Of a stretch of DNA of 64,000 bases, positions 1 to 64,000 are shown one piece after another. The stretch is from Mobula hypostoma (taxonomy: Eukaryota): contig NC_086097.1 in NCBI RefSeq assembly GCF_963921235.1, positions 103,480,001 through 103,544,000 on the forward strand, in the 5' to 3' direction. Positions within the stretch are counted from its first letter, which is position 1. Each line of letters starts with the position of its first letter. The position numbers were made by a program, and so were the translations under genes. Under the pieces are notes generated by a model that made no database searches, was not told where the DNA came from, and was given only the letters and a program-made list of their open reading frames with translations.

Positions 1-1615
1 AAGGTAAAGGAAACAAGTAGGGTAGTTATGGAAAGTATGACAATTAAAGAAGAGCAAGTACTGACACTTTTAAGGAATATAAAAGTGGTTAAGTCTCCGG
101 GTCTGGACAAGATATTACCTGGGATTTTGAGGGAAGTTAGTGTAGAAATAGCAGGGGCTCTGACAGAAATATTTCAAATGTCATTAGAAACGGGAATGGT
201 GCTGGAGGATTGGCATATTGCTCATATGGTTCCATTGTTTAAAAAGGGTCCTAAGAGTAAACCTGGCAATTATCGGCCTGTGAGTTTGACATCAGTGGTG
301 GGTAAATTGATGGAAAGTATTCTTAGAGATGGTATATATAATTTTCTGGATAGACAGGATCTGATTAGGAACAGGCAACATGGATTTGTACGTGGAAGGT
401 CATGTTTGACAAATCTTATTGAATTTTTTGATGAGGCTATTAGGAAAGTTGATGAGGTCAAAGCAGTGGATGTTGTCTATCTGGACTTCAGTAAGGCCTT
501 TGACAAGGTTCCACACGGAAGGTTGGTTAGGAAGGTTCAATGGTTAGGTATTAATATGGAAGTAGTAAAATGGATTCAGTAGTGGTGGATAACCGTGTGT
601 CAGATTGGAGGACGGTGTGTAGCGGTGTGCCTCAGGGATCTGTACTGGGTCCAATGTTTGTCATATATATTAATGATCTGGATGATGGGATGGTAAATTG
701 GATTAGTAAGTATGCAGATGATACTAAGACAGGTGGTGTTGTGGATGATGAGGTAGGTTTTCAAAACTTGCAGAGAGATTTAGGACAGAAAAGTGGGCTG
801 AAAGATGGCAGATGGAGTTTAATGCTGAAAAATGTGAGGTGCTACATTTTGGTAGGACTAATCAAAATAGGACATACATGGTAAATGGTAGGGCATTGAA
901 GAATGCTGTAGAACAGAGGGATCTAGGAATAATGGTGCATAGTTCCCTGAAGATGGAATCTCATGTGGATAGGGTGGTGAAGAAAGCTTTTGGTTTGCTG
1001 GCCTTTATTAATCAGAGCATTGAGTATAGGAGTTGGGATGTAATGTTGAATTTGTATAAGGCATTGGTAAGGCCAAATCTGGAGTATTCTGTACAGTTCT
1101 GGTCACCGAATTATAGGAAAGATGTCAATAAAATTGAGAGAGTACGGAGGAGGTTTACTAAAATGCTGCCTGGGTTTCATCTCCTAAGTTAGAGAGAAAG
1201 GTTGAACAAATTAGGTCTTTATTAAGTCTCCTCTCAACCTTCTATGCTCCAAAGAATAGAGGTGTTTAAAATTATGAGGGGGATTGATAGAGTTGACGTG
1301 GTTAGACTTTTTCCATTGAGAGTGGGGAAGATTCAAACAAGAGGGCATGGGTTGAGAATTAGAGGACAAAAGTTTAGGGGTAACATGAGGGGGAACTTTA
1401 CTCAGAGAGTGGTAGCTGTGTGGAATGAGCTTCCAGCAGAAGTGGTTGAGGCAGGTTCTATGTTGTTGTTTAAAGTTAAATTGGATAGATATATGGACAG
1501 GAAAGGAATGGAGGGTTATGGGCTGAGTGCAGGTCGGTGGGAATGAGATAGGGCAAGAGTTCGGCACAGACTAGAAGGGCCGAGATGGCCTGTTTCCGTG
1601 CTGTAATTGTTATAT
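1..1615 (+). mobile_element. CR1-clade LINE, 3' part (disrupted RT and 3' UTR)
   Basis: ORFs 28-582, 570-884, 812-1192 and 1244-1546 carry KSPGx[31 protein letters not shown] and YADD. Confidence 0.92.
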
Positions 1616-1636
1616 GGTTTTATATACACACACACA

Positions 1637-2386
1637 GGACTGAAGTGTTATATCTGAATACATGCAATATACGGAATAAAGTAGATGATCTTGTAGTGCA
1701 GTAAGAGATTGGTCGGTATGACATTGTGGGCATCACTGAATCGTGGCTGAACATCCAAACGGTGGGCAGAGGGATGGGGTGGCTCTATTGGTTAAAAATG
1801 AAATCAGCTCCTTAGGGAGAGGTGACATAGGAGTCGAAGGTTTAGAATCCTTACGGGTAGAGTTAAGAAACTGCAGTTTTGAGCTCCTTATCTAAGAAAG
1901 GAAGTGCTCACATTGGACAGAGTTCAGAGGAGGTTCACAAGAATGATTCTGTGAAGGAAAGTGTTATCATATGAGGAGCATTTGACGTCTCAGGATCTGT
2001 ACTTGCTGGAATTTCAAAGAATGAGGGGGATCTCACTGAAATCTATTGAATATTGAAAAGCCCAGAGTGGATTATGCAGAGGATGTTTCCTATAGTGGAG
2101 GAGTTTAAGACCAGAAAGCACTACTCTAGAATAGAGGGACGTCCATTTAAAACAGATGAGAAGGAATTTCATTAGCCAGAAGCTATGGAACTCGTTGCCA
2201 CCGGCAGCTGTGGAGGCCAGGTCATCGGTGTATTTAAGGTAGAGGTTTATGTGTTCTTATTTAGTCAAGGTGTGAAAGGTTATGGGGAAAAGGCAGGAGA
2301 ATAGGGTTAAGCGAGAAAATGTACCTGCCATGATGAAATGGTCGAGTGGGCTGAATCGCCTAATTCTGCTCCTATGTCTTATGGAT
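1637..2386 (+). mobile_element. Internally deleted CR1 remnant (APE start joined to the 3' end)
   Basis: Similar to 20520-20790, then to 22825-23354. Confidence 0.75.
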
Positions 2387-2551
2387 TTGCTACATTATAC
2401 AGTACGCATGGAATTGGATTTTAAATGAACACATACAGTATGGGAAGGTTAAATGAGATTATTCACTGGAATAATCAAGACAGACTGCAGATGCTCTCAA
2501 TCTGGAGCAATACAAAACGCTGGTGGAACTCAGCAGGTCTGGTAGCATCTA

Positions 2552-3472
2552 CATTTCACCTTTCATTTTCTACCTATGACCTCTAATTCTAGTCTCAACC
2601 AAACTCAGTGGAAAAAGCCTGTAAGCATTTACTTTCCCCATACCCCTCAATTTTATATCAAATCTCTCCTCATTCTCCAGCAAATAAAGTCCTAAGCTAT
2701 TCAACCTTTCCTGATGACTCAGGACCTCAAGTCCCAGCAACATCCTTGTAAATTTTCTCTGTAATCTTTCAATCATATTGATATTTCTCCTGTAGGAAGG
2801 TGACCAGAACTACACACAATACTCAAAATTAGGCCTCACCAATGTCTTATGCAACTTAACTATAACATCCCAACTCTTCTACTCAGTACATTGATTATAT
2901 GAAGGCCAGTGTACCAAAAGCTCTCTTTTACAGCCCCATCTACCTGTAACACCACTTTCAAGGAATGTCAGATCTCTATTCCCAGATTCCTTTGTACCAT
3001 TGCACTCAATGGCCTACTGTGCAATTCCTACAGTGGTTTATCCTGCCAAAGTACAGCACTTCACACTTTCCTGTGTTAAATTCCTTCTGCCATTTTTTCC
3101 AGTTAGTCCAAATCCCGCTGCAAGCTTTGATAACCTTTCTTGTCTCCTACACTTTCATTCTTGGTGTCACCTGCAAATTTGCTGATCCAGTTTACCACAT
3201 TATCCAGATTGTTGATATGGATGACAAACAACAATTGACCTGGCCCACTACTAATGATAGGTCTCCAACCATCCACAACCACTCTCCGGCTTCTCCTGTA
3301 AAGCCAATGTTGAATTCCATTTACTACCTCATCCTGAATGTTAAGTGCCTGAACCTTCTTGACAAACCTCGCATGCAGGACCTTGTCAAAGGCCTTGCTA
3401 CAGTCCATGTAGACAATATCCACTGTCTTCCACAACATACTCTTATAACACACAAGGCCATGTTGACTATCC
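2552..3472 (-). mobile_element. Decayed CR1 RT fragment; continues at 7680-7800 after a nested insertion
   Basis: Minus-strand ORFs contain YMDCSKAFDKV and SKFAGDTK. The host sequence resumes at 7680 (NYRLVNLTS in ORF 7608-7820). Confidence 0.8.
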
Positions 3473-6400
3473 ATGTTGCGTAGTTTGCGGGCTGCGGAGT
3501 GAGCCGGGAGCAGAGTGAAGACTTAAGGGCTTCGGCTCACCGGGCTTAGGCGGAAGCGGGCGAGGCGAGGAAGGTTTGACATTCATTTTCTGTTGTTATT
3601 TGAGGAGAGGGGCATTATGAGTGAGAGGGCAGTTTGCTGTTCTCGGTGTCGGATGTGGGAGGCCCTGGAGTCTCCAAGCCTCCCGGACGTCTACATCTGT
3701 GCCAAGTGCATCGAGATGCAGCTCCTAAGGGACCGCGTTACGGAACTGGAGCTGCAGCTCGATGACCTTCGTCTGGTCAGGGAGAGTGAGGAGGTGATAG
3801 AGAGGAGTGGAAGGCAGGTGGTCACGCCGGGGCCACGGGAGGCAGACAAGTGGGTCACGGTTAGGAGGGGGAAGGGGAAAAGTCAGGTGATGGGGAGTAC
3901 CCCGGTGGCTGTGCCCCTTAACAATAGGTACTCCTGTTTGAGTACTGTTGGGGGGGACAGCTTACCCGGGGGAAGCGACAGTGGCCGTGCCTCCGGCACA
4001 GAGTCTGGCCCTGTAGCTCAGAAGGTTAGGGCAAGGAAGAGGAGGGCAGTTGTGATAGAGGACTTGATAGTAAGGGGGTCAGATAGGCGATTCTGTGGAC
4101 GCAGTCCAGAGACCCGGATGGTAGTTTGCCTCCCTGGTGCCAGGGTCCGGGATATTTCTGATCGTGTCCAAGATATCCTGAAGTGAGAGGGTGAGGAGCC
4201 AGAGGTCGTGGTACATATAGGTACCAATGACATAGGTAGGAAAAGGGATGAGGTCCTGAAAGGAGAATATAGGGAGCTAGGAAGGGAGTTGAGAAAAAGG
4301 ACCGCAAAGGTAGTAATCTCGAGATTACTGCCTGTGCCACGCGACAGTGAGAGTAGGAATGCGATGAGGTGGAGGATAAATGCGTGGCTGAGGGATTGGA
4401 GCAGGGGGCAGGGATTCAAGTTTTTGGATCATTGGGACCTCTTTTGGCGCAGGCGTGACCTGTACAAAAAGGACGGTTTACACTTGAATCCTAGGGGGAC
4501 CAATATCCTGGCAGGGAGATTAGCAGGGGCTACTGAGGTGACTTTAAACTAGAATGGTTGGGGGGTGGGAATCAAATTAAAGAGGCTAGGTGTGAGGAGG
4601 TTAGTTCACAACAGAGGGATGGGAACCAGTGCAGAGAGACAGAGGGGTGTAAAGTGAGGGTAGAAGCAAAAAGTACAAAGGAGAAAAGTAAAAGTGGCAA
4701 GCCGACAAATCCAGGGCAAGCATTAAAAAGGGCCACTTTTCAACATAATTGTATAAGGGCTATGAGAGTTGTAAAAGAGCGCCTGAAGGCTTTATGTGTC
4801 AATGCAAGAAGCATTCGTAATAAGGTGGATGAATTGAAAGTGCAGATTGTTATTAATGATTATGATATAGTTGGGATCACAGAGACATGGCTCCAGGGTG
4901 ACCAGGGATGGGAGCTCAACGTTCAGGGATATTCAATATTCAGGAGGGATAGACATGAAGGAAGGGGAGGTGGGGTGGCGTTGCTGGTTAAAGAAGAGAT
5001 TAACGCAATAGAAAGGAAGGACATAAGCCGGGAAGATGTGGAATCGATATGGGTAGAGCTGCGTAACACTACGGGGCAGAAGACGCTGGTGGGAGTTGTG
5101 TACAGGCCACCTAACAGTAGTAGTGAGGTCGGAGATGGTATTAAACAGGAAATTAGAAATGTGTGCAATAAAGGAACAGCAGTTATAATGGGTGACTTCA
5201 ATCTACATGTAGACTGGGTGAACCAAATTGGTAAAGGTGCTGAGGAAGAGGATTTCTTGGAATGTATGCGGGATGGTTTTTTGAACCAACATGTCGAGGA
5301 ACCAACTAGAGAGCAGGCTATTCTGGACTGGGTTTTGAGCAATGAGGAAGGGTTAATTAGCGATCTTGTCGTGAGAGGCCCCTTGGGTAAGAGTGACCAT
5401 AATATGGTGGAATTCTTCATTAAGATGGAGAGTGACATAGTTAATTCAGAAACAAAGGTTCTGAACTTAAAGAGGGGTAACTTTGAAGGTATGAGATGTG
5501 AATTAGCTAAGATAGACTGGCAAATGACACTTAAAGGATTGACGGTGGATATGCAATGGCAAGCATTTAAAGATTGCATGGATGAACTACAACAATTGTT
5601 CATCCCAGTTTGGCAAAAGAATAAATCAAGGAAGGTAGTGCACCTGTGGCTGACAAGAGAAATTAGGGATAGTATCAATTCCAAAGAAGAAGCATACAAA
5701 TTAGCCAGAGAAAGTGGCTCACCTGAGGACTGGGAGAAATTCAGAGTTCAGCAGAGGAGGACAAAGGGCTTAATTAGGAAGGGGAAAAAAGATTATGAGA
5801 GAAAACTGGCAGGGAACATAAAAATGGACTGTAAAAGCTTTTATAGATATGTAAAAAGGAAAAGACTGGTAAAGACAAATGTAGGTCCCCTGCAGACAGA
5901 AACAGGTGAATTGATTATGGGGAGCAAGGACATGGCAGATCAATTGAATAATTACTTTGGTTCTGTCTTCACTAAGGAGGACATAAATTATCTTCCAGAA
6001 ATAGTAAGGGACGGAGGAACTGAGCGAAATACATGTTAGTAGGGAAGTGGTGTTAGGGAAGTGGTGTTAGGTAAATTGAAGGGATTGAAGGCAGATAAAT
6101 CCCCAGGGCCAGATGGTCTGCATCCTAGAGTGCTTAAGGAAGTAGCCCAAGAAATAGTGGATGCATTAGTGATAATTTTTCAAAACTCGTTAGATTCTGG
6201 ACTAGTTCCTGAGGATTGGAGGGTGGCTAATGTAACCCCACTTTTTAAAAAAGGAGGGAGAGAGAAACCGGGGAATTATAGACTGGTTAGCCTAACGTCG
6301 GTGGTGGGGAAACTGCTGGAGTCAGTTATCAAGGATGTGATAACAGCACATTTGGAAAGCGGTGAAATGATCGGACAATGTCAGCATGGATTTGTGAAAG

Positions 6401-7679
6401 GAAAATCATGTCTGACGAATCTCATAGAATTTGTTGAGGATGTAACCAGTAGAGTGGATAGGGGAGAACCAGTGGATGTGGTATATTTGGATTTTCAAAA
6501 GGCTTTTGACAAGGTCCCACACAGGAGATTAGTGTGCAAACTTAAAGCACACGGTATTGGGGGTAAGATATTGGTGTGGGTGGAGAATTGGTTAGCAGAC
6601 AGGAAGCAAAGAGTGGGAATAAATGGGACCTTTTCAGAATGGCAGGCGGTGACTAGTGGGGTACCGCAAGGCTCAGTGCTGGGACCCCAGTTTGTTTACA
6701 ATATATATTAATGACTTGGATGAGGGAATTAAATGCAGCATCTCCAAGTTTGCGGATGACACGAAGCTGGGTGGCAGTGTTAGCAGTGAGGAGGATGCTA
6801 AGAGGATGCAGGGTGACTTGGATAGGTTGGGTGAGTGGGCAAATTCATGGCAGATGCAATTTAATGTGGATAAATGTGAAGTTATCCACTTTGGTGGCAA
6901 AAATAGGAAAACAGATTATTATCTGAATGGTGGCCGATTAGGAAAAGGGGAGGTGCAACGAGACCTGGGTGTCATTATACACCAGTCATTGAAAGTGGGC
7001 ATGCAGGTACAGCAGGCGGTGAAAAAGGCGAATGGTATGCTGGCATTTATAGCGAGAGGATTCGAGTACAGGAGCAGGGAGGTACTACTGCAGTTGTACA
7101 AGGCCTTGGTGAGACCACACCTGGAGTATTGTGTGCAGTTTTGGTCCCCTAATCTGAGGAAAGACATCTTTGCCATAGAGGGAGTACAAAGAAGGTTCAC
7201 CAGATTGATTCCTGGGATGGCAGGACTTTCATATGAAGAAAGACTGGATGAACTGGGCTTGTACTCGTTGGAATTTAGAAGATTGAGGGGGGATCTGATT
7301 GAAACGTATAAGATCCTAAAGGGATTGGACAGGCTAGATGCAGGAAGATTGTTCCCGATGTTGGGGAAATCCAGAACGAGGGGCCACCATTTGAGGATAG
7401 AGGGGAAGCCTTTTAGGACCGACATTAGGAAAAACTTCTTCACACAGAGAGTGGTGAATCTGTGGAATTCTCTGCCACAGGAAACTGTTGAGGCCAGTTC
7501 ATTGGCTATATTTAAGAGGGAGTTAGATATGGCCCTTGTGGCTACGGGGGTCAGGGGGTATGGAGGGAAGGCTGGGGCGGGGTTCTGAGTTGGATGATCA
7601 GCCATGATCATAATAAATGGCGGTGCAGGCTCGAAGGGCCGAATGGCCTACTCCTGCACCTATTTTCTATGTTTCTATG
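3473..7679 (+). mobile_element. Near full-length, young CR1 LINE: ORF1 (3617-4552; Zn-finger, leucine zipper, SGNH esterase) and ORF2 (4558-7588; APE endonuclease and RT)
   Basis: ORF1 has CxxC..CxxC, VHIGTND and DGLHLN with one in-frame TGA at 4184. ORF2 has NARS, ITETW, GDFN, SDH, QGSVLGP and FADD. The 3' end is (TTTCTATG)x2. Confidence 0.95.
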
Positions 7680-10600
7680 CCTAATCAGTCTCTGTCTATC
7701 CAAATATTTATATATCTGGTCTCTCAGAGTAACTCCCTCTATTGATGTCAGGTTCACCAGCCTATAATTTCCTGGCTTATTATTAGAGCCTTTATTAAAG
7801 AAACACCTGACCAGGTTCATTTCCCACTACCAGTAATCTCGGGATTACTGCCTGTGCCACCCGACAGTGAGAATAGGAATAGAATGAGGTGGAGGATAAA
7901 TGCGTAGCTGAGGGATTGGAGCAGGGGGCAGGGATTCAGATTTCTGGATCATTTGGACCTCTTTTGGGGCAGGTGTGATCTGTACAAAAAGGACGGGTTG
8001 CACTTGAATCCCAGGGGGACCAATATCCTGGAGGGGAGGTTTGCTAAGGCTACTGCGGAGAGTTTAAACTAGAATTGTTTGGGGGGTGGGAACCAAAGTG
8101 AAGAGACTGGAGAAGAGGAGGTTGGCTCACAAATAGAGAAAGCTTGGAGACAGTGTGTGAGGGAGGATAGGCAGGTGATAGAGAAGGGACGCGCTCAGAC
8201 CAAAAGGTCTGAGATGTGTATTTTAACGCAAGGACTGTTGTGAACAAAGCAGATGAGCTTAGAGTGTGGATCAGTACTTGGTATGATGTGGTGGCCATTA
8301 CAGAGACGTGGATGCCTCAGGGACAGGAATGGTTACTTCAAGTGCCGGGTTTTAGATGTTTCAGAAAGGACAGGGAGGGAGGGAAAAGAGTTGGGGATCA
8401 GAAATAGTGTCACGGCTGCAGAAAAAATGGACGCCATAGAGGGATTGTCTACAGAGTCTCTGTGGGTGGTGGTTAGATACAGGAATGGGTCAATAACTTT
8501 ACTGGGTGTTTTTTATAGGCTGCCCAATAGTAACAGGGATATCGAGGAGCAGATAGGAAAACAAATCCTGGAAAGGTGTAGTAATAATAACAGAGTTGTT
8601 GTGATGGGAGATTTTAATTTCCCAAATATCGATCGGCATCTCCCTACAGCAAGGGGTTTAGATAGGGTAGAGTTTGGTAGGTGTGTTCAGGAAGGTTTCT
8701 TGACACAATATGTAGATATGTAGCCTGTAAGAGGAGAGGCTGTACTTGATTTGGTATTGGGAAATGAACCTGGTCAGGTGTCAGATCTCTCAGTGGAAGA
8801 GCATTCTGGAGATAGTGATCACAATTCCATCTCCTTTACAATAGCATTAGAGAGAGATAGGAACAGACAAGTTAGAAAAGTGTTTAAATGGAGTAAGGGG
8901 AATTATGAGGCTATCAGGCAGGAAATTGGAAGCTTAAATTGGAAACACATGTTCTCAGGGGAAAGTACTGAAGAAATGTGGCATATGTTCAGGGGTATTT
9001 GTGTGGAGTTCTGCATAGGTACGTTCCAATGAAACAGGGAAGTTATGGTAGGGTACAGGAACTGTGGTGTACAAAGGCTGTAATAAATCTGGTCAAGAAG
9101 AAAAGAAAAGCTTACAAAAGGTTCAGAGAGCTAGGTAATGTTAGAGATCTAGAAGATTATAAGGCTAATAGGAAGGAGCTTAAGGAGGAAAGGGGCCATG
9201 ACAGCCAAAAGGGGCCATGAGAAGGCCTTGGCGGGCAGGATTAAAGAAAACCCCAAGGCATTCCAGAAGTATAGGAAGAGCAAGAGGATAAAATGTGAAA
9301 GAATAGGACCTATCAAGTGTGACAGTGGGGAAGTGTGTATGGAACCAGAGGAAATAGCAGAGGTACTTAATGAATACTTTACTTCAGTATTCACTGTGGA
9401 AAAGGATCTTGGTGATTGTAGTGATGACTTGCAGCAGACTGAAAAGCTTGAGCATGTAGATATTAAGAAAGAGGATGTGCTGGAGCTTTTGGAAAGCATC
9501 AAGTTGGATAAGTCACCGGGACCAGATGAGATGTTCCCCAGGCTACTGTGGGAGGTGAGGGAGGAGATTGCTGAGCCTCTGGCAATGATTTTTGCATCAT
9601 CAATGGGAACGGGAGAGGTTCCAGAGGATTGGAGGGTTGCAGATGTTGTTCCTTTGTTCAAGAAAGGGAGTAGAGATAGCCCAGCAAATTATAGACCAGT
9701 GAATCTTACCTCAATGGTTGGTAAGTTGATGGAGAAGATCCTGAGAGGCAGGATTTATGAACATTTGGAGAGGTGTAATATGATTAGGAATAGTCAGCAT
9801 GGCTTTGTCTCACGGGCCTGATTGAATTTTTTGAGGATGTGACTAAACACATTGATGAAGGAAGAGCAGTAGGTGTAGTGTATATGGATTTCAGCAAGGC
9901 ATTTGAGAAGGTACCCCATGCAAGGCTTATTGAGAAAGTAAGGAGGCATGGGATCGAAGGGGACATTGCTTTGTGGATCCAGAACTGGCTTGCCCACAGA
10001 AGACTAAGAGTGGTTGTAGACGGGTCATATTCTGCATGGAGGTCAGTCACCAGTGGAGTGCCTCAGGGATCTGTTCTGGGACCCTTATTCTTCATGATTT
10101 TTATAAATGACCTGGATGAGGATGTGGAGGAATGGGTTAGTAAATTTGCTGATGACACAAAGGTTGGAGGTGTTGTGGATAGTATGGAGGGCTGTCAGAG
10201 GTTACAGTGGGACATTGATAGGATGCAAAACTGGGCTGAGAAGTAGCAGATGGAGTTCAACCCAGGTAAGTGTGAAGTGGTTCAGTTTGGTAGGTCAAAT
10301 ATGATGGCAGAATATAGTATTAATGGTTAGACTCTTGCCAGTGTGGAGGATCAGAGGGATCTTGGGGTCCGAGTCCATAGGACGCTCAAAGCAGCTGTGC
10401 AGGTTGACTCTGTGGTTAAGAAGGTGGATTAGCCTTCATCAATCGTGGGATTGAATTTAGGAGCCGAGAGGTAACGTTGCAGCTATGTAGGACCCAGGTC
10501 AGGCCCCACTTGGAATACTGTGCTCAGTTCTGGTCACTTCACTACAGGAAGGATGTGGAAGCCACAGAAAGGGTGCAGAGCAGATTTACAAGGATGTTAC

Positions 10601-10923
10601 CTGGATTAGGGAGCATGCCTTATGAAAATAGGTTGAGTGAACTTGGCCTTTTCTCCTTGGAGTGACAGAGGATGAGAAGCATTGATTGTGTGGATAGTCA
10701 GAGGCTTTTTCCCAGGGCTGAAATGGTTGCCACAAGAGGACATATGTTTAAGGTCCTGGGGAGTAGGTACAGAGGAAATGTCAGGGGTAAGTTTTTAACT
10801 CAGAGAGTGGTGAGTGCGTGGAATGGGCTGCCGGCAACGGTGGTGGAGGCGGATACGATAGGGTCTTTTAAGAGAGTCCAGGATGGGGACATGGAGCTTA
10901 GAAAAATAGAGGGCTATAGGTAA

Positions 10924-11705
10924 TTCAGGGCCCCAAACAGTCCTTCCAGATGAGGCAACACTTCACCTGTGAGTCGACTGGGGTGATATACTGCGTCCGG
11001 TGCTCCCGATGTGGCCTTCCATATATTGGCGAGACCCGACGCAGACTGGGAGACCGCTTTGCTGAACATCTACGCTCTGTCCGCCAGAGAAAGCAGGATC
11101 TCCCAGTGGCCACACATTTTAATTCCACATCCCATTCCCATTCTGACATGTCTATCCACGGCCTCCTCTACTGTAAAGATGAAGCCACACTCAGGTTGGA
11201 GGAACAACACCTTATATTCCATCTGGGTAGCCTCCAACCTGATGGCATGAACATCGACTTCTCTAACTTCCGCTAAGGCCCCACCTCCCCCTCGTACCCC
11301 ATCTGTTACTCATTTTTATGCACACATTCTTTCTCTCACTCTCCTTTTTCTCCCTCTGTCCCTCTGAATATACCTCTTGCCCATCCTCTGGGTCCCCCAC
11401 CCCCTTGTCTTTCTTCCCAGACCTCCTGTCCCATGATCCTCTCATATCCCCTTTTGCCTATCACCTGTCCAGCTCTTGGCTCTATCCCTCCCCCTCCTGT
11501 CTTCTCCTATCATTTTGGATCTCCCCCTCCCCCTCCAACTTTCAAATCCCTTACTCACTCTTCCTTCAGTTAGTCCTGACGAAGGGTCTCGGCCTGAAAC
11601 GTCGACTGCACCTCTTCCTACAGATGCTGCTTGGCCTGCTGCGTTCACCAGCAACTTTGATGTGTGTTGCTTGAATTTCCAGCATTTGCAGAATTCCTGT
11701 TGTTT
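10924..11705 (+). mobile_element. 5'-truncated Penelope-like element (Neptune type): GIY-YIG endonuclease and terminal repeat
   Basis: ORF 10950-11276 reads GVIYCVRCSRCGLPYIGETRRRLGDRFAEH...EQHLI. Flanked by a perfect 13-bp TSD GGGCTATAGGTAA (10911-10923 and 11706-11718). Confidence 0.92.
11572..11607 (+). ncRNA. Minimal type I hammerhead ribozyme motif in the Penelope terminal repeat
   Basis: AGTC-CTGACGA-A-GGGT(CTCG)GCCT-GAAA-CG-TC-GACT. Core boxes are intact, helix I is AGTC/GACT, helix III is the palindromic ACGT, and the predicted cut is after C11603. Confidence 0.8.
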
Positions 11706-12349
11706 GGGCTATAGGTAAGCCTAGTAATTTCTAAGGTAGGGACATGTTTGGCACAACTTTGTGGGCCGAAGGGCCTGTATTGTGCTGTAGGGTTTCTATG
11801 TTTCTAAACAACACGAGCTATCCTCCGGCATCAGCTCTTAGTCCCCCTCCAGTTGCCAGCAACCGCCCATCTGTACCAGTCCCACCTTCCCTGGAAGAGA
11901 GCCCAATGATCTAAAAACCTGAAGCCCTCACTCCTGCACCATTTCCTTACCCATGTGTTAAACTAGAATTTTCTTATTTCTGGCCTCACTAGCATGAGTA
12001 GCAATTCTGAGATCATAACCCAAGAATGGGGGCAGGGGCAGCAGAGGCAAGGAAGCCTATGAAGGATAAATAAACCAAATGACTCTAGGCCATAGCAGAA
12101 GTGTTCCAGGAGAACTGTGCGAACGACTTACTCTGTACTAGTACAGCGTCACCACCTACTGGGAATAGTATCATGGGATTAAGAAGTTCTGCAAATATAG
12201 ACTTAGAGATGACAGGATAGACTGTGGATAGATTCTCATTGATGATTTTAGGCAAAGGCACTGTATGCAAAGCGAAAAAATCAAACCAATGGGTTGAAAT
12301 CTGGAACTTTTAAAGACATTGAAGTTCAGCAATTAATTTATAAATTCTG

Positions 12350-12618
12350 GGATGCCATCCTAGAGTAGCAGTTAGTGCAAAGCTATTAAAGCTCGGCGTT
12401 GGAGTTCAGTTCTGGTGCCAATTGTAACGAGTTTGTACATTCTCCACTTGACCATGTCATTTTCTACCTGATGCTCCACTTTCCTCCCACAGTCCAAAGA
12501 ATTACTGGTTGTTAGGTAAATTAAATTGTCCTATGGTTAATCTAGGTGGTTGCTCGGTGGCGCAGCACGTTAGGCCAGTAGGGCCTGTTCCACACTATGT
12601 CTAAATATACAGAATAAA
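12350..12618 (+). mobile_element. tRNA-derived V-SINE (HE1-like) with a CR1-type 3' tail, decayed
   Basis: Contains GAGTTTGTACATTCTCC...TGCTCCACTTTCCTCCCACAGTCCAAAG (V-domain-like) and a GGGCCTGTTCC tail. Confidence 0.65.
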
Positions 12619-12635
12619 TGCGTTGTTCACCTTAC

Positions 12636-12709
12636 CCTTTCACCCTCCACACTGATGCAGCAGAAATCCCTGGGTTGATTGAGACCAGCGGTATCCATCA
12701 CAAGGTAAA
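12636..12709 (-). CDS. STARD9: STARD9 START-domain exon (74 nt, phase 1-0): VYLVMDTAGLNQPRDFCCISVEGER
   Basis: Acceptor tttcctcctAG|TTTAC and donor AGG|GTAAGG. Contains the START PRDF motif. Later exons are not in the window. Confidence 0.92.
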
Positions 12710-13146
12710 CTAGGAGGAAAATTAGTCAAATAAAATATTTGGGAAGGGGTGTGTTCAGAGTTACAGAACATTCACAACACTAGAACTACCCCTCATGTCC
12801 AGCTCAGAATCAGGTTTATTATCACTGGCATGTGTTGTGAAATTTGTTAACTTAGCAGCAGCAGTTCAATGCATAATATAGAAGAAAAAAAATTAAAATA
12901 TGCTACAAAAGCAAAGAAACCTAATGGAACCCAATTTAAAAAAACTGTCAAACGCCCAATGTGCTTATTTTAAACAAATTACGCAAACAATAAAAAGTAA
13001 ACTAGTAACACTCAGAACTAAAGTTCCCGAAAGTGAGTCCACAGCCACGAAGCCAGTTCATTGCTGCAGCTGGACCAGTGACCCTTTAGATGTAGGCCAC
13101 AATCTCAGTTCGGCAAGAAGCGAGTGTAGTTGTTACTACCAAGGAG

Positions 13147-14667
13147 ACAATTACTTGGGAAGCTGAAAGTTCTGAAGGTAGATAAGTCACTTGCTTCAGA
13201 TGCACGATTCTCCAGGGTTCTGAAAGAGGTAGCTGAAGAGATTGTACAGGCATTAGTAGCAATCTTTCAAGAATCACTAGATACTGGAATAGTTCCGGAG
13301 GACTGTTAAATTGCAAATGTCATTCCACTCTTTAAGAAGGGAAGAAGGCAAAAGACATGAAATTATATGCCAAGTAGCCTGACTTCAGTAGTTGGCAAGA
13401 TGTTAGAGTCCATTATTAGATAAAATGTCAGCCAAAGTCAGCGTAGTTTCCTCAAGGGAAAACCTTGCCTTACCAATCTGTTGGAGTTCTTTGAGAAAGT
13501 AACAGACAGGATTGACAAAGAGTGTCAGTTGATGTAGTTTATTTGGATTTTAAGAATGCCTTTGACATGGTGCCACACACGAGGCTAATAAACAAGGTAA
13601 GAGCCCATGGTATTACAGAAAAACTACTAGTGTGGATAGAAGATTGGCTGACTGGTAGGGGGCAAAGTATGGGAATACAGAGGGTCCTTTCTGGTTGGCT
13701 GCCAGTGACTAGTGGTGTTCTGCAGGAGTCGGTGTTGAGTCCATTTCATTTCATATGTCAATGATTTGGATGATGGAATTGAAGGCTTTGTGGCTATGTT
13801 TGTGGATGATACAGAGATAGGTGGAAAGGTAGTTAGTGAGTAAGCAGAGAACTGACAGAAGGACATGGACAGATTGGGAGAATGGGGAAAGTGGCAGATG
13901 AATATAATGTTGGGAAATGTAAAGTCATGTACTTTAGCAGAAGGAATAAAAATGTAAACTTACTTTATAAACGGGGAGAAGGTTCAGAAATAAGAGGTGC
14001 AAAGGGACTTGGGAGTCTTTGTGCAGAATTCCCTAAAAATTAACTTGCAGGTTGAGTTGATGGAAAGAAAGGCAAATACAATGTTACCATTCATTTCCAG
14101 AGGCCAGAATATAATGCTGAGACTTTATAAGGCAGTGGTCAGACTGCACTTGGGAGTATTGGCCCCTTATCGAAGAAAGGATGTGCTGGCATTGGAGATG
14201 GTCCAGAGGAGGTTCACAAGAATGATCCCAGGAATGAAAGGGTTAACATATGAGGAGTGTTTGATGGCTCTGGGCCTGTACTTGCTGGAGTTTAGAAAAA
14301 TGGCGGGGGGGGGAGGTTAGAATCTCATTGAAACCTATCAAATATTGGAAGGACTAGGAAGAACAGACATGCAGAGGATGTTTCTTATGATGGGGAATTC
14401 CGTGACCGGAGGGTACAGCCTCAGAATAGAAGGATGTCTCTTTAGAACAGAGATGAGGAGGAATTTCTTTACTCAGCGGGTGGTGAATCTGGAATTTGTT
14501 GCATCAGACAGCTGTCGAGGTATTGGGTGTATCTAAAACAGAGGTTGATGGGTTCACGACTTGTAAGGATGTCAAAGGTTATGGGGAGAAGACAGGACTA
14601 TAGGGTTGAGAAGGATAACGATCGAATGGTGAAGCAGACTCAGTGGGCTGAATGACTTCAGTCTTAT
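13147..14667 (+). mobile_element. Decayed CR1 RT/3' fragment
   Basis: YLDFKNAFDMVPH and RRFTRMIPGM in ORF fragments. Confidence 0.85.
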
Positions 14668-15183
14668 GTTGATCCTCAGAGAGGTAATACATCTACTCAG
14701 ATCAGCAAGTGCCTGGTCACTTCCCACAAGAAAACATTTGCTTGTGCACACCAAGCTTCACTGGTTCATCTTAAATCTGACAAAACTTTCAGAACACCTG
14801 CCTGGTAAGTATTTATGGACAGTGGGGATGTACCCACTAACCCCTTGTCATTCAGAACAAATAAAATCATAGAAAGCAGTGTTTAAGAAGTTGAGTTTGG
14901 AAATCTCCACCATGACTTCTCACTGAGAAAGAGTGAAATTAGTCACAACAAGACTAGACCAACTGGAGCTCACACTAAATCAACCGGTGTGTCTGGAGAA
15001 TGATATTCTTCAGACACACAAAAGAATACACCTTGAAAGCAAGTATCATTCATGCATGGACAGAAGAAACCTACACACCTGATTGGAAGGAATTGCAGGA
15101 CAATTTTGTTGGATATCATAAAATTGGGATTAAGATAAATCATTTCAAGATTAGAAGCTGTGGAAAAGACTTGTGCACCTTAC

Positions 15184-15389
15184 CAAGCTCAATGCCATGG
15201 CCCAGCTGCTGGTGTATTTTCACAGTTTTTAAAGTCTTGTCATAGAGCTGTCTCTTGCTGTTATCTTTCACTACACACCACACACTGTGCAGTGGCTTGT
15301 CAATCACACCAATTCCCATAAAGCCATGCTTTGTGGAGGACACATATGGCTTATAGAACATCAGGACCCCTTTTTCTGTGCTGTGGTAC
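15184..15389 (-). CDS. STARD9: STARD9 START-domain exon (206 nt, phase 2-1): YHSTEKGVLMFYKPYVSSTKHGFMGIGVIDKPLHSVWCVVKDNSKRQLYDKTLKTVKIHQQLGHGIEL
   Basis: Acceptor tttttgttAG|GTAC and donor CTTG|GTAAGG. HGFxGxGV...VW..V.D is a START core motif. Confidence 0.92.
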
Positions 15390-15868
15390 CTAACAAAAAC
15401 ACAAAGAAAACTGAAATGACACGACACAAATTGCAAAGTTTACAAATCAAAATAAAACATGTCCAGATAAGCATTGGCCTCCATCCAAATCTCACCAACA
15501 GATGCAGCCCGACTGATCGAGTTTATTCAGCTGAATCCAGCAATTTGGTCTTTACAAGACAAAACACTGCCTGTACTTTTGTGCAGAGCTGGGATATGTA
15601 AATACTGTACTTTCCTGCTCTCAAGTGATAATAAATTATCCTGAAGCAATTCAATGAAATAGAAAGAGAAACTAACCAATATTGCTTGCAACAAAATCAC
15701 CAAAGCATTACCATGTTTCTAGAAGCTTACTGTGTGCAAGTTTGGACTTCTTACATTACTACAGTGACAACAGTGCTAAGATGCTTCAGGACATCCAGGG
15801 GTTGTGGCTATGAAAATGTTTGTAAATCTAAGTACTGTACATTTGTGTAGCCTGACAAATTCACGTAC

Positions 15869-15933
15869 CTCCAACCAGCTGCTGCTTTACCAGTAAGGAG
15901 GCTTCCAGGACGGTTAACAGATGCCACCATGAT
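15869..15933 (-). CDS. STARD9: STARD9 START-domain exon (65 nt, phase 0-2): IMVASVNRPGSLLTGKAAAGWR
   Basis: Acceptor gtcttttcAG|ATC and donor TGGAG|GTACGT. Contains the AAGW motif of START domains. Confidence 0.85.
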
Positions 15934-16829
15934 CTGAAAAGACAGGGTTTTACATCATTCTCTGTTTGTGGATAATATCAATCAAAGAGCAAAAGATGTA
16001 CAGAGGTCATCCCTTTGTCATCACACCAGAGTCATCAACGGTTCACATCACCCTCTCTAACAGCCTCATGACAGGACTTCCATCATTTTCTCAAGAGGCA
16101 GGAATAACCTGAAAATCTGTAGAATGCTGTATGTGGTGGTTTCCAGGTACGTTGGTCTCTGGTCTGGTTAGAGCTACTGCATCGTATCTTGGGGTAGTAC
16201 CATAACAAATGCTGTACTCCCAGATTTAGAGATATGTGGAAGCTGCCAACAGGAGTAACGGGTTGTATAGGCCATTTGGCCCAAGATATTGTGCCGACCC
16301 TGGATTTTTCTTTCATCCATGTGCCTACGAATCTCCTAAATGTCTCTAACGTGTCTGCCTCTACCACCACCCCTGGCATACCTCTGACATACCCTCTACA
16401 CTTTGCTCCAATCAACTTAAAGTTATGCCCTCTTAATTAAGCAATTTCCATCCTAGGGGGGAAAAAAGTGCTTGCTGCCCATTCTATCTATGCCTCTCAT
16501 CATTTTACACGCCTCTGTCAAGTCACATCCTCCTTTTCAAACAGAAGAACCCAAGCTCACTCAACCTCTCCTCGTAAGACATGTTCTCTAATTCAGGAAG
16601 CATATTCTTTTCTCCTCTGCACTCTTCTTTTAAAGCTTCCATTCTTTTCTATAGTGAGGTGACCAGAATTGAACACAATTCTCCAAGTGTGGTATAACCA
16701 CAATTTTATAGAACTGCAATATGACCTCACTGCTCCTGAACACCTGAATCCCCCAACACACCATATGGTCCTTAACCATCTTATCAACTTATCCGGCAAC
16801 TTTGAAGGAGTTCAAGGAGATTTGGTATG

Positions 16830-17341
16830 TCACCTAAAATACTCAAAAGTCTCCACAGATGTACCATGGAGAGCATTCTGACTGACTGCATCACTGGTAT
16901 GGGAGGCTACTGCATCGGATTGAAGTAAGCTGCAGAGAGTTGTAAAATTAGCTCCATCATGGGTACTAGCCTCCATATTATCCAAGACATCTTCAATAAG
17001 CGGTGCCTCGAAAAAGGTCACCTATCATTAAGGACCCCCACCACCCAGGACATGCTCTCTTCTCATTGTTACCATCAGGTAGCAAGTGTAGAAGCCTGAA
17101 AGGACACACTCAGTGATTCAGGAACAGCTTCTTCTCCTCTGTCATTCGATTTCTGAATTAACATTGAATGACACTACCCAACTACTTTTTTCTTTCTGTT
17201 TTTGCACTACATATTTAATTAAATATTTGATATATTTACTGTAATTTAGATTTTTTTCTACATTATGTATTGCATTGTACTACTGCCACAAAATTAACGT
17301 ATTTCACAACATATGCCATTGATAGTAAAGCTGATTCTGAT
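16830..17341 (+). mobile_element. Rex1/Babar-like LINE 3' end
   Basis: ESILTxCITxWYG-like segment and a CTGATTCTGA tail. Confidence 0.6.
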
Positions 17342-17344
17342 CAA

Positions 17345-18718
17345 AAGAAAAATTCCAAAACTAAAAATTAAAAACCAAAATTGTGAGGCTGAAAAAGTAT
17401 TCATCCCCTTCGAAATTAGTAACCTAACTTTCCTCAGGTCTATTACCTTACCAACTCACCCAATTTGTTGATGTAGAAAATCGGAGGATCATCTGCTTTC
17501 AATGAATTCATAAGAATGAATACCCCTTCTCTCTGTAAGGTCCAATACTATGGTAGATTTTCAACAGACCGAACCAAAATGAAGATAAAAGAGCATTCAA
17601 GACAAGTCAGGGAAATGATAATAGAGAAGCACAAATCTGGGGAAAGGTACAACAGCATCTCAAAAGCAATGAACATACCTCAGAGCTCAGAGCAGTTCAT
17701 CATGCAAATGGCCACCCCTCAGAACAGTCGCCAGAGAAGAACGGCACTTGTAAGAGGCCAACGGTCACTCTGAGCGAGTTGCATAAGGCAGAGGATGGAA
17801 ATGCAGATGAAATTCATGGCTCCACAATCTCTAAAACCTTACACCAAAAGGGTATTTTTGGAAGAGTGGCAAGGAAGAAGCCCTGGCTAAAAAAAAAAGG
17901 CATATCCTTGCCTGTCAAAACTTTAGGAATTGACACTTAGAAGATACTGTAAAGATGTGGAAGAAGGTCTTGTAGTTGGAGGAGACTAAAGTGGAACATT
18001 CTGGCCTCAACCCTAAATGGTACTTGTGGTGTAAATCAGCCAGGTAACACCATCCCTACTGTAAAGTATGGTGGAGGCTGCATCATGCTAGGGGGGTGCT
18101 TTTCAGCAGCAAGGACTGGAAATCTGGTTAGGATTGATGGGAAGATGAATGCTGCTAAACAGAGAGATCCTGGATAAAATTCTGCTAATCTCTGCCAGAA
18201 AGCTTAAACTGAGGAGGAAGTTTGTCTTTCAGCAGGACAATGACCCAAAGCACACTGCCAGAGCAACCATGGAGTGACTTCAAATGAAGAAAACTGTTGC
18301 CCTTGAGTGGCCCAGTCAGTCCTGTCCTTAATATTTCTGGCAAGACCTCAAGGTTGCTGTCTGCTGCTGCTCACCAACTAATCTGGCACAAATTGAGCAA
18401 TTTTGCAAGGAGGAATAGGCAAATTTTGCTTCATCACATTGTGCAACGCAAATAGAGACTTATCAAAAAGACTGATTGTAATAGAGCTATGAGAGATGTT
18501 TCAACAGAGCAAAGGGGGACGAATACTTCTGAACTGCTGTCATGCAGTTTTTGAATTTTTAGTTTTTCATGCTTTACAGTTTTCCTTTTTTTTTAACTGT
18601 ACTGTTGAAAAAGGAGTATGCGATTCACAAGCTAAAATTCTCAGTTAAATTTATTAAAATCCATGGGTATAATACTCATTTATGTGAACAAATGGTTGGG
18701 GGCTGAATACTTTTACAC
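17345..18718 (+). mobile_element. Decayed Tc1/mariner transposon
   Basis: Transposase remnants [34 protein letters not shown] and FQQDNDPKH. Inverted subterminal repeats AAAGTATTCATCCCC (~17394) and GGGGCTGAATACTTT (~18699). Confidence 0.85.
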
Positions 18719-18987
18719 TTCTTGATTAGATCAAGCATCAAAGCTTACAGGCAGGAGAATAGTTACAGGCAGCATTCAAAGTTCAAAGTAAATTTATTAT
18801 CGAAGTACATACATGTCACCATTTACAACCCTGAGATTCATTTTCTTGCAGGCTTTCACAGTAAATACAAGATAGACGATAGAGTAATGAAAGACCACAC
18901 CCAACAGGATGGACAACCAATGTGGAAAAGACAACAAACTGGGTACACACAAAAAGAAAGAAAATAATTATAAATAAATAAGCAATA

Positions 18988-21900
18988 TCTTTTGGATCAG
19001 GACTACAGAGCGTCGTGGGAGCTGAATTCTGAAGGAAGGCAGTTTTCTTAAAAACTTCTTCGAGTGCAAGAAGGACGAGACTGCGCAGGCGCGTGACGTC
19101 AACAGGACAGCTTGGAGAGTTTAAAAAGGAGACCACCCTATACAGCGGGCAGCAGAGTGAGCAGTAGCAGAGTGTAGGGCTTTGGCTTCAACGGGCTTCG
19201 GCGGTAAACGGAAAGAGGCGAGAGCGAAGCACCAACTCTTTTTTCCTCCACCCCGCCCCCTTTCGCGAATCGGCCCGGACAGACAGGAACAGCAGGGCTC
19301 TCACAGCTAACGGTACGAGCTAACAGTTTAAAAAGTTCATCTGTTTGGTAAGGTAAGTGGGTGAGTAGACTTATTTTTCCTGTTTCATTCCTGTAGAATT
19401 AGGTAGAATGCCTGCAGGGTTAATGCTTTGTTCAGGGTGTCAGATGTGGGAATCCAGCCTCCCTGATGGCCACATCTGCGCCAGGTGCACCGAGATGCAG
19501 CTCCTCAGAGACTGTGTTAGGGATCTGCAGCTGCAGCTTGATGACCTACTGCTTATCAGGGAAAGTGAAGAGGTAATAGACAGGAGCTACAGGGAGGTAG
19601 TCATCCCTAGGCTACAGGGATCAGAAAACTGGGTCACTGTCAAGAGAGGGAAGGGAAATGCCCGGATAGTGGAGAGCACACCTGTGGCTGTCCCCCTCAG
19701 CAACAAATATCTTGTTCTGGATGCTGTTGAGGGGGATGACCTGACAGGGGACGCCCACGGTGACTGGGTCTCTGGCACTGAGCCTGGCGCTGTTGTGCAG
19801 GAGAGAAGGAGGGAGAAGAGGAATGCGGTAGTCATAGGGGATTCCATAGTCAGGGGAACAGACAGGAGATTCTGTGAGCCTGACAGAGATACCCACATGG
19901 TGTGTTTGCCTCCCAGGTGCCAGGGTACGGGATGTCTCGGATCGGGTCCTGAATATTCTAAAGGGGGAGGGTGAGCAGCCAGTTGTCTTGGTACATGTTG
20001 GTACCAATGACATACATAGGACAAACGAGGAGGTCCTGAAGAGAAATTTCTGGGAGTTAGGAAGGAAGCTGAGAAGCAGGACCTCCAGGGTAGTAATCTC
20101 GGGATTGCTACCTCTGCCACGTGCTAGCGAGGGCAAGAATAGTAGGATCAGGCAGATGAATGCGTGGCTGAGAGACTGGTGCAGGGGACAGGGCTTCAGA
20201 TTCTTGGATAATTGGGATCTCTTCTGGGGGAAGTATGACCTGTTCAAAAAGGACAGGTTACACCTGAACCCGAAGGGGACCAATATCCTGGCGGGAAAGT
20301 TTAATAGAGCTGTTAGGGAGGGTTTAAACTAATTTGGCAGGGGGATGGGAACCGGAATGACATAACAGAGGAAGGGGAAAACAGAAATAAATCTAAGATA
20401 GTGAGCAGTAAAGATGTCAGGAAAGGCAGGCAGGTGACGGAGCAAATTTGTAGCCATTGGGATGAGTTGCAGTGCAATAAAGTTGCAGTGAAATCAAAGC
20501 GAAAAGTACCAAATACCGGTCTTAAGGTGTTATACTTAAATGCACGCAGCATAAGGAATAAGGTGGATGATCTTGTCGTACAGCTACAGATTGGCAGGTA
20601 TGATATTGTGGCTAAAGGATGCACGTCTCTGGGAGCTGAACATCCAAGGATACACAGTGTATCGGAAGGATAGGAAGGTAGGCAGAGGGGGAGGCGTGGC
20701 TTTATTGGTAAGAATTGATATTAAATCATTAGAAAGAGGTGATATAGGATCGAAAGGCGCAGAATCTTTATGGGTTGAGCTAAGAAATCGCAGGGGTAAA
20801 AGGACCCTGATGGCAGTTATTTATAGGCCTCCAAACAGCTGCAGGGATGTGGACTTCAAATTACAACAGAAAATAGAAAAGGCTTGTCAGAAGGGCAGTG
20901 TTATGATAATTGTGGGGAATTTAAACATGCGAGTAGATTGGGAAAATCAGGTCGGCACTGGATCTCAAGAGAGAGGATTTGTAGAATGTCTGCGAGATAG
21001 CTTTTTAGAACAGCTTGTTGTTGAGGCCACCAGGGGATCGGCTGTACTGGATTGGATATTGTGTAATGAACCGGAGGTGATTAGAGAGATTGAGGTGAAG
21101 GAACCCTTAGAAGGCAGTGATCATAACATGATTGAGTTCACTGTGAAATTTGAAAAGGAGAAGCCAAAATCTGATGTGTCGGTATTTCAGTGGAGTAAAG
21201 GAAATTACAGTGGCATGAGAGAGGAACTGGCCAAAGTTGACTGGAAAGAGACACTGGTGGGAAAGACGGCAGAGCAGCAGTGGCTGGAGTTTATGCGAGA
21301 AGTGAGGAAGGTGCAAGACAGGTATATTCCAAAAAAGAAGATATTTTCGAATGGGAAAAGCATGCAACCGTGGTTGACAAAAGAAGTCAAAGCCAAAGTT
21401 AAAGCAAAGGAGAGGGCATACAAGGAAGCAAAAATTACTGGGAAGACAGAAGATTGGGAAGTTTTTAAAACCTTACAAAAGGAAACTAAGAAGGTCATTA
21501 AGAGAGAAAAGATTAACTATGAAAGGAAGCTAGCAAATAATATCAAAGTGGATACTAAAAGCTTTTTCAAGTATATAAAGAGTAAAAGACAGGTGAGATT
21601 AGATATAGGACCAATAGAAAATGATGCTGGAGACATTGTAATGGGAGATGAGGAGATGGCAGAGGAACTGAACGAGTATTTGCATCAGTCTTCACTGAGG
21701 AAGACATCAGCAGTATACCGGACACTCAAGGGTGGCAGGGAAAAGAAGTGTGCGCAGTCACGATTACGACAGAGAAAGTACTCAGGAAGCTGAATAGTCT
21801 AAAGGTAGATAAATCTCCCGGACCAGATGGAATGCACCCGCGTGTTCTGAAGGAAGTAGCTGTGGAGATTGCGGAGGCATTAGCGATGATCTTTCAAAAG

Positions 21901-23354
21901 TCGATAGATTCTGGCATGGTTCCGAAGGACTGGAAGATTGCAAATGTCACTCCGCTTTTTAAGAAGGGGGCAAGGAAGCAAAAAGGAAATTATAGACCTG
22001 TTAGCTTGACATCGGTGGTTGGGAAGTTGTTGGAGTCGATTGTCAAGGATGAGGTTACAGAGTACCTGGAGGCATATGACAAGATAGGCAGAACTCAGCA
22101 TGGATTCCTTAAAGGAAAATCCTGCCTGACAATCCTATTACAATTTTTTGAGGAAATTACCAGTAGGCTAGACAAGGGAGATGCAGTAGATGTTGTATAT
22201 TTGGATTTTCCGAAGGCCTTTGACAAGGTGCCACACATGAGGCTACTTAACAAGATAAGACCCCATGGAATTACGGGGAAGTTAGATACGTGGATAGAGC
22301 ATTGGCTGATTGGCAGGAAACAGAGAGTGGGAATAAAGGGATCCTATTCTGGTTGGCTGCTGGTTACCAGTGGTGTTCCACAGGGGTCTGTGTTGGGGCT
22401 GCTTCTTTTTACAAATAGATGGCTTTGTGGCTAAATTTGCTGACGATACGAAGATAGGTGGAGGGGCCGGTAGTGCTGAGGAAACACAGAGTCTGCAGAG
22501 AGACTTGGATAGATTGGAACAATGGGCAGAGAAGTGGCAAATGAAATACAACGTTGGAAAGTGTATGGTTATGCACTCTGGCAGAAGAAATAAACGGGCA
22601 GACTATTATTTAAATGGGGAAAGAATTCAAAGTTCGGAGATGCAACGGGACTTGGGAGTCCTCATACAGGATACCCTTAAGGTTAACCTCCAGGTTGAGT
22701 CAGTAGTGAAGAAGGCGAATGCAATGTTGGCATTCATTTCTAGCGGAATAGAGTATAGGAGCAGGGATGTGATGTTGAGGCTCTATAAGGCGCTGGTGAG
22801 ACCTCACTTGGAGTACCGTGGGCAGTTTTGGTCTCCTTATTTAAGAAAGGATGTGCTGACGTTGGAGAGGGTACAGAGAAGATTCAGTAGAATGATTCCA
22901 GGAATGAGAGGGTTAACATATGAGGAACGTTTGTCTGCTCTTGGACTGTATTCCTTGGAGTTTAGAAGAATGAGGGGAGACCTCATAGAAACGTTTTGAA
23001 TGTTGAAAGGCATGGACAGAGTGGATGTGGCAAGGTTGTTTCCCATGATGGGGGAGTCTAGTACGAGAGGGCATGACTTAAGGATTGAAGGACACCCATT
23101 CAGAACAGAAATGCGAAGAAATTTTTTTAGTCAGAGGGTGGTGAATCTATGGAATTTGTTGCCATGGGCAGCAGTGGAGGCCAAGTCATTGGGTGTATTT
23201 AAGGCAGAGAGGTATCTGAGTAACCAGGGCATTAAAGGTTTTGGTGAGAAGGCGGGGGAGTGGGACTAAATGGGAGAATAGATCAGCTCATGATAAAATG
23301 GCGGAGCAGACTCAATGGGCCGAATGGCCGACTTCTGCTCTGTTGTCTTATGGT
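18988..23354 (+). mobile_element. Full-length CR1 LINE of a third subfamily, with GC-rich 5' UTR and frameshifted ORF1 and ORF2, inserted into a Rex1-like element
   Basis: ORF1 19408-20332 (CSGC..CARC, GDS, HVGTND). ORF2 fragments 20401-23269. CAATA is repeated at 18983-18987 and 23355-23359. Confidence 0.93.
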
Positions 23355-24300
23355 CAATAAATATCGAGAGCATGAGATGAAGGATCATTGAAAGTGAGTC
23401 CATAGGTTGTGGGAAGTGTTCAGTGAATGGGGCGGGTGAGGTTGAGTGAAGTTATATCTTATGGTTCAAGGGCCTGATGGTCCAGGGGTAATAACTGTCT
23501 GGTGGGTCCTGAAGCCCCTGTATCTTTTTCCTGATGGCTGCAGCAAAAAGCAAGCATGGCCTGGACGGTGGGGTCCGAGATTTTGGATATCACCTTCCTG
23601 TGACAGCACTCTATGTAGATGTGCTCAATAGTTGGCAGGGCTTTACCTTGGATGGACTGGGCTATATTATACTTGTTTGTAGGCTCTTCTGTTCATCAAG
23701 GACATTGGACATGATGCACCCAGTCAATATATTCTCCATCACACATCTATAGAAGTTTGTTAAAGTTTTAGATGCCATGCTGAATCTTCTAAGAAACTAG
23801 AGGTGCTTCTGCACTTTCTTTGTAATGGCACTCCATGCTGGATCCAAGACAGATCCTCGGAAATGGTAACACTGAGGAACTTCCCCAACTTTGATCCCCC
23901 GATGAGGACTGGCTCGTCCTTTTCCCAAAGTCAACAATTAGCTCTTCGGTCTTACAGACATTGAGTGAGAGGCTGTTGTGGCACCATTCAGCCAGATTTT
24001 CAATCTCCTCCTTATATACTGATTCATCACCACTTTTGATTTGGCCAATGACAGTGGTGTCGGCAAAGTTAAATATGGCATTGGTGCTGTACTTAACCTC
24101 ACAGTCATAAGTATAAAGCGAGTAGAGCAGGGGGCTAAGCACACAATCTCACGGTGCACCTATGTTGATGGAGATTGTGGAGGAGATGTTTTTGCCAATC
24201 TGAACTGACTGGGTCTGCAAGTGAGGAAATCGATGATCCTGTTGCATAAGGAGGTAGAGGCCCAAGTCATGAAGCTCATTGACTAGTTTTGAGGGGAGTG
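23355..24300 (-). mobile_element. Rex1/Babar-like LINE fragment; its 3' end lies at 18775-18987
   Basis: ORF 23789-24142 reads LSPLLYSLYTYDC...FADTTVIG...LSLNVCKTEELIVDF. Confidence 0.8.
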
Positions 24301-24813
24301 ATAGTATTATGGCAATAAGCATGCCATACTCAACTGGTGGAGTAGATTCGATGGGCTGAATGGCTCATTCTGTTTACATGTGTTATAGGCTGATAGGCTA
24401 AATCTACTACCATCCTCTGCCTTTTGTGGCAAGCCAATTCTGTATATGCAAAGCCAAGTTTCTGCGTCTCATGTCTCATGACTTTCTAAATGAGCCTTGT
24501 CAAATGCCTTACTATAATCCGTATGGACCACCTCTACTGTTCCACTTTCATCACTTCAATGAATTTACTCTAAATGACACCAATATGCAGACACTCATGT
24601 TTTTCTAGAGACCTACATGAAGGCAAACAGACAGCCCAGTTGTGATCTCCCAGAACGGCTGGTAGTCTGCACAAATTCAGAATACAAGGGAAAATGCTCA
24701 ATTTGAAGGATTAAAAGGATCAGAATGTCCATTAACTGACACAGCATAAATAGCTTACAAATCAATTAACTGGACACTGTCAATGATAATTTCAAGAATG
24801 TGTAAATACCTAC

Positions 24814-24941
24814 CTCTGCTGTAACAGAAGCAACAGTGAGAGTTGCCAAATCTTGGAACTGTTTTAGACAGGTGGAACTTGAATGACAGCTGCCTTTCAT
24901 TATTCTCCCTGAAATCGAGTGTGCAAGTGGACAAAAAGCTG
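24814..24941 (-). CDS. STARD9: STARD9 exon (128 nt, phase 1-0): AAFCPLAHSISGRIMKGSCHSSSTCLKQFQDLATLTVASVTAE
   Basis: Acceptor tttttgttgcAG|CAG and donor GAG|GTAGGT. QDLA..V.S..AE resembles the START N-terminal helix of STARD9. Alternative in-frame acceptors exist at 24938 and 24908. Confidence 0.78.
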
Positions 24942-26142
24942 CTGCAACAAAAATCATACATGTCAATCGCGATCTTCTCCAGAAACATCTTAAAGTTCAA
25001 AGTAAATTTATTATCAATGTACATATGGGTTACTTAATACTACCGAGATTTATTTTTGAGCAGGCATTTACAAGGAAAAGGAAATAAAACAGAATTTTAT
25101 CAAAACTGTATACAAACAAAGATGAACAAGCAACCAATGTGAAGACAATCTGTCTAAAAATATATATAATACTGAAAATACTTTATCACATCTCCACATA
25201 AGTAGCATCAGAGCAGGAGAAAGATATGTGACTATGGTGGCCAGCTTCCTAAAGCAATGTTTTTACAGCAAATTTTAAAACAAGACAAAAACAGAAAAGT
25301 TAGAAACAGACATAGTGTCTATGGAGAGAGAAACGATTAACATTTCAAGTCAAAGGCTTGGTTAGAACAGGAAATTGAGAAAACAGGTTTGTTTTACATT
25401 ATATAGAGGGTGGGAAATAATGGGGTGGGACAAAGTGAAGACTGGCGATAAGAGGGTTGTCATGATTCACTGTTTACAAAGCCATTTGCCTGGGGGCAGT
25501 TAGGTAGGGAGAAAACACGGGCACATCAGTAAATGTGGAATGAATGTCAAAGCTGTTTCAAGGAAGTGAAATCAAATGCAGAATGTTGGAAATACCCCTC
25601 ACAACTGCCCTCATTACTTTTATCAGGCAGCTTTTATAAAGAGCAACTGTGGCAACCTTGGCCCTACCATATTCCCATTGTTCTCCTTTCACCTATTCTC
25701 CCGGTTTTCTCACTTTACAAAGCTCTCGGGCCTGAAACTAACTCCACTTCTCTCTCCAAAGATCCTGCCTGACCTACATATTCTTTTATTTCAGATTTCC
25801 AGCATCTACAGTTTATTTTTGTCTCTCAGGGCCAACAGGGTATACGACAGGTAATAATTTTATGCTCCAATCCGCAGAGACATATAAAAGCTCTTTCTGG
25901 AATCTGGCAAGATTCAGGATACTTTGATGTTTTCATCCTTGAATAGATATTCATTTATAGTAAGCAGAGGAGAGAAGGGTCTTCAATGATAGGAAAGGAG
26001 GAGTGGCTGAAGGGTGCAGAGAGGGGTGTTCACTTACCAAGGTGTAGGAAAGGCTACAGAGAAGAAGAAGAATTGCATTGTATCATTGTACAAGACAGGC
26101 TGTTCAACCCACAATATTGTGCCAAACTTTTAACTTATTACA

Positions 26143-26328
26143 CGGCCAATCTGGCTGGTGGTGTAGTGGCATCAGCACTGGACTTCAAGGCAGATGATCC
26201 TGAGTTCAAACCCAGCCAGGTCCCAACCTAGGCAGCAGCAAAAGAAAGGCCTGGCAATCTACTTCCGTATCTTGCCATGAAAACCGCATGGTCCATGAGG
26301 TCACGAAGAGTCAGACTCGACTTAACAA
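26143..26328 (+). mobile_element. tRNA-derived SINE with an RTE-like 3' tail
   Basis: A-box-like TGGTGTAGTGG, B-box-like GAGTTCAAACC, and tail GTCCATGAGGTCACGAAGAGTCAGACTCGACTTAAC. Confidence 0.65.
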
Positions 26329-27223
26329 TGGACTCCCTCCTAAGTAGTCTCAATTTTTCTATCATGTAGCTGTCTAAGTTTCTTAAATGCCCCTAATGTA
26401 TCTGCCTCTATCACCACCCTGGCGTGGGGTTACCTGCACCCACCACTTCCCTCCAGTCACCTTAAAATTACATCCCTTGTATTTGCCATTTTTGTCTTAG
26501 GAAAGCATCTTGGCAGTCCACTCCATCTATGCCTCTTATCATCTTGTCAAGTCATCTCTTAACCTCTGTCACTCCAAAGAGACAAGCCCTAGCTTACTCA
26601 AACTATCCTCATAAGATATGCTCTCTAATCCAGGCAACATCCTGGTAAATCTCTACACTCTCTACGTCCTTCCTACAATGATGCCTTCAGTGCAGCAGAA
26701 TGTCCACCTTCATGAGTATTTTCAGTGAAAACTTTACATCAAGTACATTAATAACTCCACTATGCATGTTCCCAAGCCTGGCTGTGAAAGGAGGAGAAGG
26801 GTTGGCCATTCTGTAAAAACCCAGTGCTACAGGAATGCCAACAGAAGCTCCAAAGACCTTGTCCCTGGAAAATAAAGGATACACCAAGATGGCCCAGCAG
26901 GGGGTGACAGGTTTAAGTAAATAAGTAAGGATATTAATTATCTCAGTCAGACGAGGTTTCTAAGCAAGAAAACAGAAACACTGGAATGATTCAGCCAGTC
27001 AAACAGTAAATGTGAAAAGAGAAATCAGTCAAGGTCCCTGCCTCAGAGCTGAAGGAAGAGTGGGTGGGGGGTGGGGGGGTGTCTTTGTTTAGAAAACGGG
27101 GCTAGGGTGAGGGAAAAGCTGTGAGACAAAAAACTATAAACTTATAGACTATATGACTACACAAAAGACAATAAAAGATTGGTTGAAATAGATCAACTGG
27201 TAAGGAGACACAAGAAACTGTAA

Positions 27224-27333
27224 GCACTATACTGTTAGTCCTGTCGAAGGATCTCGGCCTGAAACGTCGACTGTGCTTCTTCCTATGGATGCTGTCTGGC
27301 CTGCTGTGTTCCACCAACATTTTGTGTGTGTTG
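27224..27333 (+). mobile_element. 110-bp Penelope terminal-repeat mini-insertion containing the hammerhead motif (core A6 mutated)
   Basis: AGTCCTGTCGAAGGATCTCGGCCTGAAACGTCGACT. Flanks CAAGAAACTGTAA and CCAGAGACTGTAA match at 11/13. Confidence 0.75.
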
Positions 27334-27724
27334 CCAGAGACTGTAAATGGTGGAAAGTGGAATGAAAAACAGACTGCTGGAGGATCTCAGCAGCATCTGT
27401 GGAGGCAGAATTTTGACTCCTGATGCAGGATGTCAGCCCAAAATACTGATCATTCTTCAGCCTTCCAAGATGTTGACTCACCCTTTGAATTCCTTGAACA
27501 GTGTTTTTTGCTTCCAGAGATAGACAGCTTGAACCATGATCATTAGCGAGGTATCAAAGAAAAAAAGCGTGAGAAAGGAATGTTAACAGGAAATGATGCG
27601 GGAGCTGTTTAACCAGAGTTGTAAAATTCAATGTTCATTCCAGAAGTGCCTGGAGGCTCCCTGGACTACACAAGCTATTCTTTTCAACTGAAGGACCAGC
27701 ATTTTAAGCTGGCCAGTTTGGGAT

Positions 27725-28460
27725 ATAGATAGATAGATACTTTATTGATCCCAAAGGAAATTACAGTGTCACAGTAGCATTACAAATGCACTGATATAAA
27801 TATGAGAGAAGTAGAAAGAATAAAATTAAGTTACCACAAACAGTCTAACAGGAGGGGGTCATCACTTCCCCAGTTATAGGTTGACTCATTATAGAGCCTA
27901 ATGGCCGAGGGTAAGAATGACCTCATATAGCGCTCTTTGGAGCAACACAGTTGTCTTAGTCTATTACTAAAAGTGCTCCTCTGTTCAGCCAAAGTGGCAT
28001 GCAGAAGGTGAGAAACATTGTCCAGAATTGTCAGGGTTTTCCAAAGGGTCTTTTGTTCTACCACAGCCTCCAGCGTATCCAGTTTGACTCCTATAACAGA
28101 GCCAGCCCTTCTAATCAGTTCACTGAGCCTGTTGGCATCACCCGTGTTGATGCCATTGCCCCAGCACACCACAACATAGAAGATTGTACTGGTGACAACA
28201 GACTGGTAGAACGTGTGAAGCAGAGACCTGCATATGCCAAAGATCTCAGTCCCCTCAGGAGTTAGAGGCCCTTCTTGTACACAGCCTCTGTGTTGGTACT
28301 CCTCTGAAGTCTGTCATCCGGGTGCACCCCCAGGTACTTGTAGGTCTTCACCGCACCCATGTCCTCACCATCAGGCTTAAGTCTTCCTAGAGTCCATCTT
28401 CATCTCCTTTGTCTTATTGATGTTGAGCTGCAGATGATTCAGCTTGCACCATTTGCCTAA
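27725..28460 (-). mobile_element. Rex1/Babar-like LINE 3' fragment
   Basis: LQLNINKTKE and YKYLGVH segments; ORF 27831-28172 contains RSFLPSAIRLYN; (ATAG)n tail. Confidence 0.75.
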
Positions 28461-29308
28461 GCCCAGATAAACACTCTGGTGGTCAGATGGAGTATTTGTG
28501 TAATTCCAGTCAATGTTGGATCCCTTCAAACCAGCAGACTGGTGAGCAAAGACTTCATTTTATGGAACTGTATCAGTGGTTTTTCAGCTGTCTTGAAATG
28601 AGACGTGTGAATACTGAAAACTAAAGATCTGTTTGAAATGTTCAAGTTTTTGAATTAAAAGCTTGAGTTCAAAAAGTGAGTCTCCTCTTTTTTTGAGGTA
28701 TGTCAGAACTACATCCCACTGTATTAAACAATATCTGTTCATCGAGAGTCACAGAATAAAACCACTTTACTCTCGAAGCCTGTATGTTGCATTGAATCAA
28801 TAAAGCATGTTTTCTTGAGAACAACATTCAGAAAGGGAAGGGATGTGGAAAGAAAAAATAGCAACAATTTATGTATTCCAATAGACTTTTGAACACTGTC
28901 TTTTCTGGAGCAACAAACCTGCCTCAGCAAACAAATTCAACATCTCATCAGAGGACAGATCAGCCTCTCTTGGGCTTGGGAAATATGTGCTGCTCTCTCT
29001 ATTACAGGTAGAGGCTCCTTCAGGTAGTGAGACCAGACTTGTGTGTAACATTCCAAATGTGATCTCACCAGCATATCTCCAGCCTTGTTTGAGCATTGAT
29101 AACTCTGATATAAACTGGAAAGGCTTTGAAAAGTAGAGGGAGGCAAGGAGAGGCTGTAGAGAGATTTGAACACGTAGATGGGGATGTTAAAAGCTGCTGA
29201 AGCAGGACAGTTTGACAATGCTAGCGAACAGAAATTAGTGGGAGTTATGACATGAACAGCAGAATCTGGATAAATTGAGGTTTAGGGAGCATGTTCACTG
29301 TTACTCAC

Positions 29309-29405
29309 CATCAAAATCTTGACTGACTTCAGTGATTTTATACTGTGAATTGCAACAAGATGTTTGTCCTCTGCTGCTCATTACAGGATCAGTGCTGCTC
29401 TTACT
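29309..29405 (-). CDS. STARD9: Probable STARD9 exon (97 nt, phase 0-1): SKSSTDPVMSSRGQTSCCNSQYKITEVSQDFD
   Basis: Acceptor aataactgcAG|AGT and strong donor GATG|GTGAGT. Open frame. Supplies the 0-to-1 phase change needed between its neighbours. The peptide itself is poorly conserved. Confidence 0.65.
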
Positions 29406-30285
29406 CTGCAGTTATTAAACAAACTTTATTTTAAAAAAAAGATTGCTTTCAGAAATAATTTGTACAAGATATTACTGGAAATTGGAAGCACAGAACACTG
29501 CAGCACAGTACAGGTCATTCAGCTCACTATGAACCCTTCCCTCCCACATAGCCCTCCATTTTTCTTTCATCCATGTGCCTATCTAAGAGTCTCTTAAATG
29601 TCCCAAATGTATCTGCCCCAACCACCATCCCAGGCAGTGAACTCTATGCACTTACCACTCTCTGTGTAAAAAAAAACCTCTGACACCAACTTTACTACTT
29701 TCCTCCAACCACCTCTGGTATTAGCCACTGGCACCCTAGGAAAAGGTGTTGGCTGTCCACTCTATCATTTTATACAGCTATCAAGTCACTTCCCATCTTC
29801 TTTCACTCCAAAAAAAGGATGCTAAACCTTTCCTCACCAGGAATGTTCACAAGTCCAGGTAGGCTTTACAGAGCTATAACATTGGCTTGTGGCTCTTGAT
29901 CTCAAGTATCCCAACAAAGGAAGATCAACACAGCACATACCTTTCAGACTTGATGGATCCCAAGATCCCTTTGTTCCTTCACACCACTAGAAGTCCTACC
30001 AATAACCTTGGACCTTGAAAAGTGTGAAGTAATTCAATTGGAAGGACAGGTTTGAAGGCAGAATACAGGGTTACTGACAGGATTCTTATCAGACTGGCGG
30101 AATAGAGGGATCTTGGGATCCACATCCATGGGTCCCTCAAAGTTGCTGTGCAAGTTGATAGGATTGTTACACAAGGTGGACGTGTGTTGGCATTCATTAG
30201 TCAAGGGACTGAGTTGAAGAGCTGTGAGGTAACGTTACAGCTCAAAAATACCTGGTTAGACCACATTTAAAGTGTTGTCAAATCA

Positions 30286-31218
30286 CTAACAAGAGAAAAT
30301 CTGCAGATGTTGGAAATCCAAGCAACACAATCAAAATGCTGGAGGAACTCAGCAGGTCAGGCAACATCTATAGAAAAGAGTAAACAGTTGACGTTTCAAG
30401 CTGAGACCCTTCATCAGGACTGGAGGAAAAAAAAGATGAGGAAACAGAGTAAGAAGGTGGGGGGAGGGGAGGAAGAAACATAAGATGATAGGTGAAACCG
30501 GGAGGGTTGGGGGAGGGGTGATGTAAAGAGCTGGGAAGTCAATTGGTGAAGAGATAATGGGCTGAAGTACCTCCTCCCTCACTACCATTCAAGGCCTCCT
30601 TCCAGATGAGGCAACACTTCATCTGTGAGTCTGTAAGGGTCATCTATTATATTTGGTGCTCCCAGTGTGGCCTCCTGTATAATCGGTGAGACCCGACGTA
30701 AATTGAGGGACCGCTTAGCCGAGCACCTTCCAGAAAAAGTGGGATCTCCCAGTGGCCATCCATTTTAATTCTACTCCCATTCCGACATGTCAGTCCATGG
30801 TCTCAAACCTGATGGCATGAACACTGATTTCTCGAACTTCTAGTAATGCCCCTCCCCGACTTCACCATTTCCCATTCCCATTTCCCTCTCTCATCTTATC
30901 ACCTTCCCTGCCCATCAGCTCCCTCTGGTGTTCCTCCTCCATGGCCTCTGTCCTCTCCTATCAAATTACCTCTTCTCCAGCCTTTGATCTCTTTCACCAA
31001 TCAACTCCCCAGCTCTTTACCTCATCCTTCCCTCCCTCAGTTTCAATTATCACCTACTACCTTGTATTTGTTCCTGCCCTTTTCCCACCTTCTTACTCTG
31101 ACATAATCTTTTTTCTCCAGTCCCGATGAAGGGTCTCGGCCCAAAATGTCAACTGTACTCTTTTCCATAGATGCTGCCTGGCCTGCTGAGTTCGTCAGCA
31201 TTGTGTGTGTGTGTTGCT
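30286..31218. mobile_element. Inverted (two-armed) Penelope insertion within a CR1 fragment (30014-31740)
   Basis: A minus-strand terminal repeat at 30286-30566 is followed by plus-strand GIY-YIG remnants and a terminal repeat ending at 31218. The CR1 sequence resumes on both sides. Confidence 0.8.
30386..30421 (-). ncRNA. Hammerhead ribozyme motif on the STARD9 sense strand
   Basis: Reverse complement AGTC-CTGATGA-A-GGGT(CTCA)GCTT-GAAA-CG-TC-AACT. Core is intact, with one mismatch in helix I. Confidence 0.65.
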
Positions 31219-33215
31219 TAGGATATTGTATTCAGTTTGGTCACCTCATTGTGGAAAGGTTGTGAAAGCTTCAGAAAGGGTCCAATAGGTATTTACCAAG
31301 ATGCTGCCTGGACTAGAGGACGTTTCTTATGAAGATACTTAGAGTGAGCTAGGCTGTTTGTCTTTGGAGCAAAGGAGAATGGGAGGGGACTGAGAGAGGT
31401 ATACAAAATTAGAAGACAAATAGATTGAGTGGATAGCCAGAGACTTCCGTCCAGGATGGAAATGCCTAATACAAGGGGACATAGTTTTAAGGTCATTGGA
31501 GGAAAGTAAAGGGAGGATGTCAGGGGTAACTTCTTTGCACAGAGAGTTGTGACGGTGTGGAATGCCCTGCCAGGATTTTGGGTAGAGGCAGACAAATTTG
31601 GGGCATTTAAGAAATTCTTCGATAGGCACATGGATGATATAAAAATGGAGGATTATGTATGAGGGAAGAATTAGATTGATAGGTTAAAGGGTCAGCACAA
31701 CATCATGGTCATAAAGGCCTGTACTGTGCTCTGACTGTACTCTGCCTTATCAAAGTGAATCACTTCACACTTCTCCACATTTAACCCCTTCTGCCACTTC
31801 TCAGCACAGCTCTGCGTCCTAACAAAGACCCGTTGAAACCTAAACAACCTTTTGAACTATCCACGACATCAATGACCTTTGTATGATCTGCAAACTCATT
31901 GATCTATCCCTCTAGTTGCTCTTCTAAATCATTTATTAAGATGATAAAGAGCAGGGGTCCCAGAACAGACCAGGCAGAACATGACGGGTCATAGATTTCC
32001 ATGCCATTCTGAACCAGTCACACCCCTTTTCACATCAGTGGCACAGCAGTAGAAACTGCCTGCATGTTTCAGTCTCCTGATCTTGTATATCTCATGGTCC
32101 TAGAACACATCCTACACAGTTAAGAATGCTCACCAATGTCCAATTTCTAAGAAGGCTGAAGCGAGCTGGACTATGCACATCAATACTCACAACCTTTTGC
32201 AGATGGGCAGTCGATAGTATCCTAATTTGTCTTCCGGTAAGAGGGCAGCACGCCTGGTTACAGCAGCCTCTCTGGGTCTAAACAAACATGTAATTGTTTG
32301 TCCTTTATATCTCTCTTATGATCACAAGACTCTGCTGGATATTAAGAATATCAAGTACTGCAGATCAACCCCATCAGTGAGGTGCTTGATAACAACGGAG
32401 CTGGATTTGTTGTGAATCATGTTGCTGCTTCATACAGCCACCCAAGGAAGAAGGTGTCAGAGGTGGTGCAAAGTCCAACAAACAGTGCAATGATGATCTT
32501 GGATGTTTCTTTTGTGATCACAAACCCTGTCAAACATTTGCAATGTAGAATACTACAAGTCCCATTCACTGTTTCATTGTCAAGACTGATGGGGTGAAGA
32601 AGCACAGACCAGACCCCCATGCTGCAAGGTTGCCTGTTACAGCTGCCTAGGGGATGAGAAGACAAAGGCGGTGAGGTGCAGCGGGAAACATGCTGGGCTG
32701 GGAGCTGGCCCTCTAGTGTTTCCTTGGTGGAAGACAAGCTGTGCTGTGTTCGACTGCAGCTGCAGAGTGCGAGATGAGGAACTGCTGCTGCTTCTTGCAG
32801 AAAACGTGGCTCCAGGACATTACCAATCGAGGGGCCATGACATTCAGGGATGGGCTCTATTTTGTTTTGGGTTTGTACGTTTTACTGCTATTGTAATTAT
32901 ATGTGCTGTGTGTGACTGTTGGTTCTGTTTTTGCACCACAACCCGGGAGGAATGCTGTTTTGTTTGGCTGTATTCATGGGTATTCATGTACAGCTGCAAG
33001 AAAAAGTTTGGGAACCCTTTGCAATTACCTGATTTTCTGCATTAATTACCCATAAAATGGGTTTTATCTTCATCTCGGTCACAATAATAGACAAACACAA
33101 ATTGACTACACTAATAACACACAAACAATTGCATTTCTTCTCGTCAATACTGAGTACACCATTTAAACAATCACATTTTAGGTTCAAAAGCGCATGTGAA
33201 CCTCTGGGGTAATGC

Positions 33216-35955
33216 ATAGGGTATAAGAGATCAGGTGGATGATCTTGTTGCACTTTTACAGATTGTCAGGAATGATGTGGCCATCACTGGATCATGGCTG
33301 AAGGATGGTTGCAGTTGGGAGCTGAATGTCCAAGGTTACACGCTATATCAGAAGGATAGGAAGGTAGGCAGAGGGGGTGACGTGGCTCTGCTGGTAAAGA
33401 ATGGCATCAAATCAGTAGACAGATGCACGATAGGATCAGAAGATGTTGAATCCTTTTGGGTTGAGTTAAGAAACTGCAAGGTAAAAGGACCCTGATGGCA
33501 GTTATATACAGGCCTCCCAACAGTAGCTGGGATGTGGCCACAGATTACAATAGGATATAAAAAAGGCATTTAAAAAGGGCAATGTTATGATACTCATGGG
33601 AGATTTCAACATGTAGGTTGACTGGGAAAATCAGGTGAGTAATGGATATCAAGATAGTGAGTTTGGTGCATGCCTATGAGATAGTTTTTTAGAGCAGTTT
33701 GTCATTGAGTCTACCAGGAGATCAACTATACTGGATTGGGTGTTACATAATGAACCAGAGGTGATTAGAAACCAGTGATCACAATATGATTGAGTTCAAC
33801 TTGAAATTTGATAGGAAGAAAGTAAGGTTTGAAGTAGCAGTATTTCAGTGGAGTAAATGAAATTAGAGTAGTGTGAGTGAGAAGTTGGCCAAAGTAAATT
33901 GGAAGGAGATGCTGGCAAGGCAACAATGGTGGGAGTTTCTGGGAGAAATGAGAAACATGCAGGACATGTGTGTAACAAAAATGAAGAAATACTCAAATGG
34001 CAAAATAGCACAACCATAGTTGACAAGGGAAGTCAAAGCTAATGTAAAAGCAAAAGAGATGGCATACAACAAAGCAAAAATTAGTGGGAAGACAGAGGAT
34101 TGGGAAGATCATAAAAATCTAAACTAAGAATCAATGGGAGGGAAAAGATGCAATATGAAAGCAAGCTAGCAAACAACATCAAAGTGGATAGTAAAAGCTT
34201 TTACAAGTATGTAAAAAGTAAAAGAGAGATGAGAGTGGACATAGGACCGCTAGAAAATGAGGCCAGAGAAATAATAACGGGGACAAGGAAATGACAGATG
34301 AACTAACTGAGTATTTTGCATCAGTCTTCACTGTGGAAGACACTAGCTGTTTGCCAGATGTTGAAGGGTGTGAGTGAAGAGAAGTGAGTGTAGTTACTAT
34401 TACCAGGGAGGTGCTCAAAAAGCTGAAAGACCTAAGGGTAGATAAGTCACCCGGACCAGATGAACTGCATCCTCTGGTTCTTAAAGAGATAGAGGTAGAG
34501 ATTGTACAGGCATTAGTAATGATCTTTCTAAACTCATTGGACTCAGGCATGGTGCCAGAGGACTGGAAAATTGCAAATGTCATTCCACTCGTTAAGAAAG
34601 GAGGGAGGCAGCAGAAAGGAAATTATAGACCAGTTAGCCCTTGGGAAGATGTTGGAGTCAATTGTTAAGGATGAGGTTATGGAGTACTTGGTGACACAGG
34701 ACAAGATAGGACAAAGTCAGCATGGTTTCTTTAAGGGAAAATGTTGTCTGATGAACCTATTGGAATTCTTTGAGGAGATTAGATAAAGGGAATGCAGTGG
34801 ATGTTGTATATTTGGACTTTCAGAAGGGCTTCGACAAGGTGCCACACATGAGACTGCTTACCAAGTTAAAAGCTCATGGCATTACAGGAAAGTTACTGGA
34901 ATGGTTAGAGCATTGACTGATTGATAGGAGGTAGCAAGTGGGAATAAAAGGATCCTTTTCTGGTTGGCTGCCAGTGACTAGTGGTGTTCCGCAGGAGTCG
35001 ATGTTGGGACCACTTCTTTTTATGCTGTATATCAATGACTTTGATGATGGAAAGATGACTTTGCTGCCAAGTTTGCAGATGATATGAAGATTGGTGGAGG
35101 AACAGGTCATGTTGAGGAAACAGGTAGGACACAGAAGGACTTAGACAGATTGGGAGAATGGAGAAGAAAATGACAAATGAAATATAATGTTGGAAAATGC
35201 ATGGTCATGCACTTTGGTAGTAGAAATAAATGTGCAAAATATTTTCTAAATGGGGAGAAAATCCAAAAAACTGAGATGCAAAGGGACTTGGGAGTCCTTG
35301 TGCAGAATGCCCTAAATGTTAACTTGCAGGTAGAGTCAGTGATGAGGAAGGGAAATAAGGTTAGCATTCATTTCAAGTGGAGGGATGTGATGCTGAGACT
35401 TTATAAGGCACTGGTGAGGCCTCACCTTGAGTCTTATGAACGGTTTTGGGCTCTTCATCTAAGAAAAGATGTGCTGACATTGGAGAGGGTTCAGTGGAGG
35501 TTCACAAGGATGATTCCAGGAATGAAATGGTTATCATACGAGGCACGTTTGATGGCTGTGGGTCTGTACTCACTAGAATTTAGAAGGATGAGGGGGGGAT
35601 CTCATTGAAACCTTTCTAATGTTGAAAGGCCTAGACAGAGTAGATGTGGAAAGGATGCTTCCCATGGTGGGAGAATCTGGCACAAGAGGGGTTAGCTTCA
35701 GGATAAGAGGGACATCCGTTTTAAACAGCTGCGGAGAAATTTTTTCAGCAAAAGGGTGGTGAATTTGTGGAATTTGCTACCACAGGCAGCTGTGGAGGCC
35801 AGGTCGTTGGGTGTATTTAAGGCAGAGCTTAATAGGTTCTTGATTGGTCATGGCATCAAAGGTTACGGGGAGAAGGCTGGGGAGTGGGACTGAGGAGGGG
35901 AGAAAAAAGGATCAGCTATGATTGAACGGGGCTGCTCCTCTGTTTTATGATCTAT
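33216..35955 (+). mobile_element. 5'-truncated CR1 ORF2 inserted into the Tc1
   Basis: APE and RT fragments. GGTAATGC is duplicated at 33208-33215 and 35956-35963. Confidence 0.9.
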
Positions 35956-36355
35956 GGTAATGCCTTCTACAAAAGCAAAGACCACACCAAGAGCTCACCG
36001 TGCAATGCTGAAGGAGGTGAAAGAGAACCCAAGGGTAACAGCAAAAGACCTGCATAAATCTCTAGAACTTGCTGAAGTCTCTGTTCATGGGTCCACTATA
36101 AGAAAAACACTGAACAAAAATGGTGTTCATGGAAGGACACCACAGAGAAAACCACTACTCTCATAAAACAAAATACTGCATGTCTCAAGTTTGCAAAAGA
36201 CCACTTGGATGTTCCACAATACTTCTGGGACAATATTCTATGGACAAATGAGAGCAAAAGTTGAACTTTTTGGCAGAAATGCACATTGCCATGTTTGGAG
36301 GGAAAAGGGCACTGCACACCAACACCAAAACCTCATCCCAACTGTGAAACATGGA

Positions 36356-36482
36356 CAAAAACAACAGGAATTCTGCAGATGCTGGAAATTCAAGCAACAT
36401 ACATCAAAGTTGCTGGTGAACGCAGCAGGCCAGGCAGCATCTCTAGGAAGAGGCGCAGTCGACGTTTCAGGCCGAGACCCTT
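36356..36482 (-). mobile_element. Penelope terminal fragment inserted in the Tc1 transposase, truncated inside the hammerhead
   Basis: Nearly identical to the reverse complement of 11582-11705. Confidence 0.85.
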
Positions 36483-38189
36483 TGGGGCTGCTTTGCTGCC
36501 TCAGGGCCTGGACAGCTTGCAATTGTTGAGAGGACAAAGAATCGAAAATGGTATCAAGACATTTTACAGGAGAATGTCAGGGTAGCAGTCTGTTACCTGA
36601 AGCTTAATAGAAGTTGGATGATGCAACAAGATAGTGACCTGAAATAGAAGAGTAAATCAACAACAGAAAGGTTTAAAAAGAAGACAATTCATGTTTCGGA
36701 ATGGTCAAGTCGGAGTGCAGACCTTAACCCAATTGAGATGCTGTGGCATGACCTAAAGAGGGCTGTTCATGCAAGGTATCCCAGAAATATTAATGAACTG
36801 AAACAGTTTTGTATGGAGGAATGGTCTCAAATTCCTCCTTGCCGTCGTGCAAGTCTGATCAGCAGTTGTAGGAAACACTTCGTGGAGGTTATTGCTGCTG
36901 AAGAGGTTTTACCAGTTATTAAATACAAGAGTTCACATAATTTTTCCAGCCTGGACTGTGAACGATTAATCAATGTGTTCAATAAAGACATGAAACATAC
37001 AATTGTTTGTTGTGTTATTAGTTTATGCAGATTATGTTTGCTTGTTATTGTGATTTAGATGATGATCAGACCACAATAAATGAGCAATTAATGCATAAAA
37101 CCAGGTAATTGCAAAGGGCTCACAAACCTTTTCTTGCAACTGTACAGTTGAATAACAATTAAACTTGAACTTGCTTCTCTACATGGCACAGAGTCTGCAC
37201 AGCAGGAGACAGGAGGATTCAACAGCAGCTAGTTAAAACTGTTAATACATTACCAGTACCAACCTACCCACCATCAAACACCTACATACATATAGAAAGG
37301 GGTCAAAAAAGGCCAGCAGTATCATGAAGGATTCCACCCACCCTGCTCATGACTGTTTGTCCCTCTCCCATCTGAGAAGAAGGCATCCAGCATTCACACT
37401 AGGATAACTAGACTCAAAAACAATTAACTTTTCCCAGGCCATCAGGTTGATCAACACCTCCACCCATTAGCCCACTCCACCACCCCCACTACATACACAT
37501 CAGACACTCCTCTCCACAGCCCTTGGCACCCTTCATCTCCCCGTGCACCGTCCCTTTTTGTTTCCACCCACCACATCCCTACACTGACACAGTCACTCCC
37601 CTGCTGTGACCGTGTCACTTCCTGTCGGAGTCACCTTATGTACAGATACTCCTGCACCTAGTGTTACTTTATGTACATACAATCAGTTTATGTACAAACA
37701 TTTGTATATAAGCTAATCTTGTGTCTATACAGCCATATTCAAAGATTTACTTGTACATTGTGGTTTATCGGATTGCTTTTACATTTGTATTTATTGTGTT
37801 TCTTGCGTCCTTTACGCTGCATTGGATCTGGAGTAACAATCATTTCATTCTCTTTACCCTTGTGTGCGGAAGAATGACAATAAACTATCTTCAACATTCA
37901 ACCTGTGTTCCTACTTTCAAGTTCCCTTAGTTCACGTAATATCTATCCCTATTTGACTTACCACAATGCATCCTCTCACACTTATCAGGTTTAAATTTAG
38001 TGCTCTGACCAACTTTCCAACTGATCTGTATCCTTCCGTAGCATTAGACAACATTCCTCACTGCTCACAGCACAACTTTCACGTTCTCCTCAGATTTACT
38101 AATCACATCTCTTGCCTTGACATCTATGGCATTAATATACAGTACAAACAACAAAGATCCTGGCACTGATCAATGCAGTTGCCCATTGG

Positions 38190-38906
38190 CAGACATCCCA
38201 CCCTGCAAAAACTCATTTCAGGGAGGTAGCACCATCAATTTGCGGGAGACTCCCGGAACTTCTGGAAGAGGTGGGATGTCTGCAATAGAGTAGCTCCTTA
38301 GCAGCTAACCAGCTAGTTTAAATAACGTCAGCTATACTAATGAACGAATGACACCTGTTAAACTCATCTCAACATGTCTTTTACAGTCTTAACCCACCAT
38401 GGGCAATAGAAAAGTCACTGTTCCAAACAGTACAGCGAGCATTACTGTCATTATTTTTGACCCCTATTAGGCAGTGGTACACTTTAGTGTTGCCTGGGGT
38501 GACGTACGTTTTATATTTTCTTTTTTTTGGAACACTCTGCCACTCTGACTTTTTATTGGAACTCTCTCGCTCTCGCATGCACACTCTCTTGCTCGTGGTC
38601 GCTCTCTCTCTCTCTCTCTCGTGCGCTCTCTCTCTCTCTCGTGGCCACTCTTACTCGCGCTCGATTGTGCGCTTGCTTTCTTGCTCTTGCTCTCTCTCAT
38701 GCGCGCGCTTGCTTTCTCGCTCTCTCTCTCTCTCGCGCACTCTCACGCTCTCTCTCACGCTTGCTTTCTTGCTCTTGAGCTCACTCTCTCGCTCTCTCTC
38801 TCAAAAAAATTGATTTCTGTGATATTGTACATAATTTGCGGGCATCAGGGAGCCACTATTAATATGTGGGAGACTCCCGGAACTTCCGGGAGAGGTGAGA
38901 TGTCTG
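38190..38906. mobile_element. Non-autonomous DNA transposon with short TIRs and an internal (CT)n/(CTCG)n microsatellite
   Basis: Left end CAGACATCCCACC, right end GGTGAGATGTCTG. Flanks are CATTGG and CATCGG. The CR1 host continues across the site. Confidence 0.7.
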
Positions 38907-38946
38907 CATCGGTCACAGACCTCCAATTAGAAATGCATGCATCCAC

Positions 38947-39057
38947 GGAAGAGAAATGGCCTACTGAAGGGCGTTGGTCCGAAATGTCGATTGTACTCTT
39001 TTCCATTGTTGCTGCCTGGCCTGCTGAGTTCCTCCAGCATTTTGTGTGCGTTGCTTG
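38947..39057 (+). mobile_element. ~111-bp decayed Penelope terminal-repeat mini-insertion
   Basis: GAAGGGCGTTGGTCCGAAATGTCGATTG...GCTGCCTGGCCTGCTGAGTTCCTCCAGCATTTTGTGTG. Degenerate flanking repeats CATGCATCCAC and TATCCATCTAC. Confidence 0.65.
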
Positions 39058-39717
39058 TATCCATCTACCACTACTCTCTGACTCCCATCTCCAAGCCAAG
39101 GCCTTACTCTACTCAAATCCATGACTCCGTTAATCTTTGTTACCTCCTCACAAAATTCACTCATTGGTGAAAACCTGCGGTTACTCAGCACAACAGCCTT
39201 CTGTTCTATTCACAATCACAAGGTACTTCTAAATTACAAATCACCTGGTTGTATCTGATACACAAAAAGGAAACCAGGTGCTCTAACGCAAAAATCATGA
39301 CTCCAGTGTTGTATAACTTCTTACTGTGCATAGTTTTAAAAAAATGTACTTAAATCCACATTTCCATTTTCAGTTGTATTTTCCAGAACAAGCATTCAAT
39401 GGAGTATCGTTAAGGTAGATGCAAAATGTGACACAATTTGAAGAGAAGCTAGGGCCCAATATTTTATTTCACAGTGATGGTCTCGCATCTTGCTGAATGC
39501 TTACCACAGTATCTAGACATCACTGCCTCAGAGTTTCTGATGTGTACCAAGGTCACTTTGTTACTTTTGTCTGTTTTATCAATTACAAGATGTTGACTGG
39601 GGAGACTGCCTTCCCACATACAGAGAATGAACCAGTATTGGGACTGTGGGAAATCTGGCATTTTATCTACATAGAGACAAAAATATTGAGTTCTTGTCAC
39701 CCAGCGCATGTTCTGAC

Positions 39718-39852
39718 CTTGGTTTGAGAGTTGATGTCAGGGGAAGCTGTATTGCTGCTGCTGTAGCCTGATGTGGGATTGGATGACAGGCTCAGATTTG
39801 AGCCAGTGTGCAAACTGCTCCTACTTGCCACCTTTCTCAATCTCTCTTCCTC
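39718..39852 (-). CDS. STARD9: STARD9 exon (135 nt, phase 0-0): EEERLRKVASRSSLHTGSNLSLSSNPTSGYSSSNTASPDINSQTK
   Basis: Acceptor tttcccttctAG|GAG and donor AAG|GTCAGA; the frame closes shortly after the donor. The SLSS..TSGY motif resembles STARD9. Confidence 0.82.
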
Positions 39853-40314
39853 CTAGAAGGGAAATTAAAATAATATTCAGAGCACCCAAACCCTTGCAAG
39901 ATATATTCTTCTGAGCAAACTGCGGATTGTCATAAAGATATTGCCCATAAATGTGACACACTGTCCTAATCAATAATGAGTAAGTGTGACATTGTCTTTC
40001 ATTTGATTACTTTCAAACAGGGATGTAATTAAGTTCCTTGTTCCAACTCCAAATTTGATCTTTTATTTTCTACAACAAACAGCTAACAAATTACAAATTA
40101 AATTCCTCTGCAATATAGCTTTAAAACTACCTAATTTGCTTACATTGTTACTTTCAATAACAGCACTTTTACAAATTTAAGCTAAACCTTTTATTCAAGC
40201 ACAAAGTTAAAATGTTCAAAGTTCTGGACTTAACTCAGAAAATATTCCAAATAATTCCAAGTTTTTCAGAATTTCCTCATATATTCAATTATGCTTCACA
40301 TTCCTGAAAGTTAC

Positions 40315-40498
40315 CTTCAATAACTGCAAAATCATTTCTTGCTGTAAGCGGCATTTCTCCTTTTCTGCTCTTGCACGTAACTTATCTCGAGCCTTTGCAA
40401 TTTCTGCTTTTGTTTCCTCACGGGCCTTCTGATAATCTCGAAGCAGAGTCTCTATCTCAGAGGGGGCTTCCTGTGGAGCGTTCACAACCCCACCAGTC
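40315..40498 (-). CDS. STARD9: STARD9 exon (184 nt, phase 2-0), coiled coil: TGGVVNAPQEAPSEIETLLRDYQKAREETKAEIAKARDKLR...LQLLK
   Basis: Acceptor ttctgtAG|GACT and donor TTGAAG|GTAACT. Frame is continuous with the neighbouring exons. Confidence 0.9.
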
Positions 40499-41227
40499 CT
40501 ACAGAATTACAACAGATCATTAAGTGGTTCTTGCTCTATTTAGATTAAAATAAACGCCTTGTTTCAGGATCTGGTTTATCGTCACTGACATATGTTCTGA
40601 ACTGTGTTGCTTGGAGGCAATGTATAAAAATAATAAGTTAAAATATAAAATTTATTTTATAAATGCTGCAAAAAGAGAACAAAATAGTGAGGTGGACCAT
40701 TCAGAAATCTGATGGTGGATAATATATGAACAAGGTTGAAAGAACAAACTTGACAAGGTTAATTTGTCATCCACTATTTAACACAAAAAATATTGTTTCT
40801 GTCTGCAAGCCCAAAAGGTTCAAAACAATAGTCAGAAGTTCTATGATAATTCAATTCTGAAAAAATCCGTGTTAATGAATAATGGTGCAAACCAATGTTA
40901 ATGAAATGAATCTGAAGTCCTCTATCAACTAGACCTCATTTAAATTTCTTTGCTGGAAAAGGCTGCCTCATGACCTTTGCCTGTGTGTTGTTAACGCTCA
41001 ATGAAGCAACGGTGTCAGCAAGTGTTTAGTTGGCTATGCAACACTTTGGCATGCTGTAATTTTATGAAGCACAAGCACACAGGTCAGTGTGTAGCAGCTT
41101 TGAGAGATGCCAACGTAGAGAGGAAGCTCTTCACCAGGACACTCACCAGTCAACAATGTGGAGAAAAAGGCAGGTTTAATCAGGGGATAAACAAAAGATA
41201 ATTAACCAAAATAAAGCTCAGCACATA

Positions 41228-42096
41228 CAGTGCCTATTCGAAGTACTCCCCCTCCCGAGAAGTTTTCAGGTTTTATTGTTTTACCACATTGAAACACTGT
41301 GGATTTAATTTGCCTTTTTTTGACACTGATCAACAGAAAAAGACTCTTTTATGTCAAAGTGAAAATAGATCTCTACAAATTCTAATTACAAATATAAAAC
41401 ACAAAATAATTGTTTGCATAAGTTTTTATCCACCCCTTCTCTCTCTCAATATGACACACCAAATCATCACTGGTGCAGCCAATTGGTTTTAGAAGTCACA
41501 TAATTAGTCACCTTGTGTACAGGCAAGGTGTTTCAGTTGATTGTAGTAAAATACACCTGTATCTGGAAGGTCCAACTGCTGGTGAGTCAATATCCTGGCA
41601 AAAACTACACCATGAAGACAAAAGAACACTCCAGGCAACTCCATGAAAAGGTTATTGTAAAACACGTCAGGGGATGGATACAAGAAAATTTCCAAGTCAC
41701 TGAATATCCCTTGGAGTACAGTTAAACCAATTATCAAGAAATGGAAAGAATATGGCACGGCTGTAAATCTGTGTAGAGCAGGCCATCCTCAAAAACTGAG
41801 TGACCATGCAAGAAGGGGACTAGTGAGGGAGGCCATCAAGAGACCTATGACAACTCTGGAGGAGTTACAAGCTTAGTGGCTGAGATGGGACAGACTGCGC
41901 ATACAACAGCTGTTGCCCAGGTGCTTCACCAGTCGCAGCTTTATGGGAGAATGGCAAAGAGAAAGCCACTGTTGAATTAACCTCTCATGATATCTTGGTT
42001 GGAGATTGCCAGAGGGTATGTGGGAGACTCTGAAGTCAACTGGAAGAAGGTTCTATGTGCTGATGAAACCAAAATTGAGCCTTTTGACCATCAGAC
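41228..42096 (+). mobile_element. Tc1/mariner 5' half (truncated)
   Basis: Starts TA|CAGTGCC. Remnants MKTKEHSRQL, IIKKWKEYG and KKVLCADETKIE. Confidence 0.85.
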
Positions 42097-44090
42097 TAAA
42101 AAAAACTTTTGGTGTTCTCTTTTATATTATTGACTATCTTACCCTCATATTTAATCTCTTCCCTCCTCATTGCCTTTAGTTTCCTTCTGTTAGTTTTTAA
42201 AAGCTTCCCACTAATTGTCACCATATTATATGCTTTCTCTTTTGCTTTTGTGCTATTTTTGACTTCCCTTGTCAGCCACAGTTGCCTCACCTTCCCTTTA
42301 AAATACTACTTCTTCTTTGGGATATATCTCGCCTGCGCCTTCTGAATTGCTCTCAAGAACTCCAGCCATTGTTGTTCTGCTATCATCCCTGCTAGTGTCC
42401 CCTTCCAATCAACTTTGGCCATCTTCTCTCTTGTACCTGTGTAATTCTCTTTACTCCACTGTAATACTGATACATCCTACCTTAGCTTCTCTCTCTCAAA
42501 CTGCAGGATGAATTCTATCATATTATGTTCACTGCCTCTTGAGGATCCTTTACCTTAAGTTTCCTAATTAAATCTGATTTATTACACAACACCTAATCCA
42601 AAAATGCCTTTCCGCTAGTGGGCTCAACCACAAGCTGCTCTAAAAAGCCATCTTGTAGGCATTCTACAAACTCCCTCTCTTGGGATCCAGCATCAACCTG
42701 ATTTTCCCAAACCAGCTGCATATTGAAATTCCCTCATGATTATTGTAACATTGCCCTTTTTACATACTTCTCTAACTCCTGTAGTATTTTGTACCCTACA
42801 TCCTGGCTACTGTTTAGAAGCCTGTATATAACTCCCAGCAGCGTATTTTTATCCTTGCAGTTTTTTAACTCTACCCACATGGATGCTACATCTTCCAGTC
42901 CTATGTCAGCTCTTTCTAAGGATTTGATTTCATTTTTTACGAACAGAGCCACCCCATCCCTCTGCCCACCTGTCTGTCCTATTGAAACCATGTTATGCTC
43001 CTACTATGATCTTCATTCATCCATGACATCATACCTGCCAATCTTTAACTGCGCTACAAGATCATCTACCTTATTCTGTATGCTAGTACATTCAAATGTA
43101 ACACTTTCAGTCCTGTATTCATCACCATTTTTGATTTTGCCCCCATATTACATTTCAACTTATTAGCAATTTCCCCCTATCATCTGCCTGTCCTTCCTCA
43201 CAGTCTCATTACACACTGCATCTACTTGTACACCATCTTCAGCCCTATTACGCTAGTTCCCATCCCCCTGCCAGATTAGTTAAACCCTCCCCAACAGCTC
43301 TAAAAAATTTGCCCAAAACAATATTGGTCCCCCTCAGGTTCAGGTGTAACTCAGCATGTTTATACAGGTCATTCCTTCCCCGAAGAGGTCCCAATGATCC
43401 AGACATTTGAAACCCTGCCCATGCACCAATTCCTCAGCCACACATTCATGTGCAAAATCATCGTATTCTTACCCTCACTGGTGTGTTGCACAGGCAGCAA
43501 TCCAGAGATCACTACCCTGGAGGTCCTGCTTTTCAGAGAACTCCCAATATTTAGTCTTCTGAACCTCCTCCCTTTTGCTTCCTATATTGTTTGGTACCAA
43601 TATGTACCATGACTTCCAGATGCTCACCATCCCCCTTTAGAATGCTGCGGACCCCATCCGAGATATCCACGACCCTGGGACCTGGGAGGCAATACGGGTG
43701 ACTGCTTCACGTCCACATAAACTCCTGTCTGCTCCTCTAATTATGGAATCCCCTTTCACTACTGAAGCCCTCTTCTCACCCCTTCCCCTCTGAGTCACAA
43801 ATCAGTGCCAGAGACCTGATCATTGTGGCCTTCCTCTGCTACATCATCTAACCCCCCCCCACCCCCATCCAAAGTGGTATACCTGTTGTTGAGGGGAACA
43901 ATCACATGGGTCCTCTGCACTGCCTACCTTCTGATCTTCACCCTGTGTCCTGCACCTTGGGTATAACTACCTCCCTGTCAATCAGCTTCCTGAATGATCT
44001 AGAGTTCATCCAGTTCCAACTCCAATTCCTTAACATGGTTTGAAAGAAGCTGCACTGGATACACTGCATGCAGGTGTAGTCATCAGGGAC
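42097..44090 (-). mobile_element. Decayed CR1 (ORF1 and APE region)
   Basis: Minus-strand ORFs contain WVELKNC..LGVIYR and WLTREVK. Similar to the reverse complement of 19480-21570. Confidence 0.85.
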
Positions 44091-44330
44091 ATCCTGGCTT
44101 TGTACTCTGTACTTCTGTTTAGAAAGCCTAGATTCCCTTCTATTTTATTAATTGGTTCCTAAATCTTTATTTGGTGTTCCAAAGTACCCCAGACTGAATG
44201 ATCTATTTTCATACAAATAAGCAGACAAATGAAAGATTGAGTGGATGCTCTGGAAACATACAGTATAAAACACTATGACCAAGAGATGCTGAGGTTGTCC
44301 ATGCTGAATTGCATGATATAACTCACTTAC

Positions 44331-44534
44331 CGTGTGTTTTCCACAATGTCCTGGCGTAATCGCTGGAGATACGTCCTGCGTTTACTTGGCATATCTTGCT
44401 TATGATGCAACGCAGTTGGATGCTTTTGGTGATGCACAGCCAGATGTTTCTGTGGGCTCAGGCTACGTGTTCTTCTGAACTTCAGTGTTTTCTCATCTCT
44501 TTTCTTCCTCAAGATTTCAATGGTTTTCATGTGT
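44331..44534 (-). CDS. STARD9: STARD9 exon (204 nt, phase 2-2): RHMKTIEILRKKRDEK...RTRSLSPQKHL...YLQRLRQDIVENTR
   Basis: Acceptor cattgcaaaAG|ACAC and donor ACACG|GTAAGT. Joins in frame to the giant exon. RTRSLSPQK is a motif I recall from STARD9. Confidence 0.88.
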
Positions 44535-45854
44535 CTTTTGCAATGTTCATTAAAAAAAATATTTGTTTCCACATTTTTAATATATTACAATAAACACCAA
44601 TACTTGTAGTGATTAATATAGTTAGACTGCATTACAGCTGTTGATTCAGAGTTTATGAGTACAGCCTTATTAAGGTGCACGACAGTTGTTATGAGTATCT
44701 TTGGTTATGAACAAAATCCCTCTAATCACAGGCATTGAAAAAAATCACCTTGGTGGCAGCCAATCTTTCACTGCAACCACACGTAAACATGGTTTAGACT
44801 GAATACTGTACTAAGCAAATAGATTATTTGTTTCAGTGCAGAAATCTGTAAAAGTGAATGGACCAGTGTCTGTGTGAGAAAATTGACAATCTGGAGTATG
44901 TGTTATCAGGCAGTCATTTTGGTCAGAGAGAAATAGTATTCCTAGAGTGCGAGAGGGCAGGATCCTTAAGGGGATGATATCAGGAAGTAGATCTTCATGA
45001 AAAGGTATGGGAAATGTGGAGCTCTCTCCCACCAAAATCTGTGGCAGTGAGATGGTTGGAAGTCAAGAAAAGCAATCTGAGATTCGATTTTATTTGGCAT
45101 TGAAATGTATGTAATTTAACCAAGTGGAGCAGTGAGGACAGAAGCATCCATAATCTAACTGATAGTGGGATGAGCTCAAGGGGTTGAGTACTATTCCTAT
45201 GCTCCCTTTTATTGACAGTTACAGTTTGACTGTAGGGAGCAGCATTACTAAAGTACGGCATTTAGAAAGAATGTACACATAATGAGGAAATCTTAAGAAC
45301 ACAATGCTCAAGATACTTCTATTACAGAAAGGTCTAAAGAAGCTGTCGTAAACATCCTTTGGGCTGTAAGTCTCCAGCAGCTCAGCAAATCCCTTAGAAA
45401 ATGCAAGGTTAGAAAGCAGAAAGAAATAAACAGGGCTCTCTGCTGTCGGTGGTTGTGATGTTTGACCCATTTGCCCTTACATGTCATACAAATGAAGCCA
45501 AACAGCAATGTCTAGAATGATCAAGACTCAATGTAATGAAGATTCTGGTGGCACATGAACTGAGGCAAGATCGAGCTAGTGTCACAGAAGCAAAAGAAAC
45601 CTTCAGTTATGGTGTGAAAAGTCACAAGTTATCTGGAGTCAATTATGATAATAATTGAAGTATTTTATTTCAGTATTTACCAAGAAAAAGGTCACGGAAA
45701 CCCGGAGGTCAGTGCTGAGTACATAAATACGTTAGGCCGTTTAGAGGTCAAGGAGGAGGAAGTGTTGGGTCTCCTATTTAATATTCAGATGGATAAGTCC
45801 CTAGGGCCTGTTGGGATCTATCCCAGGTTATTGATGGAGACAGGAGACAAGATT

Positions 45855-48682
45855 CACACATAAAAGTTGCTGGTGAACGCAGCAGGCCAGGCAGAATCTC
45901 TAGGAAGAGGTACAGTCAATGTTTCGGGCCGAGACCCTTCGTCAGGACTAACTGAAAGAAGAGCTAGTAAGAGATTTGAAAGTGGGAGTGGGAGGGGGAG
46001 ATCCACAATGATAGGAAAAGACAGGAGGGGGAGGGATGAAGCCAAGAGCTGGAAAGTTGATTGGCAAAAGGGATATGAAAGGATCATGGGACGGAAGGCC
46101 TAGGGAGAAAGAAAGGAGGAGGGGGGAATCCCAGAGGATGGGCAAGGAGTATAGTGAGAGGGACAGAGGGAGAAAGAGGGACAGAGGGAGAGGGAGAGGG
46201 AGGAGAGGGAGAGGGAGGAGAGAGAGAGAGAGAGAGAGAGAGAAAATATATATAATAATAAATAAATAATGGATGGGGTACGGAGGGGAGGTGGGGCATC
46301 AACGGAAGTTAGAGAAGTCAATATTCATTCCATCAGGTTGGAGGCTACCCAGACAGAATATACGGTGTTGTTCCTCCAACCTGTTCATCTTTACAGTAGA
46401 GGAGGCCGTGGATAGACATATCAGAATGGGAATGGGACGTGGAATTAAAACGTGTGGCTACGGGGAGATCCTGCTTTCTCTGGTGGACAGAGCATAGGTG
46501 TTCAGCGAAACGGTCTCCCAGTCTGCGTTGGGTCTCGCCAATATATAGAAAGCCGCATTGGGAGCACCAGACGCAGTATATCAACCCAGCCGACTCTCAG
46601 GTGAAGTGTCGCCTCACCTGGAAGGACTGTCTGGGGCCCTGAATGGTGGTGAGGGAGGAAGTGTAAGGGCATGTGTAGCACTTGTTCCGCTTACAAGGAT
46701 AAGTGCCGGGAGGGAGATCAGTGGGAAGGGATGGGGGGGGGGAAACGAATGGACAAGGGAGTGATCCCTGCGGAAAGCAGAGAGAGGGGAGGGAAAGATG
46801 TGCTTAGTGGTGGGATCCTGTTGGAGGTGGCTGAGGTTATGGAGAATTATATGTTGGACCCGGAGGCTGGTGGGGTGGTAGGTGAGGACAAGGGGAACCC
46901 TATTCCTAATGGGGTGGCGGGAGGATGGGGTGAGAGCAGATGTGCATGAAATGGAAGAGATGTGTTTGAGAGCAGAGTTGATGGTGGAGGAAGGGAAGCC
47001 CCTTTCTTTAAAAAAGGAGGACATCTCCTTCATCCTGGAATGAAAAGCCTCATCCTGAGAGCAGATGCGGCGGAGACGGAGGAATTGCGAGAAGGCATTT
47101 TTGCAAGCAACAGGGTGAGAAGAGGAATAGTCCAGATAGCTGTGAGAGTCAGTAGGCTTATAATAGACATCAGTAGATAAGCTGTCTCCAGAGATAGAGA
47201 CAGAAAGATCCAGAAAGGGGAGGGAGATGTCAGAAATGGACCAGGTAAACCTGAGGGCAGGGTAAAGTTGGAGGCAAAGTTAATAAAGTCAACGAGCTCA
47301 GCATGCGTGCAGGAAGCAGCACCAATGCAGTCTTCGATGTAGCAAAGGAAAAGTGGGGGACAGATACCAGTATAGGCTTGGAACATGGATTGTTCCACAA
47401 AGCCAACAAAAAAGCAGGCATAGCTGGGACCCATAGGGGTGCCCATGGCTACACCTTTAGTTTGGAGGAAGTGGGAGGAGCCAAAGGAGAAATTATTAAG
47501 AGTAAGGACCAATTCCGCTAGACGGAGGAGAGCGGTCGTAGACGGGAACTGGTTAGGTCTGGAATCCAAAAAGAAGTGGAGAGCTTTGAGACCTTCCTGG
47601 TGGGGGATGGAAGTATATAGGGACTGAACATCCATGGTGAAAATACCACCCCACCAGCCTCCGGGTCCAACATATAATTCTCCGTAACTTCTGCCACCTC
47701 CAACGGGATCCCAACACTAGGCACATCTTTCCCTCCCCCCTTCTCTCTGCTTTCTGCAGGGATCACTCCCTGAGCGACTCCCTTGTCCATTCGTCACCCC
47801 CATCCCTTCCCACTGATCTCCCTCCCGGCACTTATCCTTGTAAGCAGAACAAGTGCTACACATGCCCTTACACTTCCTCCCTCACCACCATTCAGGGCCC
47901 CAGACAGTCCTTCCAGGTGAGGCGACACTTCACCTGTGAGTCGGCTGGGGTGATATACCGCGTCCGGTGCTCCCAATGTGAACTTCTATATATTGGTGAG
48001 ACCCAACGCAGACTGGGAGATCATTCTGCTGAACACCTACACTCTGTCTGCCAGAGAAAGCAGGATCTCCCAGTGGCCACACATTTTAATTCCACATCCC
48101 AAAACCATTCTGATATATCTATCCACGGCCTCCTCTACTGTAAAGATGAAGCCACACTCAGGTTGGAGGAACAACACCTTATATTCCGTCTGGGTAGCCT
48201 CCAACCTGATGGCATGAACATTGACTTCTCTAACTTCCGTTAATGCCCCACCTCCCCTTCGTACCCCATCCGTTATTTATATATATATATATAAATATAT
48301 ATTTTTTCTCTCTCTCTCTCTTTTTCTCCCTCTGTCCCTCTCACTATACACCTTGCCCATCCTCTGGGATTCCCCCCTCCTCCCTTCTTTCTCCCAAGGC
48401 CTCCCGTCCCACGATCCTCTCATATCCCTTTTAGCACTCAACTTTCCAGCTCTTGGCTTCATCCCTCCCCTCCTGTCTTCTCCTATCATTTCGGATCTCC
48501 CTCTCCCCCTCCCACTTTCAAATCTCTTACTATCTCTTCTTTCAGTTAGTCCTGACGAAGGGTCTTGGCCCAAAATGTCGACTGTACCTCTTCCTATAGA
48601 TGCTGCCTGGCCTGCTGTGTTCACCAGCAACTTTTATGTGTGTTGCTTGAAATTCCAGCATCTGCAGATTTCCTTGTGTTTG
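45855..48682. mobile_element. Neptune-type Penelope insertion with an inverted duplication: minus arm (RT, Zn-linker, GIY-YIG, terminal repeat; 45855-47643) and plus arm (47644-48682)
   Basis: MDVQSLYTSIP, GVAMGTPMGPSYA, YIED (mutated YIDD), CKQNKCYTC and GVIY...YIGET. Perfect 13-bp TSD AGGAGACAAGATT (45842-45854 and 48683-48695) inside a CR1 host. Confidence 0.92.
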
Positions 48683-48695
48683 AGGAGACAAGATT

Positions 48696-50870
48696 GGTGG
48701 GGCCTTGAGCAGTATTTGTGTCCTCTCTCGGCACAGGTGAGGTTCTGGATGACTGGCGAGTGGTTAATGTTGTATTTCTATTTAAAGAAGAGAACAAGGG
48801 AAAACCCTGGGAACTATAGAACAGTGAGTCAGTTCGGGATAAATTGCTGGAGAAAGTTCTTGGGGATAGGATATATGAACATTTGAAAACCCATGGCCTA
48901 AGTAGGGAGAGTCAGCACGGCTTTTTGTGGGGCAAGTCGTATCTTACCAACTTGATTGAGTTTTTTGACAAGATGATGAGGGAGATTGATGAGGGTAGGA
49001 CAGTGGATGTTGTCTATGTGGATTTTATGAAGGTGTTTGACAAAGTCTCTCATGGGAGGCGAATTCAGAAGATTAGGATGTTTGGGGTCTGCAAAAGATT
49101 GGCTGCTTGGATTCAGAACTGGCTTGGCATATGTAGCCCAAGCTAATTAAATCCAAAGTTATAACGTTAGAAAGTTCTACCGGAGGGATGAAAACAAGGT
49201 CTCCCGATTTTAAAAAAAGAGACTTTGAAAAAAACACTATGTGATGGTGGGGCAGGCTGGACACAGCACGGACAAGGAGAGAAACACAGCAACAATTAGA
49301 AGCTGAAGACATAAACCGTTAAGAGTGGAATTAATAGTGAGTATCTTTATCCTACTAACTTGAAAACCTCGGGGTAAAATCCTGGAAGGAGACAATAGCG
49401 ATAAAAGATTTATTGAAACTATGGCTATAACAGGCAGCAGCTATAACGAGACAATATCGGCAGAGATCAGTGTCCAAAATCCCTCCTGTGTAGTCCGGAA
49501 TTAGTTCTGCAAAATCATACCAAGGGATTTGGTCAAGTTTTTGTAGAAGTTTGTCAATTGACTTTCTGTGGATGATAAACTATTTCATCCAATGAACCAA
49601 GAAACAAGATGGCTAGCCACCCAAGATGAAGGACCAGCGCAGAAATGAAATGTGTAATGATGCAGAGGATTTAGTACAGTTGGATGTATAAGTTTATTTT
49701 CATTCGAAGAATCCAAATTTGATTCTCTGCAAGAACTGATTACTTTTGCAAAGACTTTGATGAGATTTACTTTGCTTAAGAGTTGTGAAAGGAGTATGTA
49801 TATATAATTTTCGAATTTGAATTTGCAGATAAACTGCCTGGAAGTGAAACTGAAGTTAACTATAATATTTGAGAATAGGAATTGTATTTGGTTTTCTAAC
49901 TAACTAGGGATAAGTAAAAAAGAAAGTTTAGTCTGTAAACTTTTAAATACAGAATAACACTAGGTCTAATTAATTAGAGGGATTACAGTAATGAAGAAAT
50001 CTCACAATCTAATTAAAAAGGGATTTGTTGTGGTTTGATATCTAAGATTTGGAACCTGAATAGAATGTTGGAATTTTGAATTGCTCTTGCTCATGTAAAT
50101 ATTTTGTACATATTTTTTTTTCTTATAAACAAACCTCATCTCCAGAAGTGTGTGGTTTCTATTCGCTGCCTCCTTCGGATACCTAGAATTGAGACCGTTC
50201 TTCAGGACTAAGGCCTAAATGCTTGCTTTTAATAGTTGAAGCACTGAGTTCAACAGTTAAGAGGTTGTGTTGTAACTTTACAGAACTTTGGTTAGGCCAC
50301 ATCTGGAGTATTGCATACAGTTCTGGTCACCCACTATAGGAAGGATGTTGAAGCTTTGGAGAGGGTGCAGAAGAGATCTACCAGGATGCTACCTGGTTTA
50401 GAGGGTATGTGCCATCATGAGAGGCTGGACAAACTTGGGTTGTTTCCTCTGGAGCAGTGGAGGCTGAGGGGCGATTGGATAGAAGTTTATAAGATTATTA
50501 GAGGCAGAGATCAAGTAGACAGGGAGCTTTTTTCCCCCCATGGTAGGAATGTCTGATACTGGAGAACATGCATTGAAGGTGAGAGGGAGTAGGTTCAAAG
50601 GGGATGTGAGGGGTAAGTTTTTTAGTCAGAGAGTGGTGGATGTTCTGAATGCGCTGCCTGGTATGGTCGTAAAGGCAAATACATTAGAGGCTTTTAATAG
50701 ACATTTAGATAGGAAGATATGAGGAAGATGACAGAGATATGGACTTTGTGTAGGCAGGAAGGATTAGTTTTTGGGGTGTTTTTGATTTGGTTTTTAGCTG
50801 GTTTGGCACAATGTTGAGGGCGAAGGGCCTATTCCTATCCTGTGCTGTACTGCTGTATTCTTTATGTAAT
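48696..50870 (+). mobile_element. CR1 RT/3' fragments (host of the Penelope insertion; begins ~45650), with non-CR1 sequence at 49132-50240
   Basis: ORF 48844-49146 has HGF..GKSYLTNLIEFF; ORF 50311-50556 has YRKDVEALERVQ. Confidence 0.8.
49132..50204 (+). mobile_element. Possible solo LTR
   Basis: TG...CA ends (TGTAG / CTTCA), a TATA-like TTAAAAAGGG, and an ATAAAC signal followed by a GT-rich tract. No TSD seen. Confidence 0.35.
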
Positions 50871-50977
50871 AAGGTGGCCAGCAGGTTATCCCTGATTCAT
50901 TGGCTGTCAGTGACATTGGAATCAGTTTCTAAATCACTCCACTACTTATTCAGCTTTGAACTGCTTCTTTCACTTAC

Positions 50978-53900
50978 CTCTCATAAAGTTGCTGCCTTAT
51001 GCAAACATTCTGGTCATCCGCTGCTCCACTATGGAGTATTCGTAACAAAGCATCTGTCTCCCCAAGGCCATAGTTCAGCTTTGCTTCAGCAAGCTCCACC
51101 GTCAGCTGGTGCTGGTTTAAATCCAGGTTTAATCCTGACAGGATTCGAGTGCGTTCTTGGCGCAAGCTTTTAATTTCCTTCCATCTTTCCTTGCAGTCTT
51201 CTGGTGTGAGGCCCATTGTTTCTGCAATGCCAATATTAGCTTGCTTTTGCTCTGACTGTCTGTCTGAACTAGTGGCTGTGCTCATTACACTTCCTGTTGA
51301 GGGAGGTCTGTAATTGACTCCGGACCAGTTGTAGAATTTGTTGTGCAATGGCAAGTCCTCTGGACCACTACAGCTTGCCCCCTGTACTCTAGAACATGAT
51401 GTTTGTGAACTGTTGCAACCAGTTATGGAGGAATACTCATTCAGCAGCAAATCTGTATTGCATTCACTTGAAACAGAGGACTGGGTATCTTCAGCAACAC
51501 AGTTGTTTGTCATTTCACTCATTATGTATGTCCCAGCCTCAGAACTGCATTGATTCATCGAGTCACTGCGGTGTATTGCTTGATTGTGTAACGCGCTGAC
51601 CTTTTCTGTCTTTAAGTCTACCCCATCTTTGGAAAAAGGATTGTGCTGAAAGGAAGATGCACTGCAAGATACGGGAAATTCCTTTCTAGATGGCCACTCT
51701 GTATCATTTATCTGAGCAAGAGAAAAGGAAACCAGTGGGTTTTTCCAGCAAGATGGCTGAAAACTGAAAGCGTTCATCTGCTTTCTTTGATCTGGGTTTG
51801 AAGTACAGAGCCTCTGCACCTTCTGAAATGTCAAGTATGGTTCAATTCCCTTGCTACAAGGTAATGACTCTTTAACAATATGGCCTGTCTGTGCTTTTCC
51901 ACACTGCCAACTGGACTTGTTCACAGTTGATACCTTCACATGATGGTCTTTGCAAGATTCTGCAGTTCCTGAGCTCACAGAAGACCCTTCAGTATGAACA
52001 TCTCTCTGAAGATCTGTTTTACACTCCAGTTTAACTGACATTGGCAAACCTTGTGATGTAACTTTACTCTGCTCATTTAAATGAACCAAAAGTCCTTCAC
52101 CATTTGTTTCCAATATCTGTTCAGCTTTAGGTTTGACATGTGTGAAATAAATTTTACTTTGCCCATTTTCATCAGAACCATACCAAGAAGCTAGTTGTGC
52201 CTTTCTCTGCCAACAGTCAGTTTGTTGCAGTGCACAAATTTCCTCACCCTGAAGACAGAGAAAGGACTTGCAGTGGGATCGGTGGTCCCCCTGCCCAACT
52301 TCCAGTGTTTTAATAGGAGATGATGCTCGGTCCACGAGAACAGCTGGATTTTTATTAGTAGAAACTGTAGCTTCAAGACCTTGGGCAAACTGTTTTACTT
52401 CTCTGTCCACAGAGAGTTTGGGATCATTTGTTTCCACTTTTGAAAACTCTGATGTGCTTTCCAAAGTTCCAAAGCTTGTGCTCTGTGTTTGGTCACTGTT
52501 CATTGATATCTGTGAAGGTACTGTAATCGGTGTCAAACTTGGACTGGATGAAGAAGTTTGTGAAGAGCTTGTTATTAGTTTCTGAGCAGGTAGCAAGACA
52601 GAAGTCCTGAAAGATGAATTTACATTATCAGAGGGGAAAGAACAAACTGAATGGCTCAAAGCTGCTCTGTGAACATTAAGATCTGACACTCTGTGGTTCT
52701 GCTTTGGTTCCTGTAATGTTAACATAATATTGTTGTGGTCTTGGTTTACATTGACTTCTGAACCAATTATTTTTACAATGACATTCACTTCTTGGGGCCT
52801 TTGCACTTCCTTATTTTGAATTTCCTGACTGTATTTCTCTATAGCTTGAGGTATTGCATCTGTCTGAGTGGCCACATCAGCTGCTGACTGCATATGACCA
52901 TCCACCTTTCCAACTGCCCTCATTTTGCCAGCACTCTGGTTGGTAGGTGGATCTGAATAGTCCTCATTGTTTCTGATACTTCCCAGCAGCTGTGTGCTGC
53001 TATGGAGAAGCTTGATCATGTCCGGTTGGAAGCTCTGACCTGCAGTTATCTGTGCTGGAGTTTGGATGCAGCTCCTCTGGGGTGTCGGCTGTTCCTGATG
53101 TCTCATTCCACCTGATGTCTGTGTTTCTTTGTTGCAGGAGAATTTTACAGACTCATCAGACATCATCTCTACAGAAGATCCCAAATCCCTTGGGTAAAGG
53201 AGCATGATCTCATCAACTTGATAGTTCACATTTTCCGACTCAGAAGTAGAAGTTGGGAACGGAGATGGTTGGGTGAATGAAGCTGCCATTGTTTGATCAT
53301 ATGACATTACACAGGAATCTCCATCAAGGTTATCATTTCCAGGGTACATGGCTGCCAAGCTAGCCTCTTGGGAATCATTTGGAAGTAATGTGTTAGATAT
53401 AGTTCTTACATTGGCATAAGGATGTGAATTGCTGTGATTGTGATCATTTGATCCATTGCTGTCACTGAAACATTTCATTACGTTGCTGAGACTGCTTACT
53501 GCTGTCCGAACCTCATGCACAGTACCCATATTTCCCAGTCTACACTGCTTCCACTTGGCTTTGCATTGTTCATGGATGTATGGATCAACATCACTGCAAG
53601 CAAAGTGCACTGGATCTTTCTCTTCACTGAGGGTCAGTTCTACTGAAAATTCCTGGGCTTTTAGTTTTGCCTCAGCAGAGTTGCTCAGATTGTTATTGAT
53701 TGTCAGTGAGGTGCCGTCTTCACTTAGTTGTTTGTCTGACTGATTTCTTTGGCCTTGATTACTAGATAATGTGATTGGGGAATGGACAGTTTGAGCGCAA
53801 GTAGCCACATGCAAATCTGCACATTCTGAAACACTCTCTTTAACAATGTTATGCCGAAAACATTGTTCGGATTGATGTTTTCTCTCCACATCCTCTGTTT

Positions 53901-56900
53901 CATGCCTCATTTGATACACAATTCCTTCTACAAATGGAGTTAATCCTTCTGAAGGTTTATCAATCAGTAATGGATCAAGGCAGTGCCCACTAGAGCCTTC
54001 CATCATGTGATTAACACTCGGTGAAGCCTCTTGAAGAACTGATGGTAATAACCTCAGTGGTGATGCCTTGCTCTCCATTTCGAAGTTTAATGCACAACTT
54101 TCAAAATTAATATTAGTGCTCACCATATCTTTGCATTTGCAAACATTCAAGTCTGATCTGTTGATACCTCTTCTGCACTGTCTGCTTCTAAGCTTGTTAA
54201 GGGAAAGGAATTCAATGTCAATTTCCTCACTTGAACTTGATGAAACCTTAATTTCATCTGTATTTGGTTTTATTCTTTTAAGTCTTCTTTGTGATTTCTT
54301 CTTTGGCCCATTCATCATTTTTGGGGCACATCTGTCATCTGATCCATCTAAAGACTCCGAACCAGAAGACTCAATTCCTTCAATATTTGGCTCGTTAACT
54401 TGATTTACTGAAGGCCAATCACTGTGACAAGAACCTGAAAACAGATAGGAATTTGAGAGATAGCAAGTTCCATCCATTTCTGCACAGTTATTGCTCTCAC
54501 AAAATGGAGAACCTAACTCCCTAACCTGTTTGCACTCTAGGAGCGAATGTGTATTTGGTTCATCTACATCAATGTTCCGCTGACAGTAATCTGTCTGGGT
54601 GACTTGCAGATCACTAATATGAGAAGACATCTGTTTGCATGTTTCAGTGGCTTCATGGGTAATTCTGGTATTGTTCCAATCCTTTCGCAGCAATCTGGAT
54701 TCATTTCTAAATTCACATTGTGGGATTATGTGATTCTGCGTCTGTTGTAACAGTCTAGGTTTTTCTTGCTCAAGGATCTCCCGAGCTGAAGGTGACAACC
54801 CTATACATCTGTTCTTTTGTATCTTGGGGGGGAACTGTGACCTACCTTCCTTCTTTATGTCAATTAAGATTCTTTGATTGTTATTATGGCAATCCACATC
54901 AGAAGACATCTCCTTAAAATCAGTCAGGTCTCCCTTCAACAGTGCTTGTGCTTCTTCACAATCTTCAATGCCACTTTCTTCCTTCCTGATTAAATCTTCT
55001 GTTGAGTCAAAAATGTCGTTTTCATTGTAGTTCATATCGCACTTGACAGCTTTAGGAAGAGCCATGAATTCAAATGTCACAAACTCTTCTCCATAATTAA
55101 CTAAGTGGACAGCAGTTTGTTGTTCTGGAGTGACAAACAAGCTTGAAGAATTCCCAGTCAGTTCTAACCCACCAGGATCTCTATCATTAAAACAGATGGA
55201 GTAATCTTCTTCCCTCCTGCTATGTAACCCTGCCTGTTTATGATGACCAGATGATTTAATAAAGCTCTGTGGAATGAATGTATTTACTGAGTCACTGTTT
55301 GAAAATTGAACATCATGGCATTTAGCTTCTGTCTTTTTCAGATTAGATGCTGGGGATCCATTTCTTAGCATGTGGACAACTTGCTCAAGCCCCTGCTGAA
55401 TGGGCACTTGGTTCTTTGTTACTGGGGTAATCTTTAACCCCTCAGCACACAACTTACTTTCCAAGGAGCTTAATCCAGCCGATCCAGGTACGATGGTGGT
55501 TTTAGTGTCATCTTCTACCAAGGCAGTTTGAATTGTTGCTGCATGAACAATTGCAATTTGGCTCTGTTTTCCTTCTTGTTTCAGTAAGACTGTTCCGGAT
55601 GATATACAACTGCTCACATCCAGTGCATCAGGCTGATCAGCAAATGAATCTGGAACTGTTTGAGGTGTTCCAGACAGGTGACTTCCACTCACATCTTGTA
55701 CAGAGCTTCCTTGAAATACAATTTGATTTTGAAACACTTTACTCTGGGGTGGTAAGGTGCTTGTGGTTGGTATGTTACTGCAGACAACAGTGTCATCAGT
55801 TTTCACAGCATCTTGGAAAGTCTGTGAAGAAGGATCAATATTTAAGCCAGTGGCTAAAATACCTGTGTTCTGATACTGTAAACATGTTGGTTCTTTGCAA
55901 ATATTGAGAGATACTGTGGCATCTGCAATATCCATATTTGCAATATTTTCACCTGAAGAAACTGTTTTACTTGTTGGGTACTTCTGCTTTACATTAACAA
56001 TTGTCTCAATTCCAGTCTTCAAATATTGGGGACCAAGCATGCCCAGATGTAAGTCAACCATTTGTCGATCATCCTGAAATTCACATTCTTCGAACACAGC
56101 TGTTCCATCAGGGTGGCACCAAATTACATGTCTACCTATAACCTCTTTTAATACTATATCCTGATTTGGAAGTGCACTGTCAGAACCCGGGTGTGTAGAA
56201 TACTCTTCCATGCTGCTGATGGATTGATTAATTCCGCCATCTCCTCCATTTGCCTCTGGACCGGCTTTAAGGACAAAACAAGACGCAGGGGGTTCTACAC
56301 CAATAATTGCGCCCTCTCTTTCAACTGTATCTTTATTTGGCTCCAAGGGGGCAGTATCATGGGGACTTCCTGCTGGCAGTGATGGACTTTGGTCACTGTG
56401 TTGCAGTAAAGCAATAACCTTGGAACACATATAACCATCAGTTATAGCTCTGCTTTCAGCCAACTCTGGATAAAGACTTTCTGTTGCCAATCTATGGTTC
56501 TGTTTCTCTCTCAAAGGAGAATATTCAACTGGAACAAGACAATGAATGGAGGTTGTATTGCTTACATCGTATTCGGTAGAAGCAGCTGTTATGCCATTAC
56601 TTGGAGAACCTGGGTTTGCTCTTGAATCCATGATTCCAGAGTTCTCTAGTCTTCCCACTTGTGAATGTTTGTGACCTCTTAATGAGTGTAGAGCAACATC
56701 GCACCGTGCTGTGGTCAGACTGGCTTCACACTGATCTGTGCTCTCCTGACACAGAACTGATTCAAATATTTCCATTTCTTGAAATGCCGCAGGGTTTGAT
56801 TTCTTTATCAACTGTAATTCCTCTAGGGATACCTTCTGTTCTTCATTGTTAGAGATATTTTCACAGTCTACTGATTTAGCTGAGTTAGGAATTTCTATTA

Positions 56901-59900
56901 GGAAATTCTGAGCTACTGCTGGATTTTCTTGCTTGGTTTCTCCTGCCTCATGATCTGTACCAATTATTTCATCCTGTAAAGGTACCCTTGATGCACCTGC
57001 TCCACCACTAGTCTCAGTACATGTACAAATGGACGACAGATATTTCTCTCTAAATGCTCTGCTAAATATGCAATCATTTTCTATAATAAAACTTTTGGTA
57101 CAGGTTTGCTCTGCACAATACTTGGACGAGTTGAAGTTCTCAGATACTCCTTGGCTTTCTATTTCTGTACCCTTTTCAAATGCTTCTGTTTCATTATTGC
57201 TCAACTTCTCAACAATCACATGTTGGGTGGTATTTATTTCATTCTGTTCATTTCCAATTTTGGTGCCACACATGGTTCTGATTTCCTGTGCATCAGAAAG
57301 GGCACACGTTTCTGAGCTGTCTGCTAAATCAGTGCTGCTTGTTCCAGCAGGTGCATCTGTTTGTGTTACACTGAATCTTCCATTCTGCACAGACGTCCTT
57401 TGAAAATGAGTTGCCCCAGAGCTGTTGAAAACCTGTACAACTCTACTATTCACATTAGATTTGTACTGTTCTGGACCGTCACCCGCTATGTTGTCCCTTT
57501 GAGTTAATTCCACACAAGTGTTTTCCTTCTGATCACATTCAACATCTGAAAGTGTTGCTCCTGTTCCATGAGCAGATCTCAAAGGAACATCTTGAGATGT
57601 TCCTTTATCATCCATTTGCTCTTCAATGCCCACATCACATTCTTTGGATCCCTTATAAAATCCAGCATTCCCCATTGTTACTGATCTTTCTGTCAAATCT
57701 ACAGGAAGACTAGAATCAGTTTTAGGTAAGTCTCCTTTAAATGCATTAATTATCATGTTATTTTTAAATTTTGATTGACTATCATAACCCTTACTAACAG
57801 AAACTGTGGGACAGTCTTCAAAACCACATGTAGAAGCAAGAGTAGATATATTATCACCTGTGAACTCTACTGCCCTTGTATTGCTACCTTCAATAACTTC
57901 GACTCTTAACTCAGTGCCAATATTATTTTGGATAACACCTCCTTCCTTATCAAGCGTACGTCTGTCAGTTTCAGTTCTGAACCCAAGTTTGGTGTCCTGT
58001 GGAATGCTTATTTCCAGTCGGTGCACCCCACACTCTGTCACAGCACTTCTATGTGTGTTGGAACCCAGCAATATTTCTGAGCCACTAACAGCCTGCTTGT
58101 TAATCTGTTCCGTCATTTTGGTAAGACATTGCGAAAGGTGATGCCTAGAAACAGATGCAGCAGAAAAGTTTACATTGTTCGGAAGTTTGTCTGAATTTAC
58201 TACAATATTGGAATCCTGATTAAATGTATTCCAAATTCCAGCTGTACTTCCTGTAGGTTGCTCACTAATAGAACTGGGAATATTTTGTCCAGTAACAGGC
58301 AAGCTTAATATGCTGGTTTCCTCTGCAAGTATGCTGCATTTCTGGTCCTGTGTGCCACTTAAAAATAGAGTGTTTTCATAGTTCAAATTGTCTTCACGAT
58401 TGGAATTGTTTGCACTAGCACTTAGTTTTTCAAGACTTTTGTCTTTCAATAGTAATTCTCCCCTTTCATATGATAAAGTACCAGACACTATACTTTGAAC
58501 CTGTGAATCACTGGTTCTCAACTGGATGCCTTCAGAAAAACCAACATTATCCTTCATGCATAAACACCCATCGAGGATGAAGGGATCATTGATCTTGGTT
58601 TCAAAATCCACTTGACTGTTGATGGGAGTTTCTTTCAAAGTATATTTATTTTCATTCCTTGACAGGTTCGTCTGAGCAGACTGTTGCTTCTTTATGAAAC
58701 TGGTAAATCGATCATCATTTCTGTCTTCACTTTCAGCACAACTTGTAACTGAATGCTGCCACATTACAAAATGTTTTGGAGATTCTCTGCTTCCTTCATG
58801 CACTAAAGAGGATTTTTCTGTTTGACTAATTCCATTCTTCATTGATGTTGGCTGGGCAGCATCACAATCTGTGTCTTGCAATGCACTCTCCAAGTCAGAT
58901 TTGGTCTTATTTTGTACTAAAGGTGCCAGAATCATGTTCTCTGCATATACATTACTGTCTAAATCATTATTTTCTTCAGTAAAAGACAGCAATCTGTCAT
59001 TAAAAGATATTATCTGGGTGCCTGGGTCTTTTTCTGCATTTTCAGTAGATATTTCCAATACCTTGGGTTCCAACAGCTGTGACAATGGTTTTGCAACTAA
59101 TATAGTTAGGCTACTGGAATTACTAACAGGGGTACAACATGAAGAATTAGGAAAGATTTGGGATTCAACCATATTGTGAGATTGCCTATAACAAGATGAC
59201 AATTCTCTTAGTGAAATAAATTGTTCTCTGCCAGAAGTGGTAGTGTTCTCAAAGGTAGATGAGAAATTGAGCTTGGCTGCATTCTCTTCTGAGACACTGA
59301 CATGCACACCATCATTTCTGTGATAATCACTGTTACTCAGCTGATTGTGTTGGGATTGGCTACAGTTTTTTGCTGATTCTGTATCCTTACATTGATGCTC
59401 TGATACCTCTATTTCTAAATCAGCATCATTCATGTCAATAGCAGCATCTGTACTAAAAGTTTCAAGCTTCAAAGTGTTGGATGTGGAAGAGAGTATAAGA
59501 TCTTCAGATTCAGTTTGTGAACAAGACTGTTGTGCAGAATATATATTGTCTAATACATTGGATATTACTGGTGAAATGTTTGTCAATGAATGCTTGACTT
59601 TCATTTCTGCAGTGGAGAGCACTCCTGTAACACAAACCATGTTATGATCAGTACATTGTGAACTTTGCACAGTGACTCCACCAGTTGCAAATGGACTGAG
59701 GGAAATTTCCTGTATTTGTGCTGAATCCTCTTCCCTATCTAACACGCCTTGATTGTTTGCATTCTGTGACGCATGACACTCTTTATAAGTGGCATGTTCA
59801 GTTACCTGATCAAAATTATGCAATACACGAGGCTGTAACTGATCAAAATTAAACACCGAGCTGATCCAACTTGCTTCTGCTGCTTTCATTAGTTCAGTCC

Positions 59901-61234
59901 CTACATTTTCATAACAATCAGTGTCCCCTGATGAGATAGCTACAACTGAAGCATTATCAGATGAAACTCTCTCCATTTTGCTCTTGGAACTAGACTCAAA
60001 AAATGACTGAGCATCTGTAAAAATTGGGAAATCCATGTAATTTTTATTAGTCTTCAAATTTTTTGAAGGCATATTGTTTTCACAGTTGATATCCTTCAAT
60101 TCTGTGTTACCACCCACATTAAAACACTGTTCCTTTAATGTCAGAGCCCCAACACACTCCTTTTCTTCAATTAGCTCTTTTGAATTCTGGTAGGTTTTCT
60201 TTCCATCAACTTCACTCCAAGGTAGATTCCAGTACACTTCTGCTGGCATTTCATCAGAAGCTGTTAACCCAGGTGAACCCATTCTGCAAAGAACACTCGT
60301 TTCATTCAGATCAGCTAGGTTATCAAGAGAGATACTTTTCCTTCTGTTTGTTGTCTTATTGTGAGATAAGTGAGCCCTGGCACAGTGAATGTCATGGAAT
60401 CTATCAGCTGAGTTAGTATCCTTTTCTGCCAGTGAATCCTGGGACATTTCACTTTCATCACTTTCACTACAATTCTCATGTTTAGACTGCTGTCCCTCGG
60501 GTTCATCTTTCTGCAACTGTTCTGTTATAGCAGATGACAGAGAGTCCACAGAATACAAGCTATCAGTATCTGACAATTGCTCCTCTTCCAACCAGCCCCC
60601 TAGCGAGTCATCAGGAACTGCTGTAATACTGGCATTCAGTATTTCATCACTATTCCACTTCCTTGACCTGTAAGTGCAAGGCACGTTTTCCCAAAGATGA
60701 GCTAGGTTGACCACTGAAGCCTCCTTGTTGAGATGCTCGCTCTGGTTCACTCTACAAAAACTTCCAGTTCTGACCAATTGCTTGGGTGATGTCCTTTTAC
60801 AGATATTGGAGCTGGTACTCACAAATGTACAGTTCCATGATAGATCCTTCTTCACATCCTCATCTGTTAACTCAAGTTGCTTATCTGTGATACTTTGGTT
60901 ATCTAATGAGCATGCCATCAAACCTGATTTTTGTACCCTCGTCTTAGAGATGTTACTAGTTTGGACCTCTGGCTGTACACTGCTTAGTTCAAGTATTTTT
61001 GGCTGCATTTCATTATTTTCAGTTGATTGCTTTAAAGCTATGATATTCTTGTGCTTTACACCTTTATGTTTCTTTTGTAATTGATCCCAAGAAGGTGAAA
61101 CTTTTTCACTCCTTCCTCTTAAAGATTGTGTTCTTGTAACAGGGAATGCCATTTTGGACAAAGATCCCACTGAGAGAGACTTCTGTGTTGTGCGGTGAGC
61201 TGAGGTAGACAAGTTCTTCCTCTTTAGGAAATCA
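50978..61234 (-). CDS. STARD9: STARD9 giant internal coding exon (10,257 nt, ~3,419 codons, S/E/Q/N-rich low-complexity region)
   Basis: Lies within the 3430-aa stop-free ORF. Acceptor ttatttttacAG|TGAT at 61234 and donor GAGAG|GTAAGT at 50978, both phase 2. Contains motifs I recall from vertebrate STARD9: DTDSLYSVDSLS, SDEMPAEVYW, VDEIMLLYP, VDRASSPI, PEDLPLHNKFYNWSGV, EAKLNYGLGETDALL. Confidence 0.92.
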
Positions 61235-62341
61235 CTGTAAAAATAATTGGGAAGTATTAAATGCATTTGAAATTGTTAGAAATTCAAATCTATAAAATCA
61301 TTTAAAATCCCATAATTTCCAATTGTTCTTGTGCTTATGTTCATAACGAGTTTTAAAAAATTTTGATTCCAGTCATGGCAGTTTCTCAGAACTGCCACTT
61401 CAAATTCTTGTTGAGTCAATGTTGCTGCAGAGGGAGTTGTTGGTTTCACATTAAATACAGCCTAATGCAGCCTCAGAGTATTGTGTTCCGCAGGACAAGA
61501 GGTGCCTTCTTTCAGTTGAGACAACAAACTCAAAATGCATCTGCCTTGGTAAGATGTAAAATAAATCCCCATTTCCTCTGACCTGGCCAATCTTCATCCT
61601 AATACCTCATACAAAGTTCCCACATATCCCACAGTAGCTCAAGGAACTTGCTGTGTACAAACTGGAACAAGAGTTTACAAGTCTGCCTAATCATGTTAAA
61701 ATAATTCCTTGTAACCTGATGACAATTTATCAACTCATCCTTGATCAAAGCTGGCTTGGTCGTGAGAGTGGGGTGGTTTTCTATCTGGGGGTCTGTGAGC
61801 ACTTGTGTCCTGCAGGGTTCAATGTTGGGACCATTGTTGTTTGTAAGGTAAGTCAATTCTCTGGATGCAAACGTAATCTGATCAGCAAATTTGCAGGTGA
61901 CATGAAAATTGGTGGAGATGTGAATAGTGAGAAAGATTGTCAAATTATTTAGCAGAATATAGATTATTTGTAAATTTGGGCAGAGAAAGGCAGATGAAGT
62001 TTAATCTGGACAAGTGTAAAGTGCAATGCACATAGAAAGCAGGAAACCTAGGAACATTGGTAAATAGAAGGATGTTGGGGTGCAAGTCCATAGTTCTCTG
62101 AGAGTGGAAACACAAATGCAAGGAGTAAAGAAGGTGCACAACATATTTTCCTTGATCAGTCAGGGCACTGAGCATAACAGTTGGCAAGTTATTTGCAGCT
62201 GTAAAAAACTTTGGTTAGGCCACATCTACAGCACTGTGAGAGTTCTGGTCACTGCATTACTGAAAGGACGAGCAAATTTGGAGAAGAGCAGAAGAGATTC
62301 ACCAGGATGCCGTCTGGATTAAAGAGTATTCCTTTTGGGTT

Positions 62342-62564
62342 GGGGCACGTGGCCAAGTGGTTAAGGCGTTGGTCTAGTGATCTCAAGGTCGCTGGTTTGA
62401 GCCTCAGCTGTGGCATTGTGTTTGTGTCCTTGAGCAAGGCACTTAATCACACATTGCTCTAGTGTCTGTGCGAGGAGTGGTGCCCCACACAGACTTCCAA
62501 TCTGCGCCTTGTAAGGCACGAAAATGCCTGACGCAGTCCTTTCATGGTCTGAGTCGACGTTCCC
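62342..62564 (+). mobile_element. tRNA-derived SINE within a decayed CR1 (61790-62790)
   Basis: tRNA-like head GGGGCACGTGGCCAAGTGGTTAAGGCGTTGG, CORE-like TGTGTCCTTGAGCAAGGCACTTAA, and CCTTTT near both ends. Confidence 0.75.
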
Positions 62565-63354
62565 TGCCTTTTAAAGAGAAGCTGGTGAAACTGACTGTTT
62601 TCTCTAAAACAAAGACTGACAGAAGACCTGAGAGGAATATGTTGTCAAGAAAGGCAAAAGAAGCTGATATAATAGCAGCACTTAAGAGGTACTGTCTGAA
62701 AAATGAAAAGGAATGGAATATAAGAATACAGATTAGTTTTGATTGCCATTGTGGTTGGTGCAGACATAGTGGGCCAAGATGCCAAAGGCACAGTTTAAAG
62801 AACTGTAAACCCAGATATGTAAACCAGGCCACAGAGATAGATCATAAAACCTCAGAAACTCAGAAGGGAGGCAATTTAACCCATTATGTCAATGCCAGCC
62901 AAATGCTATTTAGGTTGTTCGCTTTTCCAGGCTCTCAGCCGGCAACTTCTAGGTTCAAAGACCTCGTTCTAATTCTGTACGGAGTTCCTAACTACACCAC
63001 AATTTCAGGAAGAGGGTGATTTCCAGACCTTCACTCCTCTTTGGGAGGAAGATTTCACCCTTTACCTAAATTTCCTCTAATCCTTTACCAATTAACTGAG
63101 ATCTATGCCGTAAAATTATTGATTAATCTAGTAATAGAAGTAGATCCTTACTGTTCACCCTATCCAGCTCTAACATAATTTTAAGTACCACAGTCAAACT
63201 TCTCCTCAGTCTCAAGTGTCTTTACCATGATCTGTTTTGGAGATTATGACCAATGCCTTTGAGGGCACAATTCATTCTCTACCAGCTAGCTTGATCACAT
63301 TTCCTTAGCATTAACCTAACCAAATTTCCTCCTGAACTTGTAATATTATACAGT

Positions 63355-63660
63355 TACAGAGTACCTCAGCACTGAAACAGGCCCTTTGGCCCATCTAGTC
63401 TGTGCTGATCTAGTCAAATCAGCCTGCGCCTGGACCATAGCCCTCCATACCTCTCTCAACCGTGTACCAATCCAACCTTCTCTCAGATGTTACAGTTGAA
63501 CCTGCATCTACAATTTCTACTGGCTGCTTGTTCCACGCTCATACCACTCTCTGAGTGAAGAAGTTTCCCCTCAGATTCCCCTTAGATATTTCACCTTTCA
63601 ACCTAAACCTATGACATTGATTTCCAGCCTCACCCAACCTGAAGGGAAAAGCCTGCATGC
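63355..63660 (-). mobile_element. CR1 3' end fragment
   Basis: Minus strand reads RGNFFTQRVV, followed by the 3' UTR. Confidence 0.8.
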
Positions 63661-63889
63661 ATTCATCATATTCTGCCAAAAGAAGCCATCCTTCCCCAGA
63701 GAGCTGCCAGAATCTGAACCAATCAGGGTACATGCGTAGATGGACCTGAGTGCAGATGTACCGCTGAGCAAGTGAAGCAGCATGATCTTCATCATAATAG
63801 TACCCTGGGCTTGTCATCAACCCATGACAGAGTGGGTGGAGTATCTGAAGAACAGCATCTCTGATTGCAATCATCCTCTCAGCACTTGA

Positions 63890-63995
63890 ATCGAGTGCCA
63901 GCCTGGATTATATGTTGAAGTTTCTTGGCCTGGTCCTATACCCACAACCTTCTCACTGAGTTGTTGAGACATTGAGGTATTCTGCTCAGCAGCCT
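63890..63995 (-). mobile_element. Decayed tRNA-head SINE (SacSINE1/DeuSINE-like)
   Basis: CAGCCTGGATTATATGTTGAAGT...ACCCACAACCTTCT resembles my recollection of the shark DeuSINE head. Confidence 0.4.
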
Positions 63996-64000
63996 AACCC

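What the first reader, a model, noticed from the sequence alone, without database searches (positions are those of the whole stretch)
11572..11607. Intact minimal hammerhead ribozyme in a Penelope terminal repeat, with related copies across the window
Seen: AGTC CTGACGA A GGGT-CTCG-GCCT GAAA CG TC GACT, a type I hammerhead with both conserved core boxes, a 4-bp helix I, a tetraloop helix II, an extra A after A9, and helix III reduced to the palindrome ACGT. Related copies are at 27237-27272 (+), 30386-30421 (-), 31119-31154 (+), 36457-36482 (-, partial), ~38960-38992 (+), 45914-45949 (-) and 48548-48583 (+). Established: Penelope-like elements carry minimal hammerheads that cleave as dimers through the palindromic helix III. 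Inference: this lineage has a high-copy, recently active ribozyme-bearing Neptune family. About eight copies in 64 kb would make self-cleaving RNA motifs very abundant genome-wide if this window is typical.
Basis: partly seen in the sequence, partly recalled or inferred. Interest (0 to 1): 0.72.

Follow-up and report, generated by a model that had tools for sequence, protein, structure and literature searches.

The report
Penelope hammerhead; stubs skip cut site
This is a real copy of the tiny, predicted self-cutting RNA motif already known from Penelope-type jumping genes, present tens of thousands of times in what is likely a shark or ray genome; about 40% of sampled insertions begin at the motif's front edge and very few at its predicted cut site, so these short copies were likely made from uncut RNA.

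Summary
Confirmed. 11572-11607 is a minimal type I hammerhead in the terminal repeat of a 5'-truncated Neptune-type Penelope-like element (10924-11705, 13-bp target duplication). The kind is published (PMC4209133). The genome holds 45,476 exact copies, an estimated 70,000-95,000 structurally intact motifs and about 650,000 remnants. Corrections: the eight listed motifs are six insertions, and only this one keeps core, stems and palindrome. I found no compensatory covariation, and the predicted monomer fold is an inactive rod. They are 100/135-bp stubs with abutting target duplications. None of 13 long copies that cross an upstream hammerhead stops there. Likely reading: stubs are run-offs from an uncut RNA starting at helix I, and long copies use another template. 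One subfamily carries an A6C core. Cleavage is untested. The scan already noted the stub clustering on this and other genomes.

The parts
11572..11607 (+). Minimal type I hammerhead motif: helix I 11572-75/11604-07 (possible fifth wobble pair 11571/11608), core CTGACGA 11576-82, unpaired A11583, helix II 11584-95, GAAA 11596-99, palindrome ACGT 11599-11602, predicted cut after C11603
10924..11705 (+). 5'-truncated Neptune-type Penelope-like insertion (-677 to about +102 relative to the predicted cut) inside the 3' end of a LINE (CR1-like; label recalled)
10926..11276 (+). C-terminal 116 codons and stop of the ORF: GIY-YIG endonuclease with internal CxxC
   Evidence: PF01541 E=2.6e-4, just under the curated cut-off
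11277..11571 (+). Pyrimidine-rich part of the pseudo-LTR, ending in initiator-like motifs at 11566-11576 (consensus recalled)
11608..11705 (+). Downstream pLTR and ~35-nt optional tail; family 3' ends cluster at +65-69 and +101-108
10911..10923 (+). Left 13-bp target-site duplication
11706..11718 (+). Right 13-bp target-site duplication
27234..27332 (+). Short stub (-35 to +65); core change at A6
30288..31219 (.). Older head-to-head arrangement holding the motifs at 30386-30421 (-) and 31119-31154 (+), both damaged
36359..36482 (-). Young stub (-22 to +102) lacking the 5' core
38960..39060 (+). Old degenerate stub
45855..48682 (.). One head-to-head insertion: (-) arm -1695..+63 with RT remnants and motif 45914-45949; (+) arm -923..+103 with linker and endonuclease remnants and motif 48548-48583; 13-bp TSD at 45842-45854 and 48683-48695

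Best explanation
This is the minimal hammerhead motif in the terminal repeat of a young, very abundant Neptune-type Penelope-like retrotransposon; it likely cuts only in the source element's RNA (as a dimer or with the element's protein), and this lone truncated copy is likely inert. The element's protein likely starts reverse transcription at two internal sites about 67 and 102 nt after the predicted cut, as shown in vitro for the anole element. About 40% of insertions are 100/135-bp stubs ending at the first bases of helix I. They are likely run-offs from an uncut RNA whose 5' end lies there. My odds for what makes that end: transcription start at an initiator-like motif about 0.5, exonuclease-trimmed end at the folded or protein-bound motif about 0.25, other about 0.25. 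Long and tandem copies cross the same spot without stopping, so they likely come from a different, longer or circular template. Shown: anatomy, counts, end positions, target duplications. Inferred: internal initiation here, the nature of the 5' end, any cleavage.
For: Full elements have pLTR(hammerhead)-ORF-pLTR(hammerhead) with motifs about 3.5 kb apart (L044, L048; L050 about 3.7 kb). [quoted passage not shown] Homologs begin at the Met 138 nt past the cut, so an RNA starting at -32 holds the whole ORF. 3' ends are bimodal, about 35 nt apart, like the tail that marks two RT start sites in PMC11167929. 5' ends: 66 of 163 events at -45..-19 (37 at -36..-28) and 7 at -3..+3; young subfamily 18 of 46 against 1 of 46. 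Genome-wide, 26,973 of 88,903 copies (30%) lose the consensus base 16 nt upstream of an anchor at -23, against 4,933 of 118,486 (4.2%) for the 16-nt window over the cut. The two classes catch about 3/4 and 1/2 of junctions, so roughly <=40% against <=8%. The junctions are real: upstream flanks are not the pyrimidine tract (1 of 46 stubs >=70% pyrimidine against 54 of 55 long copies); TSD score >=9 in 18 of 36 junction-selected loci against 4 of 1,260 mismatched pairs, and 13 of the 18 abut the junction. The motif is under constraint in source lineages: 29-33 of 36 identical between four subfamily consensuses against 34-61% upstream; core 4/692 against flank 298/7047 mismatches when subfamily columns are kept.
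Against: No RNA evidence for any end and no cleavage assay. No extra G before 100 listed exact -32 junctions (A 38, C 31, G 31, hand count), which gives no support for a capped end. 0 of 19 copies that run more than 1 kb into the ORF start at -45..-19 (13 pass upstream, 6 start downstream); a simple one-promoter model predicts full-length copies starting at -32. TSD support in the unselected sample is weak: young 3 of 10 (control 0 of 72), old 2 of 35 (control 8 of 272). Local alignment overextends inverted pairs to -40/-41, blurring the peak. No compensatory pair changes; downstream sequence is sometimes as conserved as the motif (38/65 to 57/62). A subfamily with A6C spread (26 of 100 listed), and A6C strongly lowers Mg2+ cleavage in other hammerheads (PMC7151607), so catalysis may not be what is selected. 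The folds are no more stable than shuffles (z -0.3 to -1.2).
Confidence: 0.65

Rival explanations
1. One reading: an abundant family of functional self-cleaving RNAs that cut as dimers through the ACGT palindrome and process the transposition template.
For: Core, extra base after A9, G10.1-C/U11.1 pair and palindrome match the published consensus (PMC4209133, parts 1-2 read). The core is spared among source lineages. Two same-strand motifs flank full elements. About 10 of the 100 listed purine-class junctions fall exactly at the cut (hand count, several duplicated).
Against: Ends at the cut are rare (7 of 163; an estimated 1% of copies). The modelled dimer hammerhead is -11.5 against -22.0 for two rods and -30.3 for the cofold minimum. 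The tandem partners are 3.5 kb apart. Published monomers were inactive and dimers weak (PMC4209133); in the anole element cleavage needed protein and was dispensable for insertion in vitro (PMC11167929).
Confidence: 0.2
2. The stubs end at -32 because the reverse transcriptase stops, or the cDNA folds back, at the foot of the hammerhead hairpin, not because the RNA ends there.
For: The peak coincides with the 5' base of the predicted rod. Many junctions are head-to-head inversions joined at short microhomologies. No cap-G.
Against: 0 of 13 long copies that reach the upstream hammerhead stop there (binomial p=0.002-0.01 for a stop rate of 0.39-0.3). An RT moving 3' to 5' would meet the hairpin at +4, not at -32 (inference).
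Confidence: 0.12
3. The pyrimidine tract and AG before helix I are a splice acceptor (as in Drosophila virilis, where the intron ends at helix I), and the stubs are spliced products joined to upstream exons.
For: There is an acceptor-like sequence at -36..-31. Junctions pile up after AG and G (hand reading). D. virilis precedent (PMC4209133, PMC2377424 passages).
Against: The TSD abuts the junction in 13 of 18 TSD-bearing loci, leaving no room for an exon, and non-inverted upstream flanks share no sequence.
Confidence: 0.05
4. The stubs are an independent SINE-like or retrozyme family that re-transposes from its own copies.
For: Uniform size, TSDs and very high copy number. Animal retrozymes are proposed PLE derivatives (bioRxiv 10.64898/2026.07.22.740005).
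Against: Ends vary from copy to copy (5' -36..-22; 3' at both tail ends), and stubs occur in both young and old subfamily types. They are single or head-to-head, not head-to-tail arrays. They lack ORF sequence, which the anole protein needed on its RNA (first 172 nt of the ORF, PMC11167929).
Confidence: 0.08

Closest known systems
Minimal type I hammerheads (min-HHR) in pLTRs of metazoan PLEs, including fish Xena, Poseidon and Neptune (Cervera and De la Pena 2014, PMC4209133)
   Same: Both core boxes, an extra base between 9 and 10.1, G10.1-C/U11.1, a 4-5 bp helix I, palindromic 15.2-16.2 with no loop 3; one motif per pLTR; mostly single copies, some in nearby opposite-strand pairs.
   Different: Helix II is only 4 bp (7-8 bp in the Schistosoma families). 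The count is roughly 10 times the paper's Xenopus (about 9,000) and coelacanth (about 4,000) figures. The young motif is nearly invariant. No cartilaginous fish was found in the parts I read or in 2 searched supplements (file 1 could not be searched). Clustering of 5' ends at helix I is not described in the parts read.
Neptune-clade EN+ Penelope-like elements (Craig et al. 2021, PMC8557442)
   Same: RT, CX2-5CxxC linker, C-terminal GIY-YIG with internal CxxC, partial tandems forming pLTRs, inverted 5'-truncated arms, a 30-40 bp tail.
   Different: Clear 9-17 bp TSDs in ordinary sequence rather than microsatellite targets. An insertion of about 100 aa, rich in Pro and Ser, in the N-terminal region relative to five homologs. 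Not placed on a tree with named Neptune references.
Poseidon element PAc of Anolis carolinensis (Frangieh et al. 2024, PMC11167929)
   Same: Two 3' end classes one tail apart; head-to-head arms consistent with both strands being extended; uncut RNA appears to be the template.
   Different: Different clade. Here the inferred initiation sites (+67, +102) lie before the ATG (+138), whereas in PAc the ORF starts within the hammerhead and initiation is 111-118 nt inside the ORF.
Animal non-LTR retrozymes (PMC7229834; bioRxiv 10.64898/2026.07.22.740005)
   Same: Short non-coding hammerhead-bearing sequences related to PLE pLTRs, at very high copy number (axolotl up to 120,000).
   Different: Retrozymes are head-to-tail tandem arrays, mostly with canonical hammerheads and circular RNAs. 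These stubs are solitary or head-to-head with a minimal motif.

Membership tests
PLE minimal hammerhead (min-HHR) | Core boxes CUGANGA and GAAA, and UH cleavage triplet | tested here: met
PLE minimal hammerhead (min-HHR) | Short helix I, extra base after A9, G10.1-C11.1 pair | tested here: met
   4-5 bp helix I; A11583; G-U here and G-C in many copies
PLE minimal hammerhead (min-HHR) | Helix III reduced to a palindrome at 15.1-16.1 | tested here: met
   ACGT 11599-11602
PLE minimal hammerhead (min-HHR) | Located in both pLTRs of a PLE | tested here: met
   L044, L048, L050
PLE minimal hammerhead (min-HHR) | Compensatory covariation in helices | tested here: inconclusive
   Only one-sided changes (G-U/G-C at 10.1-11.1; U-G/C-G at the fifth helix I pair) among 4 subfamily consensuses. 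In runs of organisms D and E the outer helix I 3' base differs in most contigs with no listed partner change.
PLE minimal hammerhead (min-HHR) | Self-cleavage as a dimer or with protein | not testable with these tools
   Needs an assay; folding predicts an inactive rod for the naked monomer
Rfam hammerhead families | Match to a covariance model | tested here: not met
   No hammerhead hit at E<=5 in the window; the motif lacks helix III and loops
EN+ Penelope-like element | Single ORF with RT (DKG motif) and C-terminal GIY-YIG with internal CxxC | tested here: met
   (Pfam scores below curated cut-offs)
EN+ Penelope-like element | Partial tandems, inverted arms, 30-40 bp tail | tested here: met
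Neptune clade | CX2-5CxxC linker between RT and EN (shared with Nematis, absent in Poseidon) | tested here: met
   CX4CX2C in L044 and in all five aligned homologs; definition from PMC8557442 passages
Neptune clade | RT phylogeny groups with named Neptune rather than Nematis | not tested
   No named references on hand; only Neptune and Poseidon were reported in vertebrates (bioRxiv 10.64898/2026.07.22.740005)
Non-LTR retrozyme | Head-to-tail tandem arrays of short hammerhead units | tested here: not met
   Sampled short copies are solitary or head-to-head; no genome-wide array search was run

The most novel reading that the evidence does not exclude
The element uses two templates. A linear primary RNA that starts on the first base of the hammerhead is copied from the internal start sites into 100/135-bp stubs, making tens of thousands of ribozyme insertions as by-products. 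Long and more-than-unit copies are made from an endless template, a circle cut and rejoined at the hammerhead, which leaves no scar at the cut site and no stop at -32. The genome would then be a fossil readout of the PLE cycle and would give the hammerhead a defined job.
Probability: 0.25. Interest if true: 0.65.

Novelty: new member of a known kind. Interest (0 to 1): 0.38.

Why it matters
The motif itself is expected in a Penelope-like element. What is useful is the scale: with roughly 90,000-120,000 young copies, insertion ends can be read statistically. They show that the commonest product begins at the hammerhead's first base and spans an uncut cleavage site, while long products ignore that position. 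The role of PLE hammerheads is stated as unclear in PMC8557442 and was dispensable in vitro in PMC11167929. These data name a precise RNA 5' end and a precise circle junction to look for, in a family with uninterrupted ORFs. The A6C subfamily is a natural test of whether catalysis matters. If 5'-end mapping finds nothing, this remains an ordinary, very abundant repeat.

Tried and rejected
Rfam scan: no hammerhead hit; one unrelated weak miRNA match. RNA evidence: no RNA holder listed on record; 23 runs, all contigs. Laying 8 of the 23 runs cannot show RNA ends, strand or level; X5 is probably DNA; among listed joints (some not shown) one had GT at its start and none had GT..AG ends; not used for or against expression. 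The first reference-free 5'-end mapping was confounded by shared inverted arms and was replaced. An apparent excess conservation of the core among 26 young copies (1/260 against 50/1924) did not hold in 77 copies once subfamily columns were removed (4/692 against 69/6288, p=0.24), so decay after insertion looks neutral. The dimer energy used a crossing structure and is invalid; it was redone. Shared rare variants between the two repeats of three tandem elements: 0, 1 and 2, within the control range, inconclusive on circle versus genomic tandem. Cap-G test negative. The host gene was not identified: no Pfam hit, no START match near the window, no Atlas hit. A6C loci could not be cut out, so that subfamily's age and ORFs were not examined beyond a 3-copy cluster. 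Literature searches gave no paper on this family or on 5' ends clustering at the hammerhead, judged from listings and the passages read. The library lacks most subscription papers, and Repbase/Dfam entries could not be checked. bioRxiv supplements and supplement file 1 of PMC4209133 were not seen and may list a cartilaginous fish motif; the text supplements of PMC11167929 held none of my terms and its figures are not held.

Full report
Coordinates. Positions such as -32 or +102 are relative to the predicted cut, with the first base after C17 (G11604) as 0; the first base of helix I (A11572) is -32.

1. Observation. The motif is at 11572-11607 as written and the seven other motifs exist. It is not chance: 13 descriptor hits in 530 kb (12 of this family) against 0-2 in five shuffles; 31 strict hits in 1.13 Mb against 0 on reversed sequence; 45,476 exact 34-nt matches in the 3.48-Gb genome against 0 for the reversed pattern. 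Rfam does not detect it. In the window only 11572 keeps core, both helices and the palindrome; 45949 (-) passes without the palindrome. The eight motifs are six insertions, two of them head-to-head pairs.

2. What it sits in. Upstream is a 116-codon GIY-YIG end. The insertion spans 10924-11705 between 13-bp direct repeats, in the 3' end of a LINE. An RT query gave 37,234 candidates and several frames of 1,040-1,058 codons. Of 20 long-frame loci fetched, three (L044, L048, L050) are partial tandems with a hammerhead on each side of the ORF; their repeats are 226, 523 and 922 nt at 96-99% identity. The protein has an RT match, a DKG motif, a CX4CX2C linker and a GIY-YIG with CxxC; five homologs align along it and two begin at the matching Met, at +138. 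By the definitions in PMC8557442 (passages read) the linker excludes Poseidon; no tree was made. The closest named homologs are from Chiloscyllium punctatum at 68-72%, so the host is likely a cartilaginous fish. The focal copy is 95.4-97.6% identical to the 20 RT-selected loci.

3. Abundance. The sample is 113 stretches of 10 kb at round-number positions on large contigs (113 of 140 asked for; not formally random). A profile that excludes the hammerhead found 212 hits, about 650,000 per genome (Poisson 566,000-741,000). Intact motifs: about 95,000 (65,000-129,000), or 71,000 (43,000-102,000) with the palindrome. PMC4209133 gives about 4,000 for coelacanth and 9,000 for Xenopus; PMC7229834 gives up to 120,000 retrozymes for axolotl.

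4. Is the motif under selection? Four subfamily consensuses (30, 3, 5 and 5 of 60 long copies; 17 singletons left out) share 29-33 of 36 positions, against 34-61% upstream and 58-92% downstream. Differences fall on N7, loop 2, position 11.1 (G-U or G-C), position 17 (C or U) and the fifth helix I pair; two small clusters also show probable CpG decay. There is no two-sided compensatory change. Among 77 copies found without using the motif, the core has 4/692 mismatches against 298/7047 in flanks (p=2e-8) with subfamily columns kept, but 69/6288 (p=0.24) with them removed. So source lineages spare the core and inserted copies decay neutrally. One exception: 26 of 100 listed matches (1,601 in all) to an older-type pattern have C at core position 6, against 1 with G (hand count). 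A6C cut Mg2+ activity by orders of magnitude in other hammerheads (PMC7151607, passages read). In contigs of four other organisms the changes within the motif at >=15% were N7, 11.1, CpG sites and, in two organisms, the outer helix I base.

5. Would it cut? The naked 38-mer is predicted to fold as a rod in which the 5' core pairs with the palindrome (-11.0 kcal/mol, 43% of the ensemble) rather than as a hammerhead (-7.0). The strand-swapped dimer scores -11.5 against -22.0 for two rods. These models omit tertiary contacts and protein. They agree with no monomer and weak dimer activity in PMC4209133 (parts 1-2 of 4 read) and with protein-dependent cleavage in PMC11167929 (parts 1-2 of 4 read). 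Whether this copy is transcribed is unknown.

6. Where insertions begin and end. Of 199 anchored copies (of 221 profile hits, window included), the sample gave 167 events, 163 after dropping 4 cut by a locus edge. 5' ends: 40 beyond -300, 16 at -300..-101, 14 at -100..-46, 66 at -45..-19, 10 at -18..-4, 7 at -3..+3, 10 at +4..+40. Young subfamily: 18 of 46 in the peak and 1 at the cut. Genome-wide counts agree: 30% against 4.2% non-consensus letters for 16-nt windows over the 5' edge and over the cut. By hand, the 100 listed junction-class matches peak at -32 (15), -31 (12) and -33 (9), with a smaller group at -35/-36 (10); 11 were older-type copies that continue upstream. About a quarter of the list are point mutants. 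2,025 copies have an exact -32 junction under a filter that passes about 3 in 8. The ends are real insertion junctions: the flank is not the pyrimidine tract, and in 60 junction-selected loci, 36 distinct ones not flagged as inverted (7 of them proved to be inverted) gave TSDs of 9-17 bp in 18 cases against 4 of 1,260 controls, abutting the junction in 13. TSD support in the unselected old copies was not above control. 3' ends cluster at +65-69 and +101-108. 23 of the 167 events are head-to-head pairs of short arms. Three of the window's six insertions are such stubs; the focal copy is a long one.

7. Mechanism. Taking internal initiation from PMC11167929, an RNA with its 5' end at -32 gives exactly 100- and 135-nt run-offs that span an uncut cleavage site. 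Extension of both nicked strands would give the head-to-head pairs (inferred). The sequence at -32 and -36 fits initiator consensus motifs (recalled), D. virilis Penelope has an internal promoter in its pLTR (PMC2377424, passages read), and the ATG lies 170 nt downstream. Against this: no extra G, and of 30 loci (of 392 exact matches) holding the pLTR-ORF junction, the 19 that run more than 1 kb into the ORF never start in the peak, while 5 of the 11 shorter ones do. The loci reach only 1.5 kb, so full length is not shown. This result argues against an RT stop at the hairpin and also shows that long copies use RNAs that begin further upstream or have no end. A hammerhead-made circle, proposed in PMC4209133, would fit; so would read-through multimers. 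The test I could run did not separate them. A splice-acceptor origin of the stubs is rejected by the abutting TSDs.

8. Comparison and novelty. It is a member of the published min-HHR class in a Neptune-type PLE; cleavage is untested and covariation inconclusive. I found no paper on this family or on the 5'-end peak in eight searches. Other papers seen: bioRxiv 10.64898/2026.07.22.740005 (parts 1 and 3 of 5 and passages; one chondrichthyan was sampled and had retrozymes), PMC3846280, PMC6155905 and PMC7229834 (passages). The scan's own unreviewed notes report the same family and the same 5'-end clustering on this and other genomes. My reading was written before I opened them and they are not independent support.

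9. Verdict. A real feature and a new member of a known kind. Interest 0.38, carried by the end statistics and the A6C subfamily rather than by the motif.

Noticed in passing
window 50974-61275 (-): A stop-free frame of 3,433 codons, probably one giant host exon. No Pfam or Atlas hit. From recall it resembles the large exon of the kinesin STARD9/KIF16A; not confirmed, and no START match lies near the window.
   Followed up: partly
G000, pattern; 3-copy cluster: An older subfamily with C in place of core A6, about a quarter of 1,601 exact matches: a natural A6C variant that still spread.
   Followed up: partly
random-sample loci including L073, L113, L127 (5-copy cluster): A separate low-divergence subfamily (6% from its consensus) with a different loop 2, U at position 17 and a possible 6-bp helix I.
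   Followed up: partly
L045, L047, L055, L060; window 45855-48682: Long head-to-head insertions with inverted arms of up to 2.9 kb and 13-bp TSD in the window case.
   Followed up: partly
G000:C2:157816723-157817369 and C2:122542762-122543050: The pLTR-ORF junction repeats at 310-bp (three times) and 262-bp (twice) spacing: short head-to-tail arrays that could be retrozyme-like.
   Followed up: no
L224, L225, L230, L232, L234, L245: Six of 30 junction-containing copies end at +248 to +320, inside the ORF start: possibly a third, rarer RT start region.
   Followed up: no
one search list, e.g. G000:C1:4371156-4371213 and C1:5747702-5747759: Some head-to-head inversions turn exactly at the GTCGAC palindrome that overlaps the predicted cut.
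   Followed up: no
   Followed up: partly
window 3527-10930 and 19369-23000 (+): Several nested, decayed LINEs with an endonuclease/exonuclease/phosphatase domain and RT-like frames; the focal element interrupts the 3' end of one.
   Followed up: no
L044 3088-3168: The reading frame is open for 27 codons upstream of the likely start Met, back into the tail; L050 and L051 carry a duplication of the Pro/Ser-rich segment.
   Followed up: no
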